The translations under genes were made by a program, and so were the position numbers. The notes below the pieces were generated by a model, which had not been told where the DNA came from, made no database searches, and saw only the letters and a program-made list of their open reading frames with translations. Shown here piece after piece: positions 1 to 64,000 of a stretch of DNA of 64,000 bases. Within the stretch, counting starts at the first letter, position 1; every line of letters starts with the position of its first letter. Where the stretch lies: positions 253-64,252 of the forward strand of contig JAHHGZ010000029.1 in NCBI GenBank assembly GCA_019359595.1, read 5' to 3'. The stretch comes from Cyanomargarita calcarea GSE-NOS-MK-12-04C (GTDB taxonomy: Bacteria; Cyanobacteriota; Cyanobacteriia; Cyanobacteriales; Nostocaceae).

Positions 1-136
1 TTATTAGAATTTTCTAATGTTGCTGACTTAGAAGCTTGGTTGAATCAACAAGAAAGATAATTAATTGGTTGATCGTGTTGAAGACATATCCCTCTCTAGG
101 CTGGGAGGGATATTTTATATTTTCAAGACAAGTAGA

Positions 137-2194
137 CTAATTTGCATTCACAACCATTCCTAAAATATTCATCCGTCCAATTTTCAAGCTATCTAAAGCT
201 TGCACCAATGACGAACTCTTTGTTTTATGTATTCTAGTTACCAGCACTACACCATCAGTGTATGGTGCAAGCAAGCTAGTATCAGCTAATCCCACCATTG
301 GAGGAGCGTCATAAATCACCAAATCGAACGCTTTCTGGAACTCCTCCATCAAATATTTCATGTTACTTGATGAGAGCAAATAAGTGGGATCTGCTGGTAT
401 TGGTCCTGCAGGGATTGCAGATAATTTACTCATCTGAGGTAATTGCTGGATTGCCTGATCGAGTGGCATTTCTGTAGAAATCAAATTACTTAATCCCCGC
501 TCGTTATCCAAATTACATAGCGAGTGAATCCGGGGACGGCGCAAATCTGCATCTACAAGTAATACTCGTAAACCCATAGATGTAGCGATTTGAGCTAAGT
601 GATAAGCAATAGTAGATTTACCTTCTCCAGCTACAGGTGAACTCACCACCAAAGAGCGAATCGGGCGATCGTCACCGACTAGTTGAATATTTGTATGCAA
701 TACTCGCAGCGACTCTACAAATTTTCCAGCTTTATAAGGGTATTGACTTTTTTTGATTCGCTTTTGTAATGGAATAATTCCTAACAGCGGCAGTGAAATT
801 TCTGCTTTGAGAGCATCAAGACTATGGTAAGTACTATCTTGCTTTTCAATGAGTAAAGCAACGCCAACTCCTAAAACTGAACTGGCAACAAATCCCATAA
901 TCAAATTACGTGGTATATTCGGAGATATAGGCGCTCCCGGTTTTACTGGTGGCTGAAATAATTCCCAGCGGATTTCTGTCTGCGCTCCTTGAATTTCCAA
1001 AATTTCGCGGGTAGTTTTAAAACGATTTAAACTCTCAGTTGCTGCCTGTAAGTCCCGCTGTAATTCATTATATTTTCGTGCCAGTTTTGGTAATTGCTCA
1101 ACTTTTTGTTTGAGTTGCTCTTCGGCTTTCGACAGTTCAGAACTCTGTACCTCTAAAGTTTGAACTTGAGTCGCCACCTCAGCATATTTCACCCCTACAA
1201 CTCGTTGTGCCTCTTGTTGTAGCAAAGGCAACAAATTTTCTCGTTTATCCTTTAAGCTTTGGATATTTGGGCTGTCTTCATTAAAACGAGCTAATTCTCC
1301 AGAAATCTGAGTTTCTAATTGACGCAACTGAATAATTAACTGTTGATACACAGGTGCGTCTTGTAAAGCTGCGAGTTTTCCCTGCTCTCCCTCTAAGCTG
1401 GTCAAATTAGCATGAGCTTTAGCCAACTCTTGATTAACTCCTAATCTTCGATCTGACAAAAGCCGAACTTGATTGATAATTTGATCTGCCTGAACTGTGG
1501 GATCGATAAATTCAGATTTTTGTCGGAAGAATTGTAAAGATTTTTGAAGAGAATCGACTTTATTTTGTAAAGGTTGTTGTTGCTTTTCTACAAATTTAGC
1601 TCCCTGACGAACCCGGCTTTGCCTCTCTTCACGACTGTACTTTAAGAAAGCCTCAGCAACTTCATCCAATACTACTTTAACGTCATTTTGGCTATTACTC
1701 TTATAACTAACTTCTATAATTTTTGTTTCGCCTAGACGTTTGATATTTAGAGATTTTGCCAGTGAATCATCGTCTATTGTTGGATGATTGACTTGTAATT
1801 TATTCACAATGCCCTTCATCAATTTAGGACTCTTTAGCACCCGAATTTGAGTATCGTAATCCAAAGCAGTCTGAGTTACATTACGCTCTTTATCTGGCGT
1901 GAGGGTTGACAAAGTGTTTTCGTCGCTAATCGGTTCTACTAAGAGTTGAAAACTACCTTCATATTCTGGTTTTTGCTTCAGCGTCACGTTTACAACAACA
2001 GCCATCAGAGCAGCAGTTATCCCTGTAATAACGAATGCTCGCCGTTTTAAAACTCCCACGAAATCACGTAAATTCCAATCATCACCTTCACCTTGAGATA
2101 AAGAAAAAGGTTGAGATGGCAGCGATGGTGATGGAAATACAAGTTTCCCGTTTCGATCGGAACTTGAAATTCCATTAGAAGAATTCTCAATCAT
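137..2194 (-). CDS. wzc: Wzc-like polysaccharide co-polymerase / BY tyrosine autokinase (GumC/ExoP/EpsB family)
   Basis: 685 aa. N-terminal Wzz-type region has one TM then a long coiled-coil, and a second TM. C-terminal P-loop kinase domain carries VVSSPVAGEGKSTIAYHLAQIA (Walker A) and LLVDADLRRPRIH. The C-terminus (..MVVNAN) lacks a tyrosine-rich tail. Confidence 0.85.
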   Translation of the reverse strand: MIENSSNGISSSDRNGKLVFPSPSLPSQPFSLSQGEGDDWNLRDFVGVLKRRAFVITGITAALMAVVVNVTLKQKPEYEGSFQLLVEPISDENTLSTLTPDKERNVTQTALDYDTQIRVLKSPKLMKGIVNKLQVNHPTIDDDSLAKSLNIKRLGETKIIEVSYKSNSQNDVKVVLDEVAEAFLKYSREERQSRVRQGAKFVEKQQQPLQNKVDSLQKSLQFFRQKSEFIDPTVQADQIINQVRLLSDRRLGVNQELAKAHANLTSLEGEQGKLAALQDAPVYQQLIIQLRQLETQISGELARFNEDSPNIQSLKDKRENLLPLLQQEAQRVVGVKYAEVATQVQTLEVQSSELSKAEEQLKQKVEQLPKLARKYNELQRDLQAATESLNRFKTTREILEIQGAQTEIRWELFQPPVKPGAPISPNIPRNLIMGFVASSVLGVGVALLIEKQDSTYHSLDALKAEISLPLLGIIPLQKRIKKSQYPYKAGKFVESLRVLHTNIQLVGDDRPIRSLVVSSPVAGEGKSTIAYHLAQIATSMGLRVLLVDADLRRPRIHSLCNLDNERGLSNLISTEMPLDQAIQQLPQMSKLSAIPAGPIPADPTYLLSSSNMKYLMEEFQKAFDLVIYDAPPMVGLADTSLLAPYTDGVVLVTRIHKTKSSSLVQALDSLKIGRMNILGMVVNAN

Positions 2195-3627
2195 TGATTT
2201 ATGCTCGGTGATAATACAGCCAGGATTTATATAACAGCTTGTTTCAAACTGCTTTCAACCAGAACAGGAATCCAAGGGATGACTGCAACTTGAATCGGGA
2301 TTTCAACAGCTTTTTCAGCGATTCACTGAAGTTTTAGCTGCTTGCGGTTGCTGACAAACAATAATTACATTACTTTTGTCAAGCATAGGATTCACTTCTA
2401 GATATATACCCTGGCTGAAATTAGCTTGATGCCTGCTGTGCCAAAGTCTGTTATGGGTTCAGACTAATTCACTATGACTGGATTCTGCTGACTCTTGTTA
2501 TTTGCGGCTGGTATTCTGCACCTGATGACCCAGAAGGTAAAAGCCACTAGTATTATAGGTGACGTTTACCCTCGTAGATATATTTACGGCTTTTTATGTT
2601 CTCGTATGTAAATTTAGCATAAAACATAAACTTTTATTTACTCTTTCAAGTTAAGGCTTATTTATGAAACTTTTAAGTTTGTGTTATTTAGATGAAGATA
2701 AAATTTTGTCAATATTTTAAATTTTACGTATCTTAAGTAAAGATATCGTAAAGTTTATACATTCCTGTATCAATCTACGCACACATTATGTAATTTAGAG
2801 TTTAGATTACGACAGAAAGCCTGGGTGTCTATTTTACCTACTGACTCAACCTCCTATTTGATAGATGCTTTGAGAAGGTTATCGTAAAACAACTGCGCGA
2901 TCAACATTCTGATTTATTACTGAGGTATTTACATCTTAATTACACAGCGGGTACCTTCGCGGGTACTATTAAAGTCAGAGTGATTTTCGTACAGTATGTA
3001 CGTAAGGGATTTATCTATATTCAGACACGATTACCAGAATGGAAAACGTTTAGCAGTATAAAATTGTGCCTCTGTAACAGGATTGAAATATAGATATTTA
3101 GCATAACTCATCTAATTGGAGTTTAAACTAAACAATTATTTTCCTTGCCTTTATTGTGTCCTTTGAAACATCTTGTGGGTGAAACCTCTTTTATTGATGG
3201 AGACATTGCATAAGTTAAATTGAGTCAGAACTATTACTTTGTTAGTACTGATAGTCAGACAATTTCACTCTCGAAAAAAGATGGCTAAAAGTTAAGTCTG
3301 TTCAAAGTCGGGTTCGCTGCTCTAACTGTGGCTGCTTTTTCTGTAGGTAGCCACCTGGGATTTATCTACCACAACTAAAATCAAGCCGAAATTATGGGAA
3401 ATGGAGATTTCAACTCCATCAGTTTTGGCTTGCCTGCTGTACTCTTGTTAACTCGGCGGTGTTACGTAGACCACTTTTGACTAATCTACATAGCTAATAC
3501 CGATTAGAAGTTTAGTATCGATGGCTGCGAATGCAATTTAACTCTCAACCGAAGTAAATCCAATTTAGATAATGCCTTGGGAAGTTCTAGAGCATTGTGA
3601 AAACATTTGAGCAGGACAACATAGCCG
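2195..3627. promoter_or_regulatory. 1.4 kb AT-rich non-coding leader/divergent promoter region between wzc (-) and the GT operon (+)
   Basis: No ORF longer than 78 aa, low GC, and it lies between divergently oriented EPS genes. No specific motif was identified. Confidence 0.3.
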
Positions 3628-5025
3628 ATGACATCCAACAAACGAGTTAAAAAAAGCTTCTTTCCCCGAACCGATCGCTCAGAAAACAATTCACAAAGGA
3701 TAAAAGATAAAAAGCCAAGAATCTCCAATAATGGGAACAAACCAGAGTTTTTTCCTCACCCTACAAACTCCGAAGCTGACAATCAGCAGTTGATCGGAAC
3801 TCGGCAAGCGATTAAATTGTCGGTTGTCACCCAGTTTTTTGCCCCAGATTTTGCCGCAACAGGTCAACTACTTGATGAATTAGTCAGACATTTGGGGAAA
3901 CAGGGAGTAGATGTTGAAGTGTTTACAGGTCAGCCCGGTTATGCGTTTCAGGCTAGCTATGCCCCTGCGGTAGAAAAAGCGGAACGAGTCAAAATTAGGC
4001 GATCGCGTGCTTCACAACTTTGGCCGGGACGAGTCCGGGGCAAAGCGATGAATGGTGTTTTGTTCACCCTGCGTGCTGTCTTACATATTATCAAGGCTCA
4101 TCGGCAGCACGATGTATTGTTAGTCACCACAGCCCCCCCATTTTTGCCGATTCTGGGTTATTTAGCTAATGTCTGTTTCAAAATGCCTTATGTTTGTTTG
4201 CTTTACGACCTTTACCCGGATATTGCGATCGCTTTAGATGTGATTCCCAAGCATCACTGGTTGGCAATATTTTGGCAGAACATCAATATGATGGTTTGGC
4301 GAAGAGCGCGATCAATAGTGGTTCTCAGCCCGAATATGAAACAGCGGATAGCGTCCATATGTCCGGAGATTGAAGATAAGATTGCGGTGATTCACAGTTG
4401 GGCAGATCCAGAAGCAATCCTACCCATTGCCAAGCAGGAAAACTGGTTTGCTTGGAAGCATCACTTAGTTAAAAAATTTACCGTACTTTATTCAGGGAAT
4501 ATGGGGCGGTGTCATGACATAGACACCATCCTGGAAGCTGCCAAACTACTAAGAGACGAGCCAATTCAATTTGTCTGCATTGGCAGTGGAGCAAAGCGGA
4601 AAGATTTAATCTCGGAAGTGAAGCAATTAGGATTAGAGAACTTCGTATTTCTACCGTACCAAGACAAACAAGTGCTACCTTATTCGATGACAGCCTGCGA
4701 TTTGTCTTTAGTAAGTGTAGATGCTGGGATGGAAGGTTTAGTAGCTCCGAGCAAACTTTACCCAGCTTTAGCCGCCGAACGAGCAGTGGCCGTGATTTGT
4801 TCAAAAGATTCATATCTTAGAGATGTGATTGCAGATGCCAAATGTGGAGGCACCTTTGAGAACAAAGACGCTTCTGCTCTGGCTAAATTTATTTACCATC
4901 TCAGTTGCGATCGCAAACTAGCAGAGAGTATGGGTAAGGCGGGGCGGAGATATTTGCAGTCAAATTTTACGCCTCAGATTATCGCCAAACAATACTTAGA
5001 CGTTCTGCGTAAGTCCATTTTTTAG
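3628..5025 (+). CDS. glycosyltransferase family 4 (GT-B fold)
   Basis: 465 aa. The GT4-like domain starts around residue 60 (IKLSVVTQFFAPDFAATGQL) and the C-terminal half is GT-B. The N-terminal ~60 aa is basic and low-complexity, so the true start is uncertain. Confidence 0.75.
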   Translation: MTSNKRVKKSFFPRTDRSENNSQRIKDKKPRISNNGNKPEFFPHPTNSEADNQQLIGTRQAIKLSVVTQFFAPDFAATGQLLDELVRHLGKQGVDVEVFTGQPGYAFQASYAPAVEKAERVKIRRSRASQLWPGRVRGKAMNGVLFTLRAVLHIIKAHRQHDVLLVTTAPPFLPILGYLANVCFKMPYVCLLYDLYPDIAIALDVIPKHHWLAIFWQNINMMVWRRARSIVVLSPNMKQRIASICPEIEDKIAVIHSWADPEAILPIAKQENWFAWKHHLVKKFTVLYSGNMGRCHDIDTILEAAKLLRDEPIQFVCIGSGAKRKDLISEVKQLGLENFVFLPYQDKQVLPYSMTACDLSLVSVDAGMEGLVAPSKLYPALAAERAVAVICSKDSYLRDVIADAKCGGTFENKDASALAKFIYHLSCDRKLAESMGKAGRRYLQSNFTPQIIAKQYLDVLRKSIF

Positions 5026-5113
5026 CTGGTGGATTAATGTCAGAAACCCGGATTTTTGGTTATTCCGAACGAAGTCACGAAAACAAAAGTGTGTATCCCG
5101 GAAAATTAATTTT

Positions 5114-6310
5114 ATGGTGCGCTTGGCTTATTTTGTTTCCCACCCGATTCAGTATCAGGCTCCTCTGTTGCGTCGGATTGCAGCAGATCCAGATATTGAC
5201 CTAGAAGTCTCTTTTTACAGTGATTTTTCCTTAAAAGCATACAAAGACCCTGGTTTTGGCAAGTCAATTAAGTGGGATGTACCACTCACAGAGGGTTACG
5301 GACACCAATTTCTAGACTGTTGGGGTAGCAAGCAACAGCGTAGTTGGTATCAACAACCGATTGCCAAAGACATCCGCAAGTATCTGAAACAAGGGCAGTT
5401 TGATGCCGTTTGGGTACATGGCTGGTCGTGGCTTTGCAGTCTACAAGCAATACTGGCAGCAGAAAATTTAGGAATTCCGATTTTGCTGCGTGGTGAGTCT
5501 AATGGTGTCAAGGAAACTGCTCATCCAGCCAAGAAAATCGCAAAGCAGACATTCTTAAACTGGTTATTTCCAAAAATTGCCGGGTTTCTCTACATCGGAA
5601 CTATGAATCGGCAGTTCTACCAAAGCTATGGCATTAACGAAGAGCGTCTGTTTCACGTACCCTACGCCGTTGATAATGACTACTTTGGGCAGCAAGCAGC
5701 GGATTCCCGTGCCAATCAACAAAAACTGCGTCAGTCATTAAACTTAGAACCGGGCAGACCAATCATTTTGTATGCAGCCAAACTGATTGAAGTGAAGCGA
5801 CCGCAGGATTTGCTGGCTGCATATCAATTGCTCTCACCAGATGGAGTGCAAGAACCAGAACCTTATCTATTGTTTGTAGGTGACGGAGCATTAAGACCAG
5901 AGTTAGAAGAGAAAGCAAAAGCAACAGGCTGGAACTCAATTAGATTTTTGGGTTTCAGAAATCAGTCAGAAATACCTGCAATGTATGACTTGTGTGATGT
6001 GTTTGTCTTGCCTTCCAGTTTTGAACCTTGGGGGTTGGCAATCAATGAAGTGATGAATGCAGGCAAAGCTGTTGTTGTCAGCGACCAAGTTGGCTGCGCT
6101 CCCGATTTGGTATTAGAAGGACAAAATGGTCGGATTTTCCCTGTTGGAGATATCAAAGCTCTGGCTCTGGCAATGCAATGGGGAATTTGCAATCGCATTG
6201 AGGCCGGAGAAGTGAGCCGAAAGCACATCCAAAATTGGAGCTTTGAAGAAGATTTGTGCAGGCTAAAAACAGCTTTGAATCAAGTGAAGATAAAGGCAAT
6301 GGTGGATTAA
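5114..6310 (+). CDS. glycosyltransferase family 4
   Basis: 398 aa with an EX7E-type motif (EPWGLAINEVMNAGKAVVVSD) and GT-B architecture. Confidence 0.8.
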   Translation: MVRLAYFVSHPIQYQAPLLRRIAADPDIDLEVSFYSDFSLKAYKDPGFGKSIKWDVPLTEGYGHQFLDCWGSKQQRSWYQQPIAKDIRKYLKQGQFDAVWVHGWSWLCSLQAILAAENLGIPILLRGESNGVKETAHPAKKIAKQTFLNWLFPKIAGFLYIGTMNRQFYQSYGINEERLFHVPYAVDNDYFGQQAADSRANQQKLRQSLNLEPGRPIILYAAKLIEVKRPQDLLAAYQLLSPDGVQEPEPYLLFVGDGALRPELEEKAKATGWNSIRFLGFRNQSEIPAMYDLCDVFVLPSSFEPWGLAINEVMNAGKAVVVSDQVGCAPDLVLEGQNGRIFPVGDIKALALAMQWGICNRIEAGEVSRKHIQNWSFEEDLCRLKTALNQVKIKAMVD

Positions 6311-7354
6311 ATGCAGAAAGTTTTAATTGTTGGAGAAGTCTTAGAATTAGGTCGTACAGAAGAAGTTTACGGGCGAGGTTTTGCAGATTTTGGCTGCGAA
6401 GTCAAGCATTTTAATTGGACAGAAGCCGACCCGAGTTTTTTTGCTCGTTCTTTCAAAGATAAGTTGGCTTGGCGGCTAGGATGGCAGATGCTAGCAAGGT
6501 CAGCAAATCAAAAATTATTGCAGACAGCAAAGCAGTTTCAGCCTGATTTAACTTTAATCATTGCACCCAATTTAGTTCGACCTAAGAGCATCCAAGCTCT
6601 GAAAAAATACGGTTTAGTGTTTATCTTTTATACAGATAATCCCTTTGATTTGCATCATACTCATAGTAATGCTTGGGTTAGAAGTGGCTTTTCTCTGATT
6701 GATGCAGCCTTTATTTGGAGCCACGAACTTGTAGATAAGTTAACTGAAAATGGCGTTAAAAATGCCTTCTTTCATCCTTTCTGCAGCGATGTTCAATACC
6801 ATTATCCCAAAAAACAAAGTAACCCACTTTATGATGTAGCCTTTATTGGTAACTGGGACCCCAGCTACAAACGAGAGAAATATCTCAAAGCGATCGCTGA
6901 TTATCGTTTGGCAATTTGGGGGACAGATTATTGGGTGACTCGCTGTACAGAAACTTCCCTCCACAGCTTATGCAAGGGAACTTGTAGTTATAGCGAAATA
7001 CCTGAAATTTTGGGTTCTGCGAAAATGGGCTTAAATATTCTGCGTCCTCAGAATGAAATAGGTCACAATATCAGAACTTTTGAGATTCCGGCTTGTGGAG
7101 TTGTGACGATGAGCGAACGGAGTCAAGAATTGCTGAATCTATTTATAGAAGACAAAGAAGCTGTTTACTTTTCCAGTCCAGAGGAGTTGAAGCAGAAAGT
7201 AGAGTTTGTTTTGCAAAATGAAACTTTGGCGAAATCTATTGCTGAAGCTGGTTACAAAAAGGCACTAAGTTACACAATTAATCAGCGAATTGTAGAAATT
7301 TTTAACCTGTATACAAAAATGAAAAAATTGCCGGAGCTACAAGAACTTAGCTAG
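6311..7354 (+). CDS. CgeB-like glycosyltransferase (DUF3880 + GT1-like C-terminus)
   Basis: 347 aa. The C-terminal region (IPACGVVTMSERSQELLNLFIEDKEAVYF) resembles the CgeB/spore-maturation GT family. The start codon directly abuts the upstream stop (TAA-ATG). Confidence 0.55.
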   Translation: MQKVLIVGEVLELGRTEEVYGRGFADFGCEVKHFNWTEADPSFFARSFKDKLAWRLGWQMLARSANQKLLQTAKQFQPDLTLIIAPNLVRPKSIQALKKYGLVFIFYTDNPFDLHHTHSNAWVRSGFSLIDAAFIWSHELVDKLTENGVKNAFFHPFCSDVQYHYPKKQSNPLYDVAFIGNWDPSYKREKYLKAIADYRLAIWGTDYWVTRCTETSLHSLCKGTCSYSEIPEILGSAKMGLNILRPQNEIGHNIRTFEIPACGVVTMSERSQELLNLFIEDKEAVYFSSPEELKQKVEFVLQNETLAKSIAEAGYKKALSYTINQRIVEIFNLYTKMKKLPELQELS

Positions 7355-7501
7355 TCTACCTTTGCAGGCTCTATAGATTTCTTATAAAAGTGACAAGAAA
7401 TAAATAATTAACCGCAGATGAACACGGATGGACGCAGATGAAAAACACTTTTGGACTATTGTCTAATATAGGCTGTTTCCTTTCTTCCAACCCTTGAAAT
7501 C

Positions 7502-8698
7502 ATGAAAGTAACAGTTTCAGTTTTGGGTCGATTTCATGCCTTTAACCTCGCACAGCAGTTGCAGCAGAGAGGATATCTTCAGAGTTTAATTACTAGTTAT
7601 CCGAAATTTGCAGCGAAGAAATTTGGCGTTGATTCGGCTTTGGTTCGCTCTATTTGGCATTTAGAGTTATTGTCACGGGTTTGGCAGAAAACCCCAAGTA
7701 AAATTAAAGGCGATCGCAATCTCCAATTGTGGTTTTCTCAACAGTTTGACGAAGCCGCAAAGCACTATATTCAACCTAATTCTGACTTGTTTGTTGGTTG
7801 GTCGGGTATGTCGCTCGACTCATTGCAGCAAGCTCAGAAATTGGGAGTTTCAACAATAGTAGAACGTGGTAGCAGTCACATGACCTATCAAACGGAAATT
7901 TTGGAATCAGAATATGAGCGTTGGGGATTAAAGTTTACTGCCACTCATCCAGGAATTTACGAACGGGAATTACAGGAGTATGCCCAAGCTGATAAAATTG
8001 CGATTCCAAGCCTATTTGCCAAGCGTACTTTTTTGGAACAAGGTATACCAGAATCTAAGTTAATTCACGTACCCTACGGTACTTCTTTAAAAGAATTTTA
8101 CCCGGTTCCAAAAGAAGACAACATTTTTCGGGTAATTCACTGCGGTAGTATCTCTCTCCGCAAAGGAGTGCAGTATCTTCTCCAAGCTTTTTATGAATTA
8201 AATTTACCCGATGCCGAGCTATGGTTAGTCGGTACAGTTGACCCAGAAATCGAGCCATTCTTAACAAAATATCAAAGCGATCGCATTATCTTAAAAGGCA
8301 AGCATCCTCAAAATCAACTCCGGTACTTCTATTCCCAGTGTTCGGTATTTTGCATAGCTTCAATTGAAGATGGTTTTGGGATGGTGATTCCCCAAGCAAT
8401 GGCTTGTGGTTTACCTGTAATTCACACCACAAACACCGGTGGTGAGGATATTGTGCGACCTGGAATCGATGGTTTTTGCGTGCCTATCCGGGATGTGGAA
8501 GCACTCAAAGAAAAGATTTTATTCTGTTATAAAAATCCCGAACAACGGGCACAAATGGGGCAGAATGCATTAGAACAAGCTCGCAAATCTTTATCGTGGG
8601 ATGACTACGGTGAAAAAGCGATCGCTGCTTATGAAGGTGTTTTAGGACAAGTCTCAAAAAATGGAGAAAATCGTTGTCAAGTCTCACCAAATTTGTAA
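7502..8698 (+). CDS. glycosyltransferase family 4
   Basis: 398 aa with EDGFGMVIPQAMACGLPVIHTTNTGGEDIV (EX7E region). Confidence 0.8.
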   Translation: MKVTVSVLGRFHAFNLAQQLQQRGYLQSLITSYPKFAAKKFGVDSALVRSIWHLELLSRVWQKTPSKIKGDRNLQLWFSQQFDEAAKHYIQPNSDLFVGWSGMSLDSLQQAQKLGVSTIVERGSSHMTYQTEILESEYERWGLKFTATHPGIYERELQEYAQADKIAIPSLFAKRTFLEQGIPESKLIHVPYGTSLKEFYPVPKEDNIFRVIHCGSISLRKGVQYLLQAFYELNLPDAELWLVGTVDPEIEPFLTKYQSDRIILKGKHPQNQLRYFYSQCSVFCIASIEDGFGMVIPQAMACGLPVIHTTNTGGEDIVRPGIDGFCVPIRDVEALKEKILFCYKNPEQRAQMGQNALEQARKSLSWDDYGEKAIAAYEGVLGQVSKNGENRCQVSPNL

Positions 8699-10170
8699 AA
8701 GGAAGTGTACTTTTAAGCATTGCGAGCGTGGTTGTGCGCTTGTCAGGGATGTTAGTGCTGATTCCATTGGCACGAATGCTAGGAGCAGAACAGTTAGGAA
8801 TCTACAGTCTGGTGTTTTGGATGGTGCAATGCAGCACATCTGTAGGTATGTTAGGAGTCGATGTTGCAATGCATCGCAATGGGGCAAAACTTTATCAAAC
8901 CGATCCCATTGCTACCGGTCGCTTGCTGGGAACCGGGACACTACTGATGGGGACAAGTTTCACAACTCTTGCTCTCTCCTTGTGGATTTGGAGACTACCT
9001 TTAGCAGAGCATTGGATTGTCAATGTATCTGCTGCACGGTGGTTTGGTTTTGCCGCAGTGATGTTGCTCCTCGAAGGCATTGGTTTGATTGGCATGACTT
9101 TGCTCTTGAGTTTGCATCGCTTCCGGGAACACTCCTTAGCCACAGCCGCAGGAGCATTCGGAAGGTTACTGCTCTCTCCCCTCCTCGCATTAAACTACGG
9201 GTTAGCCGGAGCATTACTCGGCTTAACTCTGGCATCTTTTTTGCAATGCATAACAGCTTGGATCATCTTCTCTCGCACCAAAAAGCAGTATGGCATTCAC
9301 TTGAGTTGCAAAGGATTTTGGAAAGAAAGCCGCGAAATTTTCCAGTTTGGCATGCCTTTCTGGGCTGGTAACGCTTTGATTGCCTTGTTGACAATACCGA
9401 TTATGGGAGAAATTGGACGTGTAGCCGGAGTCGCAACCTTGGGACAAATGCGAATAGCTCAATCCCTAAGCCAAATAGTCAACTTTTTACCCGGAGCGAT
9501 CGCACCTGTTGCCATCTCAGTTTTGTCAGAAACTTACACCACAGAAAGCGACGATCGAGAATTTCGTCGATTGCGATCGCTTCATCTCCGTGGTAATTGG
9601 CTTCTAGCCTTAACCCTTGTTGTCTTTCTCAGTATAACCAGCCGTCCACTCATTCAGTTGCTATTTGGCGATGCTTATCAAGCAGCCGTTCCTCTAGTAA
9701 TTGGCATGGGTTGGGTATCACTAATGGTTGTGATTGTAGAAAACCTCAATCTGTACAGCCTCACTGCTGGAAACACAGGTTTAATTGCCATTGGTTCCAT
9801 TCTCCAAAAAGTTGCCTTTATTGGTCTAACATTCTGGTTAATTCCCTTAGCTGGTGGCATCGGTTTCGTTATTTCACTCTTTATCGGTTATGTAGTTCAA
9901 CTATTAGCCATCGTCACTGGACTTTGGCGAAACTTAGAAAAAACCCTCAAAGAAAACTTTTGGGTTCTTTCACTCTGGAGCGCTTTAATGTTTGGCATAG
10001 TTTATGGAACAATCTCCTTAAATTTGCCAACAATACTTACTTTATTTATCTCAATTCTATTTTCCTCAATTAATGCTGTTGTAGTTATATTGCTAGTTTT
10101 CACAAAAAACGAAAAACTTTCTCTGCAAAAAAATGTAGTTGCTTTGATAAACAAAAGGTTAAACCGATGA
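8674..10170 (+). CDS. wzx: Wzx-type oligosaccharide flippase (MOP superfamily polysaccharide biosynthesis protein)
   Basis: 498 aa with about 12-14 predicted TM helices throughout. It sits in the EPS locus and overlaps the upstream GT by 25 nt. Confidence 0.7.
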   Translation: MSSLTKFVKGSVLLSIASVVVRLSGMLVLIPLARMLGAEQLGIYSLVFWMVQCSTSVGMLGVDVAMHRNGAKLYQTDPIATGRLLGTGTLLMGTSFTTLALSLWIWRLPLAEHWIVNVSAARWFGFAAVMLLLEGIGLIGMTLLLSLHRFREHSLATAAGAFGRLLLSPLLALNYGLAGALLGLTLASFLQCITAWIIFSRTKKQYGIHLSCKGFWKESREIFQFGMPFWAGNALIALLTIPIMGEIGRVAGVATLGQMRIAQSLSQIVNFLPGAIAPVAISVLSETYTTESDDREFRRLRSLHLRGNWLLALTLVVFLSITSRPLIQLLFGDAYQAAVPLVIGMGWVSLMVVIVENLNLYSLTAGNTGLIAIGSILQKVAFIGLTFWLIPLAGGIGFVISLFIGYVVQLLAIVTGLWRNLEKTLKENFWVLSLWSALMFGIVYGTISLNLPTILTLFISILFSSINAVVVILLVFTKNEKLSLQKNVVALINKRLNR

Positions 10171-10431
10171 AATTGAAAAATTCCCTCCTATTCTCTTATT
10201 TGCAGAAGAGTATCTACAGCAAATTTCAACTTTGTGAGGTACAGAAATACCCCTCCCCAACCCTCCCCTTGCCAAGGGGAGGGGGTGTACTTCATTTACT
10301 TGCAAAGTGCTGTATGAATTAACCACGAAGACGCAATAGGCGCTTTGCGGTTAATCAAAAAAAAGCCCTCACCACCAATAAAAAATCCCCTAACCAGTGC
10401 ATCAATCTAATTTCCAAACCTCCGAAAAAAT

Positions 10432-11913
10432 ATGTACAGTTCCACAGACATTCAAACATACTGGCAACAAATTCAAAACCATCTAAAATCCGAAAAAGCA
10501 TCTTACCGTTACATAAAACTCCTACGTCAAATATTCCTCTTAGGACTCATATTACACAGCATTCACCTAATGGATACTCGTCCAGAAAGACTCCCCTTAG
10601 AAAATGCCCTTTTAGCCCTAGGTATCACATGGCTAGGCTTCCTACCAATGATACTTTATCTATACAATCGCAATCGACCACCGATGCCCTTCTTCCCCCT
10701 AGTAGGGCTATTTTACGCCACAAGTTTTGGCTTACCTAACTTTAATGCCGACAATGTAGGTACAGGTCGTTTAACACTAAATAATGTCACCACTGAATCT
10801 TTAGAATTGACATTAATCGCATTAGCAGGTATGAATATAGCCTACATCCTCTCGAAGTCGTGGCTATTAAAAAATGTTACTCCAATTAAATTAGCTGACA
10901 CATACCCCGTCAAAAAATTAATAAACTTTCTTTGGATATTACTTCTCGCTCATATTTCTTATCTTTATATACCTGCTATCAAAAACATTCCATCTATAGG
11001 TCAACTACTAGACCCATTAGGCTACGTCACCTACGGTTTATTTTATATTCTTTCACACGGCGGATTTTTGCCACAATTTCAGGCTGGATTGCTGTTATTT
11101 GTATTCCTACCAATTGAATTAATTCCCCGTCTGGCTAGTGGACTTTTAGCCGAGATAATGGTTTTCTTTTTATTCATGTTTAACGTTGTTTGGTATACAC
11201 GCAAAAGAATTCCCATAGTTGTTCTCACTATATTAGGAATTGTATATTTAACATTTGCTCCAGTCAAAGAAGACTATCGCAAATTAACCTGGAACAAAAA
11301 TAATCCAGCATCATCTGGTAATCCTATAGAAAAATTGCAAGTATTTGTTGACTTAGCAGTTGATTATCATCAGAAAAACACTTTTGGTTCCGAATCAAAT
11401 AACAGTATTAATGAAAAGCAAAAGAAAAAAGATAAAGATAAACTAGTTAGTCGGTCGGCACACATTATTACTTTATCTGCAGTCGTTGAAGATACTCCAG
11501 ACAGAGTTCCTTACTGGAATGGTGTAACATACTTGCCTGTATTTACAAAATATATTCCACGTCTTGTTTGGCCGGATAAGCCTGCGGAGACGGTAGGAAA
11601 TGAATTTGGTCGTCGCTATAACTACTTACAAAGTGATGACGATGTTACTTCTTATAATCTTCCTTGGATTGTGGAAATGTATGCCAATTTTGGCAGGGTA
11701 GGTGTTGTTGGGGGTATGTCTTTGCTTGGGTTATTGTTAGCTTTTTTGGAACAGAAAATGAATCATCCTGCTATGAATGCTGTGGAGTTTGTATTTGGTG
11801 CTACTTGTTTATTTGGACTTGTTTACCAAGAAGCAAATTTTTCTTTGATAGCTGGCAATATTATGAATCTTTCTGTGGCTTTATACTTGATTTTTAAATT
11901 TATTTCTAAATAA
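10432..11913 (+). CDS. Wzy-like polysaccharide polymerase / O-antigen-ligase-like membrane protein
   Basis: 493 aa polytopic membrane protein with a large hydrophilic loop (Lys-rich NEKQKKKDKDK). It lies directly after wzx inside the GT cluster. Confidence 0.5.
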   Translation: MYSSTDIQTYWQQIQNHLKSEKASYRYIKLLRQIFLLGLILHSIHLMDTRPERLPLENALLALGITWLGFLPMILYLYNRNRPPMPFFPLVGLFYATSFGLPNFNADNVGTGRLTLNNVTTESLELTLIALAGMNIAYILSKSWLLKNVTPIKLADTYPVKKLINFLWILLLAHISYLYIPAIKNIPSIGQLLDPLGYVTYGLFYILSHGGFLPQFQAGLLLFVFLPIELIPRLASGLLAEIMVFFLFMFNVVWYTRKRIPIVVLTILGIVYLTFAPVKEDYRKLTWNKNNPASSGNPIEKLQVFVDLAVDYHQKNTFGSESNNSINEKQKKKDKDKLVSRSAHIITLSAVVEDTPDRVPYWNGVTYLPVFTKYIPRLVWPDKPAETVGNEFGRRYNYLQSDDDVTSYNLPWIVEMYANFGRVGVVGGMSLLGLLLAFLEQKMNHPAMNAVEFVFGATCLFGLVYQEANFSLIAGNIMNLSVALYLIFKFISK

Positions 11914-11991
11914 GATATTTATGTGTTTTTAAACCCATAATTTTCCCATTTTTCTATCTGCCTTCTACCTAATGCTTGAAAACCTAAAAAT

Positions 11992-13170
11992 ATGCAAGAT
12001 ATGCAATTAACAGAAAAAACTATCCATTTATGGCTGCCTAATATGTTTGGGTTTAAGGGAGGTATTCAGGTATATTCAGCCTTTTTGTTGGAGGCAATAC
12101 AAAATATTTACCCGAAAGCTAAGTATGAAGTTTTTTTGAAACATGATGTGAGTCTGCCAGAAAATTACCCGTGTTTACCTGAGACTAAATTTCACTTTAC
12201 AGGCCAGATTCCACTAGCTTTCCGCAGTGCGGCTTTTGCAACCAAATTGATGCTGAGTGGCATTCAAAAGCGACCTAATTTAATTATTTCTAGCCATATT
12301 AATTTTACGGTTGTAGCTTCGACACTCAAGCGTATTTTTGGTATCCCTTACTGGGCTGTTGCTCATGGTGTTGATGCTTGGGATATTACAAACCCGACCC
12401 TAAAAAATGCCTTGGACAATGCCGATCGCATTCTGGCTGTGAGTGGTTATACACGCGATCGCTTTGTCAAAGAACAAAACTTTGAACCCAAAAAGGTTGA
12501 TATTTTACCCAATACTTTCGATCGCAGTCGTTTTCACCCTGCACCAAAGCCAGATTATTTACTCCAGAAACACGGACTCAAACGGGAGCAACCAGTAATA
12601 TTAACTGTTGCTCGACTGTCAAAGGCTGAACAGTATAAGGGGTATGACCAAATTATCAAAGCTCTTCCTGCGATTCGTCAGTATATTCCTGATGTTCGTT
12701 ACATCATTGTCGGCAAAGGAGATGACCGTCCCAGAATTGAACAGCTGATTGCTGAATTAGGTATGGAACATAACGTGACTTTAGCCGGGTTTGTGGCTGA
12801 TGAACAGTTGTGCGATTACTACAATCTCTGCGATGTCTTCGCTATGCCTAGCAAAGGGGAAGGCTTTGGTATCGTCTATTTGGAAGCATTAGCTTGCGGC
12901 AAACCTGTATTAGGTGGCAACCAAGATGGGGCAATTGATGCTCTTTGTCATGGTGAATTAGGGGCACTGGTTAACCCGGATGATACTCAAGCGATCGCTC
13001 AGACGTTGATTCAAATTCTCCAAGGTGTTTATCCCCACCGTTTGATGTATGAGCCTGAGAGGTTACGCTATGAAGTGATTGATACCTATGGATTTGAGCG
13101 GTTTCAAAAAACATTGGCTACACAGTTAGATGGACATTTTCAGTTGAAAAAGATGGGGGTGAAATCATGA
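11992..13170 (+). CDS. glycosyltransferase family 4
   Basis: 392 aa with GEGFGIVYLEALACGKPVLGGNQDGAIDAL. Confidence 0.8.
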   Translation: MQDMQLTEKTIHLWLPNMFGFKGGIQVYSAFLLEAIQNIYPKAKYEVFLKHDVSLPENYPCLPETKFHFTGQIPLAFRSAAFATKLMLSGIQKRPNLIISSHINFTVVASTLKRIFGIPYWAVAHGVDAWDITNPTLKNALDNADRILAVSGYTRDRFVKEQNFEPKKVDILPNTFDRSRFHPAPKPDYLLQKHGLKREQPVILTVARLSKAEQYKGYDQIIKALPAIRQYIPDVRYIIVGKGDDRPRIEQLIAELGMEHNVTLAGFVADEQLCDYYNLCDVFAMPSKGEGFGIVYLEALACGKPVLGGNQDGAIDALCHGELGALVNPDDTQAIAQTLIQILQGVYPHRLMYEPERLRYEVIDTYGFERFQKTLATQLDGHFQLKKMGVKS

Positions 13171-14366
13171 AAGTTCTACATGTGATTGCCTCAATTGCAC
13201 CAGTGCGTGGTGGCCCCAGTCAAGCTGTGTTGGAGATGGTTAAGGCACAGAGAGACTGCGGTATTGATGCGTCGATTGCGACTACCAATGATAATGGGCC
13301 AAATCTGCTGGATGTAACTCTCCTTAAGCCTACAGAGTACCAACAAGTCCCAGTTTGGTTTTTTCCCCGTTTTTCTCCTTCACTGCACCCTGTAAGAGAA
13401 TTCGCTTTTTCTTTTAAGTTTACCGCTTGGCTGTGGCAAGAGATTCACCAATACGATTTGCTCCATGTCCATGCGATTTTTTCCTACCCTTCTACAGTCG
13501 CAATGGCGATCGCACGGAGGAAAAAAGTTCCGTATATCGCTCAACCCCACGGTTTACTCTGCGAGTGGTCTTTACAGCAAAGCACCGGCAGAAAGGAACT
13601 TTTTTTTAAGCTCTTTGAACAAGCGAATCTGAATCACAGTAAGTATATTCAGTTTACTACCCAGCAAGAACAGAAAGAAACTTCCCGCTTAAATCTGAGT
13701 TGCCCCAACTTAGTCATCCCTCTGGGTTTATCCATCTCTCCTACCATCAACAATGCTCGTCAACGTCTGCGGGAATATCTAGAAGTTCCAGCCGATGAAC
13801 CGATAATTTTATTTTTGTCTCGCTTCCATCATAAAAAAGGTCTGGATTATCTAATTCCAGCTTTAGGAAAATTATCAGATAAACGCTTCACCTTTGTCTT
13901 GGCAGGTAGCGGTTCTCCAGATTATGAAGCGGAAGTGGAATCTCTTTTAGTCACTCATGGAATTCGGCAACGTACCCATCTTGTGGGATTTGTCAAAGGA
14001 GAAAACAAAGATTTATTGCTTCAAGGAGCAGACTTATTTGCTCTAACTTCCCACTCAGAAAACTTTGGAGTTTCGGTTCTAGAAGCTCTAGCTGCAGGTA
14101 TTCCGGCTCTTTTAACTCCTGGTGTTGCTCTAGCCAAGATGGTTGAACAGCAAGACGTTGGCTATGTTACCCAACTAAATGTAGATGCGATCGCATCCAA
14201 GCTAAGGCAGGTTCTAGAGAATCCCCAACAAGCAAAAAATATGGGCGATCGCGCTCGTCAACTCCTAAATGAAAAGTATACCTGGACGCAGATTGCTTCT
14301 CAAATGCAGCAAGTTTACCAAGACATTCTGCCAAACAACTACTCTGCTCAAAAGGGAGAATCGTAG
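13167..14366 (+). CDS. glycosyltransferase family 4
   Basis: 399 aa with ENFGVSVLEALAAGIPALLTPGVALAKMV. An ATGA overlap with the upstream GT suggests translational coupling. Confidence 0.8.
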   Translation: MKVLHVIASIAPVRGGPSQAVLEMVKAQRDCGIDASIATTNDNGPNLLDVTLLKPTEYQQVPVWFFPRFSPSLHPVREFAFSFKFTAWLWQEIHQYDLLHVHAIFSYPSTVAMAIARRKKVPYIAQPHGLLCEWSLQQSTGRKELFFKLFEQANLNHSKYIQFTTQQEQKETSRLNLSCPNLVIPLGLSISPTINNARQRLREYLEVPADEPIILFLSRFHHKKGLDYLIPALGKLSDKRFTFVLAGSGSPDYEAEVESLLVTHGIRQRTHLVGFVKGENKDLLLQGADLFALTSHSENFGVSVLEALAAGIPALLTPGVALAKMVEQQDVGYVTQLNVDAIASKLRQVLENPQQAKNMGDRARQLLNEKYTWTQIASQMQQVYQDILPNNYSAQKGES

Positions 14367-15886
14367 TGATAAATAAAAGATGGAATTTTATCTGGTCACC
14401 TTACACAGTTTTTGGATTTATTCTCGGAATATCATCACCACTATTTTTTTTACGAGGTATTGGAATATTTGATGATTCAGTCTATTTAAAAATTGGCGAA
14501 TTAATTAATCAGGATTTATATCCTTACAGAGATGTTTTTGACAATAAGCCCCCTGGGATATATTATTTATCCGCACTGATAGCATGGATAGGTCAAAATC
14601 ACTGGCTAACAAATAGGATATTCTTATTTATATTTGCTGTCATTCTCGGATTTAGCGTAATTAGATATACCAAATCCATCTGGGGGAATCTCTCGGCATA
14701 TTTTGCAGCATTGATATTTGGAACCTCATATATTATTACCCAAGGCTATAGCTTTCACACAGAACAATTTTGTACAGCTTTAGGTTTTGCAGCCATTTAT
14801 CTTGTCTCTCAAAGAAGCTCAGAACGAATAACTAATTGGATGTTAACAGGCTGTTTTGTGGGTATGGCATTTATATTTAAACAAGTTGCCATCCTTTATC
14901 TAATGGCCTTTATCCTTTGTGAATTATTTCTAGCTTTAATCAAAACCATCAGTTTCACTATAGCCATTCGTCGATGTGTATTTTTACTAATAGGTTTCTG
15001 CCTATTCATAGCGATTCCCTTCACATGGCTTTTTGTTAATGGCTTCTGGAGTAATTTTTATAAGGATGTTTTTTTGGGAGTTGTTCCCTTCGCAGGAAAC
15101 GAAATAAATTTTATCGATATTCTCAAACTATGGCTGAGAGTTCCGGCCACGTTGCTAGTAATACCTTTGGCAGTTATATTTATAATTAATAAAAATCTGC
15201 GTACAAGTATTATCAACTCCAAGAATTTTCCAGAAATATTGATACTTGTAGTAACTGGATGTTTATCGCTGTTACCCACTCTCAAGGTAAATAGTAATAC
15301 CCATTACAGTGGTACGGCAATTTTGGCATTGAGTATTGCCGAATCGGTAATTATTAGTCAACTTTGTAACTCGAAAACTATATATTTTTCAAAAATAAAG
15401 AAAAATATCCAAAAAAAGTTGATTTTAGTGTGGAGCTTGTTATTCATTCCCTACCTAATTGGTATTTCTTGGGGTTCATTTTTAATGACAAAAGAAAATC
15501 GAATCGGATACGATTTGGCACAAATGCATGAGGTGAGAAATATTCTGAATCAACATCTAAACCCTTACGAACCCGTTCTCGTGTTGTCTGAAAATGCGGC
15601 TCGTCTCAACTATATGAGCGGACGACTTCCACTGACAAAATATATATATTACTACTGGAATACAGATATGAAGATTAACCAGGCAGCAAAACTTTTGTTT
15701 ACTTCCGAAGTCGCTGGGGCCATTCTGGAATTACCTAATGATACTCCGGTTAATTGGTTGTCAGAAAAAGAGCTTGATGACCTGAATAATAGATATTCAA
15801 AAATTGAATTATCTTCTCAGAATGCAGCCCATACAAATGGGAATAAAGTTGAGATTTTAATCAGTAAAAATAAGCGTGAGTCATAA
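14366..15886 (+). CDS. GT-C fold membrane glycosyltransferase (ArnT/PMT-like, GT39/GT83 family)
   Basis: 506 aa. The N-terminal half is polytopic with a DNKPPGIYYL loop motif typical of ArnT/PMT-type polyprenyl-phosphate-sugar-dependent transferases. The C-terminal part is soluble. Confidence 0.6.
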   Translation: MINKRWNFIWSPYTVFGFILGISSPLFFLRGIGIFDDSVYLKIGELINQDLYPYRDVFDNKPPGIYYLSALIAWIGQNHWLTNRIFLFIFAVILGFSVIRYTKSIWGNLSAYFAALIFGTSYIITQGYSFHTEQFCTALGFAAIYLVSQRSSERITNWMLTGCFVGMAFIFKQVAILYLMAFILCELFLALIKTISFTIAIRRCVFLLIGFCLFIAIPFTWLFVNGFWSNFYKDVFLGVVPFAGNEINFIDILKLWLRVPATLLVIPLAVIFIINKNLRTSIINSKNFPEILILVVTGCLSLLPTLKVNSNTHYSGTAILALSIAESVIISQLCNSKTIYFSKIKKNIQKKLILVWSLLFIPYLIGISWGSFLMTKENRIGYDLAQMHEVRNILNQHLNPYEPVLVLSENAARLNYMSGRLPLTKYIYYYWNTDMKINQAAKLLFTSEVAGAILELPNDTPVNWLSEKELDDLNNRYSKIELSSQNAAHTNGNKVEILISKNKRES

Positions 15887-15926
15887 GCATACCCCAGGTC
15901 AGGGGTGTATATACAAGTCGTAAAAA

Positions 15927-16010
15927 TTCTTCCTTCGTGACTTCGTTTCTTCGCGGTTAAAAACATAATATTCTTTTTTAACCACGAAGACACGAAGGAC
16001 ACGAAGGAAG
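15927..16010. repeat. imperfect inverted repeat/hairpin (TTCTTCCTTCGTGACTTCG ... CGAAGGACACGAAGGAAG)
   Basis: Direct inspection shows arms of about 34 nt that are reverse complements with a few mismatches around an AT-rich loop. A related core (TTAACCACGAAGAC) recurs at 10319. Confidence 0.5.
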
Positions 16011-16092
16011 ACAATAACGAACCTTTTGAGTGAAATTTTTAGGATTTGAGTTTTATATTGCCAACCTCTCATTGTACGAGGAGATTATTTAG

Positions 16093-17340
16093 ATGAAAGT
16101 TCGTCAAACTCGGATATATTCCAACCCGCTCTACAAAGAGTTCCAAATTCCAAAGGAACCCGATCTACCGAAGGGGACATCAAAATCAGTCTCTAAAACT
16201 TTTAAGTTGTCATTAGTAATTCCCACCTACAACGAAAAATTAAATATTCACAAGATAGTCCGACTGCTAACCAATCTACTTGAGCCGGCAATTCCCGGTG
16301 AATATGAATTGATTGTGGTGGATGATAATAGTCCCGATGAAACCTGGAAGGTAGCACAGGAAATCACGGCAGAATACCCACAATTAAAGGTAATCCGACG
16401 ACAAAATGAACGGGGTTTATCATCTGCTGTTGTGCGAGGTTGGCAAGCATCTACAGGTGAAATTTTGGGGGTAATCGACGCTGATTTACAACACCCACCG
16501 GAAGTATTATTACAACTGTTTAACGCTGTCAGACAGGGAACTGATTTAGCGGTTGCCAGTCGTCATATCACTGGTGGTGGAGTCAGCAATTGGAGTCTTC
16601 CCAGACGCATATTATCTAGAGGAGCGCAGACTTTAGGGTTGATTATCTTACCTCAAGTGATTGGTCGTGTCACAGATCCAATGAGTGGCTATTTTCTAGT
16701 GCGTCGCAGCGCAATTGCCGCAAAAACCCTACATCCTCTTGGCTACAAAATTCTGATTGAAGTATTAGGTCGTGGGGACATCCAAAAGATTGCTGAGGTA
16801 GGTTATGTATTTCAAGAACGGGAAGACGGAGAGAGTAAAGTTACTCACAAACAGTATGTAGAATATTTACAACACCTAATCAGACTGCGGCTTTCAAGAG
16901 GAAAAATTGGCTGGTTGCAACAGCGTTTCCCATTAGCTCAATTTCTCCGATTTGCCTTAGTCGGGCTGAGTGGTGTATTTGTAGACATGGCAATCTTTTA
17001 CTTACTGAGTGACCCATCAACACTACATTGGGGACTAACACGCAGCAAAATCATCTCAGCGGAATTAGCGATCGCGAATAATTTTCTGTGGAATGACTTT
17101 TGGACATTTAGAGAAATCAGTCACCACCAGAAAGGATGGAAAAAACGCTTTAAACGGTTTTTGAAATTTAATGTGGTTTGCTCTGTAGGGTTAGTTCTGA
17201 ATGTCCTACTGCTGAACTTATTATTCAATACTTTAGGCATCAATCGTTACCTAGCAAATCTACTCGCAATCGGCTTGATAACTTTCTGGAATTTTTGGAT
17301 CAACTTGAAATTAAGTTGGCGCAGTACGGACTCGGAATAA
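16093..17340 (+). CDS. polyprenyl-phosphate sugar synthase, GT2 (DPM1/ArnC/GtrB-like) fused to a C-terminal GtrA-like flippase domain
   Basis: 415 aa. The N-terminal GT2 shows LSLVIPTYNE, VVDDNSPDETW and DADLQHPPE motifs. The C-terminal ~120 aa has 4 TM with NNFLWNDFWTF (GtrA-like). Confidence 0.85.
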   Translation: MKVRQTRIYSNPLYKEFQIPKEPDLPKGTSKSVSKTFKLSLVIPTYNEKLNIHKIVRLLTNLLEPAIPGEYELIVVDDNSPDETWKVAQEITAEYPQLKVIRRQNERGLSSAVVRGWQASTGEILGVIDADLQHPPEVLLQLFNAVRQGTDLAVASRHITGGGVSNWSLPRRILSRGAQTLGLIILPQVIGRVTDPMSGYFLVRRSAIAAKTLHPLGYKILIEVLGRGDIQKIAEVGYVFQEREDGESKVTHKQYVEYLQHLIRLRLSRGKIGWLQQRFPLAQFLRFALVGLSGVFVDMAIFYLLSDPSTLHWGLTRSKIISAELAIANNFLWNDFWTFREISHHQKGWKKRFKRFLKFNVVCSVGLVLNVLLLNLLFNTLGINRYLANLLAIGLITFWNFWINLKLSWRSTDSE

Positions 17341-17378
17341 ATCTGTTTGGTTGTCCATATATTTATATCTTCATCCCC

Positions 17379-18152
17379 ATGTTACCAGAAATAACACCCT
17401 TAATCTTAACATTCAATGAAGCTCCTAATATCAAACGCACTCTCGAACGTTTGACATGGGCAAAGACAATTGTTGTCATCGACAGTTTTAGTACAGATGA
17501 AACTTTGGATATTTTATATTCCTACCCTCAAGTTCAAGTTTTCCAAAGAAAGTTTGATTCTTTTGCTACTCAATGTAACTACGGATTGACAAAAATTACA
17601 TCGGAATGGGTACTTTCTCTAGATGCTGATTATGTCTTAACCGATGAATTAATTGAAGAAATCCAAGCCTTAAAATCAGAAGCAGATATCAATTGTTACA
17701 GTGTTAGATTTAATTACTGCGTCTTTGGCAAACCTTTACGTGGTACCCTCCTACCACCACGCAAAGTACTTTACAGACGAGAAAAAGCAACATATCAAGA
17801 TGATGGACATGCCCATCGAGTTTGCGTCACAGGTAACTCAAAAATGCTTTTGGCCCATATCCATCATGACGATCGCAAACCTCTGAGCCGTTGGTTGTGG
17901 GCACAAGATCGTTACATGACGATCGAGATAAAGAAGTTATTAGAAACACCAGTTTCGGAATTAAGCTTAGGCGATCGCATCCGCAAACAAAAAATTCTGG
18001 CTCCTTTCATTATCTTAGTCTACTGCCTCATCCTCAAAGGTGGTATTCTCGATGGTTGGCGTGGTTGGTACTATGCCTTTCAACGAATGCTAGCCGAAAT
18101 CCTATTATCAATTCGGATGATTGAGTATAAAGACTTAAATGCAATTGAATAA
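17379..18152 (+). CDS. glycosyltransferase family 2
   Basis: The ORF-track frame opens at 17178, but the GT2 domain starts at ATG 17379 (MLPEITPLILTFNEAPNIKRT ... VVIDSFSTDETLDI). Confidence 0.75.
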   Translation: MLPEITPLILTFNEAPNIKRTLERLTWAKTIVVIDSFSTDETLDILYSYPQVQVFQRKFDSFATQCNYGLTKITSEWVLSLDADYVLTDELIEEIQALKSEADINCYSVRFNYCVFGKPLRGTLLPPRKVLYRREKATYQDDGHAHRVCVTGNSKMLLAHIHHDDRKPLSRWLWAQDRYMTIEIKKLLETPVSELSLGDRIRKQKILAPFIILVYCLILKGGILDGWRGWYYAFQRMLAEILLSIRMIEYKDLNAIE

Positions 18153-18174
18153 AGTATACATTTAACTTTTTGTA

Positions 18175-18304
18175 AGAGGGTAAAGACAACAGAACTAAAT
18201 CCACGCCACATGCTACAAGTCGGCAGAGCCAAGAAACGCAGTGGCTCCCCAAGTATGTTCAACTGTGAATTTCCTTCTCCCCCCAGAATTGGGGGTCAGG
18301 GGGC
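18175..18304. repeat. dispersed short repeat, family A copy (GTAAAGACAACAGAACTAAATCC ... CCCCCAGAATTGGGGG..CAGGGGGC)
   Basis: It shares its 5' 25 nt and 3' palindromic core with the copy at 54296-54397 and, in inverted orientation, with the tandem units at 30785-30950. Confidence 0.7.
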
Positions 18305-18346
18305 AATTCCTATAGGGTATCCAAAATCTCAAATCTCAAATCCAAA

Positions 18347-18907
18347 ATGTTACCCCGATTCAAAAAATATGGAATTTTCTTCCTAACAGGTTTGATTATT
18401 TTCCTGTTAAGTATAATTCCGCTGCGTGTTTTCATCGCTTCCTATCAAGCTCCTCATCCCCAAGCTATTCTGACTCTTGGTGGAGGTATGGAGAGGGAAA
18501 GATTTACTGCTGAATTTGCGAAATCTTATCCCAATTTAGATATTTGGGTTTCTACTGGCATTCCCCCAGACCAAGCTTTGCCAATGTTTCAAGCTGCAGA
18601 TATACCCAGTCAGCGCATACATTTAGATTATCGTGCTGTTGATACAGTGACCAATTTTACCAGTTTGGTTTCCGAATTTAAACAACGCCAAATTCATCAC
18701 TTATTCTTAATTACCGCTGACTTTCATATGCCCCGAGCCAAAGCGATCGCGACTTTCGTCCTCGGTAGTCAAGGTATTATTTTTACTTCCATTTCTATTC
18801 CAACCAACCAACCCAAAGAAACTTTGCTGCACATTCTCCGTGATAGCGCTCGCTCCCTGTTGTGGATTGTTACAGGTAGAACTGGAGCCAGCTTCAAGAC
18901 CGTTTAA
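18347..18907 (+). CDS. DUF218 (YdcF/ElyC/SanA-like) domain protein
   Basis: 186 aa with an N-terminal TM and a DUF218-like core (AILTLGGGMERERF ... YRAVDTVTNFTSL ... FLITADFHMPRA). Confidence 0.6.
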   Translation: MLPRFKKYGIFFLTGLIIFLLSIIPLRVFIASYQAPHPQAILTLGGGMERERFTAEFAKSYPNLDIWVSTGIPPDQALPMFQAADIPSQRIHLDYRAVDTVTNFTSLVSEFKQRQIHHLFLITADFHMPRAKAIATFVLGSQGIIFTSISIPTNQPKETLLHILRDSARSLLWIVTGRTGASFKTV

Positions 18908-18957
18908 TATGAACTACGGACATAATATGAGCCAAAAAATCTAAAATCCAAAATCCT

Positions 18958-19512
18958 ATGCGTTTAGATAACTATAACCTTGGCACTTACACTCCGGGCG
19001 CACCCTACTGGAAGCAACTTTTATGGTACTTTATCGGGTCGCCTTTGGTTGAAAGTTACTGGCTTCCTTTGAACAATTTCAAAGTTTCCTTACTCCGGAG
19101 TTTTGGCGCTAAAATTGGTCAAGGAGTCCGGATTAAAAACGGAGTGCGGGTCAAGTTTCCTTGGCGGTTAACTGTCGGCAATCATGTATGGATCGGCGAA
19201 GATGCTTGGATTGATAACCTTGCTGATGTTACCATCGAAAGTCATGCTTGCATATCTCAAGGCGTTTATCTCTGTACTGGCAATCATGACTGGAATCATC
19301 CCGATTTTAAACTGATTCCCGCCCCAATCTACATTCAAGAAAGTAGTTGGATTGCAGCTAAATCGATAATTGGGCCTGGTGTGACAATTGGTCGAGGAGC
19401 AGTGCTGACTCTCGGTGGAGTGACTGGACGTTCCTTAGAACCGATGACAGTTTATGCCGGGAATCCTGCAGAACCGATAAAGAAGAGGAAAATAACGGAT
19501 ATACGGATGTGA
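18958..19512 (+). CDS. hexapeptide-repeat acetyltransferase, WcaF-like (polysaccharide O-acetyltransferase)
   Basis: 184 aa. It has a left-handed beta-helix hexapeptide pattern (GNHVWIGEDAWIDNLADVTIESHACISQGVYLCTGNHDW..) and high similarity to colanic-acid WcaF-type enzymes. Confidence 0.8.
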   Translation: MRLDNYNLGTYTPGAPYWKQLLWYFIGSPLVESYWLPLNNFKVSLLRSFGAKIGQGVRIKNGVRVKFPWRLTVGNHVWIGEDAWIDNLADVTIESHACISQGVYLCTGNHDWNHPDFKLIPAPIYIQESSWIAAKSIIGPGVTIGRGAVLTLGGVTGRSLEPMTVYAGNPAEPIKKRKITDIRM

Positions 19513-19527
19513 CGGATATCTTCCACC

Positions 19528-19610
19528 AATCCCAATAAGCCCGGAAATAAATTTCACAGCTTTAAGCCTAAACCCATTAAAATGGGTTAAAAAGCTTATT
19601 CAGTAAGCTA
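19528..19610. repeat. partial copy of repeat family B containing hairpin AACCCATTAAAATGGGTT
   Basis: The hairpin at 19571-19588 is identical to 27340-27357. The flanking AGCCCGGAAATAAATT resembles the TIR of the 27.3 kb element. Confidence 0.55.
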
Positions 19611-20134
19611 AAAGCGAAAGCTTTGATATCCAAATGCGTCACATACCAGTCTTTATAAGTACCAGCAACTAAATTTTCTTCAATCAACCGTGCTTCTTCC
19701 AAAAGTGTCCACAAGTTGTGGGTGGCTCGATTCCAAAAGCCTACACTTCCATTTTCTTGAAGACCAGCAACACCATAAATTTTACAAGCTGGACATTGAC
19801 ATTTTTCTAAGTGTTTTAACTCGTCTTGACGAGGAATTGGGCACCAGTCAGGTTTAGCACCTTGAATAAATTCTTCATAGTCGTTTGTTGTTATTTCCCC
19901 ACCACGACTAATAAAGTAGAACGCTCCATTGTCAAGGTAAAGCTTTACTTCTTCCGGGATGCCAAGATATTCTCTAAGACCTTGTTTCATAACTTTACGT
20001 CGAAGCACGGGTCTTTGATGAAATTCGGCGTAGGAAACCATAACTGCTCGCAATTGTGGAAGATAATAAGGAGAGTTTTTATCCCACACGCGAGGTTTGA
20101 TTCCCTTCAGACTGATACCAGCAACAATTTGCAT
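19577..20134 (-). CDS. short tRNA-guanine-transglycosylase (TGT)-like zinc-motif protein
   Basis: 185 aa. CQCPACK followed 20 residues later by ATHNL reproduces the TGT CxCxxC...H zinc site. LYLDNGAFYFISRGGE resembles the TGT catalytic Asp segment (FDCVMPTRNARNG). Only about half of a TGT barrel is present. Confidence 0.4.
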   Translation of the reverse strand: MQIVAGISLKGIKPRVWDKNSPYYLPQLRAVMVSYAEFHQRPVLRRKVMKQGLREYLGIPEEVKLYLDNGAFYFISRGGEITTNDYEEFIQGAKPDWCPIPRQDELKHLEKCQCPACKIYGVAGLQENGSVGFWNRATHNLWTLLEEARLIEENLVAGTYKDWYVTHLDIKAFAFSLLNKLFNPF

Positions 20135-20460
20135 TAATCATCATATCTAGCGATCGCTCTTAACAATTCTGATTGGGAGCGCTTACGTTGCGAACAACCG
20201 AGGATTAGTAGATTTTGGCTGTGTGTAGAGACTTCGCTTGTAAGGTTATCAAGACTATCTTGATCACAAAACTTAACCATTTTAGATGCCATTCCACACG
20301 TAAAGCGCCATACTCGATGAAAAACGCTGATTTTATGAATTACCCCCTGTAACACTAACTCACCCACTACCAAAATCCTCAACTCCGTCACCCACCTCAA
20401 AGCCTCATCATTGATTAAAAACGCTTTGCAGCGAGCCGTCAAAGCCGCCGCAACCTGCAA
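20134..20460 (-). CDS. hypothetical protein, translationally coupled to the TGT-like ORF
   Basis: 108 aa. Its stop overlaps the downstream ATG (ATGA) and it has no recognisable motif. Confidence 0.3.
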   Translation of the reverse strand: MQVAAALTARCKAFLINDEALRWVTELRILVVGELVLQGVIHKISVFHRVWRFTCGMASKMVKFCDQDSLDNLTSEVSTHSQNLLILGCSQRKRSQSELLRAIARYDD

Positions 20461-20637
20461 ACCATCGGGTAACTGAAGGTTAATTTTGAAGCTAGTTTTG
20501 TAACTTCCCCAACCGATAAATCAACAGACGAAGGCACTTCGGAGATGCTGTAGCCCATGTTAATTAGGCATACTGCTGCTTTTAAGAAAGGTTTGGCGTT
20601 CTAAGTCTTAGTAAATTCGTGTTCTTCAATATTCATT

Positions 20638-21423
20638 CTATGTACTCTGCTGTGCGGCAGACTGGACAGCTTCTACATCAACATTAAGCTGTTGAGCAAT
20701 CTGCTCCACGCTCATCCCTGCTTTTAGTAACAGAGGCACAGTTGCTCTCAATATTTCTTCCCTGCCGTCAGCTTTCGCTTCTTGATAAAACCTTGTTTGC
20801 TCTAAAGTTAGTCCCAGCATAGCTTCCACTTCCTCTCTACTCAAAAACGAAAATTTATAAACGGCGATTGTTGTAATAATATCTATTATTTCGCTTTTCG
20901 GCAGTGTGTCTGTTTCTTCTAATTATACCCGCTCAATTAACAGACGAGCTTGCTCCGCCATTGCTTTCTCTGAGGCAATTGTCAACTGCATTAAATTTAT
21001 GGCTACTGGTAGGGTATTGGGAGTGCCCAACTCATCTAAGTAAATGCGCTGTACTTGGTTACTGTTCAAAAATATTCGATGAGTTTTTTTATCGCTTGGT
21101 TCCAAATTGCGGGATGGAAAAATTACGACACAGTACCAGTCATCATATTGAGACTGATTCCGGTTTAAATACATCATTGACTCAGTAAACAATCGATGGT
21201 GTAGAGCTTCATCTTTCTGGAATTGAACTTCTGCGAAAAAAATGATTCTGGGTGTTGTACCCTCTGGAGGTAAAAATACTCCATCAATCCGGAAAGCGGT
21301 TTCTTTTACCTCAACTGATTCAAATCGATAGTTTTGTGCCTGTTGGGGACGGTCATCAACGAATTCAAAAAGCAACCCAGGAAAACGCTTAAAAATTTGG
21401 TAATAAATAGAGTCGCGTCTCAC
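20638..21423 (-). pseudogene. Rpn-family recombination-promoting nuclease/putative transposase (PD-(D/E)XK + DUF4351) interrupted by one in-frame TAA
   Basis: The 166-aa ORF (20923-21423, FFAEVQFQKD core) and the 68-aa ORF (20638-20844, SREEVEAMLGLTLEQTRFYQEAKADGREEIL) are in the same frame. The 26 intervening codons translate to LEETDTLPKSEIIDIITTIAVYKFSFL, matching the family consensus. Only the TAA at 20923-20925 separates them. Confidence 0.7.
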
Positions 21424-21634
21424 TCAACTATCCTAAAATTTACTGATTATTCAATGTTTATTTTATCGCTAAATTGGCACCATAAATTATCTAAGTTTGG
21501 CAGCAGTTTTTAGATAATTTATCTATGTTTTTGGTCAGTACCAAGATACTTTGTGTACATCCCACTATTGAGTAGTAATATATATGTCAGAGTAATCACT
21601 CTCATCAGAAACCCAAGGGATAAGTCAGGTTGCT

Positions 21635-22909
21635 ATGACTCATTTTGGTATTATCTGTCCAGCATCTACAGGTCACCTCAATACGATGTTTCCTTTAGGA
21701 AGGGAACTGCAAAGGCGCGGTCATTGCGTTACATTATTGGGAATTCTTGATCTCCAAGCGAAAGCGATCGCAGCAGGATTAGAATTTCAGGCGATCGCAG
21801 AATCTGATTCTCCTTTGGGGTCGATGGAAAAAATCTTTGCAAAGATAGGGGAACTAAGTGGTTCGGCTGCCATCCGTTTTACTGTCGGAGCGCTGAAAAA
21901 TGCTAGCGTGGCAATCTTACGGGATGCTCCGGATGCAATCAAACAAGTGGGTATCGAAGCGCTGTTGGTGGATCAACTTTGCCCTGCGGGTGGGACTGTT
22001 GCCGAATATTTAGGTATACCCTTCATAACCGTGTGCAGTGCTGTGGTCATGAATCAAGAAGATGGCGTTCCCCCTTGGTTTAAGGTATGGAGTTATAACC
22101 CCGGATGGTGGGCACGTGTACGCAACCAAATTAGTCACTCGGCAATGAATCGGATTGCCAAACCGATTCAAGAACCGATAATCGAGTATCGCCAACGCTG
22201 GAATTTGCCACAACACTCGAATCGCAGCGATGCTTACTCTAAACTAGCAATTATCAGCCAACAGCCAGCGGAGTTTGAATTTCCCCGGCGCAATTTGCCC
22301 CCATACTTCCACTTTACAGGCCCATATCACGACTCAACAGGACGGCCAGGGGTTGATTTCCCCTTTGAAAAGCTGAACGGGAAACCCCTAATCTACGCTT
22401 CAATGGGAACCCTACAAAATCGTTTGCAATCTGTTTTTCAAACCATCGCCGAAGCTTGTGTGGGTTTGGATGCTCAATTGGTAATTTCTCTTGGTGGCGC
22501 ACTCGAACCCGAGGGGCTGAAATTATCCGGTGAACCTTTGGTAGTGAAATATGCACCGCAACTAGAATTACTGCAAAAAGCTAGCCTTGTTATCACTCAC
22601 GCCGGACTGAATACCACCTTAGAATCACTGAAGAATGCTGTGCCGATGGTTGCAATACCCGTTACCAACGACCAACCGGGAGTAGCTGCACGGATAGCTT
22701 GGACTGGTGCGGGAGAACTTGTGCCCCTCGACAAATTGAGTGTTCCTAAATTGCGAGATGCTATTTCTAGGGTGCTGACGCAAGAGTCTTATAAACAAAA
22801 TGCAGTTAGGTTGCAAGAAGCTATTGCCTCTGCTGGGGGGGTGAGTCGCGCTATTGATATTGTGGAAAATGCGATATCTACAGGAAAGGCGATTATACAA
22901 AGCGCCTAA
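21635..22909 (+). CDS. GT1 UDP-glycosyltransferase (MGT/macrolide-glycosyltransferase-like)
   Basis: 424 aa. The N-terminal region is GHLNTMFPLGRELQRRGH and the C-terminal UDPGT signature region is VITHAGLNTTLESLKNAVPMVAIPVTNDQPGVAARI. Confidence 0.8.
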   Translation: MTHFGIICPASTGHLNTMFPLGRELQRRGHCVTLLGILDLQAKAIAAGLEFQAIAESDSPLGSMEKIFAKIGELSGSAAIRFTVGALKNASVAILRDAPDAIKQVGIEALLVDQLCPAGGTVAEYLGIPFITVCSAVVMNQEDGVPPWFKVWSYNPGWWARVRNQISHSAMNRIAKPIQEPIIEYRQRWNLPQHSNRSDAYSKLAIISQQPAEFEFPRRNLPPYFHFTGPYHDSTGRPGVDFPFEKLNGKPLIYASMGTLQNRLQSVFQTIAEACVGLDAQLVISLGGALEPEGLKLSGEPLVVKYAPQLELLQKASLVITHAGLNTTLESLKNAVPMVAIPVTNDQPGVAARIAWTGAGELVPLDKLSVPKLRDAISRVLTQESYKQNAVRLQEAIASAGGVSRAIDIVENAISTGKAIIQSA

Positions 22910-22945
22910 CTCGGAAAAAATCAACTGCTTTCTACAACACTAATT

Positions 22946-24292
22946 ATGAACTACCCCAATAGAAAACTTGGTTTAATTGAGAACTTGTTCGATATTATTC
23001 ATGATTTAGGCGGCATGATTGATGTCAATGTTGCTCGCATAGAAGGGTCAATAACACCTGTAATTCTGCAACAGGCTCTCGATTTATTACAAAAGCGTCA
23101 TCCAATGCTTCAATTTCATATTGTTAAGTTGGAAGATGGAGCTTATTTTCAATCAAAAGGTACAACAAAAATACCTCTACGTGTCATAGATAAGCAAAAT
23201 GAGAATCAATGGCTGCAAATTGCTGAAGATGAGTTACACGAAAAATTTCCTAACGATACTAGTCCTCTTTGTCGGGTGACTTTGCTAAGTTCTGCAGAAA
23301 ACAGTATTAGTGAAATAATTGCAACATTTCATCACGCGATAACTGATGGAATTTCATGTATGTTGTTTATTGATGAACTATTGTCCTACTGTCAAAAAAT
23401 CGCTGCTGATGAGGATATACCCTTATTTGTGACAATGCAACTACTTCCGGCACTAGAGAACTTGATTGACAGCAGCCTTACTAGTAAAAATAACATTGTC
23501 GAAGAGCAAACCAAGGAGGTAATCCCTACACCCCAGTTAATTATTGAAGAAGAAGCACCTATAAGCGATCGCCGCACTTGTCTTGTACCCCGAATCCTCA
23601 ATAAAGAAATGACTATTATGCTGATAAACCGTTGCAAGCAAGAGGAAACAACGGTTCATGGAGCCTTATGTGCGGCAATGTTATCGGCAGTAGCAGAAAA
23701 TGCTTTTACTGGAACTATAAATTTATCCTGTGGTTCAAACGTAAATTTACGACAATCTTGTCAACCTGAAGTGGCTACTAACTATATAGGTTGCTTTATA
23801 TCTATTGTAGAAGAAATTCATACCTTAGAAGAAAATACTAAATTTTGGGATTTGGCACGGGAATGTAAATCCAAAATTAGTCATTCTATTAGTTTAGGAA
23901 TTCCAATTAATCGTATTTGTGACGCTAAATTGCAATATGTAAATCAGGATATGATTCTTGAAATTTCTAAGCATCAAATGGGACGAAAAAATACAATAGA
24001 GTTATCAAATCGTGGCAAATTCAATGTTGCTAAAAAATATGGTGAATTAAAACTGAAAGAGTTATATTTTGCTACGGGACAGCATTTGGTTGGTGGTTCT
24101 TTTTGGTTAGGTGTAGTAACTTTTCACGAACAGCTATTTTGTACTTTTGCCCATATCGTTCCTCTAGTAAGTACTAAGACAGCAGAGTTATTAGCAGATT
24201 CTGTTATGGTCAATATCCAGAAAGCATGTATGTCTGAATCTTTTACATTGAGTAAGTTAAATGAAAATGAAGTTGCTTTTTCAAAGGATTAA
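22946..24292 (+). CDS. stand-alone condensation-domain acyltransferase (HHxxxDG; NRPS C-domain / PapA5 / WS-DGAT-like)
   Basis: 448 aa with an HHAITDGIS active-site motif at about residue 130. Its size and layout match free-standing C-domain O-acyltransferases. Confidence 0.6.
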   Translation: MNYPNRKLGLIENLFDIIHDLGGMIDVNVARIEGSITPVILQQALDLLQKRHPMLQFHIVKLEDGAYFQSKGTTKIPLRVIDKQNENQWLQIAEDELHEKFPNDTSPLCRVTLLSSAENSISEIIATFHHAITDGISCMLFIDELLSYCQKIAADEDIPLFVTMQLLPALENLIDSSLTSKNNIVEEQTKEVIPTPQLIIEEEAPISDRRTCLVPRILNKEMTIMLINRCKQEETTVHGALCAAMLSAVAENAFTGTINLSCGSNVNLRQSCQPEVATNYIGCFISIVEEIHTLEENTKFWDLARECKSKISHSISLGIPINRICDAKLQYVNQDMILEISKHQMGRKNTIELSNRGKFNVAKKYGELKLKELYFATGQHLVGGSFWLGVVTFHEQLFCTFAHIVPLVSTKTAELLADSVMVNIQKACMSESFTLSKLNENEVAFSKD

Positions 24293-24312
24293 TCAGCCCC
24301 AAGAGAAAAAAT

Positions 24313-25581
24313 ATGCGAATTACAATTTTAACAGTTGGAACACGCGGTGATGTCCAACCTTACATTGCTCTGGGGCTGGGTTTACAAGCTGCTGGTCACA
24401 AAGTGCGACTAGCAACAAATGCTCTGTTTCATGAGTTCGTCATCAGTCACGGGCTGGACTTCGCTCCGGTGGGAGGTAATCCCCAAGAAATTATCAAGCG
24501 GTTGAAGACTGAAGCCAGCAAGAGCAATAAAACATTATTACCAAAAAAATTGCAATTGAAGGCGCAATTTTGGCGAATTTTCTGCTCAGGGCTTGAACGT
24601 CTCATAGCTGATTCCTGGGATGCATGTCAGGACGCAGAAGCTATAATCTATTCCCAGCTAGCGTTACCCGGTTATCATATTGCTGAGAAGTTGGGAATAC
24701 CTGGGTATGCAGCCTATACACACCCTTTTACCCGCACTCGTACTTTCCCTCACCCACTCAATAAATTCGATTTTCATTTGGGTGGTACCTTCAACTGGTT
24801 GACTTACATCTTTGAAGAACAAGTATGGTGGCAATTTACTAAAAAAATAATCAATCAGTGGCGAGAGGAAACCCTTAAGCTACCTTCAATTCCTCCGATT
24901 GGTCTTTATCGTCGGCAGCAAAAGCAGCAGATCCCCATTCTCTATTGCTATAGCTCTGCTGTAGTTCCAAAGCCGCTTGATTGGCCTGATTGGGTACATC
25001 TGACAGGTTACTGGTTCTTAGATTGCCCGTCAGACTGGCAACCACCAACAGATTTGGTTGATTTTCTAGCTGCTGGCCCGCCGCCAGTGTATATAGGTTT
25101 CGGCAGCATGAGTGGTCTTAAACCAGAAGCATTGACAGAGTTAGTACTGGAAGTTCTAGTTAGGACTGGACAGAGGGGTATATTGCTAACCGGGTGGGGT
25201 GGTTTGAGTAATGCCGATTTACCTGATAATGTGCTTAAAATTGCATCGGCTCCCCATGATTGGTTGTTTCCTCAAATGGCCGCAGTGGTTCATCATGGTG
25301 GCGCTGGTACAACGGCAGCTGGTCTGCGTGCTGGTATACCCTCTGTGATCATCCCCTTTGGTGCCGAACAGCCTTTTTGGGGACAGCGAGTAGCTGACTT
25401 GGGTGTGGGTTCTGCGCTTATACCGCAAACAGACTTGACGGTAGAGGTATTAGCATCTGCGATTAAGACCGTCACAAGCGACGAGTCGATGAAAGCTCGC
25501 GCTCATGCTTTAGGGGAAAAAATTCGCTCAGAAGATGGTGTGGCAAAGGCACTCGAAATTTTTCATCGCTATCTGCCCTAA
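24313..25581 (+). CDS. GT1 UDP-glucosyltransferase (sterol/lipid glucosyltransferase-like, GT28 N-terminus + UDPGT C-terminus)
   Basis: 422 aa with MRITILTVGTRGDVQPYIALGLGLQAAGH and a C-terminal HHGGAGTTAAGLRAGIPSVIIPFGAEQPFW. Confidence 0.8.
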   Translation: MRITILTVGTRGDVQPYIALGLGLQAAGHKVRLATNALFHEFVISHGLDFAPVGGNPQEIIKRLKTEASKSNKTLLPKKLQLKAQFWRIFCSGLERLIADSWDACQDAEAIIYSQLALPGYHIAEKLGIPGYAAYTHPFTRTRTFPHPLNKFDFHLGGTFNWLTYIFEEQVWWQFTKKIINQWREETLKLPSIPPIGLYRRQQKQQIPILYCYSSAVVPKPLDWPDWVHLTGYWFLDCPSDWQPPTDLVDFLAAGPPPVYIGFGSMSGLKPEALTELVLEVLVRTGQRGILLTGWGGLSNADLPDNVLKIASAPHDWLFPQMAAVVHHGGAGTTAAGLRAGIPSVIIPFGAEQPFWGQRVADLGVGSALIPQTDLTVEVLASAIKTVTSDESMKARAHALGEKIRSEDGVAKALEIFHRYLP

Positions 25582-25669
25582 CCTTAGGCATCAAGTAAAA
25601 ATAAGTAGTGCGTTAGCGTAGCGTGTCCGTAGGCCAAACATCTTGCTCGCACTACAAATATCAAATTGT

Positions 25670-27064
25670 TCAACTTATTTTTACACGACTCTCCAAAATC
25701 CGCTGATTTTGAGGACGTTTCCCCGTTACCACCATTGGCACACCTCCTGATGGCCCCAACAGAGCGCCTTTACGTGTTGGCTGCACTGCTTTGGTATCCG
25801 CAAGCGCCATCTGCCAATTAGATAGAACTGTCGCCAAAACGAGTTTCATCTCAAGTAAAGCAAATGCCATGCCAATACAGCGCCGATTTCCACCACCAAA
25901 TGGCAAATACTCAGAGGGAGTAAATTGACGTTCTAGAAAACGTTCTGGCTTAAACTGCTTGGAATCGGGATATAAATCTTCTTGATGATGGGTGAGATAA
26001 ATACAAGGAATTACCAAAGTTCCGGGCTGCAATTGGTAGTCCATAATTTCTAGTGGTGATTTGACCACGCGATTTAATGCCAACATTGCCACCGGATAAA
26101 GGCGTAATGTTTCAGAACAGACAGCATTTAAATAAGGCAATCGCAAAATAGTATTTGGATCGGGTTTTTCACCCAAGCTATCCAACTCTTGTACCAGTTT
26201 CTCTCGCACAAGAGGCAAATGGTGAATCCAGTACAATGCCCAAGCTAATGAAGTTGCAGTGGTTTCGTGACCTGCGACCAACAGAGTGATTAATTCATCA
26301 CGTAGCTCTACATCCGTCATCGGCTGCCCCTCTTCGTCGCGAGCAGCCATCATCAAAGACAGGATATCACTGCGAGAAGGGTCTGGTTGCTCTTTGCGTT
26401 CCTGAATCTCGGCGTATATCAGTTCGTCCATTTGCTCCTTCAAACGCAGGAACTTTCCCCAAGGACTCCACGCACCTAAATCAGTTTGCAGTGATGGAAA
26501 AACAATTGCCATTGCCAAAAAGAACGGTTGCTGGGGATTCAAGATTTCAAGTAGAAGTGCTTTGAGTTTTTCGTAACGCAGTCCTGACTCTAGACCAAAT
26601 ACGGCACTCAAAATAACCTGGAAGGAGATTGCTTGCATTGAAGGAAGGACTTTGAAAGGTTCGCCAACCTTCCATTGACTAGTCACTTGCTCCGTGATGT
26701 CGGCGATCGCCTCACTGTAAGCCAGCATCCGTTCCCCATGCAAAGGGGGTGTTAAGAGCTTGCGCTGCCGTTGGTGGGGCTTGCCGGATAGCGCCAACAT
26801 TGATTGCTGCCCTAGCAAAGGCGATTTAATACCTGCTGCTTCACCAGAGTCCAACTGTTTTGGATCGGTGGAAAAAATCTGCCCAATTGCTTTGGGGTTG
26901 CTAATGAATACTTGAGGAGCAAATACTGGACCAATCCGCAGGGTGAAGATGTCACCATAATGTTTAGCACAGGTTTCCATATATTCCAAGGGGTTAGTCA
27001 GCCACTGGAATGTTTGTACCCACGGGTGAGTCTTGGGACCATTAGGTAGTTGATGTGCAGGCAT
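25670..27064 (-). CDS. cytochrome P450
   Basis: 464 aa with the heme-thiolate loop FGGGNRRCIGMAFA, an EXXR (ETLRL) and an oxygen-binding AGHETT. Confidence 0.9.
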   Translation of the reverse strand: MPAHQLPNGPKTHPWVQTFQWLTNPLEYMETCAKHYGDIFTLRIGPVFAPQVFISNPKAIGQIFSTDPKQLDSGEAAGIKSPLLGQQSMLALSGKPHQRQRKLLTPPLHGERMLAYSEAIADITEQVTSQWKVGEPFKVLPSMQAISFQVILSAVFGLESGLRYEKLKALLLEILNPQQPFFLAMAIVFPSLQTDLGAWSPWGKFLRLKEQMDELIYAEIQERKEQPDPSRSDILSLMMAARDEEGQPMTDVELRDELITLLVAGHETTATSLAWALYWIHHLPLVREKLVQELDSLGEKPDPNTILRLPYLNAVCSETLRLYPVAMLALNRVVKSPLEIMDYQLQPGTLVIPCIYLTHHQEDLYPDSKQFKPERFLERQFTPSEYLPFGGGNRRCIGMAFALLEMKLVLATVLSNWQMALADTKAVQPTRKGALLGPSGGVPMVVTGKRPQNQRILESRVKIS

Positions 27065-27252
27065 TTTTTTCTCACTATAAATGAAGTAAGACTGAAATCA
27101 GCTGATAAATCATGCACGTTTGGCTTGATTCATTTTAGGACAGGGATGGGACTATGAGTTTAATAGTTGTAATTTCAATCAACTTATGCGGCAACTCCTG
27201 TTGTAACGGATGTAACTCACATCTTGCACCAATGTCAGGAAGCCCAGAATTC

Positions 27253-27411
27253 AGCCCTGAAATAAATTACTCGCTCCGCGAGAAGCAAGCTACACAGCTT
27301 TTAGCTTAAGTAAGCGGTCATCTTACTAAATAAGTTTTTAACCCATTAAAATGGGTTAAAGCTTTAAGCCCGTTCGCGCAGCGTCCCGAAGGGATAATTT
27401 ATTTCAGGGCT
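27253..27411. mobile_element. MITE-like element with 17-bp perfect terminal inverted repeats (AGCCCTGAAATAAATTA) enclosing hairpin AACCCATTAAAATGGGTT
   Basis: The TIRs at 27253-27269 and 27395-27411 are exact reverse complements. The internal hairpin is identical to 19571-19588. The element has no coding capacity and lies in a convergent intergenic region. Confidence 0.6.
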
Positions 27412-27419
27412 AAAAATGT

Positions 27420-27452
27420 CCTAACTCCTAACTCCTAACTCCTAACTCCTCC
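27420..27452. repeat. heptanucleotide microsatellite (CCTAACT)x4
   Basis: A direct tandem repeat is visible immediately right of the MITE-like element. Confidence 0.8.
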
Positions 27453-27497
27453 TAAAATTAAAAATATGTGGTTTATACGCAAGGGGCAAGATATGAT

Positions 27498-28307
27498 TTA
27501 CATCCGTTTTATATCCATTGCCAGTAGTTCCTGAATTTTTTTAGGACTCAATTCCTGCACATTCCCTAAAACGATCGCCGCTCCCGCTTTTAATAGTATC
27601 TGAGTATATGCATCACGAACCTCTACAGTCTGCTGCACATGGGGTGGTAAAACACCTACAGCAATCCAAGTGCGGTTCGGATGGAGTTTTCGTGCTTTCT
27701 CCACTGTGTACATATCCGCTACCGTATCTCCTACGTAAACTACAGGTGTATTTTCCTGCTCTTCATTTTCTAGCAGTTGCAGCGTAGCGAAAAGTCCGGT
27801 AGGGTCTGGTTTACTGGGGGCATCTTCCATTGCAATCAATACTGGTGACTTTAAATCGAGGCGTTTTTCCAAAATATAGGTTGCACTCAAGCGAGTCGCA
27901 CCGCTGAAAAAGCCCCAAGGAATTTCAGCTAATGTCAATTGTTCTAAATAACTGGGCTGTAATAATAAAGGCTCGTCACATATGTACCCATTCCAGTTGT
28001 CCGGGTCAGTACCACGGTAACGAGATTGAAAAAAAGCGACAATAGTGTTGTAATCCAGTTTTTTGCTTTCGCGTGACTGCCCTTGAGTTTCAAAATGGCG
28101 ATAAATAAATTCTTGTGAGGCTTCCCAATCGTTATTCCAGATGCCTTCAGACTTGAGTTTGTCAATATCTCCTGGTGTCGGACGATACGTATCCCCAGTA
28201 AAATGTTCTACAGTATCTGCGATCGCACGCCGATAGGAACCTGATACATCGCGTACTACACCATCAATATCGAAAATCACAATAGCACTTGTTGAGGATT
28301 CAGTCAT
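27498..28307 (-). CDS. HAD-superfamily hydrolase
   Basis: 269 aa with an N-terminal IVIFDIDGVV (DxDG motif I) and later VGDTVAD (motif IV). Confidence 0.7.
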   Translation of the reverse strand: MTESSTSAIVIFDIDGVVRDVSGSYRRAIADTVEHFTGDTYRPTPGDIDKLKSEGIWNNDWEASQEFIYRHFETQGQSRESKKLDYNTIVAFFQSRYRGTDPDNWNGYICDEPLLLQPSYLEQLTLAEIPWGFFSGATRLSATYILEKRLDLKSPVLIAMEDAPSKPDPTGLFATLQLLENEEQENTPVVYVGDTVADMYTVEKARKLHPNRTWIAVGVLPPHVQQTVEVRDAYTQILLKAGAAIVLGNVQELSPKKIQELLAMDIKRM

Positions 28308-28701
28308 GAGATTTTAGATTTTGGATTTTTAAATTTTAGATTGATAATACCGTTTCTTTATAAAGATGCGCCTAATTAGCCCACCTGCGTGGGCTACCTA
28401 CGGAAGGCGAAGCGCCTATGTTTGTATAGCCTTTGCCAGTGCGTTGGGCGGCTTGGCCGACTTGTTCGCGTAGCGTCTCCTTATTGAGAAGCACCTGGCG
28501 TCCAGGCTTGCTGCCTGTGGGTGAATAAAGCGCAACCTCATAGAGAATTGGTATAAGTTGTAAAAATAGAAATTTTTCCCCATTTCCCATCTTCCCACCT
28601 CCCCCCTCCCAAATGATTCTTTGCTCAAAATGTAACTATTAGGTTAAAATAAGCGATTGCAAAGATAGATAAGTATTGCCCGGTATTTCCCGGAGGTGTG
28701 A

Positions 28702-29001
28702 TTGACCAAGTTTATTCTGAAAATTCTTTGGTTGGACGAAAACGTCGCTTTAGCAGTGGATCAAGTTGTAGGCAAAGGCACCAGTCCTTTGACTAAGTAC
28801 TTTTTCTGGCCCAGGAATGATGCCTGGGAAGAACTGAAAAAAGAGCTAGAGTCAAAACATTGGATCACCGATGTGGATCGCGTCGAGTTGCTTAACAAAG
28901 CAACAGAAGTGATTAACTACTGGCAAGAGGAAGGTAGAAACCGTCCGATGGTTGAGGCTCAGTCTAAGTTCCCTGAAGTTGCCTTCACAGGTAGCGCATA
29001 G
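28702..29001 (+). CDS. ycf65: probable 30S ribosomal protein PSRP-3 (Ycf65)
   Basis: 99 aa with the highly conserved core [40 protein letters not shown], which is diagnostic of PSRP-3. Confidence 0.85.
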
Positions 29002-29003
29002 GG

Positions 29004-30752
29004 TTATACAAGCTGCCAGAGCTTAATAGTTTTGTCCCTGCTGCCGCTAGCAATCAGTTGTGCAACAGGGCTAACAGCAACGGCAGACACTGAGTTTACA
29101 TGACCGGGGAAAGTGGCTATTTCTTCTGCTGTACTTACGCTCCAAAGTTTGATTGTGCGATCGCAACTTCCACTAATCAATGTTTCCCCATTAGTACTAA
29201 AAGTCAGTGCCACCACCGACCATGAATGACCTAAGAGCGTGTGAATCAGTTGACCGTTGTTTGCATCCCACAAGTTAATGGTGTTATCGTCGCTACCCGT
29301 AGCCAAAATTTTACCGTCGGGACTGAATGCGAGTGTTAGAACTGCCCATGTATGACCTGAAAGGGTGTAACAAGGGCAGTTTTCAAATTTTTTTTTGGAG
29401 GCAAAATCTACAGGGAGTTTCCACAAGCGAATAGTTCTGTCAAAACTAGCGCTGGCTAAATAAGGGGAGATTGGACTAAACGCAACTGCACTCACTTGTA
29501 ATTGATGTCCTGCCAGGGTAGAAATTTCTGTACCAATACTGACATTCCAGAGCTTGATTGTTTTATCCCAGCTACCACTAGCTAAAATTCCCGCATTCCC
29601 AGGATAAAAAACGATTGATTTAACACCTCTTGAGTGTCCGATGAGGGTGTTGATTTCTTGATGTGTGTTGAGATTCCACAATTTGATGGTTTTATCATCG
29701 CTAGCTGATGCCAACATTTCTCCATCTGGACTAAAAGCAACTGATTTCACCGCTTGAGAATGTCCAGTGAGGGTAGCTACTAGTTGTTTGGAGTTTAAAT
29801 CCCACAATCTAATTGTTTTGTCGTCACTACCACTGGCTAAAGTATTACCGTCACAACTGATAGCAATTGAATTTACGGCAAAAGAAGTACTTAAGTGTGT
29901 CGTAAAAGTATGTACGCATTCCCACAACGGATTTGTAATTTGAGATTGTACATTTAAGATTGGGGATTGAATGCCAAGAGCTTGCATCACTTCATCAGCA
30001 GATTGATAGCGTTGATTTGTGGAATATTCTAGAAGCTTGTCAAGGATTTTGCCCAGACGTTCGCTCAACTTGTTACTGAGATAATGCCGCCAAACCCAAC
30101 AATCATTTGCGACATCAAACAAATCAAAGGGCGGAATTTGAGTAAGTAAATAAATACAAATTACACCCAAGCTATAAAGGTCACTTGCAAATACAGGTTT
30201 AGACTGAATTTGCTCTGGTGCGGCATATTCTGGACTGCCGATTTTCGCAGGTGTTTGCAGTCGGCTAATTTGTGTCACCAGTTGAACTGCGCTAAAATCC
30301 ACCAAGATTAGATCCTTCCCTTGGTCTGCCGTTCGGGATGTAAGAATAATATTCTCTGGTTTAATATCGCAATGGATAAGATTATGCTCGTGGATAAACT
30401 TAAGAATTGGCAACAAATTCTCTAAAAGGTGCCATATCTGAGTCTCACTAAAGGCTCCTAATTCTTCTACTAAGGTAGCTAAATTACTACCCTCAATAAA
30501 CTCCTGCACTAAATAAAAGTCATTTTCTTGCTGAAAGTATGCCAATAAATTTGGAATTTGTGGATGTTTTCCTAACTCCAGAAGTTGCTGTACTTTTTGC
30601 TCAAAAACTTCTGACGTAAAATTTTTATTTTTGAATTGTTGGACGACACAAGGAATTGCAGGGAATTCACCTTCATCTACAGCGAGGAAGGTTTTAGCAA
30701 ATCCCCCTTTACCAATCTGTTTGAGTAATCGGTAACGCTGTTGTAATAACAT
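29004..30752 (-). CDS. Ser/Thr protein kinase fused to 7 WD40 repeats
   Basis: 582 aa. The N-terminal Hanks kinase has GKGGFAKTF, HCDIKPENI and DFS. The C-terminal half has 7 WD repeats (GH...WD pattern). Confidence 0.9.
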   Translation of the reverse strand: MLLQQRYRLLKQIGKGGFAKTFLAVDEGEFPAIPCVVQQFKNKNFTSEVFEQKVQQLLELGKHPQIPNLLAYFQQENDFYLVQEFIEGSNLATLVEELGAFSETQIWHLLENLLPILKFIHEHNLIHCDIKPENIILTSRTADQGKDLILVDFSAVQLVTQISRLQTPAKIGSPEYAAPEQIQSKPVFASDLYSLGVICIYLLTQIPPFDLFDVANDCWVWRHYLSNKLSERLGKILDKLLEYSTNQRYQSADEVMQALGIQSPILNVQSQITNPLWECVHTFTTHLSTSFAVNSIAISCDGNTLASGSDDKTIRLWDLNSKQLVATLTGHSQAVKSVAFSPDGEMLASASDDKTIKLWNLNTHQEINTLIGHSRGVKSIVFYPGNAGILASGSWDKTIKLWNVSIGTEISTLAGHQLQVSAVAFSPISPYLASASFDRTIRLWKLPVDFASKKKFENCPCYTLSGHTWAVLTLAFSPDGKILATGSDDNTINLWDANNGQLIHTLLGHSWSVVALTFSTNGETLISGSCDRTIKLWSVSTAEEIATFPGHVNSVSAVAVSPVAQLIASGSRDKTIKLWQLV

Positions 30753-30784
30753 AGGACTTGCTAGAAACTTTGATTTATAGAACG

Positions 30785-30950
30785 CCTTTATCCCCCTGCC
30801 CCCAATTCTGGGGGAAAAGAAAGTTCAATTCAAAGTCCCCCAATTATGTTCGATTTAGGGGGCTTGCCTTTATCCCCCTGCCCCCAATTCTGGGGGAAAA
30901 GAAAATTAAATTCAAAGTCCCCCAATTATGTTCGATTTAGGGGGCTTGCC
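30785..30950. repeat. 2 x 82-bp tandem direct repeat; each unit is an inverted copy of dispersed repeat family A (contains palindrome CCCCCAATTCTGGGGG)
   Basis: Units 30785-30866 and 30867-30948 differ at about 4 positions. The reverse complement matches 54340-54397 and 18262-18304. These units generate the two artefactual ORFs 30758-30940 and 30846-31091. Confidence 0.8.
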
Positions 30951-30956
30951 TTAATT

Positions 30957-33065
30957 TTACTTCTCCAAAGGAAAATCAACAGTTGCCGATGGAAAACCAT
31001 TTTGGGTGTTAGTTGGTGGTTTCACAACTGGAATTTTCCCTTGCATCGACGGTACCATGACTTCACCAGGCTTCGCTGTTTGATTCCATAAAATCATTGA
31101 TAGCAAACCATCCACCAAACCGTTCGCACCTCCGTTCGCACCAACTAAGACATCTGGAATCAAACGGACATTGCGATCGCCGATAATTTGCATCAACTGC
31201 ATCGCTGTATAACCTTGCGATCCCAAGGCTTCCACACCAGCGCTGTAGGTTTCAGCTTTGGCGTTACCTATGGCACGAATTCCTTCAGCTTCACCGATTG
31301 CGTTGAGTTTTATCGATTCAGCCTCACCTGTGGCTTGCTTAATTTGCGCTTGCGCTTTCAAATCAGCAATTTGCACGCTTTGCTCAGATTTCACCATCTC
31401 CTGCTGAATCTCAGCTAGTGCAGTTTCCCGTACTAATTGCTGACGTTGGGTTTGCGCCATTTGCTGCACTTCATAAGTCTTACGTTGCTCCTCCGCAATC
31501 TTACGGTCAGTTTGTGTTTGCATTAATGTCGCTGGCGGTTGAATATCACCGATGAGGGTGTCTATTGCCTGCACGTCATAACTGCGTAATGCTACTTTAA
31601 TAAACTCAGCAGCCTCGGTTTGTCGGTCGCTGCGGGCACTGAGAAAGTCGAGGACTGTACAATCTTGCGCCGAGTTGCGGAAATAGTTACCAATGGTAGG
31701 CTCTAACACATGGTCTACTAAGTTCTGCATCGAACCAACCCGAGAAATCACCTTCGGAGCATCCAAAGCACCGACATGGATAATTTGCGCTACTTCCAAA
31801 TCAAAAGCAAACCCGTCTCTAGAACGGACTGTCAGAGAAGCAAGTTTCGTATCATAACTGTGGCGTTCGGTACGACCAGACCAGTTTAAAACTATATTGG
31901 TTGTCGGCACCAGTTCAATTTTCATGATCCGGCTATTAATCGGGTGTTTGCCGGGATATAACGGTTCCACCCACACACCCTTATGTCCGGAATTTACCAA
32001 ATTACCGTGGGTGAATGCTGCACCGCTAACATCTTGATGTGCTTTGCCTACGTAAGAAATCACCACACCCACATACCCGATGGGAATTTCCGTCATTGGT
32101 ACTGGCTCAACCTGTACCAACCAAGGATTCAAGTTCCAAGAACCAGAAAGTAGAGTCTGCTCTTGCAAACCCCGTCGTCCACCACCATCAACGAATTTTT
32201 GACCGCTTTGGAAGTTGTCGTGTCCCCCAATCACCGGGCCTGCCATCTCACCTGCCGGAATCGGAATACCATCGAGGGTAGTAACAATGCCAACTTTATC
32301 TGCGGGAAGGCTATACACTCGCAACTGTTCCGGACTCATGCCCTGTTGACTGGCATTTGCGGCCGTAATCACTTTAAATAAGGCAGTATTGATGCGGTAT
32401 GTACCCGCTGTGAGAAAGCCAATCTGCCGACCTTTTTCCCCTCCTTGGGTGAGGAATTTTCGCGCATCTTGGAAATTATCGCTATCTACTACCTTACCCA
32501 AAATGCGTTCTGGTGGGTTGGATGCCCCATCTGCTGCGACGATGAGCGCGATTTCTCCTTGGGGAACAACGACCACTGCCTCTTTTTTCACTGCATATTG
32601 CCAGGGGAAATAACCCCAGTGCCAACCAGGAGCGAGAGTATCAGCTTGCAAACCAGACTCACCGTTCAGGGCAATCAACCTTCCTGGGGGTAATCCACGT
32701 CCGGAAATGGCAAATTTTTTCACCACAATCCCAACTTCTCGTTCCCCGATAACAACCAATCCGCCAAAAAACAAGGGGAAGAAGATCGCAAAACCTCCCA
32801 CAACGACTATGGGGATAATTCCCAACGGCTGTAGCTGCGCTGGTATCTGAGCAATTGTTACCGTTTTTGGCTGAGTAGCCTGAATTGATGCGGAGGAAAT
32901 TTGCTTTGCTGTAACTGATTTTATGGGATTTGCGTTGGCTGAATCAATTCCACCCGCCAAGGCCAAAGTTGCTATTAATGATGCTCCAAACCGAAGTACT
33001 TGATTTAACTTACCTGAACTCCGAGAGTATTGACAGCTTTTCATATAATTTGCCCCTCTGGGCAA
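30957..33065 (-). CDS. flotillin-family SPFH/Band-7 membrane-microdomain protein
   Basis: 702 aa with an N-terminal signal/TM, an SPFH domain and a long Ala/Glu/Gln-rich coiled coil (AEEQRKTYEVQQMAQTQRQQLVRETALAEIQQ..). This matches the bacterial flotillin (YqiK-like) layout. Confidence 0.75.
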   Translation of the reverse strand: MPRGANYMKSCQYSRSSGKLNQVLRFGASLIATLALAGGIDSANANPIKSVTAKQISSASIQATQPKTVTIAQIPAQLQPLGIIPIVVVGGFAIFFPLFFGGLVVIGEREVGIVVKKFAISGRGLPPGRLIALNGESGLQADTLAPGWHWGYFPWQYAVKKEAVVVVPQGEIALIVAADGASNPPERILGKVVDSDNFQDARKFLTQGGEKGRQIGFLTAGTYRINTALFKVITAANASQQGMSPEQLRVYSLPADKVGIVTTLDGIPIPAGEMAGPVIGGHDNFQSGQKFVDGGGRRGLQEQTLLSGSWNLNPWLVQVEPVPMTEIPIGYVGVVISYVGKAHQDVSGAAFTHGNLVNSGHKGVWVEPLYPGKHPINSRIMKIELVPTTNIVLNWSGRTERHSYDTKLASLTVRSRDGFAFDLEVAQIIHVGALDAPKVISRVGSMQNLVDHVLEPTIGNYFRNSAQDCTVLDFLSARSDRQTEAAEFIKVALRSYDVQAIDTLIGDIQPPATLMQTQTDRKIAEEQRKTYEVQQMAQTQRQQLVRETALAEIQQEMVKSEQSVQIADLKAQAQIKQATGEAESIKLNAIGEAEGIRAIGNAKAETYSAGVEALGSQGYTAMQLMQIIGDRNVRLIPDVLVGANGGANGLVDGLLSMILWNQTAKPGEVMVPSMQGKIPVVKPPTNTQNGFPSATVDFPLEK

Positions 33066-33433
33066 TTAATTGTCTAATGTATAACTACATTTAGTGTTCC
33101 CGTGATTCCTTAAACTTGCTGTAATCAGTTACAAAAATCCATAAATATCTCGAAAAGTCGCAAGCATTAACTGTTTCCACAATGCTCTATTCATTTTTGC
33201 CTAATTTAACTTTTGCTTAATAGAGGAATTGGGCACAACATCACAGAGAATTGGTATAAGATGACCAAAAAGCAATTTATAAGTATAATCACGGAAGTCG
33301 AATATGCGAACTTTGTGCAACATAAAGTAGAGTAACCATCTACATTAATTAGTTCAGGCTACTAATTACTGATAGCAACAATTAAGTTGATAGTTGTAGG
33401 GTTCCCGACAGTAAAAATTTTCAATAGGGTGGC

Positions 33434-34075
33434 ATGATGATTCCAATTATTAATAATATTTTAGAGAGATTTTTTGCTAAAGATGACAGGCTCAATAATA
33501 CGCAAATATTTGGATATTTTGTCGAAGAACCGTTAAAAGATGAACATTTGACATTAGGTTTTTCACCTTCACGCATTGCCCTAAAAAAACGGTGGCGAAA
33601 TAATGGTTTATCAGCTGATTTTATCGCTGAATATTTAACTACTTTTTTCCCCAGAGATACTCATGAAGATAGCAAGACTAATACAAAGTCTGAAATAAAA
33701 AGTGCCGTAAGTTATATTGCTAACGAGTTGCTAGAAAATGCAATAAAATATTGTGATGCAAATGTGGAATATCCCATAACTCTGCACCTAGAATTACAAA
33801 GTAATGAAGTAAGAATTTTTATAAACAATAGTGTCACTGCTTCCGGGGTAGAAAAATTTAAAAGTTTTATTAAGGAGTTAAGTGATTCAAATCCAGATGA
33901 GTTTTATCTCCGTCAGCTAGAAAAAAATGCTGAAGATGAGAATAACGATGGTTCTGGATTGGGCTTTTTAACTATAGTGAATGATTATTGTGCCAAAATT
34001 GGTTGGAAATTTCAGATTGTTCAGCACGAGCCAGATTTAATTGCTGTAACTACAATGGTTCAATTGACAGTCTAA
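33434..34075 (+). CDS. GHKL-type ATPase, RsbW/SpoIIAB-like anti-sigma-factor serine kinase candidate
   Basis: 213 aa with an N-box-like ELLENAIKY and a G-box DGSGLGF. It sits immediately upstream of a STAS protein. Confidence 0.5.
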   Translation: MMIPIINNILERFFAKDDRLNNTQIFGYFVEEPLKDEHLTLGFSPSRIALKKRWRNNGLSADFIAEYLTTFFPRDTHEDSKTNTKSEIKSAVSYIANELLENAIKYCDANVEYPITLHLELQSNEVRIFINNSVTASGVEKFKSFIKELSDSNPDEFYLRQLEKNAEDENNDGSGLGFLTIVNDYCAKIGWKFQIVQHEPDLIAVTTMVQLTV

Positions 34076-34122
34076 AAGTTTTGAAATATTTACTTGTTAG
34101 AAGATAAAAAGGACTTATAACA

Positions 34123-34467
34123 ATGCAAATTAAAGGCGAAAATTATAATGTTTGGTGTGAAGCAAACACTACAATAGTAAATTTTACTGGTTCACTTCGA
34201 CTCAGTGGGATGGAAGAATATGCTTCTATTTTGCAGTTGATGAATAGTCTGGCAGAGAGCAATCCAGCAACCATTATTCTCAATATTCAGCATTTAGAAT
34301 TCCTGAATAGTTCGGGTATAAGTATGCTGTCAAAGTTTGTCATTGAGATGCGGAAAAGACAAAATATACAGATAAGCATACTAGGTTCTACCTTAATACC
34401 TTGGCAAGGAAAATCATTAAAAAACTTGCAGCGGTTGATGCCTAGCTTGATATTAGAATTGCAGTAA
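34123..34467 (+). CDS. STAS-domain anti-sigma-factor antagonist-like protein
   Basis: 114 aa of SpoIIAA-like size with a conserved Ser region (LEFLNSSGISMLS). Confidence 0.55.
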   Translation: MQIKGENYNVWCEANTTIVNFTGSLRLSGMEEYASILQLMNSLAESNPATIILNIQHLEFLNSSGISMLSKFVIEMRKRQNIQISILGSTLIPWQGKSLKNLQRLMPSLILELQ

Positions 34468-34630
34468 TAAATATCTTCTGAGAAAGATTGTGATCCCAAA
34501 ATATAATCGCAATTATAGGCTATTTCTTCATTTGACATCATGCTATTAAATAACTGTAAATATCGCGATTGAATTATTTTATTTAGCGATCGCCAGTAAT
34601 TTCCCCTCAAAAAACTTTGCTTTAAAAAAT

Positions 34631-36634
34631 ATGAAGAAAATATTTAGACCTGCGATCGCTGTGATGAATCGCCTTAAATATCCACAAAAATTTTCTTTGA
34701 TTAGTTGCGTTTTTATATTACCATTGGGCTTGGTAATGTATTTACTAATCTCAGAAATTCAATCACGAAATGACTTTGCAGCAAAAGAGATATCTGGCAA
34801 CATCTACCTTCGTCCAGTGCGTCAATTGTGGGCAGATATTACCCGACTGAAACTTACCAGCTATGGCACCTCAACTCAAGACGAAATAAAGCAGATTAAA
34901 TCTCAAATTAATACCAAAATTGAATCGCTGGAAGCTGTTGATGGAAAACTAGGGCAAACATTACTGACGACAGATAAATTTAACGCTCTTAAACAAACTT
35001 GGCAAAAGTTACAAAAAAATCAAGACAATAGCATTTTTGAAGGCAAAAATCCAGAAGACAAGCTTATCAGACAGCAAATTAATGAATTAATAGTTCATGT
35101 TGGCGACAAATCAAACTTGATTCTCGACCCAGATTTAGATACTTATTATTTAATGGATGCAACTCTGTTAAAATTACCACAAATACAAAAAACATTAGTC
35201 GATATCCAGTCATTAGCCAAACGAGGGATTAGGGGTTATCAAGCAACTCCAACAGAACGCACGGAGCTAATTATCCTCCTCGGTAACTTGCAAGATTATA
35301 ACGAGGAATTAAAGAGGAATATGGAAGTGGCCTTTAGCAATAATCCTGCTGGCAACTTACGTCCCAACCTGACAAATTCGTTAAACGATTTCACCAAGCA
35401 AATTGATTTACTAACCAAGCAGGTAGAGTTACTTGTTGGTACAGAAGTAATAAAAGACCCTGTAATTTATTTTCTAGAAGCCGAGAAAAGCTTAAATAAA
35501 AGTTTTAATTTATGGGATAAAGCGATTCAAGAGCAAGACTTACTTTTACAGTATAGAATTGACGGTTTTGCCAGAAAACAGATATTAATATCTATTTTTG
35601 TACTGACGATTTTAGCCATTGTCTTATATCTTTTTGTCGGATTTTATCTAGGTGTAATCCGGACAGTTTCTACCTTAAGTACAGCATCCAAACAGATGAT
35701 TGCTGGCAGTATAATTGAGAGTATTAGCCTAGATAACCGTGATGAATTAGGAGAAGTTGTCCACTCATTTAATAATATTGCTTTAGCTCTTGTTCAAACC
35801 AACCAGAAAATTAGTGTTTTGAATCAACGTCTTGAAAATGAAAATACCCGGATGGGTGCAGAGTTAGAAATAACCAGCAAACTCCAGCGAATGATTTTAC
35901 CAAGAGAGGAGGAACTGAAGAATATTCCTGGTTTAGATATTGCAGGTTTTATGAAGCCAGCTTCGGAAATTGGTGGTGATTATTACGATGTTCTTCAGCA
36001 AGGTGGACGTGTAAAAATTGGCATCGGTGATGTCACCGGACACGGCTTAGAAAGTGGTGTATTGATGATTATGGTGCAAACCGCTGTCCGGACTTTGTTG
36101 GAAAGTCATGAAACCGATCCGAAGAAATTCCTCAGTATTTTGAATCGCACAATTTATCAAAATGTGCAGCGGATGCAGTCAGATAAAAGTCTTACACTTT
36201 GCTTGCTAGATTATGAGGATGGAATGCTACGGGTAAGTGGACAACATGAAGAGATGATTGTCATCCGTCAGGGAAAAGAGGTAGAACGAATTGACACGAT
36301 GGATTTGGGTTTTCCCATCGGGTTAGAAGAAGATATTACTGATTTTATCGCTTATACAGATGTGAAGTTATATTCAGGTGATGTCGTAGTGCTGTATACT
36401 GACGGCATTACGGAAGCCGAAAATCTTGGTGGTGTGCAGTACGGATTGGAGCGATTGACTGAATTAATCAAGGAAAATTCCCGACGCTCTGCACATCAAA
36501 TTAGACACGCTGTACTTAGTGATGTGCGACACCACATTGGAGAACAGAAGGTTTTTGATGATATTACTTTGGTGGTGTTGAAACAAAAACCGACAACGGA
36601 TTTGAAGAAGGAAGAAGGAATTCCTGTGTTTTGA
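34631..36634 (+). CDS. sensor PP2C phosphatase (periplasmic sensor + TM + HAMP + SpoIIE/RsbU-type PP2C)
   Basis: 667 aa with TM1 near the N-terminus and TM2 near residue 310 followed by a HAMP. The C-terminal PP2C has GGDYYDV and GDVTGHG. Confidence 0.8.
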   Translation: MKKIFRPAIAVMNRLKYPQKFSLISCVFILPLGLVMYLLISEIQSRNDFAAKEISGNIYLRPVRQLWADITRLKLTSYGTSTQDEIKQIKSQINTKIESLEAVDGKLGQTLLTTDKFNALKQTWQKLQKNQDNSIFEGKNPEDKLIRQQINELIVHVGDKSNLILDPDLDTYYLMDATLLKLPQIQKTLVDIQSLAKRGIRGYQATPTERTELIILLGNLQDYNEELKRNMEVAFSNNPAGNLRPNLTNSLNDFTKQIDLLTKQVELLVGTEVIKDPVIYFLEAEKSLNKSFNLWDKAIQEQDLLLQYRIDGFARKQILISIFVLTILAIVLYLFVGFYLGVIRTVSTLSTASKQMIAGSIIESISLDNRDELGEVVHSFNNIALALVQTNQKISVLNQRLENENTRMGAELEITSKLQRMILPREEELKNIPGLDIAGFMKPASEIGGDYYDVLQQGGRVKIGIGDVTGHGLESGVLMIMVQTAVRTLLESHETDPKKFLSILNRTIYQNVQRMQSDKSLTLCLLDYEDGMLRVSGQHEEMIVIRQGKEVERIDTMDLGFPIGLEEDITDFIAYTDVKLYSGDVVVLYTDGITEAENLGGVQYGLERLTELIKENSRRSAHQIRHAVLSDVRHHIGEQKVFDDITLVVLKQKPTTDLKKEEGIPVF

Positions 36635-36787
36635 GATGGGCAGATGGATGTAACGCATGAACGGTTGCCCAAAAGAATAGCTCTTCTTATCGATTCTTGC
36701 TCTTAACTCTGTGTGCCTAGTTTAGATTGATAGAATTAAAGCAGTAGCACAGTTCAACCTAGTTGTTGAGAGAGTGAGTTAAAAACC

Positions 36788-37351
36788 ATGCCTTCGTCCA
36801 TTGCTGTTGAAAAGAAAAAGTTAAAAAATCCGCCCTTGCAACTCCATTACCTGGGCGATCGCGTCCTGCGTCAACCCGCTAAACGGATTACTAAAATCGA
36901 TGACGAACTCCGCAAACTAGTGCGGCAAATGTTGCAAACTATGTACAGCAACGATGGCATTGGTTTGGCTGCTCCCCAAGTGGGGGTTAACAAACAACTA
37001 ATCGTCATTGACTGTGAACCAGAAAACCCAGATTATCCCCCATTGGTGTTGATTAACCCCACAATCAAAAACTTTAGTGGAGATATCTGCGTTGCTCAAG
37101 AAGGATGTTTGAGCATTCCCAATGTTTATCTGGATGTCAAACGTCCTGAAGTTGTGGAAGTGTTATACAAAGATGAGTACGGACGGCCCCGGACTTTAAA
37201 AGCTAACGACTTACTCGGACGTTGCATTCAGCATGAGATGGATCACCTTAACGGCGTAGTATTTGTAGACAGAGTGGAAAACTCTCTAGCTTTGGCGGAG
37301 GAGCTATCTAAACATGGATTCTCCCATCAATCTGTAAAACCTGTAGCTTAA
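36788..37351 (+). CDS. def: peptide deformylase
   Basis: 187 aa with GIGLAAPQVG, EGCLS and HEMDHLNG motifs. Confidence 0.95.
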   Translation: MPSSIAVEKKKLKNPPLQLHYLGDRVLRQPAKRITKIDDELRKLVRQMLQTMYSNDGIGLAAPQVGVNKQLIVIDCEPENPDYPPLVLINPTIKNFSGDICVAQEGCLSIPNVYLDVKRPEVVEVLYKDEYGRPRTLKANDLLGRCIQHEMDHLNGVVFVDRVENSLALAEELSKHGFSHQSVKPVA

Positions 37352-37364
37352 GGTGCCCTGAAAC

Positions 37365-37571
37365 ATGAATGTAATGACCCCAAAAAGCGGTCTTTTCCTC
37401 GCTGTTTGCTGTGTAACAGCGATCGCCGCAGTCGGTTCCGTTTTTGAACTCACTTCTGGTGAACCGAAGTTCGGTACCCAAATCACTGCGATTATCCTGG
37501 CTTTGAGTATTCCTCTGACAGGATTATTTTTCTTTGCAGCTGTTAGGGATGCTAGAGCTAATATTAAATAA
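37365..37571 (+). CDS. small two-TM membrane protein (hypothetical)
   Basis: 68 aa with two hydrophobic helices. It lies 14 nt after def, followed by a hairpin terminator. Confidence 0.4.
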   Translation: MNVMTPKSGLFLAVCCVTAIAAVGSVFELTSGEPKFGTQITAIILALSIPLTGLFFFAAVRDARANIK

Positions 37572-37587
37572 GCATCAGGTTTAGATG

Positions 37588-37640
37588 AAGGAAAAGGAAA
37601 AAGGATAAATTCATCCTTTTACCTTTTACCTTTTATCTTT
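37588..37640 (+). terminator. probable rho-independent terminator
   Basis: AAGGAAAAGGAAAAAGGA ... TCCTTTTACCTTTTACCTTTT forms an imperfect stem with a T-rich 3' tail right after the def-small ORF pair. Confidence 0.45.
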
Positions 37641-38292
37641 TCTGCCCAAATTCGCCCCGAGTAGTTCTAGTGCAACAAATTTTCTTAATATAACTTTACA
37701 TTGTCAGTTTTTCTTGACTTAAATCGAGAAATCGGTAAGGACTGTTTTAATTCATCTCTTGCGTCTATACGTAAAAATCACTAATTCCCCATTTCAATAG
37801 TACTTTATGTGACATTGCGAAATAACATTTGTTAATAGTCCGATGAGCGAGGACTTCGGCTATGAGACAGGGAGTTAAAGGAGAATGGCGGACAGAACCA
37901 CAGTTAAGAAATCTGTAAGTACTTAGTTTTTTGTGTATTTACTTATACTATGTGCGGAATGTCAATTAACGGATACAGCGGATAATTGGCTTCCCTGGCT
38001 AGTATTAATTGTCTTCAGTACAAGATATTTATATAGTATCGATTTATTTTTTCTACTCAAATTTTTCCGAAATGATTTTCTACAAGACTGTAGCTGTTAT
38101 CAGTCGGGGATAAACCGCTAATATGGTGTCTAGTCAACTAAGCCAACCTCATATAGCTCCTGACTTTTTAATAACTATAGTCGCACCTAGGAATCAAAGG
38201 TAAAAAATAACCTTAACGAAATAGAACTTGGGGACTGTAGCTGCTAAAATCAATGTTTTCAAAGCAGCAAATCAACTGAGACTGAGGTACAA

Positions 38293-40020
38293 ATGAGACA
38301 CGAAAAACTTTCCCCCGGATTGCTCTTAGCGTTTGAAGACTATCAACGCGAAGGAGAGGAAGGATTAATCACACAAAAGCGATCGCTTGGTATTATTGCA
38401 CCACTAAACACAATCAAACCAGCCCGCACTGTCGTTTTTATCTACTGTGACGAACAAGCGGACTTGAGCCATTTGGAGCAGTACGGTATCGAGATCAACC
38501 AGGATACAGGACATGTACGGACTGCTTACCTACCCATTGATGCTTTGGATGCCTTATCAGAAGACCCAGAGGTGCAGCGCATCAAGCCCTCTCGCAAAAT
38601 GTACCAGCGAATGGACATAGCACCAGGGAAAGTTAAATTACCAGAATTTAAGAACAAAACTGGACTAACAGGCAAGGGAGTTGTAATTGGCATTGTAGAT
38701 AGCGGAATCGATCCGAAACACCCCGCATTTGCCGGCAGAATTTTACGCATTTGGGATCAGACACTTCCCGGTCCTGGTGTTAAAGAAGGCGGTTATGGCG
38801 CAGAATTTACCGGAGCGCAACTGACAGTTTCCAATGATACTGTCGGTCACGGTACCCACGTTGCAGGTATTGCCTCAGGTGCTGACAGTAACTATGGCGG
38901 TGTCGCACCTTTATCAGAATTGGTCATCGTCAAAACAGATATGCAGGATGCTCACATTGCCGATGGTATCCGCTACGCTTTCCGGGTAGCTAGTGAATTG
39001 GGACGTCCAGCAGTAGTAAATCTCAGTTTGGGTGGACATGCCGATGCTCACGATGGCAGCGACTCGCTATCAAAAATTATTGACTCGGAATCTGGACCAG
39101 GGCGGATTATTTGCTGTGCGGCCGGTAACGAAGGCAACGACAATATTCACGGTCAGGCGATCGTACCCCGTGGCAAGTCAGCTTTTATGCGCTTTAGCGT
39201 TCCTTTGATGCAAACAAGCATCGTATGGTTAAACGGCTGGTATTCTGGCAACAACCAGATGGAAATATCTCTGCGGAGTCCTAATGGTTTCGTCACCCCA
39301 TTCCAAAAGATTGTAGTTAAGGGCAATCCTACACAGGAATACACCTTGCTAGATTCACGGGTGCAAATCGTGACACCAGGTCCAGATCCAGCCAATGGTG
39401 ACCATAATTTCTTTGTTCAAATTCGCGGTACAGGTCCGATGCCAGTAAGTGGTGGTGTTTGGCAATTGCGAGTCCGCAATACTTCCTCAACTGAAGCACG
39501 TTTGGATGTGTGGACATTAGATGACCAGTCATCCGTGTTTTTTACGGGTAAGAGCGCCCAAGATACCATGAAAATTGGCTCACCTGGGGCTGCTACCAGT
39601 GCGGTAACAGTTGCTTCTTACACCACAATGGTGAAATACACGGATATTGACAATAAGGATCGAGAAGTAGGCTTGGAGTTGGATGATATTTCTGATTTCA
39701 GCAGTGAAGGCCCCCTACGGAATAAGGCTCAGAAACCCGACATTGCGGCACCAGGAGCGATGATTGTTTCGACACAATCCTCGGGTGCAAAATTCGATCG
39801 CTCAGTGATGGTTAATTCCAAGTTTGTGGTGATGGCTGGTACCAGTATGGCGGCCCCGTTTGTCACAGGTTTGGTGGCATTACTGTTGCAGCGAGATCCC
39901 AAACTTGACCCTGCGAAAGTAAAGGAATTGCTGCGTAAAAATAGTTCTATTCCCAAACAACCAGCAGGAACCTATGACAATAAGTGGGGTTATGGATTGA
40001 TTAACATTGAAAATATGTAA
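38293..40020 (+). CDS. S8 subtilisin-family serine peptidase with N-terminal propeptide-like domain
   Basis: 575 aa with the catalytic triad context VIGIVDSGID (Asp), HGTHVAGIA (His) and GTSMAAPFVTG (Ser). Confidence 0.9.
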   Translation: MRHEKLSPGLLLAFEDYQREGEEGLITQKRSLGIIAPLNTIKPARTVVFIYCDEQADLSHLEQYGIEINQDTGHVRTAYLPIDALDALSEDPEVQRIKPSRKMYQRMDIAPGKVKLPEFKNKTGLTGKGVVIGIVDSGIDPKHPAFAGRILRIWDQTLPGPGVKEGGYGAEFTGAQLTVSNDTVGHGTHVAGIASGADSNYGGVAPLSELVIVKTDMQDAHIADGIRYAFRVASELGRPAVVNLSLGGHADAHDGSDSLSKIIDSESGPGRIICCAAGNEGNDNIHGQAIVPRGKSAFMRFSVPLMQTSIVWLNGWYSGNNQMEISLRSPNGFVTPFQKIVVKGNPTQEYTLLDSRVQIVTPGPDPANGDHNFFVQIRGTGPMPVSGGVWQLRVRNTSSTEARLDVWTLDDQSSVFFTGKSAQDTMKIGSPGAATSAVTVASYTTMVKYTDIDNKDREVGLELDDISDFSSEGPLRNKAQKPDIAAPGAMIVSTQSSGAKFDRSVMVNSKFVVMAGTSMAAPFVTGLVALLLQRDPKLDPAKVKELLRKNSSIPKQPAGTYDNKWGYGLINIENM

Positions 40021-40152
40021 TTAGACGGAAGGAGTTATATATTGCATCTATACAAGGGTAGGCAATAAAAAGCGAGAAATCTGATAATTTGGTAGAAGAG
40101 GAGGTACAAAAAAGCCTGCTCTTTTGCCAGTTTATTGACTGATGACCTATAA

Positions 40153-40458
40153 GTGCTTTTTATTCAAGGAATGGTTATGAATTATCAAAAGCTAGATACC
40201 GCCCTTGCTATGGCGTTGAATGATGTTCAAGACCCTGAAGAACCTAGTTTGATAGTATTTATTCATACTAAAGAAGCCCCAGATGCAGATGCGATCGCTT
40301 TGCTAGAAAATTTGGGCGTTAATGGTGTCAGTAGTGCAAATGATATCTTTACTGCTACATTGTCGGTTAATGCTATTTCTCAGTTGTCGGAGGAACCTTG
40401 GGTACAGTATATAAAATTGTCGCAAAAATTACGTTTCCTTAATCAAGTGCTTCGTTGA
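40153..40458 (+). CDS. free-standing paralogue of the subtilase N-terminal (propeptide-like) domain
   Basis: 101 aa that aligns with residues about 10-100 of the upstream S8 protein. LIVFIHTKEAPDADAIALLENLGV..TATLSVNAISQLSEEPWVQYIKLSQKL matches VVFIYCDEQADLSHLEQYGI..TAYLPIDALDALSEDPEVQRIKPSRKM. Confidence 0.5.
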   Translation: MLFIQGMVMNYQKLDTALAMALNDVQDPEEPSLIVFIHTKEAPDADAIALLENLGVNGVSSANDIFTATLSVNAISQLSEEPWVQYIKLSQKLRFLNQVLR

Positions 40459-41074
40459 TAAGTAGGTAGATTGACATAAATAAACTTAAAGTAAAATTTT
40501 GTTGATAGGGCGGGCAGGATACCAACTCCACAAGAGTGATATGAATATTGTGGGGTGAGGCTCTCTAGTCCGCCCATTTTATATTTAATCCAGAGGTTGA
40601 GCATTTTTCAGTCTCACTTGATGCCTGAGATAAGACTGAAGTTTTTTGTGGGATATTCAAGCTAATTGGAGTCCGACAATTGAAAAACAAATTATCGCAG
40701 AACTAAAGGAACCTGTTGCAGAGAAAGGGAAGAAAAATAAGCCAAAATCTACAGTTCAAGCTCTCTGTTTGTTTGTTGCAGGTATAGGATTGCTAAGTTT
40801 GGGTTTATGTATGCAGGCAAATGCGATGTTCCCAAGGGGAACCGCTACGCGATCGCGCAAGCTTTGCGAGAAGCAGCCAGAATTTCAGTACAACAAGCAA
40901 TTCCAAGTTTAAGTGATAAGTAAATAAGGTGAAACAACCGTAGAAAGCTTGCTTGGTTGCATACTTGTCGTCATAGGAGTGCATAAGTTGATTTTGCTTA
41001 CACCTATTGAGTATAGGAGGAAGTTGCAAGCAAGCTTAACTTCTGTCATTTCAATTACACTCGAAGAGGTGCAA

Positions 41075-41357
41075 GATCCCCGACTTCTTAAAGAATACCG
41101 CTGGTGAATCAGGGGTAAGACCCCTCCGAAACCCGTAATCCCACCGTCACCATATAATGGTGCGGCTAATTGAACAAAGCCCACAGTAAGGTGGGCTAAA
41201 TAAAGAATTTAGCCCACCTTACTGTGGGCTTTGTATCAATAGCCCCAGGCTTCTAGCCTACGGGCGGTTGTTGGGTATATGAGAGAACTGCTTGAATCAA
41301 TATTGAGGGGTTAGACCTACCATTCGCTCTTCTGTATCCTTTAAGAAGTAGGGGATC
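41075..41357. mobile_element. MITE-like element with 24-bp TIRs (GATCCCCGACTTCTTAAAGAATAC / GTATCCTTTAAGAAGTAGGGGATC) and a nested perfect 25-bp-stem palindrome
   Basis: The TIRs at 41075-41098 and 41334-41357 are reverse complements with 2 mismatches. The internal AAAGCCCACAGTAAGGTGGGCTAAA-taaagaa-TTTAGCCCACCTTACTGTGGGCTTT spans 41176-41232. The element is non-coding. Confidence 0.6.
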
Positions 41358-41514
41358 TGACCCTCACAAGTCGTCATAATTAATGTGGTGGAGTACTAAG
41401 TTCGACGGAAATAAACCGACCATCATAAATAGCACCGAAACCTTACTATATAATTCTTCTTTCTTGTTACTTTTGCCTTTTCACTTTTGCCTTATTCTAC
41501 TAGGGTGTTAATTT

Positions 41515-44500
41515 ATGGAAATATGGATAAATTTGGAGTTTGGTGACGGGAACTTTGAATGCGGATTTGCTAAAATCAATCTTAACGTAACGGTAGCAAA
41601 TGGACAGGAGAATATCACACAACAAGAAGTCCAACTACCTCCAAATACAGAAATTTCAGATTCCTATCAACGTTGGAAAGAGCAATACTATTCCTTACTA
41701 AACCATTCCAGAGGTGGTTTTAAAAATAACCAAGTTACTCATATATCCAAAATAGATTGTCATAGTTCTGCTCAGGGTTTATGCCGTCATCTTCATCAGT
41801 GGCTTCACCCTATTCAGTCACAATTAGAACAAGCACTCTCACAAGACTCTCAACCAGAAATTCGTTTATTTATCCACACAGAGAAAATTACCTGCCTCAC
41901 CACCAAAGACATCTTACATCGACTACCTTGGCAAGAATGGGGTTTTTTCGCTCAAAAGTTTTTCTGCGAAGCGGCTGTTTGTTTTCACTCTTTTGTTGCA
42001 AGTACTGCGACATCGAAAAAATTATCGACTTCTGGTAAAATTAGAAGAGCTAGGATTATCAGTATTTTTGGAGACAGTACAGATATTGATATCAGTGGAG
42101 ATAAAAAATTACTTGAAAAATTGAAGAAACGGTCGGCAGAACTCATCATTCTGACAGAACCAACTCGTTCTGATTTTAATATGCTCTGGGAAGAAGCCTG
42201 CGATATCCTATTTTTTGCCGGTCATAGCGAAACAAAAGGTGAGGGTCAAACAGGCATAATAAATATTAATCCCAATGATAGTTTAAGTTTAGCAGAAATC
42301 AAAAGAACATTGAAGGCAGCAATTAATAAAGGTTTAAAATTAGCAATTTTCAATTCCTGCGATGGTCTAGGTTTAGCAAAGCAATTAGCAGATTTAAACT
42401 TACCTTATATTATTGTTTGGCGGGAAGTTGTACCAGATAAATTAGCACAAAAGTTTCTCCAATATTTTTTAAGTTCTTTTTCCAAGGGTGAATCTTTATT
42501 TAATTCAGTCCGACAAGCAAGAGATAAGCTGAAAGAACTTGCAAACGACAAAGATATTGAGAAGCGGCTACCGGGGGTAAGTTGGTTGCCAATTATCTGT
42601 AAAAATACAACTGAGCTTGCACCGAGTTGGGAAGATTTAGGAGGGCTTTCTGGTGAACTTCCTCTTAGTCCCTACCAGGGTTTATCTGCGTTTCAAAAGG
42701 AAAATGCAGATTACTTTTTTGGTAGGGAGAAGTTTATTGCTAAGTTAGTAGAAGCAGCCAACAGCAACCCGTTAGTGCCTGTCATTGGTGCATCTGGGAG
42801 TGGAAAGTCGTCTGTAGTGTTTGCCGGGTTGATTCCCCGTTTACAAGCTACTGAGAATGCAGAGATAATCAATTTTCGACCGGGGAAAAATCCGTTTGAT
42901 GCAATGGCAGTGGCATTGAGCAAATATTGCCAGTCTGCGGTACTAGAATTTGAGGTCAACTTGCGACATGATGAGACAGTATTATGCCGTTTGATTGAAA
43001 ATATTGTTAATTCTTTAGGATATCAGCGTTTGGTGTTAGTAGCAGATCAGTTTGAAGAACTTTACACTCTTGCTGCTCAGGAAGAACGTCACAGTTTTTT
43101 AAGATCGCTGCTTTTGGCTGTAACATATGCTCGGTCGTTTACGCTGGTGCTAACATTGCGAGCAGATTTTTTGGGAATTGTGCTTGACGAGCAATCAATG
43201 GGAAAGGCTTTGCAACAATACCCCCCATTGTTACTGACTGCGATGGATAGGGAGGAATTGCGAGATGCGATCGAAAAACCAGCGTTAAAGATGAAGGTGG
43301 AACTGGAGGAGGGGTTAACAAGTAAACTAATTAATGATGTAGGCGATCGCCCTGGTCGTTTACCTCTTTTGGAGTTTGCCTTAACTCAACTGTGGTCGAA
43401 ACAGAAAAATTGGTATTTGACGCATCAAGCTTATGAAGAAATTGGCGGTTTAGAAAAAGCTTTAGCAAAACATGCTTCGGAAGTCTTAAAGCTGCTATCT
43501 GCCGTGAAAGAACAACAAGCAGAAAGGGTGTTTATTCAGTTAGTGCGTCCAGGGGAAGGGACGGAGGATACCAGACGTGTTGCGACTCGCAACGAGGTGA
43601 GGGAAGAAAATTGGGGTTTAGTCAAACATTTGGCTGATGAGCGTTTGGTGGTGACTGGGTGGGATGAAGTTAATGAAATAGAAACAGTAGAAATTGTCCA
43701 TGAAGCGTTGATTCGAGAATGGGGAACTCTGCGAGAGTGGATAACAGCTAACCGTGAGTTTCGCATTTGGCAAGAAAGGTTCAAGGAAGATGTGCGTGAC
43801 TGGGAAAATAGTAATCAAAACCCAGAAGCATTATTGCAAGGAACGCGCCTAGCTGTAGCAGAAGATTGGTATAATCACAGAGGAGATGAATTAACACCAC
43901 GAGCGCGAGATTTTATTACTGCTAGCATTACATGGCGGAAACAAGAGCAGCAAAAACAGAGGCACAGACGACAGCTAACTACTTTTGGGCTTACTGGTGT
44001 TTCGCTGGTAGCTTTGATGCTAGCTGGGGCCGCTTGGTGGCAATCGCAGAATGCCCAATTGAACGAAATCAAAGCTATTAGTGTATCAAGTAAAGCGCTT
44101 TTAACCTTGGAGCAAGATTTTGAAGCGCTGATAGAAAGTTTAAGGGCATCTAGAAAACTGAAAGAAACACCATCTGTTCTGATATTTCATAGATTTCAGG
44201 AAAAGGCTGATATCCAAAAGCAGATTGATATTTTATTACAAAATGCACTCTATAAAGTTACGGAACGCAATCGACTAGAAAAGCATAAAGATGAGGTTAC
44301 AGACGTTAGTTTCAGCCCCGACGGTAAGATAATTGCCACTGCAAGTAAAGACAAAACTGTCAAACTCTGGAGTTTGGATGGGGCTCAGATACAAACACTC
44401 AAAGGTCATAAAGATTGGGTGCGTAGTGTCCGTTTTAGCTCCACAGGGAAAACAATTGCCACAGCTAGTTGGGATGGAACTGTCAAACTTTGGACAACAG

Positions 44501-46137
44501 AAGGTAAATTAATGACTACTCTAACAGGGCATAATACAAAGGTTTATAGTGTGAGCTTTAGCCCTGACGGAAAGACAATTGCTAGCGCTGATGCCAAAGG
44601 ATATGTAAAAGTCTGGACTTTGGAAGGTAAATTCATCAAAACTTTCAAGGCACATGACCAGCCTGTCTTGAGCCTGAGTTTCAGTCCTGATGGTAATACT
44701 CTTGCCACTGCCAGTCAGGATAAAACTGTCAAACTCTGGAGCCGGAATGAGAAACTACTGCGAACCTTGACTGGACATAAAGATTGGGTTTGGAGCGTTA
44801 GTTTCAGCCCTGATAGTCAAAAAATTGCTACCGCTAGTAGGGATGAAACTGGGAAGCTCTGGAGCATTGAGGGAAAAGAGATAAAAACCCTAAAGGATGA
44901 TAAAAATTCGGTCACTAGCGTTAGTTTTAGTCCTGATGGAAAGCAAATTGTTACTGTCGGTGCTGACCAAACTATTAAAATCTGGGACGAATCTGGCCAG
45001 AAGCTCCAAACCCTGATGAGCGGACATAAAGATTGGATCTGGAGCGTCAGTTTCAGTCCTGACGGAAAGATGATGGCCACTGCTAGCAAGGATGGAACTG
45101 CAAAACTCTGGCAATTGAAAGGGAAAAAACATTACATTCAGCAGGCGCATAATGTTGCGATTTATTGCGTAAGTTTTAGCCCTGATGAAAAGGAATATGC
45201 CACCGCTAGTAAGGACAAAACTGTCAAACTTTGGAAGCGCTCAGGTGAATTAATTAAAACCCTTAAATTAGATAACAGTAGCAATGATACATGGTTTACT
45301 CACATCAGTTTTAGCCCTAATGGACAAAGAATTGCTACCGCTACTCAAGATGGCACTGTCATACTTTGGAATCGTCAAGGAGAGAAAATAAAAACTTTCC
45401 AAGGGCACAATAAAAAATGGATATGGCAAGTGAGTTTTAGCCCTGATGGCAACACTCTTGCCACTGCCGGTCATGACGGCATTGTCAAATTCTGGAACTT
45501 AGATGGTAAGCTAATCCAAAGTATTAAGGCACATACAAAAGGTAAAAATGAAGATGGGGAAGGGGCTAATAGCGTCAGTTTTAGTCCTGATGGCAAAATT
45601 ATCGCCACCGCTGGTTGGGACAAAACAGTCAAACTTTGGACAAGAGAAGGTAAACTAATCAAAACCCTTAGACAGCATCAAGATGGGGTTCATAGTGTCA
45701 GTTTCAGTCCCAACGGCAAGATGATTGCTAGTGCCAGTGAGGATAGAACTGTTAAACTTTGGACGCTTGAAGGTAAATTAATCACAACTCTCAAAGGCCA
45801 TGAAGCTGGAGTCTTCCGTGTCAAATTTAGTCCAGATAGCAAAACAATTGCTACTGGCAGTTTAGATAAGACTGTAAAACTCTGGAGTCTTGACGGTAAA
45901 GAACTGAAAACCTACAAAGGACATGGTGATTCTGTCATGAGCCTTAATTTCAGCCGTGATGGGAATCACCTGATCTCAGCCGATAAAGCCGGAAAAATTA
46001 TTATCTGGGATTTGGGATTAGACTCAAATCAACTACTGATTGATGGTTGCAATTGGGTAGGTGACTATCTGAAGAATAATCCCCAGGTGAGTGAGAGCGA
46101 TCGCACTTTGTGTCAGGGAATTGGAATTCAAAAGTGA
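41515..46137 (+). CDS. CHAT (caspase-like) protease - STAND/NACHT-type P-loop NTPase - TM - 14 x WD40 repeat protein
   Basis: 1540 aa. The CHAT His/Cys dyad context is FFAGHSETKGEGQ and AIFNSCDGLGLA. Walker A is VIGASGSGKSSVVFAG and Walker B is LVLVADQFEEL. A hydrophobic helix LTGVSLVALMLAGAAWW sits near residue 830. From about 900 onward there are 14 WD repeats (SFSPDGK..WD). Confidence 0.85.
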   Translation: MEIWINLEFGDGNFECGFAKINLNVTVANGQENITQQEVQLPPNTEISDSYQRWKEQYYSLLNHSRGGFKNNQVTHISKIDCHSSAQGLCRHLHQWLHPIQSQLEQALSQDSQPEIRLFIHTEKITCLTTKDILHRLPWQEWGFFAQKFFCEAAVCFHSFVASTATSKKLSTSGKIRRARIISIFGDSTDIDISGDKKLLEKLKKRSAELIILTEPTRSDFNMLWEEACDILFFAGHSETKGEGQTGIININPNDSLSLAEIKRTLKAAINKGLKLAIFNSCDGLGLAKQLADLNLPYIIVWREVVPDKLAQKFLQYFLSSFSKGESLFNSVRQARDKLKELANDKDIEKRLPGVSWLPIICKNTTELAPSWEDLGGLSGELPLSPYQGLSAFQKENADYFFGREKFIAKLVEAANSNPLVPVIGASGSGKSSVVFAGLIPRLQATENAEIINFRPGKNPFDAMAVALSKYCQSAVLEFEVNLRHDETVLCRLIENIVNSLGYQRLVLVADQFEELYTLAAQEERHSFLRSLLLAVTYARSFTLVLTLRADFLGIVLDEQSMGKALQQYPPLLLTAMDREELRDAIEKPALKMKVELEEGLTSKLINDVGDRPGRLPLLEFALTQLWSKQKNWYLTHQAYEEIGGLEKALAKHASEVLKLLSAVKEQQAERVFIQLVRPGEGTEDTRRVATRNEVREENWGLVKHLADERLVVTGWDEVNEIETVEIVHEALIREWGTLREWITANREFRIWQERFKEDVRDWENSNQNPEALLQGTRLAVAEDWYNHRGDELTPRARDFITASITWRKQEQQKQRHRRQLTTFGLTGVSLVALMLAGAAWWQSQNAQLNEIKAISVSSKALLTLEQDFEALIESLRASRKLKETPSVLIFHRFQEKADIQKQIDILLQNALYKVTERNRLEKHKDEVTDVSFSPDGKIIATASKDKTVKLWSLDGAQIQTLKGHKDWVRSVRFSSTGKTIATASWDGTVKLWTTEGKLMTTLTGHNTKVYSVSFSPDGKTIASADAKGYVKVWTLEGKFIKTFKAHDQPVLSLSFSPDGNTLATASQDKTVKLWSRNEKLLRTLTGHKDWVWSVSFSPDSQKIATASRDETGKLWSIEGKEIKTLKDDKNSVTSVSFSPDGKQIVTVGADQTIKIWDESGQKLQTLMSGHKDWIWSVSFSPDGKMMATASKDGTAKLWQLKGKKHYIQQAHNVAIYCVSFSPDEKEYATASKDKTVKLWKRSGELIKTLKLDNSSNDTWFTHISFSPNGQRIATATQDGTVILWNRQGEKIKTFQGHNKKWIWQVSFSPDGNTLATAGHDGIVKFWNLDGKLIQSIKAHTKGKNEDGEGANSVSFSPDGKIIATAGWDKTVKLWTREGKLIKTLRQHQDGVHSVSFSPNGKMIASASEDRTVKLWTLEGKLITTLKGHEAGVFRVKFSPDSKTIATGSLDKTVKLWSLDGKELKTYKGHGDSVMSLNFSRDGNHLISADKAGKIIIWDLGLDSNQLLIDGCNWVGDYLKNNPQVSESDRTLCQGIGIQK

Positions 46138-46184
46138 ACGACTAAAAGCACAAAAGAATTCTAATAATGCTGACAGTGTTTTCC

Positions 46185-46928
46185 CTAGTCAAAAGGAGTT
46201 TTGAATCCAGCAAATTCCCTTAAGTAGGCGAGAATAGAAGTGCCATTTTCATCTGTAGAACCCTGGTTACTCAGCAGCAGATTGGCAACCCCTCTTTCGC
46301 CACGCAGATGCGCCGCTGCCAGAATTCCGGATGGAGTGACGACTACTCCTCCTCGTTTTTGCCCAATAAATTCTTTTATTGAGCGTCCATTGAGTTGATT
46401 TTTGATCAAACCCCACTTGTATTGCATAGCTTCTTGAATAGCTATTTCTTGCACATTGTTCTTATTGTTCAGGAAATCTTGCTTGCTATTGATCCCATTT
46501 TTTCCTCTCCATGTACCGCGCCAATAATTCCTATCTACACCATTTCCTCCACCGATATAGGGATTAGGTGTATCGTAATAGCCAAGGTCTTTTAGCAAGG
46601 CTTCTCCGAATTGATACTTGCCTATAAAACCCAGCTGGTTCTCAATGTTAGTAGGTGGATTTTGTTGTCCTGTTTCCCTGCGTGCAAGTGCTGTAAAAAA
46701 GTCTTTGTAACTTCCCCTAACTCCAGATTTCTGCTTTGTTTGTGCGGTATCATCGCTTTTGTTGAAGATACTACTAGCGTAGCTAGATTCGGGTGGTAAA
46801 AATGATATTGTTAAAAGTGAACACGCCACTAGTCCAACAGCAGAAAGTTTATTAATTTTTCGTTTCAAGGATTTTGTTTTGAGCAATTGAGTCATGATAT
46901 TTGATGCAATGTAAGGTTTTAATTTCAT
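46185..46928 (-). CDS. hypothetical secreted protein (signal peptide; possible cell-wall-binding/muramidase-like)
   Basis: 247 aa with an N-terminal signal-like segment (LSAVGLVACSLLTISFL). The GFIGKYQFGEALLKDLGYY region is unassigned. Confidence 0.3.
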   Translation of the reverse strand: MKLKPYIASNIMTQLLKTKSLKRKINKLSAVGLVACSLLTISFLPPESSYASSIFNKSDDTAQTKQKSGVRGSYKDFFTALARRETGQQNPPTNIENQLGFIGKYQFGEALLKDLGYYDTPNPYIGGGNGVDRNYWRGTWRGKNGINSKQDFLNNKNNVQEIAIQEAMQYKWGLIKNQLNGRSIKEFIGQKRGGVVVTPSGILAAAHLRGERGVANLLLSNQGSTDENGTSILAYLREFAGFKTPFD

Positions 46929-46985
46929 CAGAATGTTTATTTGATTGTTAGCCCCAAAAATTTTAGGACTTGAACATTAACAGAG

Positions 46986-48446
46986 TTATTCAGATTCGCA
47001 CTGACTCAATTTTAAAGAGAGCGCTTCTATCCTATTCAATCCAAACCCGCCAAAACTTCCTACGATTTTTTTCAACAAGAAAATATTTCCGAAACGCCCT
47101 ACTGGTAGGTGTCCACGAGGAGCCTGATCAATATCGAATATGAGGTTTTTTCCGTACCATATTATTTCATACTTTTTGTGCCAGCCAACACGCTCTGCAA
47201 ACTGTTCATACATTTCCCAGTTAGGGTTAGGGTTTCCGCCAACAATTTCCTTCCAAATACGATTCTGGATACTAAAGCCGAAGCGTCCGTTACTGTATTT
47301 CACCCACAAATCATCAATTGTGAGTAAGATTTCGCACGGAAAATTTTTGAGGCTTTCGATGTCCAGGTAACCTTGTTTCACTCGCCCTGCCTGCTCAAGC
47401 ATAAGATTTACGGTTTCACGATCTGCACCCTTCCAATCTTTAACTTTGAGACACGCCAACAATACTGTGTATTTTTCATCTAATAAGTGAGGATTTAGTC
47501 GTGGACTTTTGAAGGCTTTCAGTACTTTATCTATTGAATGATAGCGTTTCCTGAAGTCGTGATATACCATTTTGTCTATAATATAAGCCAACTCATCGCT
47601 AACATTTATATCAGTCAAACCCTCGCCAATATTTATATCAGTCAAACTCTCGGTAATATTTATTTTAGTCAAACCCTCGTTAATATTTATTTTAGTCAAA
47701 CTCTTGCTAATATTTATATTTTTTCGCCAAATGAGTTCTCCTGTTGTAGAGTCTATTGGTATATTAATAATATCTCTGCCGGTTAAGGCTTGAATCCCAA
47801 TCATTCCTACTGCATAAATATCGCTGCAATAGTTTGCCTGACCCATGATTTGTTCAATTGGCATATAATCAGGAGTACCAACTACAGCTGATACGCTAGG
47901 TTGCCCTTTTGCATCGGATGTCAAAATACTAATTTGCTTAACTGCACCAAAGTCAATCACAACAATCTTGCCATCTTGTTTACGCCGCATTAAATTCTGC
48001 GGTTTAATATCTCGGTGGATAATGTTGTTGTCGTGAACAAATGCCAAGACTTCCAAAATATTCTTTAACAGTTCAACAACTGCTTGCTCATCCATCTGCT
48101 TGCCTGGAATAAGTTCTTCAGTCAAGTCATGCCCTTCAATAAATTCTTGAACTAAGTAGAATTCTCCATTTTCTTCAAAGTAGGCAAAAAGCTCAGGAAT
48201 TTGATCGTGTTGTTTCCCTAAATTCTGTAAACTTTTTGCTTCTCTATCAAAAAGCTTTTTTGCAATCTCCAAAACTTTAGGATCGCTGTCTTGAGGTTTT
48301 AAATGTTTAACGACACAAGGGCGTTCTGAGCTCAAATCTTTATCGATAGCACGATAAGTAATCCCAAACCCACCATTTCCCAAGAGTTCTTCAATACGAT
48401 AGCGTTCCTTAAGTGTTTTCCCAACTAAAGAGTTATTCTCTATCAT
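46986..48446 (-). CDS. Ser/Thr protein kinase with internal 8-aa tandem repeats and C-terminal GUN4-like domain
   Basis: 486 aa. The kinase has GNGGFGITY, HRDIKPQNL and DFG. A TKININEGLTKINITESLTDINIGEGLTDINVSDE linker follows. The C-terminal ~180 aa resemble GUN4-like domains fused to cyanobacterial kinases. Confidence 0.75.
   Translation of the reverse strand: MIENNSLVGKTLKERYRIEELLGNGGFGITYRAIDKDLSSERPCVVKHLKPQDSDPKVLEIAKKLFDREAKSLQNLGKQHDQIPELFAYFEENGEFYLVQEFIEGHDLTEELIPGKQMDEQAVVELLKNILEVLAFVHDNNIIHRDIKPQNLMRRKQDGKIVVIDFGAVKQISILTSDAKGQPSVSAVVGTPDYMPIEQIMGQANYCSDIYAVGMIGIQALTGRDIINIPIDSTTGELIWRKNINISKSLTKININEGLTKINITESLTDINIGEGLTDINVSDELAYIIDKMVYHDFRKRYHSIDKVLKAFKSPRLNPHLLDEKYTVLLACLKVKDWKGADRETVNLMLEQAGRVKQGYLDIESLKNFPCEILLTIDDLWVKYSNGRFGFSIQNRIWKEIVGGNPNPNWEMYEQFAERVGWHKKYEIIWYGKNLIFDIDQAPRGHLPVGRFGNIFLLKKIVGSFGGFGLNRIEALSLKLSQCESE
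47601..47715. repeat. 24-bp tandem repeat x ~4.5 inside the kinase CDS
   Basis: The units are AATATTTAT(A/T)T(C/T)AGTCAAAC(C/T)CT(C/T)G(C/G/T)(C/T), with successive units differing at 2-4 positions. They encode the 8-aa repeat block. Confidence 0.8.
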
Positions 48447-48524
48447 TTGGCTTCTTTCCTTGCTAGATTATTAACAATGTGTTTTTACAATCGCCGTCTC
48501 TTGTATTATGGTCTGTTTAGCTCT

Positions 48525-50420
48525 TTAAGTAGTAAGTAATTTGTCTAACTCTCGACTCATAGATGATTTTTCAGATACAAAACCAGTTGCAGAAAGTTTT
48601 TCTTTTAACTTACTCAAATATGTGATTATATTTATACGAATAATTTCGCCTTGCATATCTGGATAATCAGAATTCTCTGTAAACTCATCAATTTGTTTAA
48701 TCATTACACTGAGATTTCGACTAATTTCATTTTTTACCTCCACAGGAATTTCTTCTTTAATAACTATTGTTCTGAAAGCATCAAGCATTTTACGCAGATA
48801 AGAAATACCTCCATCACGATCTGGTTGACTTCTAAGAATTTCACCTGTAACTCTAGTTGCAGACCGACCACGCTGAATTTCAGAGAAATAACGTTTAAAA
48901 TTACCTATGCCATCTGTTGCTGAATAACCCTCAATGTCGATACTGGATGTACACTTTAGGGCATTTCTAAAAGCCGGATGAACAATAAAAACCTTATCTG
49001 TTTCTTCAACAGTTTTCGCATTCTGATAATAAAATACACTTTTATCTACACGTTCAACGCCAAGAAAACCTATTCCGTATAATATATTAAGTACAGTGTC
49101 AATATTCAAATAATTTTTATAATTACTATATCGTTCTTCTAATGCTGGAATTACACGTTCAAACACAATCTCAAAGCACTGCCTTGGAACCACATAACTT
49201 GTATTACTAAACAAAATTAGTAAATCATTTAAGAAGGGATAATTAATTATGTATTCGCCTATTAAATCATTAAGTTTCCAGTTTGAATAAGAATCAATTG
49301 CTTGTGTGATATGTTTACACTCAACGGTTATACTACCTTCACGTCGAGCTGTATCTACACATAAATTACACAGTTGAATAATCTCCCTTGGTCGCATTAG
49401 AGTGTAAGATAAAATAAAATCAGACGTTGTTTCAGTATTTATTTGCTGAGGAAAGTATTCTGACCAAAAACTATCAGATGTTAGATCCCTATTTTTTGTA
49501 GAAGCTTTGGCTCTCTCTAATATAATTTCAGGCAGTTTTTCAGAAGTCCAAGTAACGCTTACTTCATCACCGCGTAGTTTGTCCTTATCAAAAAACTGTA
49601 ATTGTTCATAAATGTCTGCTCTGAGAAATACAGTACAAAAAGCATTATCATAAATCTCGTTTATCTGCTTCGAGGCCATAAGTAAGCCTATGACCGTTTT
49701 GTCAGATGAAGTATCATTATCCCAAATTTCATCTACTTTATCTACTAAAATATAAAATTTATATTTCTGAAAAAATTTTAAAAGTTTTTCAAGATACTTT
49801 TCTAAAAAATCTAGTTTATAATCAAAATTTTTACCTTCATTAGTTTCATGATTAGTTTCTATTTCTGCTGATTGGTCAAAAGCTTTGAGCGTAATTTTTG
49901 TTTGAATTCTATTTATTATACTCCAGAACTTTTCTTGAAAATTGAGATCATCAACTTCATTATTTTCTACAAGAAAACTTCGTATTTTGTTTAGTGTATG
50001 AGATAAATCATTTTCGACTGACCAATCAGAATTATCTGAGCTTGATTCCCAATCATTGTGATTTCTTGCTACTTCAAGTAAAAATTTACAAATTTGTACT
50101 AAAAAAATATATTTCCAAATCAATTTTTTTGACTGTTGTTCATTAACGCCACTCATTTGAAATTGTCTGATTTCATCAGCAGAAATAGCATCAGGTGTAA
50201 CAAGGCATACATAAGTTTTTTCTTCTAAACTTAATTCTTTTTTTAGCATTAAACATAAAGCACTTTTACCTGACCCTTTTCTGCCAATAACTAATGATTT
50301 CTTACGCGATTTGATATCCTCGTATATTGTTGTTTTTAAAAAACTACCTTGCAAAAGTCCGCTACCTTTAAAATCTGTTTCAGCGTCATCTTTGCCAAAA
50401 TATAAACTCTGAATAGTCAT
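48525..50420 (-). CDS. P-loop NTPase of unknown function (KAP/AAA-like), in AT-rich island
   Basis: 631 aa with Walker A LVIGRKGSGKSALCLM at about residue 45 and Walker B YILVDKVDE at about residue 220. The C-terminal 400 aa are unassigned. GC content is conspicuously low. Confidence 0.55.
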   Translation of the reverse strand: MTIQSLYFGKDDAETDFKGSGLLQGSFLKTTIYEDIKSRKKSLVIGRKGSGKSALCLMLKKELSLEEKTYVCLVTPDAISADEIRQFQMSGVNEQQSKKLIWKYIFLVQICKFLLEVARNHNDWESSSDNSDWSVENDLSHTLNKIRSFLVENNEVDDLNFQEKFWSIINRIQTKITLKAFDQSAEIETNHETNEGKNFDYKLDFLEKYLEKLLKFFQKYKFYILVDKVDEIWDNDTSSDKTVIGLLMASKQINEIYDNAFCTVFLRADIYEQLQFFDKDKLRGDEVSVTWTSEKLPEIILERAKASTKNRDLTSDSFWSEYFPQQINTETTSDFILSYTLMRPREIIQLCNLCVDTARREGSITVECKHITQAIDSYSNWKLNDLIGEYIINYPFLNDLLILFSNTSYVVPRQCFEIVFERVIPALEERYSNYKNYLNIDTVLNILYGIGFLGVERVDKSVFYYQNAKTVEETDKVFIVHPAFRNALKCTSSIDIEGYSATDGIGNFKRYFSEIQRGRSATRVTGEILRSQPDRDGGISYLRKMLDAFRTIVIKEEIPVEVKNEISRNLSVMIKQIDEFTENSDYPDMQGEIIRINIITYLSKLKEKLSATGFVSEKSSMSRELDKLLTT

Positions 50421-50933
50421 ATAGTTACATCTTTAACCAATAGGTATAGAGAGATTGAATACTTGCGTAAAAATGGAATACCACCAGACGGAGTAGTTGG
50501 AACCAAAATGTACACATATTCCTAAGCAAAATTTTGCTTAGGAATATGTGTTCCTAAACAGGAGAAAGCAAGAAATTATATTGAGATTGTTCAGAAGGTA
50601 ATTGCTTGTTTTTCCTGCTTCTACTTTTATATAGGTTCAAGTCTAATTGACTTATACACTTCTATGATGCCAAGATAAAATTTGTGTTGCAAAAACTTGT
50701 CGAGGATAAAATATCTGGATGAGAAAGATATACTTATGCAGTAAATGCGACAAAAGGGAATAAAAAACCAAAATAATCAACCTTTCAATCAGCTTGATTT
50801 TCTGATTGTTTATTCTTTTGTGTCTGTTCTGTTTGAGGAGTCACTGCTGAGTTGCTCTACCATCGCTGTTTATTGTTATTCAAGCTGTAAGTACTGGCAA
50901 AAGTCTACTCTAGACTAAACACCATAAAAAAAA

Positions 50934-52040
50934 TTACAACAAAAATTCCTCAACAATCACAGCACCCTGAAAGCCGACTTCAACCTGAAATTGCTTCCCT
51001 ACAATCTCACTAAATTCTAACTGAATGAGATTATCAGCTTTCCTCGTAATAACTTCCTGACTTTCTGACTCAGAAGTATTAGGATTAAGAGTCACTTTCA
51101 ACTTCAACGCAGACGGTAGATATTCCTCATTATAAGGAATAACCTGTACAAGCACATCAACTTCATTATCTTCCAACCGTTTTACATTGATAACTAAAGC
51201 TAATTTTTGACCATTTAGTAATAGTCCAAAATCTAACTTTTTGACCCCACAATGATAATCAATTGACTTACTTCTTACAACACCCCAAGCATAGTTACTA
51301 TCAAGCGTCTTCAGCATATCCTTAGTGGATTGCCAACCTTCTTCAAAAACTCCAAGGCACCAACTGCTCACGTTGACTAACGCTTTATTAACGATGCTTG
51401 TACTCTGGCTTAGAGTTTGTATATCTGTACGATCAACCCCAACTACCGATGGTAAAGGAATAGCATCTGGTGACAAAAAAGACGAGTACAGCAATAGGTT
51501 ATTCACCTCAGAATCAAACCAAGAAAGTGGTAGCTGATAACAACTATCAGATTTAGCTTCCAAGTTAATTGATTGGCAATATTCAATTAATTTATCGTAA
51601 CGTAAAAAACCGTGGATGTTTAATTTTTCTTCCTCTTCTAATACCTCAAGCAATACATAAAAATGAGCAATCATTTTTGGAGAGTTGATGACTTCTTTTG
51701 GTACAGTCACAAAATCATCAATTAGGTTGTCAACACTAATTAAGCAAAGGCTGAATCCACCGACACTTAGATTCCAAACAACATTCATCGCATTAGCGCT
51801 ATCAGATTCAAATATCGAGCAGTTATCTCGATTAATTTTCACATCTGGAATTCTTTCTCTTAGCCATTCTTCAAAACCAAGTAGCGCTAGTGCATTTAAA
51901 TAAATTGTCCACTGGTTTGTTTCGCTTAAGTTTCGGTCGCTAATTTTTTTAGCTTCTTCAAAATGCTCCGATTCCAGCCAAATAACTTTTGCTGACAATT
52001 CTTGTCTCCAGTATCTTGAATAAACAGAGGTATTAGTCAT
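50934..52040 (-). CDS. DUF1822-like cyanobacterial protein (tentative)
   Basis: 368 aa. The N-terminal WLESEHFEEA..SETNQWTIYLNALALLGFEEWL pattern recalls the DUF1822 family from memory. It is AT-rich. Confidence 0.4.
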   Translation of the reverse strand: MTNTSVYSRYWRQELSAKVIWLESEHFEEAKKISDRNLSETNQWTIYLNALALLGFEEWLRERIPDVKINRDNCSIFESDSANAMNVVWNLSVGGFSLCLISVDNLIDDFVTVPKEVINSPKMIAHFYVLLEVLEEEEKLNIHGFLRYDKLIEYCQSINLEAKSDSCYQLPLSWFDSEVNNLLLYSSFLSPDAIPLPSVVGVDRTDIQTLSQSTSIVNKALVNVSSWCLGVFEEGWQSTKDMLKTLDSNYAWGVVRSKSIDYHCGVKKLDFGLLLNGQKLALVINVKRLEDNEVDVLVQVIPYNEEYLPSALKLKVTLNPNTSESESQEVITRKADNLIQLEFSEIVGKQFQVEVGFQGAVIVEEFLL

Positions 52041-52085
52041 ATCTTAGCTCATGGTTCTATAGAACGTTGCGAGAAAATAATTTGT

Positions 52086-53648
52086 TCATGCTGCCTTTTT
52101 GATTAAATCATTAAGATAGCGACGTGTCATTTTGGCAAATAAGCTATTTTTTTGCTGTTTTTTCCCGCTTAGGATTTCTGCGTGTGCATCGTTGAATGCT
52201 TTCTTCAAAGCATAACTTCTAATTTCATCAGCAACATTTTTTAGATAGTCTGGGTTACTAGAAATTGTAGTTACTCGATATTGTGTCGGCGATTTACAAA
52301 TTTTGTCAATAAATTTTTCTTCTGTGCGATACTGAACCCGATCGAGAAAATTTTCTAATTGAAATATTCGTCTAACTTTACACCAAGGTATCCCCCATAA
52401 TTTACCAATCTCCCCTAAAGACATATTCTTTTGATATAAAAGTTGCAAACCTTCATGAAATTGTTGGGCAAAACTTTTGTAACCTTTACTTTTTTTCAAT
52501 CCTTCAATTTTTTGGTAAGTAACTTCTGATATTGCTTGATATAAAACCTCTTCAAATAAGTCATGACAATCCTCTTTTAATTGGTTTAATTCAATCTCCT
52601 CTAAATCGGTGTCAACATAATAATCTAATTCTCGATTGGGAATATAATCATTAGTGGAGTTGTCATACACTTCTATAGGTATAGTTTTGGGACTACCTGT
52701 TCTCCTCGAAAGCGTATCCTGACGTAAGACTTCTGCAATTCTTTTGAGATGATAAATTAGTTTTATATGAGAACTCATGATATTTCGTTGTTGCAACAAA
52801 TCATGCATTTCCTGTAATTGGTTTAGCGTAGGTTCAGAACAACGTCCTTTTTCATCTGATTTGCGTCTGTCTCGACGATAGACTGCATGAAATACCTCTA
52901 AAATTTCCCTGTCTCCTTTTTCAAGATGCGATTCCAAGGAACGGGGAATATGTCCACATAGTAAGGCCCAGTCACTGGGAGTCCGTACCCCCAATTCCCA
53001 TAGAAATAACCTTAAATTTTGATTCTGTTGAGTTAGTCTCCAAGTCCAATTATCCAAGCTTTCATTGGAACTTAAGGTTGGATTAAATTTTCTTAAAATT
53101 TCAACGCTAAAAAACTCTCCTCCTTTAGGTATTGGTCGAGTTGTATCATCTTGATTCAAGATAAGTTGAGTTTGACCTTCACTATCCAACAGTATCTGTT
53201 CTTTACCATCATCATTTAAAACGAATGGAAGCAAATCAATATAGCTAAAAGGGTTCTCAATTTCTTTTTTACAGGTGTGAGGAATTTTTTTGCAGCTAAT
53301 GAGAATCGTCTGAGATACATAGCATCTCAAACAAAGTCCAGCAGAAGCACGATCACGCATATCGGAAGCTGAACAAAAAATCTTCCACACAACAGCTTGA
53401 ATATGCCTGTTTTCTTCTGACGATAGTGTGGGTTGGCTGGCTAGCTGGGGGAATTGTATACTGAAGAACTCCTGTGCTAGGCGGATTGTCCTGGATTTGT
53501 AGCCATCTTTTAGCTTATTGTCTACCACCCTAGGAGAATCAATTATCCACATTATCCAGTATCTTGACGATGCTACCATAGGTTTTAAAATTACCTCGCT
53601 TCTCATCAGACATGACATCAACAGCGAACCTATTTCACCAGAAACCAT
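52086..53648 (-). CDS. hypothetical protein with sigma-70 region-4-like HTH near C-terminus
   Basis: 520 aa. MSLGEIGKLWGIPWCKVRRIFQLE resembles the region-4 HTH (TLEEIG..GVTRERIRQIE). The rest is unassigned, the start is ambiguous (several Met in the first 25 aa) and it is AT-rich. Confidence 0.35.
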   Translation of the reverse strand: MVSGEIGSLLMSCLMRSEVILKPMVASSRYWIMWIIDSPRVVDNKLKDGYKSRTIRLAQEFFSIQFPQLASQPTLSSEENRHIQAVVWKIFCSASDMRDRASAGLCLRCYVSQTILISCKKIPHTCKKEIENPFSYIDLLPFVLNDDGKEQILLDSEGQTQLILNQDDTTRPIPKGGEFFSVEILRKFNPTLSSNESLDNWTWRLTQQNQNLRLFLWELGVRTPSDWALLCGHIPRSLESHLEKGDREILEVFHAVYRRDRRKSDEKGRCSEPTLNQLQEMHDLLQQRNIMSSHIKLIYHLKRIAEVLRQDTLSRRTGSPKTIPIEVYDNSTNDYIPNRELDYYVDTDLEEIELNQLKEDCHDLFEEVLYQAISEVTYQKIEGLKKSKGYKSFAQQFHEGLQLLYQKNMSLGEIGKLWGIPWCKVRRIFQLENFLDRVQYRTEEKFIDKICKSPTQYRVTTISSNPDYLKNVADEIRSYALKKAFNDAHAEILSGKKQQKNSLFAKMTRRYLNDLIKKAA

Positions 53649-54295
53649 TTTTTCTCAATGTTCTGGAGAGCTACATATATATAGTGTTTGGTTTTGTGAA
53701 CTTATACACTTTGAGTCGAATGGCACTCTTGTTGAGCCCTGAAATTGGTGCAAGATATCAGCCTAGTAGCGGGCGCGGCGATCGCGGAGCGTAAAATATG
53801 AAAATAACACATTTTTTTTGTAACCCTTGCTATATATGGATTGTGGAATGTGTTAGTTAGGAGTTAAAACGGACTCAGTACAAGGATTTGAGACAATCAC
53901 GGGTGTCACCCCTGAGTTAATTGACCCACAGCATCATTTATTTCTGGGCTTGTTGGAATTAATGCAAGATGTAATTTTAAATGAGCTGAAACCTCTGTCT
54001 TAGCTAGCTTTAGTAGACCTCAATGTCCAGCCTCACGTAAAAAATTTAGCTAACACAACCCACATAAAGTGCATAAGTCTATTCGACTTGAAACTATTTA
54101 TAAGTAGAAGCAGGAAAAACAAGCAATTATCTTAAGCTTCTCGTTCTGCTCAAAAGAATAGCTCAAATTCTAGCTTTTCTGTCAGACTGGCTGATTTTAG
54201 AATCCGGGAAACCAGTAGTGGAGACGTATTGCCAATTTTTGGAGATGTTGAATTTTTTTCCTTTTGATTACCTAATATTCTACCACATTAATTTT

Positions 54296-54397
54296 GAGAG
54301 GTAAAGACAACAGAACTAAATCCCCCGTGACCCCTATGTTGGGGGTACTATGTTCAACTTTGAATTTTATCCTCCCCCAGAATTGGGGCAGGGGGGC
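54296..54397. repeat. dispersed short repeat, family A copy
   Basis: GTAAAGACAACAGAACTAAATCC ... ATGTTCAACTTTGAATTTTATCCTCCCCCAGAATTGGGGCAGGGGGGC shares both ends with 18175-18304. Confidence 0.7.
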
Positions 54398-54504
54398 TTC
54401 CGAGTCGGGAAAGAGCGCATAACTAATATGGTCGTCCACTAGTTTTCAGACTAATTGCTAGCTTAATCGCTTCTAGAATTTCTCAACTTAAAAGGTTTTC
54501 AACG

Positions 54505-54912
54505 ATGAATCGTAACTTTATCTATCGCATTGTAGAACTGACTAATGCTCAACGTCGTCAGGTCGGTTTGCCAGACCTAAGATTTAACCCTGTGTTAGCA
54601 GCAGCGGCACAGAAACATAGTGCAGACATGGCATTGGAGGATTTTTTCAATCATAAAAGCCCAAATGGAAGCAAGCCTTCGGATCGTGCCCAAGCTGAAG
54701 GATATCCATCAACATATGTCGGTGAAAACATCTATGCAGGTGGTTCCACCCCAGAAAATGCTTTTGAAGGATGGATGAAGAGTGAAGGACATCGTAATAA
54801 CATCCTGAGTCCAAATTATCAAGACATTGGAGTTGGTTACTATTTTCTAGGGAACGATACGGGTAATGTTAATTACAACCATTACTGGACACAATGCTTT
54901 GGCAAACCCTAA
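54505..54912 (+). CDS. CAP/SCP/PR-1-like domain protein
   Basis: 135 aa with HSADMALEDFFNH, GENIYAG and GHRNNIL..IGVGYY, the conserved CAP motifs. No signal peptide is evident. Confidence 0.8.
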   Translation: MNRNFIYRIVELTNAQRRQVGLPDLRFNPVLAAAAQKHSADMALEDFFNHKSPNGSKPSDRAQAEGYPSTYVGENIYAGGSTPENAFEGWMKSEGHRNNILSPNYQDIGVGYYFLGNDTGNVNYNHYWTQCFGKP

Positions 54913-54973
54913 TCAAAGAATTTAGTTGAATTTAACCAAATCACCCCTTTTCTACATTTTAGAGGTTATTACC

Positions 54974-55384
54974 ATGAGCCAAGAATTTATCAATCGTGTT
55001 GTAGAACTCACTAACGTCGAACGTCAGAGAGCAGGTTTACCACCACTGAAATTCAATGGTCGGTTAGCTGTAGCCGCTCAAAAGCACAGTGTAGACATGG
55101 CAATGCGCGACTTTTTCAATCACAAAGGAGAAGATGGTTCATCCCCATTTGACCGTATTAAAGCTACAGGCTATCGATACTCCCGTGCAGCAGAAAACAT
55201 TTCAGCAGGCAACTCTACCCCAGAAGATTCCGTCAAGGGATGGATGAACAGCCAAGGACATCGCAAAAACATTCTGACTCCAGATTATAAGGAAATTGGG
55301 GTTGGTTATTATTTTCTAGGTAATGATACGGGCGACGTTAATTACAAACACTACTGGACACAAGTTTTTGGTACACCTTTGTAA
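54974..55384 (+). CDS. CAP/SCP/PR-1-like domain protein (tandem paralogue)
   Basis: The track ORF opens at 54926, but AGAGGT is followed by ATG at 54974 (MSQEFINRVVELTNVERQRAGL). It is about 55% identical to the upstream CAP protein. Confidence 0.8.
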   Translation: MSQEFINRVVELTNVERQRAGLPPLKFNGRLAVAAQKHSVDMAMRDFFNHKGEDGSSPFDRIKATGYRYSRAAENISAGNSTPEDSVKGWMNSQGHRKNILTPDYKEIGVGYYFLGNDTGDVNYKHYWTQVFGTPL

Positions 55385-55432
55385 TTTGCATTGTCACGGC
55401 AATTCTAGAATTTCATTTTTTGGAGTTCATTT

Positions 55433-55978
55433 ATGTCTTGTACAGTCGGTAATTCATACATTGTCAAGTCGGGAGATACGCTTTTTATCATTGCCCAACA
55501 ACAATTAGGTGATGGTAACCGTTGGCGTGAAATCAAAAAACCAGATGGCACTTCATTTACAGACCAAGACGCTTCTAATTTGCTTGTTGGTCAGGAAATT
55601 TGCATTCCTGGGTCTATTTCTCCACCTCCTCCCTCCGGGAACCAAATCAAGCTAGAAGCCAGATTTTATAGCATGGAAGAAACAAGGTGTCACACACCAG
55701 CCTCTGGTGTACATGGAGTGACCTTGCGGGCAGCGCTTGCAGGTCAATGGCAGTCACAATGTCAAGGTCAAAGCGTTGGACGTTTGCAGTGTGCAGTAGA
55801 CCCAAATGTTATTCCTCTGTTAACAAATTTTACCTTGATGCTTTGGGATGGTAGGCAAGTTCCCGCAGCAGCCTTAGATATAGGTACGGCAATTCTAGGT
55901 AAGAAGATTGATATCTTCGTTGATACCGTTCAAGAAGCGATCAATTTAGGTGTACAGCCTGTTACAGCAATTTTGTAA
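55433..55978 (+). CDS. LysM + 3D (MltA/YabE-like) domain protein
   Basis: 181 aa. The N-terminal LysM is [26 protein letters not shown]. The C-terminus (VDPNVIPLLTNFTLMLWDGRQVPAAALDIGTAILGKKIDIFVDT) resembles 3D domains. Confidence 0.6.
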   Translation: MSCTVGNSYIVKSGDTLFIIAQQQLGDGNRWREIKKPDGTSFTDQDASNLLVGQEICIPGSISPPPPSGNQIKLEARFYSMEETRCHTPASGVHGVTLRAALAGQWQSQCQGQSVGRLQCAVDPNVIPLLTNFTLMLWDGRQVPAAALDIGTAILGKKIDIFVDTVQEAINLGVQPVTAIL

Positions 55979-56140
55979 AAAGTAAATCCCCATAAATTTA
56001 GGGGCTTTTAACCCTTTTTATTTCTTCTTTCTTTTACCTTCTTACAAAGTTAGGCGGGACGGAAACCGACACCGCCTACTTTGCGCTTCTTACTTTTTAC
56101 TTTTGCCTTGTTCAGTAATTTCATTTTTTGGAGTTGATTT

Positions 56141-57064
56141 ATGTCTTGTACAGTTGGTAATTCATACATTGTCAAGTCGGGAGACACGCTTTTTATCATT
56201 GCCCAACAACAATTAGGTGATGGTAACCGTTGGCGTGAAATCAAAAAAACAGATGGTACTCCCTACACAGATGCAGATGCCGCGAATTTACAGGTAGGTC
56301 AGGAAATCTGCATTCCGAACGGGTCCACTCCCCCTCCCCCAACGGGCAATGGTTTCGCGAGTATTGTGTCACGCCAAAGCTACGAAGCCATGTTCCCAAA
56401 CCGTAACGGTCTGTACACCTACGACGGTCTAGTGGCCGCAACACAAAAATACCCAAGCTTCTGCAATGAAGGATCTGACGTGCAACGCAAGCGTGAAGCA
56501 GCTGCTTTTTTAGCAAACATTGCCCACGAAACCACTGGTGGTTGGGATGCTGCTCCTGGTGGACGTTATGCTTGGGGTCTGCACTTTATTGAAGAGCAGA
56601 AACCCCAAGGCATATACTGCGATTCGTCGAATAGTACCTATCCCTGCAAACCCGGCAAATCCTATCACGGTCGCGGCCCTATCCAACTTTCGTGGAACTA
56701 CAACTATGGTCAAGTGGGTCAAGCTTTGGGCCTCGATCTGCTCTCCAACCCTGACCTGGTGAAGTCCGATAGTGCGATCGCCTTCCAAACTGCCTTGTGG
56801 TTCTGGATGACCCCCCAGCAACCCAAGCCTTCTTGTCATGCGGTGATGACTGGTAAATGGACACCTTCTGGCGATGATGCGAGCAAGGGACGTGCGCCTG
56901 GTTTTGGCATGACCATTAATATTATCAACGGTGGTCTTGAATGTGGCATGGGCACCCCTCCTGCCGTGACGGATAGGGTTGGCTTTTACAATCATTTCAC
57001 CCAATTGTTGGGTGTGAACGCGGGCGATAACCTCTACTGCGATCGCATGGGTCCCTACCGCTAA
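56141..57064 (+). CDS. LysM + glycoside hydrolase family 19 chitinase
   Basis: 307 aa with GH19 signatures [12 protein letters not shown] and [14 protein letters not shown]. The N-terminal LysM is nearly identical at nucleotide level to the previous gene. Confidence 0.9.
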
Positions 57065-57643
57065 GGTCTTACAGCAATTCTGTATGAAGATGCACATAAT
57101 CAAGACCCCCCTGTAGTCCCCCCTTGCCAAGGGGGGACGGCGTAGCCGGGGGGTAATATATGCAGCTTCACAAAGAAACGGTCTTACAGCAATTTTCACT
57201 CCCTTTGTACCACAATCCCAAACCTAATCCCCCTCCGGATGTTCAAGAAGGGGGAATATCAAAGCCTCTCTTCTTCTTGAGAGGTATCCCTAGCACTGGA
57301 AAGACCACTGCGTGAACGGGGAAGCAAGCTATGGAGAGAGGTCAAAAATGTGGTTTATTTACCCGAAAATAGCTGTAAAAAAGTTTTTTTGCTGGTGTGC
57401 TAAATATCTGCCTAAGGAACACCTGGTAAAGAGAATTATCCATTGCCCGAAATCCTCTGTAGCTACAATACCCTGCGGGAAGCTCCGCTATATGAATTGT
57501 AGCTACCTTGCCCAAGTTCCTCCAGAAAATCCTTGGTCTGGATCAAACGGTGCTGAGGGAAACTACGGTCTGTGGTATCTCAACGACCAAGGAAAGTATA
57601 CAGACAAGACAAGCCCCTGAGACTATAGCAGCCGATTGGAATT

Positions 57644-58561
57644 ATGAATGACAAAATTGAGACAGACTATTCCGTAATCATGACTAAAAGTAGAAAATTT
57701 TCATCAGCCCTGTCCAGAGCTTCTATCACGCTTTTGATGGTATCACTTTCACTCTTGATCCTGTTTGTCAATCCCCAAGGTGCGATGGCGCAGGAGTCAA
57801 GAGCCACAAGCCATACGACTCGCTTGTCAGTTACTAACCAGTGTGACTTTCCCGTGTGGATGGCAACAATACCTAACGCCAATATAACTCCTTTGTCGGA
57901 TGGTACTGTTAAACTATCCAAGGGTCAATCACATGATTACTCCATACCCAATAGCGGCTGGGCTGGAAGATTCTGGCCCAAAAGCGGGTGTGATTCCAAT
58001 GGCATGAACTGCACCGCAGGAGAAGCAGTACCACCATGTCCTGCAACAGGTTGTCAACCCCCAGCCGACACCAAAGTTGAAATTAACTTTCCCAACCTCT
58101 CTTCAAGGGATAATGCTTGGTATAATATCAGCCTCGTAGACGGGTATAGCCTTCCTGTGGAGATTAAACCTAGAGAAGGAGAGTCAGGTTCATGTATAAC
58201 AACGAATTGTAATCTTTCTCTTAATAGCTGTCCTCAAGATGAAACACAGGGTTTAGGGGATCTTCGAGTCTTCAATGCTGGGAAAGCCGTACAATGCCTG
58301 TCTCCGTGTAAGAAATGGAACTATCCCGCTCCTTTCGGTCTAGGAAAGCCTGAAACCGAAGCACCTGGTATCGATTTATGTTGTCCGTACAACGATGTCG
58401 AGCGGTGTCGCAGGGGACCTGTCGTACAAACAAAGTTTGTCCAGACTGTACATAAAACATGTCCTACTGCTTATGGCTATGCTTACGACGATGAAGCCGG
58501 GTTGCACAATTGTCCAACGCAGAAGAGCTTTGATGTGACGCTTTGTTCAGTAGGACGTTAA
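57644..58561 (+). CDS. thaumatin-like protein (PR-5 family)
   Basis: 305 aa. A signal peptide is present if the start is M13 (57680: MTKSRKFSSALSRASITLLMVSLSLLILFVNPQGAMA). The mature region has the thaumatin Cys framework and motifs (NQCDFPVW, GRFWPKSGC, DGYSLPVEI, CPTAYGYAYDDE). Confidence 0.85.
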   Translation: MNDKIETDYSVIMTKSRKFSSALSRASITLLMVSLSLLILFVNPQGAMAQESRATSHTTRLSVTNQCDFPVWMATIPNANITPLSDGTVKLSKGQSHDYSIPNSGWAGRFWPKSGCDSNGMNCTAGEAVPPCPATGCQPPADTKVEINFPNLSSRDNAWYNISLVDGYSLPVEIKPREGESGSCITTNCNLSLNSCPQDETQGLGDLRVFNAGKAVQCLSPCKKWNYPAPFGLGKPETEAPGIDLCCPYNDVERCRRGPVVQTKFVQTVHKTCPTAYGYAYDDEAGLHNCPTQKSFDVTLCSVGR

Positions 58562-58746
58562 TGGTCTCAGATCAAGATGCTTTATAAACAAGCCTTCTGC
58601 TTGAAAAGTTAATCAGCAGTATTAGCCTTTCAACGAGTGCAGGAGAGTAACAAAAAAATACCTAATTGTTTGTTGTTAGATGAGCATGAGGTTCCAAGTC
58701 GTGGCAACAAGCAATTACCTTTTTCAGTTGTCTTTGGAGGTCAATT

Positions 58747-59889
58747 ATGACGTGTCAATCTGGTCGTTCATACACCATAAAAGTGGGAGATACGCTTTAT
58801 ATCATTGCTCAAAATGAGTTAGGTGATGGTAACCGTTGGCGTGAAATTCTAAAATCAAGCGGTACTTCATTTACAGAAGAAGAGGCTAGTAATTTGCAAC
58901 TGGGTCAGGAGGTCTGCATCCCTCAAACTAATACCACACCTCCCACACCTCCTACACCGTCTCCCAATGAAGGCAAACTATTTGTTGGCTACTTCCAGAG
59001 TTGGTCTGAGAAATGGGGTAGCGAACCCAATCAACTACAACTGGCTAATTTACCGTCTTATGTCAACATGGTGATTGTGTCTTTTATGAAGCCAGACGCT
59101 ACCTACGGAGGTAACCTAAGTTTGGCGGGTACAGGGCTTGATTTTAGTGCAGATGGTTCAGTGGTAAAAGGTGCGATCGCATTGCTCAAGCAAAGAAATC
59201 CCAATACAAAAGTGCTGGTAGCTGTCGGTGGAGCTACTTACCATAATTTTGCTGGTCTGAATGTCGGTGCGATCGCTTCTGTTGTGAAAGACTTTGGATT
59301 TGACGGTGTAGATATTGACTACGAGCCGTTTAATACTGCTCAGTGCTCATCTACAAACGGTAAGATATCCTGCACGTCTGATACTGAGTATCGTCGGATT
59401 GTAAACGAAATTCGCCAAGCACTTCCAAGGCCCTATCTGGTTACGCTTGCCGCTTGGAGCATCGGTGCCTATGGTGAGGGGGAGTGGACAAATTCTAAGC
59501 CTCAAGGTGCGCTGACCGGTTTACTCTTAAATTTGCTTCAGTCGTCTGATGCTAACAAGATTGACCTACTCAATGTCATGTCCTATGATGCCAGTCCCGA
59601 ATACAAACCACAAGAAGCTTTAGTAGCATATCAAAACTATTTCAAGGGAAAAATTGTCATGGGCGTTGAAGTCCCACCAGAAGGATGGGGGGGGCATATT
59701 TACACCATACCCGAAGTTCGTAATCTGGTAAATGCAGTTCGTGAAAAAAATGCAGCAGGGATGATGCTGTGGAGCATTCAAAAACAGCCAAATGGAACGC
59801 CTAGTGATAACAATCCAAGCGCTCAGATGATTGCCAAAGAAATCTGTCAACAATTATCTCTAGGCAATTGCGATCTGCCACTTTCTTAA
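58747..59889 (+). CDS. LysM + glycoside hydrolase family 18 (class III chitinase/hevamine-like)
   Basis: 380 aa with an N-terminal LysM, then a (b/a)8-type sequence with the catalytic FDGVDIDYE (DxxDxDxE). Confidence 0.85.
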   Translation: MTCQSGRSYTIKVGDTLYIIAQNELGDGNRWREILKSSGTSFTEEEASNLQLGQEVCIPQTNTTPPTPPTPSPNEGKLFVGYFQSWSEKWGSEPNQLQLANLPSYVNMVIVSFMKPDATYGGNLSLAGTGLDFSADGSVVKGAIALLKQRNPNTKVLVAVGGATYHNFAGLNVGAIASVVKDFGFDGVDIDYEPFNTAQCSSTNGKISCTSDTEYRRIVNEIRQALPRPYLVTLAAWSIGAYGEGEWTNSKPQGALTGLLLNLLQSSDANKIDLLNVMSYDASPEYKPQEALVAYQNYFKGKIVMGVEVPPEGWGGHIYTIPEVRNLVNAVREKNAAGMMLWSIQKQPNGTPSDNNPSAQMIAKEICQQLSLGNCDLPLS

Positions 59890-59991
59890 GCCAATAATTC
59901 GTACAGAATAACCAAGCATCTCATCTTCCAAAACTTAAAGCGGTCATCTTTTACTTAGCAATAAAACTCAACTTCAAAGAAGGAGAAAATC

Positions 59992-60981
59992 ATGACTAAC
60001 AATGAAGACACAACAAACTTTGATGGATTATTGAAGAGTGGCGATATTTGCACAGGTTTCATATCTGGAGCTACTTTTAAGAATAAGGCAATTCAGTACT
60101 CAGTCGTCGATGGGCTAGCCATTTTTGAAGGCTGCATCTGTCTTGGCACCGTTGAAGAAATGGAGAAGAAAACAGCTGCTATCCGAGCCGGACAAGATAT
60201 TGAAGAGAACCCTCCTACACGCGGTCTATTCATCCCAGGACAGCAGTATCGCTGGACAAATGGTATTGTGCCCTATGAAATCGATCCTAATCTCCCCAAT
60301 CAGAAGCGCGTTACGGATGCGATCGCTCACTGGGAACAAAAGACTCACATCAGGTTCGTGAATCGAACAAGCAACAATGCCAATCAATATCCGAACTACA
60401 TTCGCTTCCGACCTGCCGATGGCTGCTGGTCTCTTATCGGTATGCGAGGGGGCAAGCAAGATATTGGTCTAGCCAATGGTTGCGGCTTGGGTTCTACAAT
60501 CCACGAAATTGGTCATGCATTGGGGCTTTGGCACGAGCAAAGTCGAGAAGATAGAGATAGACACATTCAAATTCATTGGCAGAACATTGAGTCTGACCAT
60601 CAGCATAACTTTAACCAACACATCAATGACGGTGATGACCACGGTTCTTACGATTATGACTCGATCATGCATTACGGATCGACAGCTTTTTCTAAAAACG
60701 GTCAACCAACAATTACAACCGTTTCATCTGGAAGACCCATCGGGCAAAGAAATGGTCTTAGCAATGGTGATATAGCTACTATCCGATTTCTCTATCCAGG
60801 GACAACTCCTCAGTTACGTCCGTACACCATAAAACAGGGAGATACATTGTTTTTAATTGCTGAACGAGAGTTAGGTGATGGTAACCGTTGGCGTGAAATC
60901 ATGAAAACATCTAATGGCGGCTCTTTTACAGAACAGGAGGCTAATAATTTGCAAGTGGGTCAGGTAGTCTACCTTCCTTAA
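59992..60981 (+). CDS. astacin-family (M12A) zinc metalloprotease with C-terminal LysM
   Basis: 329 aa with HEIGHALGLWHEQSREDRD (HExxHxxGxxHE), a Met-turn SIMHY, and a C-terminal Lys[27 protein letters not shown]. Confidence 0.85.
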   Translation: MTNNEDTTNFDGLLKSGDICTGFISGATFKNKAIQYSVVDGLAIFEGCICLGTVEEMEKKTAAIRAGQDIEENPPTRGLFIPGQQYRWTNGIVPYEIDPNLPNQKRVTDAIAHWEQKTHIRFVNRTSNNANQYPNYIRFRPADGCWSLIGMRGGKQDIGLANGCGLGSTIHEIGHALGLWHEQSREDRDRHIQIHWQNIESDHQHNFNQHINDGDDHGSYDYDSIMHYGSTAFSKNGQPTITTVSSGRPIGQRNGLSNGDIATIRFLYPGTTPQLRPYTIKQGDTLFLIAERELGDGNRWREIMKTSNGGSFTEQEANNLQVGQVVYLP

Positions 60982-61305
60982 CTTGAGGATGTATCCTAAC
61001 AGGACTTACGATATTGTCACAAATCATCGAAGGGAAGAGACGCTACAAACCTTTATTTATTTGTGCCGACCTACTTAGTACAGTTTTGCATTAATTCGTA
61101 GCGTTTTTAAACGCAGAGGTACGCAGAGTTTTTTTAAGAGGATTCGCTACGAATTTATGAAATTGTGTACTTAGTCCGGAATCGAAAACTCTCATCGGAA
61201 GAATAAAGTTTCCTAAATAAATTAGCTGGCAAAACTTATCCTGCTAAATTTAGGACTACTGAGACTCTAATGGAAGACAGCTACTCTGTTTTTTAATGAA
61301 CGTAA

Positions 61306-61671
61306 ATGTCAAATAATGTGTCCCGACTTGTAATAGGTGAAATCGTTTTCTCTGAAAAGCTGGATTCATTCTCTGGAGCCAACGTGAATGTATATCTTGA
61401 AGATGTGAGTTCTCTGGATGCTCCCTCTAGGATTGTCGTCAAACAAGTGATTGCTGATATTTCCCATGAAATAGGGACTGAGAATCGGGTTAAATTTGCT
61501 TTAAAAGGTGAGAATTTAAATGAATGGGCAAGTTATTCAATCCGTGTACATATCTCTCTTCATGGAGATGAACAAATCCACCGTGGAGACTATATCACTA
61601 TGGAGAGCTATCCAGTTCTTACATTTGGATATCCAAATCAGGTATTAGTATATGTACAAAAGGTGAAGTAG
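61306..61671 (+). CDS. hypothetical protein
   Basis: 121-aa ORF downstream of the astacin gene with no recognisable motif. Confidence 0.3.
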   Translation: MSNNVSRLVIGEIVFSEKLDSFSGANVNVYLEDVSSLDAPSRIVVKQVIADISHEIGTENRVKFALKGENLNEWASYSIRVHISLHGDEQIHRGDYITMESYPVLTFGYPNQVLVYVQKVK

Positions 61672-61761
61672 CATTTTTAGGGAAGATAACAGCCAAAAAA
61701 TCATCAAGAGAAGTAAATAGCTAGAGAGGGCCTTTTGTAGTGAAACTTTATCTCTTGAAGA

Positions 61762-62010
61762 AGGAAGAAGGAAGAGGTTTTTGAGTTGGAGATTCAGACC
61801 CCAACTCAATACGGGCAACTTGTAGAGGTCGGGGTATTAAACCCCCTGCTCCCGGATAAAAAATGCCTATTTTAGTCACAGAAATCGACGCTTAAATTAG
61901 AGATTAAATTCAGATTAATACTGAATTATTTATCCTCGCCGGGGGGTTAATACCCCAACTCAAAACTTCCTTCTTCCTTCTTCCTTCTTCCTTCTTCCTT
62001 CTTCCTTCAT
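61762..62010. mobile_element. MITE-like inverted-repeat element ending in (TTCCTTC)n microsatellite
   Basis: The left arm is GAAGAAGGAAGAAGGAAGAGGTTTTTGAGTTGG...GGGGTATTAAACCCC. The right arm is GGGGGGTTAATACCCCAACTCAAAACTTCCTTCTTCCTTC... The two are imperfect reverse complements, and the right end carries 6 x TTCCTTC. Confidence 0.5.
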
Positions 62011-62026
62011 TCATTGGTACTTAATT

Positions 62027-64000
62027 GTGAACGAACAACACCATCAAACTTATATAAACCTGATTGAATCTTTGCTAAAATGTAGAAATAGCGAAGAAGT
62101 CTCAGCTATTTTAAATAGTAACCAAGCCATTGTAGATTCTGATTTGGTGCGAATTATGTTAGAAGTCACAGAAAATCTGAAAGCTCAGGGTAACATAGAT
62201 GCTTCTAATTATTTAACAAATATTGCTGTTCATTTGTTAATTGTTATTGGAAATAAGTTATTAGATCAAAAGAATCTTTCCAAGGCTAGAGAGTTGTATG
62301 AGCAAAGTTTGAATATCGCCAATAAAATAGATACCAACTCAAGCAAGTTACTACAGGTAGATATTCTCAATGCTTTAGGAAGCTCTCACAATCCCCCGCA
62401 CGACTGGAACTTAGACAAAGCAATAGAGGTCTGCGAAAAAAGTTTGGGTATTGCTAAAGATATAGGCTACCGTCATGGAGAAGGCGTTGCTTTAATATGC
62501 ATAGGAAAAGCTTATTCTTGGTATCCCGGTCAGAAAAGGAACTTTCCCGAGGCGATAAAGTGCTACGAGCAGGCTAAAGCGATCTTCCAGGAGACAAACA
62601 ATCTTCAAGGGGTATTGGATGCTCTGTGGCCTTTGCAGGATTCTTATTATTATATAAGCAATTATGGCTCGGCGATAAAGTCCAATAATGAGATATTGGA
62701 TATTGCACGACGTTTTAATATACGCACTTTAGAAGCTAGCGCTCTGTTTCAACTGGGGATTAATTACCAAGCCTTAGACCAATTAGCCGAAGCGAAAAAG
62801 TGCTACGAAGAGAGTTTGAACATCGCAAATGAATTAGATATTGAAGTTGGAGGTCAGATCAAGGTAGGTAGTTTGCAAGGTATGGGAAGCTATCACAAGA
62901 GGAAGAGAGAATTAGCCAAGGCGTTGGAGAGCTATAAACAGAGTTTTGATGTTACTGAGAAGATATTAGACATTGCTAAGAACAAAAACGATCGCCAACT
63001 TCAAGAAAGGACTCTACAGGGACAAGCTAATGCTTTGCAACCTCTGGCTGAGATATACTTATCCCAAGGAAACTTAGCTCTGGCATGGGAGTACAACGAA
63101 CGGAGCTTGAAAATTAAGCAAGAACTTCAAGATCAGATCGGTACAGGAAACTCTATAGGCTTTCGGGGAAGTATTTATCTTGTGCAAGGCAAATATACCG
63201 AAGCACTGAGTTACTTTGAGCAGAGTTTGACAATCATGGAAGAAGTCAAAAACGCCTCTGGAAAAGCAAGTACTCTGACTGATATAGGAGTTGCTTACCT
63301 TGGCTTAAATCAAATTGAGAAAGCAGAAAATAGGCTACGCTTGGGGATTGAACTATGGGAGTCTGTTCGGGGAAAATTGGGTGAGCATGATGATTTCCAA
63401 GTATCAATCTTTGAGCAGCAAGCCAGAACCTACCATCTACTGCAAGCTGCTCTCATTGACCAGGAGAAACCCCTGGCAGCTTTGGAAATTGCTGAACGCG
63501 GTCGAGCTAGGGCGCTTGTAGAGTTATTGAGCAGGGGTTTACAGGGGCAATTGGCTGAAAGAGAAATCACTTCTTCAACTCTTCAGCAGATTCAACAAAT
63601 TGCTAAAGAGCAAAATGCCACATTGATTGAATATTCAATTTTGTGGTCTAGAACTTTATTAATTTGGGTTATCAAACCCACTGGGGAAATTGCTTTTCGC
63701 CAAGTTGATCTACAATCCTTATTACAGCAGGCAAATACGTCAGTGGAAGAACTAGTTTCCATTGCCCGTAATTCCATAGGTGTTAGGGGAATGCGCTTTG
63801 TTAGTTCGGATTTAGACGATGGCGATCGCAAGGTTCTTCAAGATGACAACAAACCGTTACAGCTACTTTATGAAATCTTGATCCAACCGATCGCTGACCT
63901 TCTGCCAAAAGATGCAAATGAGCGCGTGATTTTTATCCCTCAAAACAGTCTGTTTCTCGTTCCATTCCCTGCTCTCCAAGATGCTTCTGGTAAATACCTA
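62027..64000 (+). CDS. TPR-repeat + CHAT-domain protein (3' truncated by window end)
   Basis: This gene is not in the ORF track because it has no stop in the window. My translation from GTG 62027 gives about 10 TPR-like repeats (..ALFQLGINYQALDQLAEAKKCYEESLNIANEL..) followed by the CHAT N-terminus (RVIFIPQNSLFLVPFPAL). An alternative start is ATG at about 62155. Confidence 0.65.
   Translation, partial: MNEQHHQTYINLIESLLKCRNSEEVSAILNSNQAIVDSDLVRIMLEVTENLKAQGNIDASNYLTNIAVHLLIVIGNKLLDQKNLSKARELYEQSLNIANKIDTNSSKLLQVDILNALGSSHNPPHDWNLDKAIEVCEKSLGIAKDIGYRHGEGVALICIGKAYSWYPGQKRNFPEAIKCYEQAKAIFQETNNLQGVLDALWPLQDSYYYISNYGSAIKSNNEILDIARRFNIRTLEASALFQLGINYQALDQLAEAKKCYEESLNIANELDIEVGGQIKVGSLQGMGSYHKRKRELAKALESYKQSFDVTEKILDIAKNKNDRQLQERTLQGQANALQPLAEIYLSQGNLALAWEYNERSLKIKQELQDQIGTGNSIGFRGSIYLVQGKYTEALSYFEQSLTIMEEVKNASGKASTLTDIGVAYLGLNQIEKAENRLRLGIELWESVRGKLGEHDDFQVSIFEQQARTYHLLQAALIDQEKPLAALEIAERGRARALVELLSRGLQGQLAEREITSSTLQQIQQIAKEQNATLIEYSILWSRTLLIWVIKPTGEIAFRQVDLQSLLQQANTSVEELVSIARNSIGVRGMRFVSSDLDDGDRKVLQDDNKPLQLLYEILIQPIADLLPKDANERVIFIPQNSLFLVPFPALQDASGKYL

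Follow-up and report, generated by a model that had tools for sequence, protein, structure and literature searches.

The seven genes lying between positions 54505 and 60981 on the + strand of the analyzed window, a stretch of 64,000 nucleotides from the rock-wall cyanobacterium Cyanomargarita calcarea (Nostocales), represent one variant of a recurring, variable and modular cassette found in cyanobacteria of filamentous habit, most of them from subaerial or benthic settings. They encode two CAP proteins, a LysM-3D protein, a LysM-GH19 chitinase, a thaumatin-like protein, a LysM-GH18 chitinase-like protein and an astacin with a C-terminal LysM. Judging from family membership and genomic context, the chances are slightly better than even that the cassette provides these organisms with an enzyme mixture directed against the cell walls of fungi. 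A bacterial locus of this kind had been thought to lack any earlier account, and no published description of the gene cluster was indeed found in the searched literature.

Composition of the Gene Cluster

The seven ORFs expected on a single strand from the original prediction all occur there, coordinates included, and its domain assignments hold for each protein in a Pfam search, with all seven scores above threshold and the catalytic motifs intact. The motifs it had quoted were all located, i.e., those of GH19, GH18 and astacin, the Asp residues of the 3D domain and the Cys framework of the thaumatin-like protein. The Nostocales origin assumed there is confirmed as well. The two CAP genes are tandem duplicates sharing 75% nucleotide identity. 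CAP1 (54505..54912, + strand; 135 amino acids; MBW4670297; Pfam CAP 3.9e-25) consists of a CAP/SCP domain devoid of signal peptide, whereas CAP2 (54974..55384, + strand; Pfam CAP 5.7e-28) is a protein of 136 amino acids when read from M17. Although the longest ORF of CAP2 begins at 54926, M17 (54974) is probably the genuine start; the orthologues in the related loci L002 and L036 begin at the corresponding MSQEF position. The LysM-3D protein (55433..55978, + strand; 181 amino acids) associates an N-terminal LysM (Pfam 2e-6) with a 3D domain of the MltA/YuiC type (Pfam 9.9e-9), in which the three conserved Asp are present; D139, D149, D160 and D164 are invariant among 11 orthologues.

The LysM-GH19 chitinase (56141..57064, + strand; 307 amino acids; Pfam GH19 2.2e-91 plus LysM) possesses a plant-like "loopful" catalytic domain with loop II, of the CHIT 11-I class. 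The motifs HETTGG, IEE and QLSWNYNYG are all present, with E130, E152 and S184 as catalytic residues. Among GH19 enzymes of this class, loop II is responsible for binding to fungal walls and for antifungal activity.

The gap between the GH19 and thaumatin genes harbors the relic of a GH17 β-1,3-glucanase (57510..57608, + strand), of which the last 33 codons only are left. In tblastn searches, the relic is 79-91% identical to the GH17-like proteins of L002, L003, L046 and L056 (E 1e-12 to 1e-18), and the same four queries recovered no other part of the gene in the window. The thaumatin-like protein (57680..58561, + strand; Pfam Thaumatin 3.6e-35) displays a Sec-type signal peptide with an AMA|QE cleavage site and 16 Cys in its mature form; its gene probably starts at M13 (57680) within an ORF opening at 57644.

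The LysM-GH18 chitinase-like protein (58747..59889, + strand; 380 amino acids; Pfam GH18 5e-16) contains the motifs DGVDIDYE and MSYD and belongs to a family with 196 representatives at E<1e-30. The astacin (M12A) metalloprotease (59992..60981, + strand; 329 amino acids; Pfam Astacin 1.4e-53 plus LysM) carries its LysM at the C-terminus and exhibits the motifs HEIGHALGLWHE (HExxHxxGxxHE) and SIMHY. It reaches 324 bits against the NCBIfam model LegP (cut-off 300), and its PDB matches include 8a28 (1.1e-36) as well as BMP1 and meprin (about 1e-33). Downstream, a small YbaY/YscW-like protein without lipobox (61306..61671, + strand; Pfam YscW 6.8e-6) is encoded on the JGI contig that also holds the astacin gene. 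Its L002 orthologue, 81% identical, likewise follows an astacin gene, and the protein is tentatively regarded as a possible partner or inhibitor of the protease.

A Shuffled LysM Module

A DNA repeat search revealed four copies of the LysM module on the + strand (55409..55608, 56117-56316, 58723-58922 and 60817-60981), the fourth of which corresponds to the C-terminus of the astacin. The repeat measures 200 nucleotides, with identities of 90% and 73%, and its unit extends 24 nucleotides upstream of the ATG. A core of 26 nucleotides is identical across all four copies, where none would be expected (expected number 0). The LysM of the GH18 protein scores 17.9 bits, slightly below the Pfam cut-off of 20.9, but it is homologous to the others because it shares their DNA repeat. 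The copies agree inside one genome and differ between genomes: the LysM tag, shuffled among proteins, is homogenized within genomes by concerted evolution. This single, actively shuffled module would bind GlcNAc polymers and thereby tether differing catalytic domains to chitin.

Recurrence, Cargo and Probable Targets of the Cassette

The cluster recurs, in variable form, at at least 10 other cyanobacterial loci, so that a chance grouping is ruled out. The core of the cassette, CAP + LysM-3D + LysM-GH19, co-occurs in Nostocales, Pleurocapsa and Nodosilinea. Of nine non-redundant GH19-seeded cyanobacterial loci, seven have the LysM-3D gene directly preceding GH19 or fused with it, six have a CAP gene within 6 kb, and all nine have one or the other. 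No partner genes were detected at 31 non-cyanobacterial thaumatin loci nor at the Ktedonobacterial GH19 locus, and the clustering is therefore specific. In L046 and L048, LysM, 3D and GH19 form a single ORF; such fusions make it probable that the 3D domain assists GH19 by cleaving glycan strands or loosening the wall.

The cargo of the sister loci is more diverse. GH17 was recognized by Pfam in L002, L003 and L046 and, as LysM-GH17, in L040, all Pfam matches spanning the C-terminal third of the model only; the homologues in L056 (an ORF of 325 amino acids) and L004 (truncated, 151 amino acids) were identified by sequence similarity only. In L003 and L046 the GH17 gene adjoins that of the thaumatin-like protein, as does a GH17 fragment in L004; in L002 it sits at another place within the cluster. 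GH64 occurs in L003 (Pfam 7.7e-78), an ORF of L056 and a fragment of L057 being assigned by homology. Further cargo comprises a GH30 enzyme (4.6e-37, assigned at the family level only), a LysM-CatAgl α-1,3-glucanase (1.7e-44), a CE4 deacetylase (2.5e-40) and an S8 protease. The notion of a co-localized arsenal directed against cell walls is much strengthened because the sister loci add GH17, GH64, GH30, α-1,3-glucanase and CE4 to it. As far as family assignments go, the cargo across loci matches fungal wall polymers and not peptidoglycan. Chitin would be cleaved by GH19 and GH18, the glucans would fall to the thaumatin-like protein and the lost GH17, along with the GH64, GH30 and α-1,3-glucanase of the sister loci, and the wall proteins would be attacked by the astacin or, at other loci, by S8, with CAP and LysM-3D as constant accessories.

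Against an action on fungal walls, LysM, 3D, CE4 and a protein of L045 with a Tlde1-like L,D-transpeptidase fold could act on peptidoglycan. The first three are classic peptidoglycan-associated domains, and the NCBI protein names read "LysM peptidoglycan-binding". The cassette might thus remodel the envelope of its own producer, e.g., when cells germinate, hormogonia are released or necridia form, with LysM, 3D, GH19 and CE4 working on peptidoglycan and the glucanases on the sheath or the envelope polysaccharide of heterocysts and akinetes; the heterocyst polysaccharide is built on a β-1,3 backbone. Such a role is unlikely, however, considering that this GH19 belongs to the chitinase (CHIT) type with the fungal-wall-binding loop and not to the endolysin type, that no cyanobacterial substrate is known for α-1,3-glucanase, GH64, GH30 or thaumatin, and that the core also occurs in the non-heterocystous Pleurocapsa and Nodosilinea. 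Moreover, enzymes without signal peptides would not reach the periplasm or envelope, and the patchy, variable cassette is unlike housekeeping wall enzymes.

The cassette is carried by taxa of wet walls, cave walls and stone surfaces and by a lichen photobiont, Rhizonema from Dictyonema, which has one of its richest versions. With the same set of enzymes, a cyanobacterium might rather manage a fungal partner, trimming or signaling to a lichen mycobiont or biofilm fungus via chito- and gluco-oligosaccharides or limiting haustorial growth, and a modulation of symbioses with fungi by LysM-GH19 was speculated upon by the authors of the GH19ED database work (PMC8547705). Partner management appears rather doubtful, since the majority of carriers live freely on wet walls, in caves or in soil and since proteases and CAP better fit antagonism. 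It differs from an attack on fungal walls in its ecological outcome alone.

Export Signals and Possible Release

Signal peptides were judged by a hydrophobicity proxy checked against control families, in which 75% of the thaumatin family, 47% of the GH18 family and 2% of the sigma-like proteins are positive. As announced, the thaumatin-like protein alone possesses a signal peptide (proxy score 2.92), and its absence from the other enzymes holds family-wide: three of three thaumatin-like proteins are positive versus 0 of 26 other proteins, and among 119 LysM-GH19 relatives, 116 score negative. No route of export is apparent; a holin-like small membrane ORF is absent from the window, and none is conserved in the related loci.

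The disulfide-rich thaumatin-like protein would accordingly leave the cell via Sec, whereas the other enzymes would be kept inside and freed when a filament cell lyses or is breached, e.g., by an invading hypha, by a haustorium or by the rhizoid of a chytrid. Intracellular storage followed by such a release is the most likely route, although a tentative one, the alternative being an uncharacterized non-classical export. Conserved Cys pairs count against it and against the fungal-wall interpretation: Cys3 and Cys57 flank the N-terminal LysM, further pairs occur in GH19 and GH18, and they suggest an oxidizing, extracytoplasmic workplace. Serratia chitinases provide a precedent for export by a holin and a peptidoglycan hydrolase (Type 10-like), and the cluster does place signal-peptide-less chitinases next to a conserved, putatively peptidoglycan-cleaving 3D protein that would open the wall. 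This route is nevertheless improbable given the missing holin, and the 3D-GH19 fusions suggest a common substrate and not an export device.

Missing signal peptides would also suit a release on ingestion, as in a weapon damaging the chitinous gut linings or eggshells of grazing arthropods, nematodes and rotifers. Chitinases combined with metallo- and serine proteases are typical anti-invertebrate factors, and soil arthropods share the thaumatin subfamily. Such a weapon is nonetheless quite unlikely, β-1,3-, β-1,6- and α-1,3-glucanases and GH64 having no animal target and loop II of GH19 being linked to fungal-wall binding. The enzymes might otherwise degrade the chitin and glucan of dead fungi or arthropods as a source of carbon and nitrogen: many bacteria use glycoside hydrolases of these families nutritionally, and the exoenzyme literature discusses chitin use by some cyanobacteria. 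This scavenging is very improbable, however, for the cluster comes with neither transporters nor GlcNAc catabolic genes nor secretion signals, CAP, thaumatin and proteases have no nutritional role, and nutritional enzymes that are secreted normally possess a signal peptide, as do 47-75% of the proteins in the control families.

Possible Regulators in the Neighborhood

Divergently from CAP1 is transcribed orf520 (52086..53579, - strand, the ORF extending to 53648), a divergent sigma-70-family-like protein of about 497 amino acids from M24, with a predicted fold similar to that of sigma factors. It is always followed by a DUF1822 gene (here 50934..52040, - strand; Pfam DUF1822 4.5e-48), and the pair is syntenic with the cassette at four further loci, DUF1822 alone occurring at a fifth. 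About half of the cassette loci lack the pair, and at 41% identity it is found beside STAND/CHAT genes, without hydrolases. Pairs of ECF sigma factor and DUF1822 have been reported in conflict systems, with a link to caspase/STAND (PMC8195603). A non-coding block between orf520 and CAP1 (54049..54205), 88% identical in Tolypothrix (L002) and with a core (about 54064-54125) also conserved in Nostoc (L058), represents a candidate shared regulatory region; it matched no Rfam family, and no promoter motif common to the cluster genes was found.

Upstream, a protein of 1540 amino acids (41515..46137, + strand) combines CHAT (N-terminal, 3.9e-8), nSTAND1 (Pfam 1.3e-114) and WD40 domains. Its gene abuts DUF1822 in strain L036, the same architecture stands beside sigma-like, CAP and LysM genes in Nostoc L058, and CHAT and nSTAND1 genes flank GH19 in Nodosilinea L041. 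An immune-type sensor tied to the cluster is tentatively considered possible, but these genomes are very rich in STAND genes and the adjacency may be due to chance. Expression of the cluster could be driven by orf520 with DUF1822, possibly downstream of this sensor, a scheme that is plausible while falling short of even chances.

Affinities of the Enzymes and Comparison with Plants

A kinship with plant pathogenesis-related (PR) proteins, partly through acquisition from eukaryotes, had been proposed for the cluster. The CAPs, taken for relatives of PR-1, belong to the bacterial YkwD type: CAP1 matches the YkwD model TIGR02909 at 3.8e-31, under that model's cut-off, and the closest structure to CAP2 is a Bacillus SCP protein (4ifa, 6.8e-16). 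A class III (PR-8) status of GH18 is not demonstrable, the best profile matches in the PDB being bacterial chitinases (5gzu, 4.9e-22; 6k7z, 9e-14). A close kinship of the thaumatin gene with plant PR-5 is contradicted by its place in a clade of bacteria and soil arthropods, separated from the plant sequences with 100% bootstrap, and by far weaker matches to plants (E 7e-21) than to a springtail protein (about 1e-93).

For GH19, the plant-like character stands, as illustrated by its PDB matches (8x2w, 5.4e-98; papaya 3cql, 1.3e-89; Streptomyces loopless type, about 1e-50 to 1e-54), whereas a recent local acquisition does not: despite an anomalous GC3 of 0.50, versus 0.30-0.40 in the neighboring genes, it is an old family widespread in cyanobacteria. 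LysM-GH19 had already been catalogued as CHIT 11-I, with an ancient plant-to-bacteria transfer inferred (PMC8547705). Taken together, these affiliations of thaumatin, GH19, GH18 and CAP mean that the resemblance to PR proteins reflects a functional convergence of enzyme families and not a common ancestry of the gene set. Plants use these enzyme families as pathogenesis-related proteins, whereas the cyanobacterial cluster possesses the same families without sharing the ancestry of the set.

The gene cluster and its protein families

The seven open reading frames (ORFs) located at 54505-60981 on the forward strand are real, and a Pfam search places each of them in the family announced by the original prediction. 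They encode two CAP proteins (PF00188, 3.9e-25 and 5.7e-28), a LysM-3D protein (PF06725, 9.9e-9), a LysM-GH19 chitinase at 56141-57064 (PF00182, 2.2e-91, model positions 2-232 of 232), a thaumatin-like protein at 57680-58561 (PF00314, 3.6e-35, model positions 1-209 of 209), a LysM-GH18 chitinase (PF00704, 5e-16) and an astacin-LysM protease (PF01400, 1.4e-53), and inspection of their motifs found the catalytic signatures of the enzymes intact. The source organism is Cyanomargarita calcarea GSE-NOS-MK-12-04C (Nostocales) from a desert wet wall in Utah, whose genome was assembled from a metagenome; the genes of the cluster are recorded as MBW4670297-303 under generic annotation names only. A megablast search of PLSDB returned no match indicative of a plasmid origin, and an Rfam scan of 53500-61400 yielded nothing credible.

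Both CAPs appear to be of the bacterial YkwD type, YkwD being the best NCBIfam match, and the PDB matches consist of bacterial SCP proteins only (4ifa, 4h0a). The 3D domain possesses its three Asp residues, which are invariant across 11 orthologues; its single-sequence structure model (pLDDT 39) was unusable. The GH18 domain contains the motifs DGVDIDYE, nearly invariant in the family alignment, and MSYD. Its proposed relationship to the plant class III chitinases (PR-8) was not borne out, as the best profile matches in the PDB are bacterial chitinases (5gzu, 4.9e-22; 6k7z, 9e-14), while plant entries reach only about 1e-8 and hevamine falls outside the top 60.

The astacin displays the motifs HEIGHALGLWHE and SIMHY, that is, HExxHxxGxxHE at residue 171 and the SxMHY Met-turn at residue 224. 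It passes the NCBIfam equivalog cut-off for LegP (NF045530) with 324 bits against 300, N-terminal region included, and its Hassallia orthologue is named LegP by PGAP. LegP of Legionella is an astacin-like Dot/Icm effector, whereas the protein of the window carries an additional C-terminal LysM module. No Dot/Icm system is known in cyanobacteria, and no type IV secretion family occurs among the window ORFs scanned (those outside 3628-25581, plus 21635-22909); the name LegP is regarded as annotation transfer only, and not as evidence of type IV secretion. Downstream of the astacin-LysM gene, here as well as in Tolypothrix (locus L002) and on a JGI contig, a YbaY/YscW-like protein is encoded (61306-61671) which displays neither a lipobox nor a signal peptide and may act as a protease inhibitor or a chaperone. 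Elsewhere in the window occur an S8 protease with about 400 N-terminal residues devoid of any family match (38293-40020), a P450 plus glycosyltransferase group (21635-27064), and a Wzz/ParA-type regulator accompanied by many consecutive forward-strand ORFs (137-18152), perhaps genes of polysaccharide biosynthesis.

Recurrence and cargo of the cassette

Around a core of CAP, LysM-3D and LysM-GH19 genes, a cassette with variable cargo recurs across filamentous cyanobacteria. Among nine GH19-seeded cyanobacterial loci, the 3D gene lies directly upstream of the GH19 gene or is fused to it in seven, a CAP gene occurs within 6 kb of GH19 in six, and at least one of both partners, 3D or CAP, is present in all nine. 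In two loci, single ORFs (L046:1437-3167 and L048:3735-5459) combine LysM, 3D, a fascin/DUF7910-like beta-trefoil and GH19, and these fusions argue for a functional link between 3D and GH19. No cassette partner genes were found in 31 thaumatin loci from myxobacteria and one Geminicoccaceae MAG, nor in a Ktedonobacterial GH19 locus.

The cell wall polysaccharides of fungi comprise chitin together with beta-1,3-, beta-1,6- and alpha-1,3-glucan. With respect to the cargo, Pfam recognizes GH17 beta-1,3-glucanase-like genes in L002, L046 and L003 (Rhizonema, from the lichen Dictyonema) and a LysM-GH17 gene in L040; other GH17 homologues, an ORF of 325 aa in L056 and a truncated one of 151 aa in L004, are identified by sequence similarity only. 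A GH64 beta-1,3-glucanase occurs in L003 (7.7e-78), with a homologous ORF in L056 and a fragment in L057 known by homology alone, and L003 also harbors a GH30 gene, placed at the level of a family which includes beta-1,6-glucanases. Scanning of L056 identified a LysM-fused alpha-1,3-glucanase of the CatAgl type, with which a 626-aa ORF of L057 shares its N-terminus. A CE4 deacetylase in L056, and an S8 protease and beta-gamma-crystallins in L037, complete this cargo. In the window itself, a GH17 relic corresponding to the last 33 codons (57510-57608, forward strand), 91% identical to the Tolypothrix orthologue, has survived the deletion of the remainder of the gene, which shows gene turnover within the cassette.

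Taken together, the best explanation for the locus is a modular, LysM-tagged cassette for the degradation of fungal walls, its functions being predicted from family membership. The alternative of a peptidoglycan-turnover operon could account for LysM, 3D, CE4 and one Tlde1-like protein; no other member of the cassette suggests peptidoglycan as its target, and given the glucan-specific cargo this alternative is judged unlikely. The Tlde1-like protein (156 aa, L045:3065-3535), which heads one cassette, shows a weak match to Tlde1 (E 2.5e-4) and an H...SSGC motif resembling that of L,D-transpeptidases, and is a possible peptidoglycan-targeting component.

A few LysM proteins of the related loci carry an additional domain. 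Three of them (L002:8979-9767, L046:5759-6550 and, on the reverse strand, L058:5024-6076) have in common a domain of about 190 aa with an ESG...GKYQFGE motif; a lysozyme/transglycosylase-like nature was considered but not confirmed, with no Pfam match at E<=5 and no PDB sequence match. Similarly, a GH16 assignment drawn from the GEIDIIE motif of a Rhizonema protein (L003:7543-8619) found neither a Pfam match at E<=5 nor a PDB match. These domains may represent new wall-active domains.

The LysM tag

Four copies of the LysM module occur in the window, three of them N-terminal and the fourth C-terminal, on the astacin; in other loci, the module is also associated with CAP, GH17 and alpha-1,3-glucanase, and is found at either side of 3D. 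The 3D and GH19 copies share 90% identity across 200 nt. Since the repeat starts 24 nt upstream of the ATG, the ribosome-binding site and the start codon have been copied along with the module, and the LysM N-termini are therefore genuine. A 26-nt core encoding GDGNRWREI (55508-55533, 56216-56241, 58822-58847 and 60874-60899) is identical in all four copies, compared to none expected, despite an identity of only 73-90% for the surrounding module. Across genomes the synonymous sites of this core vary, but they agree among the copies of one genome, a sign that copying or gene conversion is still under way, which points to concerted evolution or recombination-based shuffling of the LysM copies.

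The GH19 chitinase

Alignment to the sequences of crystal structures identifies the GH19 motifs HETTGG (E130), IEE (E152) and QLSWNYNYG (S184), which supply the two catalytic Glu residues and the Ser that holds the water molecule. The catalytic domain belongs to the long "loopful" type of plants, with matches to the papaya chitinase (3cql, 1.3e-89) and to the reconstructed Anc4+LoopII (8x2w, 5.4e-98), as compared to about 1e-50 to 1e-54 for the short Streptomyces type. A lone gap of one residue separates it from Anc4+LoopII, it is about 6 residues shorter than 3cql, and the alignment to both structures shows that loop II is present and loop I absent. Loop II, along with scaffold substitutions, confers fungal-wall binding and antifungal activity in this class of GH19 enzymes (PMC11018821). 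Of the six antifungal-associated substitutions of Kozome et al., only three could be placed reliably, namely positions 12, 13 and 58, which are occupied by P, N and T, respectively.

LysM-GH19 proteins of 300-310 aa are common across cyanobacteria and also occur in Ktedonobacteria. As a single gene class they are already known in silico: the GH19 Engineering Database (Orlando et al. 2021, PMC8547705) catalogues them as CHIT 11-I, for which the passages retrieved infer a weakly supported ancient transfer from plants to bacteria. The enzyme of the window fits this class by its loops 2-5, its LysM fusion and its cyanobacterial, Ktedonobacterial and myxobacterial distribution. According to the same passages, the GH19 domain alone was analysed and LysM was noted on three CHIT 11-I sequences only; in our data, by contrast, 119 of the best 120 matches have a full N-terminus, and in at least 84 of these LysM begins at residue 1. 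The gene neighbourhood, the absent signal peptides and the partner enzymes are not raised in these passages. The GH19 gene of the window has a GC content of 0.51 and a GC3 of 0.50, against a GC3 of 0.30-0.40 for its neighbours and a GC of 0.41 for the window, an anomaly which contrasts with the broad cyanobacterial distribution of the family.

The thaumatin-like protein

The thaumatin-like protein has a signal-peptide-like N-terminus and contains 16 Cys in its mature form. A kinship with plant PR-5 proteins, as originally predicted, is contradicted by the comparison: the plant match (cherry) reaches 7e-21, and the neighbor-joining (NJ) tree sets the cherry and apple proteins apart with a bootstrap of 100, which rules out a recent plant origin of the gene. 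The closest named relatives, at about 50% identity, come from springtails, sciarid and cecidomyiid flies, Rokubacteria and myxobacteria. The NJ tree groups the cyanobacterial thaumatins together (bootstrap 100), and their clade is nested in a bacterial/arthropod subfamily that stands apart from the plant sequences (bootstrap 100).

This subfamily (57680-58561 of the window and the related proteins P0144, P0179, P0188, P0196, P0204 and P0211) is common to bacteria and to fungus-associated soil arthropods, namely springtails, fungus gnats and gall midges. The arthropod proteins form one clade (bootstrap 90) beside a myxobacterial clade among the bacteria, with a deeper placement at a bootstrap below 30. 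Such a distribution suggests that the subfamily moved between kingdoms, in either direction.

Signal peptides and export

According to a hydrophobicity proxy, signal-peptide-like N-termini occur in all three cassette thaumatin-like proteins but in none of the 26 other cassette proteins from nine loci, and in 3 of the 119 LysM-GH19 relatives (3%). As controls, the same proxy scored 75% of the thaumatin-family relatives and 47% of the GH18-family relatives as signal-peptide-like, against 2% for the cytoplasmic family of the sigma-like protein orf520. The N-terminal LysM copies keep a Cys3/Cys57 pair, and both GH19 and GH18 keep their conserved Cys pairs.

Serratia marcescens secretes chitinase by the holin/endopeptidase-dependent ChiWXYZ system (Type 10). 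The cassette resembles this system in that signal-peptide-free chitinolytic enzymes are encoded beside a wall hydrolase, but differs from it in that neither holin nor spanin genes were found. A listing of every ORF of 25 aa or longer in 53650-63400 contains no small membrane protein of the holin type, and the small ORFs of eight related loci do not encode any conserved membrane protein either, so that Type 10 export was rejected. How cyanobacteria secrete proteins by non-classical routes is acknowledged to be poorly understood (PMC11424642). As the simplest reading, the cassette enzymes would be stored inside the cell and freed once the cell is breached.

The putative regulatory neighbourhood

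Divergent from the first CAP gene (CAP1) lie orf520 (52086..53579, reverse strand) and a DUF1822 gene (50934..52040, reverse strand). The cassette is accompanied by this pair, in synteny, in four further loci: L002, the 98%-identical strain L036, L045, where the pair is only 37-38% identical, and Nostoc sp. UHCC 0870 (L058); DUF1822 alone occurs near the cassette of L056. By its predicted fold, orf520 is structurally similar to sigma2 and sigma4 domains. At the sequence level, orf520 has no Pfam match, to sigma regions 2 and 4 or otherwise, even at E<=5, and its only helix-turn-helix match is weak (DeoR, E 0.11). The cassette is probably controlled by a dedicated sigma-like regulator. The divergent orf520/CAP1 intergenic region contains non-coding blocks, at 54049-54205 and about 53661-53708, that have been preserved between genera, with 88% identity to Tolypothrix and, over 23 nt, 96% to Nostoc. 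They match no Rfam family and are candidates for promoter or operator elements. A search for a common promoter motif found no 9- or 10-mer that recurs in at least three of the intergenic regions of the cluster.

A CHAT-nSTAND1-WD40 gene (41515..46137, forward strand; 1540 aa) neighbours the DUF1822/orf520 pair in the window. Since it abuts DUF1822 in L036, the intervening stretch 46185-50900 is probably a recent insertion. This low-GC (0.30-0.35) block, not found in L036, consists of three genes encoding a 247-aa protein without known family, a Ser/Thr kinase-GUN4 protein and a P-loop NTPase of 631 aa weakly matched by PADLOC to PDC-M28C and mad8, and is perhaps a defence island. An anti-phage role for the cluster itself was considered and set aside, the weak matches of the inserted NTPase being the only ones returned by PADLOC, which is silent on the cluster, orf520 and DUF1822.

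The same CHAT-nSTAND1-WD40 architecture occurs in Nostoc L058 beside sigma-like, CAP and LysM genes. In L059, a 41%-identical sigma-like/DUF1822 pair lies amid STAND and CHAT genes without hydrolases; hence, the pair belongs primarily to the STAND/CHAT system, the cassette being one of its neighbours. These genomes are rich in STAND genes, and the link between sensor and cassette is therefore suggestive at most. A more ambitious scheme places the cassette at the transcriptional end of an innate-immunity module of prokaryotes, in which the NLR-like CHAT-STAND-WD40 sensor would respond to a eukaryotic invader or to damage of the cell and activate the divergent orf520/DUF1822 pair, which would in turn switch on "PR-like" fungal-wall hydrolases, kept intracellular and freed upon the death of the attacked filament cell. 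Taken as one claim, this chain of steps seems rather unlikely to us. If true, it would represent a bacterial analogue of the plant NLR-to-PR-protein defence, directed at fungi and not at phages.

Significance and possible applications

Cyanobacteria share lichens, biocrusts and rock biofilms with fungi and are parasitised by chytrids. In this context, the cassette offers a concrete and testable genetic basis for the way filamentous cyanobacteria confront fungi. By one account (PMC10300848), the antifungal enzymes that cyanobacteria produce have been little explored, and the literature searched contains no description of the cassette, of its absent signal peptides or of its regulatory neighbourhood. 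The cassette also raises an export puzzle, with a dozen normally secreted enzyme families systematically devoid of signal peptides, and is a candidate for the genes that the enigmatic sigma-like/DUF1822/STAND systems of multicellular bacteria control at the level of transcription. Experiments are feasible because carrier strains exist as cultures in culture collections, and the LysM-tagged loopful GH19, the GH64 and alpha-1,3-glucanases and the thaumatin-like proteins are candidate biocontrol enzymes.

Comparison with known systems

ECF sigma factors and DUF1822 occur in the STAND/caspase "counter-invader conflict systems" (Kaur, Iyer, Burroughs, Aravind 2021, PMC8195603). The window resembles these systems by its DUF1822 and sigma-like genes with CHAT (caspase-like) and nSTAND1-WD40 nearby, and STAND and CHAT genes similarly accompany the pair in L036, L058 and L059. 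The passages retrieved from that paper name no transcriptional target of the conflict-system sigma factor; unlike the systems they describe, a hydrolase cassette is divergently adjacent in four further loci (L002, L036, L045, L058), a relation of synteny only.

The secreted mycolytic enzyme sets of Lysobacter, myxobacteria and Bacillus circulans (Agl-KA, an alpha-1,3-glucanase, plus chitinase) lyse fungal walls with chitinase, beta-1,3/1,6-glucanase, alpha-1,3-glucanase and protease. The cassette combines the same enzyme families; however, the mycolytic sets possess signal peptides and mostly scattered genes, whereas the genes of the cassette are clustered and its enzymes LysM-tagged and without signal peptides. 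The myxobacterial thaumatin genes have no cassette neighbours.

With the plant PR proteins, the cassette shares its families (PR-1 CAP, PR-2 GH17, PR-3 GH19, PR-5 thaumatin and PR-8 GH18), a presumed fungal chitin/glucan target and the plant "loopful" type of GH19 domain with loop II. It differs from them in that its genes are bacterial and physically clustered, its chitin-binding module is LysM instead of hevein/CBM18, only the thaumatin has a signal peptide, the thaumatin stands outside the plant clade, the CAPs appear to be of the YkwD type, the GH18 is not demonstrably of class III, and 3D, astacin, GH64, GH30 and alpha-1,3-glucanase come in addition. In its predicted functions, the cassette is similar to the PR repertoire of plants, yet as a set it does not descend from that repertoire.

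Follow-up and report, generated by a model that had tools for sequence, protein, structure and literature searches.

How does it come about that four neighbouring genes with different catalytic domains carry a LysM module containing the same 29 nucleotides? The window, meaning the whole 64,000-nucleotide stretch of DNA that was analysed, comes from the filamentous cyanobacterium Cyanomargarita calcarea (Nostocales). A preliminary description took the 29-mer to mark a mobile LysM cassette that was recently recombined onto hydrolase genes in this genome. We consider another explanation probable, namely that the genes belong to a conserved island resembling the plant pathogenesis-related (PR) proteins, that their LysMs are paralogues in which conservative codon choice and episodic gene conversion have kept the codons alike, and that the domain fusions are old.

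The genes of the island

The island in the window comprises CAP, LysM-3D/DPBB, LysM-GH19, thaumatin, LysM-GH18 and astacin-LysM genes and a YscW-like partner. The four LysM genes are referred to as g1 to g4.

54505-54912, + strand: CAP/PR-1-like gene 1 (Pfam PF00188, E = 3.9e-25); no signal peptide
54974-55384, + strand: CAP/PR-1-like gene 2 (Pfam PF00188, E = 5.7e-28); no signal peptide
55433-55978, + strand: g1, leaderless Cys-LysM (residues 1-59), Pro-rich linker and 3D/DPBB domain (Pfam LysM, 3D)
56141-57064, + strand: g2, leaderless Cys-LysM and plant-like 'loopful' GH19 chitinase (Pfam GH19, 306 bits)
57644-58561, + strand: thaumatin-like (PR-5-like) gene (Pfam PF00314, E = 3.6e-35); 16 Cys; signal peptide
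58747-59889, + strand: g3, leaderless Cys-LysM and GH18 (Pfam GH18); lineage-specific insertion between the thaumatin and astacin genes
59992-60981, + strand: g4, leaderless LegP-like astacin metalloprotease (Pfam astacin, E = 1.4e-53) with C-terminal LysM (Pfam; 60811-60978)
61306-61671, + strand: YscW-like small protein (Pfam PF09619, E = 6.8e-6); conserved partner downstream of the astacin gene

The mechanical open reading frame of CAP gene 2 runs from a TTG at 54926, and the ATG at 54974 is its likely start; the sequence there, MSQEFINRVVELT, parallels the start of CAP gene 1, MNRNFIYRIVELT, which has no hydrophobic segment. The AlphaFold model of g1 (mean pLDDT 87) matches the folds of YuiC, MltA and expansins. 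The g2 protein has the AHETTGG catalytic motif and matches plant class I/II chitinase structures (E = 1e-90 to 1e-75), g3 is 100% identical to KME60_23530 of Cyanomargarita calcarea, and g4 scores 324 bits against NCBIfam LegP (cut-off 300). The LysM of g4 is indeed C-terminal, as first described, and is without both cysteines. Its orthologues in L001, L021, L071 and L075 end alike (...VVYLP and stop), and the pair of astacin and YscW-like genes recurs in these four and in L078.

The 29-mer and its codons

The 29-mer, TTAGGTGATGGTAACCGTTGGCGTGAAAT, has exactly four matches in the window, all on the + strand, even when up to three mismatches are allowed, and it is absent from 100 shuffles of the window.

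55505-55533, + strand: copy 1, codons L25-I34 of g1
56213-56241, + strand: copy 2, in g2
58819-58847, + strand: copy 3, in g3
60871-60899, + strand: copy 4, in g4

The four identical copies reported earlier are thus real, and copy 3 was placed correctly at 58819, while the positions given for copies 1, 2 and 4 (55527, 56234 and 60877) were off by 22, 21 and 6 nucleotides. All of them lie in frame within Pfam LysM modules, and tblastn found no LysM copy in the window beyond g1-g4. The four segments are probably paralogues that belong to a single LysM (CBM50) subfamily of cyanobacteria. The 29-mer encodes a 10-residue peptide that is invariant in this subfamily; only eight of the core codons can vary synonymously, and all eight are identical in the four genes.

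Is this more than amino acid conservation would impose? The synonymous sites of the core have not diverged, but their identity is barely above the level of the whole module. When codon identity at conserved residues throughout the module (50-79%) is taken as the baseline, the hypergeometric probability of eight identical degenerate codons out of eight is 0.013-0.19 per gene pair. For example, g1 and g3 use the same codon at 28 of 35 conserved residues, where genome codon usage would predict 13.8. A degenerate scan of 185,579 species genomes for the core peptide returned 81 sites at 77 loci with many synonymous variants, and the exact 29-mer was found at none of the 81. In L078, the nearest relative, all three LysMs already contain this 29-mer, and therefore no homogenisation event can be timed.

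Two processes probably account for the identical codons: conservative codon choice in the module, which holds for this genome as for the family at large, and occasional short-tract gene conversion among paralogues of one genome. The first of these might suffice for the core, with invariant amino acids and retained ancestral or preferred codons, conversion being confined to g1 and g2. We regard this simpler account as possible, if somewhat doubtful. It fits the probabilities of 0.13-0.19 for most gene pairs, the orthologues of other genera that are only one to three synonymous changes away from the 29-mer, the core codons, which except for AAC are the commonest of the family, and the presence of the same core in L078. 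However, the frequency of the top codon at each core codon is 0.61-0.97 family-wide, by which any one member would have the exact core with a probability of about 0.048, so that the same variant in three independent lineages (g1/g2, g3 and g4) would have a probability of about 0.048 squared, or 2e-3. The cores of paralogues elsewhere differ at three to five synonymous sites (L007/L075, L017/L060 and L004/L052). Gly28, moreover, is GGT in all four window copies and only here; the g3 orthologues have GGG, GGG and GGA, and the g4 orthologues GGC three times and GGA. Because core identity does not strongly exceed conservation of the whole module, the case for conversion involving g3 and g4 depends mainly on this codon and is only suggestive. 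Most of the identity of the 29-mer in the four genes thus stems from the coding of a peptide that does not vary, with some copying among neighbours in addition.

A conversion tract between g1 and g2

The first two LysM genes had been reported to share about 150 bp of near-identical sequence, including about 25 nucleotides upstream of the ATG, and this is essentially right.

55409-55540, + strand: conversion tract, g1 copy; leader and codons 1-36, 132 nt
56117-56248, + strand: conversion tract, g2 copy; 132 nt, aligned with the g1 copy
55391-55432, + strand: g1 leader; decayed last codons of a 3D gene, gtcacggcaattcta (V-T-A-I-L), then a conserved spacer with Shine-Dalgarno, AATTTCATTTTTTGGAGTTCATTT

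The tract takes in 24 nucleotides upstream of the ATG and has three mismatches in 132 nucleotides, as against 17 in the following 60 (Fisher p = 2e-7). Within it, four mismatches were counted between g1 and g2, fewer than the six between g2 and its L078 orthologue, and four of those six cluster in codons 11-13, where g2 equals g1. Over codons 1-34 the identity within the genome is 0.98, compared with best orthologue values of 0.90 and 0.87; over codons 35-59 the order is reversed (0.75 within the genome against 0.80 and 0.81). The same pattern of within-genome similarity is present in L021, L032 and L072. Gene conversion, or an equivalent recombinational copy, between g1 and g2 is therefore well supported, with the ribosome-binding leader included.

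The suggestion that a recent duplication or conversion copied the translation-initiation region holds for the sharp-edged tract, but the shared leader is not merely its by-product. The g1 leader aligns with the canonical junction '3D stop - 22 nt - ATG of LysM-GH19' of L020, L037, L059 and L072, and is this ancestral junction, which is present in several genera. Across genomes, the nearest neighbour of a module lies in the same genome for 8 of 29 modules, a count matched in none of 2000 permutations. Since 17 of 25 modules still track their catalytic partner, homogenisation has been episodic.

A conserved leader and core could also mean that these nucleotides are kept for their own sake, because they fold in the mRNA, are targeted by an sRNA or bind a protein. 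Some position-specific codons are indeed kept across genera, such as GGA for Gly14 (28 of 28) and TGT for Cys3 (31 of 31), and so is the leader. Such an element is nevertheless highly improbable. The consensus energy of 16 sequences is -0.86 kcal/mol with no compensatory pairs and no conserved structure, the g1 leader and module together fold no more stably than their shuffles (z = -0.61), and an Rfam search gave no match. The g4 module is at the 3' end of its gene, where a 5' function cannot apply. Codon identity is equal in LysM and catalytic domains of typical orthologue pairs (0.59-0.67 vs 0.53-0.61), and synonymous variants are frequent in other species.

Age of the fusions

The cluster of CAP, LysM-3D, LysM-GH19, thaumatin, astacin-LysM and YscW-like genes is conserved in many filamentous cyanobacteria, and the LysM-3D, LysM-GH19 and astacin-LysM architectures recur in the same order in numerous Nostocales and Oscillatoriales genera; therefore, the fusions are old and not a recently moving cassette. 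They would mostly have been inherited vertically together with the island.

The cassette explanation draws on the four identical 29-mers inside 5.5 kb, the leader included in the g1/g2 tract, the many partners that carry a LysM and the lineage-specific insertion of g3. It is largely refuted and we give it little credence. Beyond the core, identity among the g1/g2, g3 and g4 modules is only 55-70% in protein and about 72-78% in DNA, which is too low for recent copies. Distant genera have these architectures in the same order, the modules are flanked by no repeats or mobility genes, and the window has no 29-mer outside LysM coding sequence. As for g3, L078 and L071 are without it and have adjacent thaumatin and astacin genes, but its orthologues P0310, P0312 and P0313 are already fused; g3 came into the locus as a ready-made LysM-GH18 gene.

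What survives of the recombination of LysMs onto different hydrolases is a slower process, in which modules have been swapped, relocated, gained or lost over longer times. For example, the g2 LysM has a codon identity of 0.78-0.87 with the LysMs of Nostoc 273-aa GH19 genes, whereas the catalytic domains have only 0.48-0.52 (p = 1e-3 to 2e-6), and judged from these sequences LysM exchange between GH19 lineages does occur over evolutionary time. The 3D orthologues have an N-terminal Cys-LysM or a classical LysM at either the N- or the C-terminus; GH18 orthologues are bare, have a signal peptide and CBM2, or have a LysM; CAP is found with or without LysM, LysM-CAP proteins included; and a 1220-aa LysM-GH18-nuclease protein exists.

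Missing signal peptides and covarying cysteines

Of greater interest is the lack of an export signal in nearly all enzymes of a cluster that would degrade fungal walls. The LysM proteins had been described as lacking signal peptides, and neither a signal peptide nor an upstream start was found in g1-g4, because each frame already begins at the first ATG, GTG or TTG past the upstream in-frame stop, a GGAG/GGAGG Shine-Dalgarno lies 7-9 nucleotides upstream of each start and hydrophobicity is low. The most hydrophobic 12-residue window within the first 60 residues (Kyte-Doolittle) scores 1.1-1.8 in g1-g4 vs 2.9, at residue 31, in the thaumatin-like protein, which alone in the cluster has a signal peptide. 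The neighbourhood yielded no genes for export or lysis. With signal peptides missing from nearly all of the island, the proteins would most likely be released when the cell is damaged or lyses, or else through a non-classical route.

Three of the LysM proteins start M-[ST]-C-x-x-G-x-S-Y as claimed, MTCQSGRSY among them. Across the LysMs, cysteines 3 and 57 covary (2 x 2 table 136, 1 / 2, 148), as do cysteines 5 and 39 (16, 2 / 2, 267), and there are paired losses among otherwise close sequences (e.g., MTFACG...DCT...VYLP). These pairs point to a disulfide-stapled, extracytoplasmic LysM, with one predicted bond, Cys3-Cys57, and in some members a second, Cys5-Cys39, so that the LysM would work outside the reducing cytoplasm. 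A cytoplasmic location of the proteins would argue against disulfides.

Possible function of the island

The LysM would be the glycan-targeting module of the PR-like island and bring its enzymes to fungal walls, where chitin or another polymer of GlcNAc would be the target; the island presumably has an antifungal role. Alternatively, the proteins might act on bacterial peptidoglycan, in remodelling the cell's own wall, in hormogonium or akinete development, or against competitors, with the LysM as a peptidoglycan anchor. LysM and 3D domains are classically peptidoglycan-related, g1 has the fold matches to YuiC and MltA, there are weak NCBIfam LysM/NlpD-type matches, and GH19 also includes endolysins (PMC8547705). 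We think this unlikely, however. The GH19 domain of g2 groups with chitinases of the plant type (E about 1e-90), LysMs of fern, Volvox and Equisetum chitinases are among the closest with a solved structure, and the islands of relatives additionally carry GH17, GH64, GH26, GH30 and alpha-1,3-glucanase genes, whose products, like thaumatin, have no substrate in bacterial walls.

Comparison with known systems

The cyanobacterial LysM-GH19 chitinases (CHIT 11-I and 11-II of the GH19 Engineering Database), mainly from Nostocales, have an N-terminal LysM and GH19 like g2, and LysM occurs in GH19 chitinases only in the cyanobacterial ones (PMC8547705). In a scenario already proposed there, a single GH19 lineage acquired the LysM first, and recombination later passed it on to a paralogue within that organism (PMC8547705); our codon comparison supports this. 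That study covered GH19 only, and the leaderless Met-Ser/Thr-Cys start, the covarying cysteine pairs, LysM sharing with 3D, GH18, CAP and astacin genes, the conserved island and conversion tracts at the DNA level are not part of it.

Disulfide-containing, chitin-binding LysMs are known from PrChi-A, a LysM-GH18 chitinase of the fern Pteris ryukyuensis, and from fungi, as the 'fungal-specific' cysteine-containing LysMs (PMC4392113; PDB 4pxv, 5bum and 5k2l). They share the N-terminal LysM(s) on a chitinase, bind chitin, add to antifungal activity, have intra-LysM disulfides, one of which ties the N-terminal extension to the last strand, and rank with the best solved structures that the cyanobacterial module profile matches. 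They differ in their cysteine positions, secretion by signal peptide and distant sequence relation (E = 1e-6); the cyanobacterial module, unlike them, has a YgaU/phage-type 'GDGNRW' helix and a longer loop.

Plant class I chitinases (PR-3, hevein/CBM18 plus GH19) and PR-4 proteins (hevein plus barwin DPBB) follow the same logic, with a small disulfide-rich chitin-binding module N-terminal to GH19 or a double-psi beta-barrel. The GH19 domain of g2 is homologous to the plant enzymes, and the island neighbours recall other members of the set: CAP (PR-1), GH17 (PR-2, in relatives), thaumatin (PR-5) and GH18 (PR-8). The resemblance would be one of analogy, as the island has LysM in place of hevein, 3D shares only its fold class with barwin, and the genes, unlike those of plant PR proteins, lack signal peptides and are clustered in a bacterial island.

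In Serratia, chitinases are released in a holin/endopeptidase-dependent manner by ChiWXYZ ('type 10 secretion'). There too, enzymes that degrade chitin work outside the cell although they have no signal peptide, but no holin-like or spanin-like ORF is present in or beside the cluster described here.

Finally, tufA and tufB are bacterial paralogues under concerted evolution by short-tract gene conversion. As in such genes, the LysM paralogues have sharp-edged tracts of near-identity and can be closer within a genome than to their orthologues; unlike in tufA/tufB, one domain-coding module and its ribosome-binding leader are homogenised, and the remaining parts of the genes are unrelated.

The four LysM genes and their shared core

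Four genes in the window carry a LysM module, and each module contains the 29-mer TTAGGTGATGGTAACCGTTGGCGTGAAAT. With up to three mismatches allowed, the 29-mer has exactly four matches in the window, all on the + strand, and none in shuffled sequence. The preliminary description had reported four identical copies in four LysM genes, and this was borne out; only one of its four positions was right, however, the other three being off by 6-22 nt.

LysM genes of the window, with the position of the in-frame 29-mer inside each module
55433-55978, + strand: g1, LysM plus 3D domain (29-mer at 55505, +)
56141-57064, + strand: g2, LysM plus GH19 (29-mer at 56213, +)
58747-59889, + strand: g3, LysM plus GH18 (29-mer at 58819, +)
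59992-60981, + strand: g4, astacin plus C-terminal LysM (29-mer at 60871, +)

With Pfam PF01476 / CBM50 (cut-off 20.9 bits), the LysMs of g1, g2 and g4 score 28.1, 29.2 and 21.5 bits, respectively. The g3 module falls under the cut-off at 17.9 bits; its homology to the other modules is clear (tblastn E = 1e-25), and the g3 protein is 100% identical to KME60_23530 from the MAG of Cyanomargarita calcarea GSE-NOS-MK-12-04C (Nostocales). No further LysM copies were found in the 64-kb window by tblastn. An AlphaFold model of the g1 LysM has the beta-alpha-alpha-beta fold (strand 7-10, helices 17-25 and 28-33, strand 55-58); the long loop contains one more short helix (44-48), and the pLDDT is 82-89 across the module. 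When the module profile is compared with solved structures, chitinase LysMs are among the top matches. By homology, and from the company of fungal-wall enzymes in the island, we predict that the modules bind GlcNAc-containing glycans (chitin and/or peptidoglycan).

Each copy of the 29-mer consists of the codons of the core peptide plus 2 nt, and the shared run has this length because the peptide is invariant over just that stretch. Whether amino acid conservation alone accounts for the identity depends on the null that is chosen. Against genome codon usage there is an excess, the nine core codons in one gene having P = 5e-4. However, genome codon usage is the wrong null. Across the whole module, paralogues use the same codon at 50-79% of the positions with conserved residues; for example, g1 and g3 share the codon at 28 of 35 such residues, compared with the 13.8 expected from codon usage. 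Given this module-wide background, a pair of genes would have the eight degenerate core codons all in common with P = 0.013-0.19.

The coding of the core in other genomes adds to this picture. A degenerate scan for the core peptide in 185,579 species genomes gave 81 sites in 77 loci with varied codings, and the exact 29-mer was at none of the 81. In low-GC cyanobacteria the core is 1-6 synonymous changes away from the 29-mer, and among paralogues within other genomes it differs at 0-5 sites. From 31 cyanobacterial N-terminal modules, the probability of the exact core is about 0.048 per member, which for three independent lineages (g1/g2, g3 and g4) gives P of about 2e-3. In g3 and g4, the core of the C. 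calcarea genome is distinguished from its orthologues only by the Gly28 codon, which is GGT in all four window copies, GGG, GGG and GGA in the g3 orthologues, and GGC, GGC, GGC and GGA in the g4 orthologues. This core is already present in all three LysMs of L078, a metagenome contig with DNA 93-97% identical to the window. It is plausible that micro-homogenisation contributes to the identity of the core.

A special synonymous constraint on the LysM was also considered and rejected, the LysM and the catalytic domain being equally diverged in ordinary orthologue pairs. An RNA element, either the leader AUUUCA pairing with the core UGAAAU or some other conserved structure, was rejected on the fold tests and Rfam. 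RNAalifold on 16 homologues gave -0.86 kcal/mol with no compensatory pairs, single-sequence folding detected no unusual RNA stability (z = -0.61), and Rfam returned one chance-level match and nothing credible.

The 29-mer, which had been read as pointing to a mobile LysM cassette, is not a cassette signature: it is what an old LysM subfamily keeps invariant at its core. It is an ordinary feature, the invariant heart of a domain with some homogenisation among paralogues added.

Gene conversion between g1 and g2

The claim that g1 and g2 were recently copied from one another, translation-initiation region included, fared better. Their similarity starts abruptly at 55409/56117, 24 nt 5' of the ATG, with no homology upstream of 55409, and runs for 132 nt with 3 mismatches; the 60 nt that follow have 17 (p = 2e-7). 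Over codons 1-34, g1 and g2 are closer to each other (identity 0.98) than to their best orthologues (0.90/0.87), and over codons 35-59 the relation is reversed (0.75 versus 0.80/0.81). Inside the tract, g1 has no change from its L078 orthologue. The g2 gene has 4 mismatches with g1 and 6 with the g2 of L078, and four of these six cluster in codons 11-13, the very sites at which g2 and g1 agree. This sharp-edged tract is strong sequence evidence that a gene conversion including the leader is real and recent.

The leader itself has an older history. In many genera the LysM-GH19 gene follows only 22 nt after the LysM-3D gene, with the junction ...GTCACAGCAATTTTGTAA-TTTCATTTTTTGGAGGTAATTT-ATG. This 3D-GH19 junction also lies, as a decayed copy, 5' of g1 (attGTCACGGCAATTCTAGAATTTCATTTTTTGGAGTTCATTT), with the last codons of a 3D gene (V-T-A-I-L) included, and the same relic lies 5' of the 3D gene in two other loci (L021 and L037). 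Therefore, the leader is an old junction element, a copy of which was placed before g1. It may hold an internal promoter, for which the TGTAAT that overlaps the 3D stop codon is the candidate, or may serve only for translational coupling. In the C. calcarea lineage, about 140 nt are inserted into this normally 22-nt spacer, and the insert may uncouple the transcription of g2 from that of g1.

Features of the g1-g2 spacer
55979-56116: insert of about 140 nt
56000-56016: terminator-like hairpin in the insert
about 56050-56080: second inverted repeat in the insert, TAGGCGG...CCGCCTA

Similar homogenisation within a genome, often including the leader, occurs in three further loci (L021, L032 and L072). 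The nearest neighbour of a module is in the same genome for 8 of 29 modules, and none of 2000 permutations gave as many. Despite these same-genome neighbours, 17 of 25 modules still track their catalytic partner, and so the homogenisation is episodic. The g1/g2 pair is a clean natural example of one domain module and its ribosome-binding leader being homogenised between otherwise unrelated genes.

Module swapping over evolutionary time

The idea that the LysM has been recombined onto different hydrolases holds in part: the swapping is real, but it is ancient and episodic, as can be seen from the codon identities and from the architectures of the orthologues. For example, g2 encodes a 307-aa 'loopful' GH19. 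Its LysM has a codon identity of 0.78-0.87 with the LysM that Nostoc and Calothrix encode in their 273-aa GH19 genes, whereas the catalytic domains reach only 0.48-0.52 (p = 1e-3 to 2e-6 versus the LysM). Orthologues of the 3D protein have the Cys-type LysM, an N-terminal classical cysteine-free LysM or a C-terminal classical LysM. Among the GH18 orthologues there are bare proteins of 311 aa, others with a signal peptide and in some cases CBM2, and others that bear the LysM. The leaderless Cys-LysM is also found on CAP domains in other genomes (P0131, P0133 and P0273). A study presenting a GH19 database found LysM among GH19 chitinases only in cyanobacteria and proposed recombination between paralogues (PMC8547705).

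The same leaderless Cys-LysM also stands at the N-terminus of a giant protein of 1220 aa (P0096), which further contains a GH18 chitinase domain and a repeat region and has a toxin-like Endonuclease_NS_2 domain at its C-terminus.

Taken as a whole, what the preliminary description observed was confirmed, and of its interpretation the g1/g2 conversion with the leader and the swapping over time can be kept, and the cassette signature cannot.

Cysteines of the LysM

The cyanobacterial LysM subfamily can be defined by its start at residue 1 and by its covarying cysteine pairs. In raw module counts, which ignore kinship, Cys3 and Cys57 (the latter in a C-terminal 'CIP') are both present in 136 modules, both absent in 148 and discordant in 3 (1 + 2). 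Counted in the same way, Cys5 and Cys39 are both present in 16, both absent in 267 and discordant in 4 (2 + 2), mostly through alignment shifts. Paired losses in otherwise close sequences are seen in MTFACG...PDCT...VYLP, the astacin-type module, P0012 and P0152. Residue 1 of the protein is the start of the module in 130 of the 137 Cys3/Cys57 modules.

PrChi-A and the fungal-specific LysMs provide known cases of cysteine-stapled LysMs, in which the staple links an N-terminal extension with the last strand (PMC4392113), and the cyanobacterial LysM likewise has conserved cysteine pairs within the module. The covarying pairs together with these known stapled LysMs argue for a module with predicted disulfides that would work in an oxidising compartment.

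The gene island

The gene order in the window is CAP, CAP, LysM-3D, LysM-GH19, thaumatin, LysM-GH18, astacin-LysM and a YscW-like gene. The same set in the same order is present in many filamentous cyanobacteria (Nostoc, Calothrix, Scytonema, Tolypothrix, Lyngbya, Oscillatoria, Microcoleus and Limnoraphis), and the longer loci of relatives additionally have GH17, GH64, GH30, malectin-GH26 and alpha-1,3-glucanase. The GH19 of g2 (PF00182 at 306 bits) has the HETTGG motif with the catalytic Glu, in the translation as 'IAHETTGGW', and its hits to structures of plant class I/II chitinases have E-values of 1e-90 to 1e-75. The 3D domain of g1 is modelled as a double-psi beta-barrel and resembles YuiC, MltA and expansins. 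From the gene set, the added glycosidases of the relatives, the plant-type GH19 and the 3D fold, we infer an island directed at fungal cell walls that would parallel the plant PR-protein set.

The island has been remodelled in the C. calcarea lineage. Thaumatin and astacin are adjacent in L078, which lacks g3, and also in Tolypothrix (L071), and therefore g3 is an insertion in this lineage. No flanking repeats are obvious at its boundaries. LysM-GH18 orthologues exist elsewhere (P0310, P0312 and P0313), so g3 was already a fused gene when it arrived. In addition, L078 has a 345-aa GH17 gene between GH19 and thaumatin, of which the window has only remnants.

Insertion and deletion in the window
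58564-59960: g3 insertion including its own leader, 1.4 kb relative to L078 and L071
57080-57640: remnant of the deleted GH17 gene, with short pieces matching L078 at 57180-57235 and 57448-57509

A G/C-rich palindromic element, CCCCCCTGTAGTCCCCCCTTGCCAAGGGGGGACGG..., lies at the GH17-remnant junction (about 57100-57157). For the second CAP gene (54926-55384), the mechanical ORF start is TTG 54926; ATG 54974 (MSQEFINRVVELT) is likelier and matches the start of the first. The regions flanking the island, about 0.85 kb upstream (53649-54504) and about 2.3 kb downstream (61672-64000), are without ORFs longer than about 80 aa. In Calothrix sp. NIES-2100 (L079, 11695-13036), DDE transposase genes directly follow LysM-GH19, which would fit an island that in some genomes is rearranged or moves as a unit.

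The g4 astacin scores above the NCBIfam threshold for LegP, a Dot/Icm effector protease of Legionella that has no leader. Its N-terminal region of about 85 residues contains 'IFEGCICLG' and is possibly a cysteine-switch-like pro-segment. A leaderless YscW-like protein (61306-61671) always follows the astacin (59992-60981) and is possibly its inhibitor or chaperone.

Export

The N-termini are as first described, and the absence of signal peptides from the LysM proteins holds up: g1-g4 have no N-terminal hydrophobic segment, the hydrophobicity maximum being 1.1-1.8 compared with 2.9-3.1 for thaumatin. Alternative upstream starts that would supply a signal peptide are not possible, since each of the four ORFs begins at the first possible start after the upstream stop, behind a GGAG/GGAGG Shine-Dalgarno sequence. 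Homologues in about 25 genomes have the same starts behind a Shine-Dalgarno sequence, and in many cases the preceding gene's stop codon comes directly before.

The lack of a leader is not specific to the LysM genes; it is common to almost the whole island. Across the window and the loci L078, L079 and L081, the GH64, GH17, GH18, GH26, alpha-1,3-glucanase, astacin and CAP genes are without a signal peptide, and thaumatin is the only island protein that has one. Many of the leaderless members (window 54505-61671; L078, L079 and L081) keep conserved cysteine pairs.

How, then, would these enzymes reach their substrates? Holin-dependent (type 10-like) secretion loci have adjacent holin and spanin genes, unlike the region 53600-62500, where there are no adjacent genes for holins, small membrane proteins or spanins and where thaumatin is the sole independent ORF with a hydrophobic segment. 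The neighbours in the window (STAND/WD40, kinase, DUF1822 and similar) include no secretion or lysis system. Tentatively, we consider release by damage or lysis, or action on invading hyphae, the most probable of three explanations. A non-classical export route comes second, and a purely intracellular role comes third.

Overall reading

The leaderless PR-like island as a whole is a more interesting issue than the 29-mer. Our tentative reading, which we regard as possible but rather doubtful, is that the products of this conserved island form an internal reserve against fungi, the stapled LysM being a chitin-targeting device. The set would consist of CAP, GH17, GH19, the DPBB protein, thaumatin, GH18 and the astacin with its putative inhibitor. 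Nearly all of these proteins would be made without export signals and kept in the cell, and they would be deployed against chytrid rhizoids, hyphae or lichen partners upon cell damage or via a release route of an undescribed kind. With its disulfide staple, the N-terminal LysM would become active only in oxidising surroundings, and gene conversion would keep it uniform among the enzymes.

Apart from PMC8547705, literature searches gave nothing specific on a cyanobacterial LysM/chitinase/thaumatin cluster, on exoproteome evidence or on chytrid-defence chitinases. Should the enzymes act extracellularly, there must be a cyanobacterial release route that is new to the literature; should they act only after damage, a multicellular bacterium would have an antifungal defence triggered by damage. 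Both possibilities matter for the interactions of cyanobacteria with fungi, such as chytrid parasitism and lichens, and culturable relatives, for example Calothrix sp. NIES-2100 (L079) and Nostoc punctiforme NIES-2108 (L028), carry the same genes. In the proposed parallel with the PR proteins of plants, PR-1 would correspond to CAP, PR-2 to GH17, PR-3 to GH19, PR-5 to thaumatin and PR-8 to GH18.
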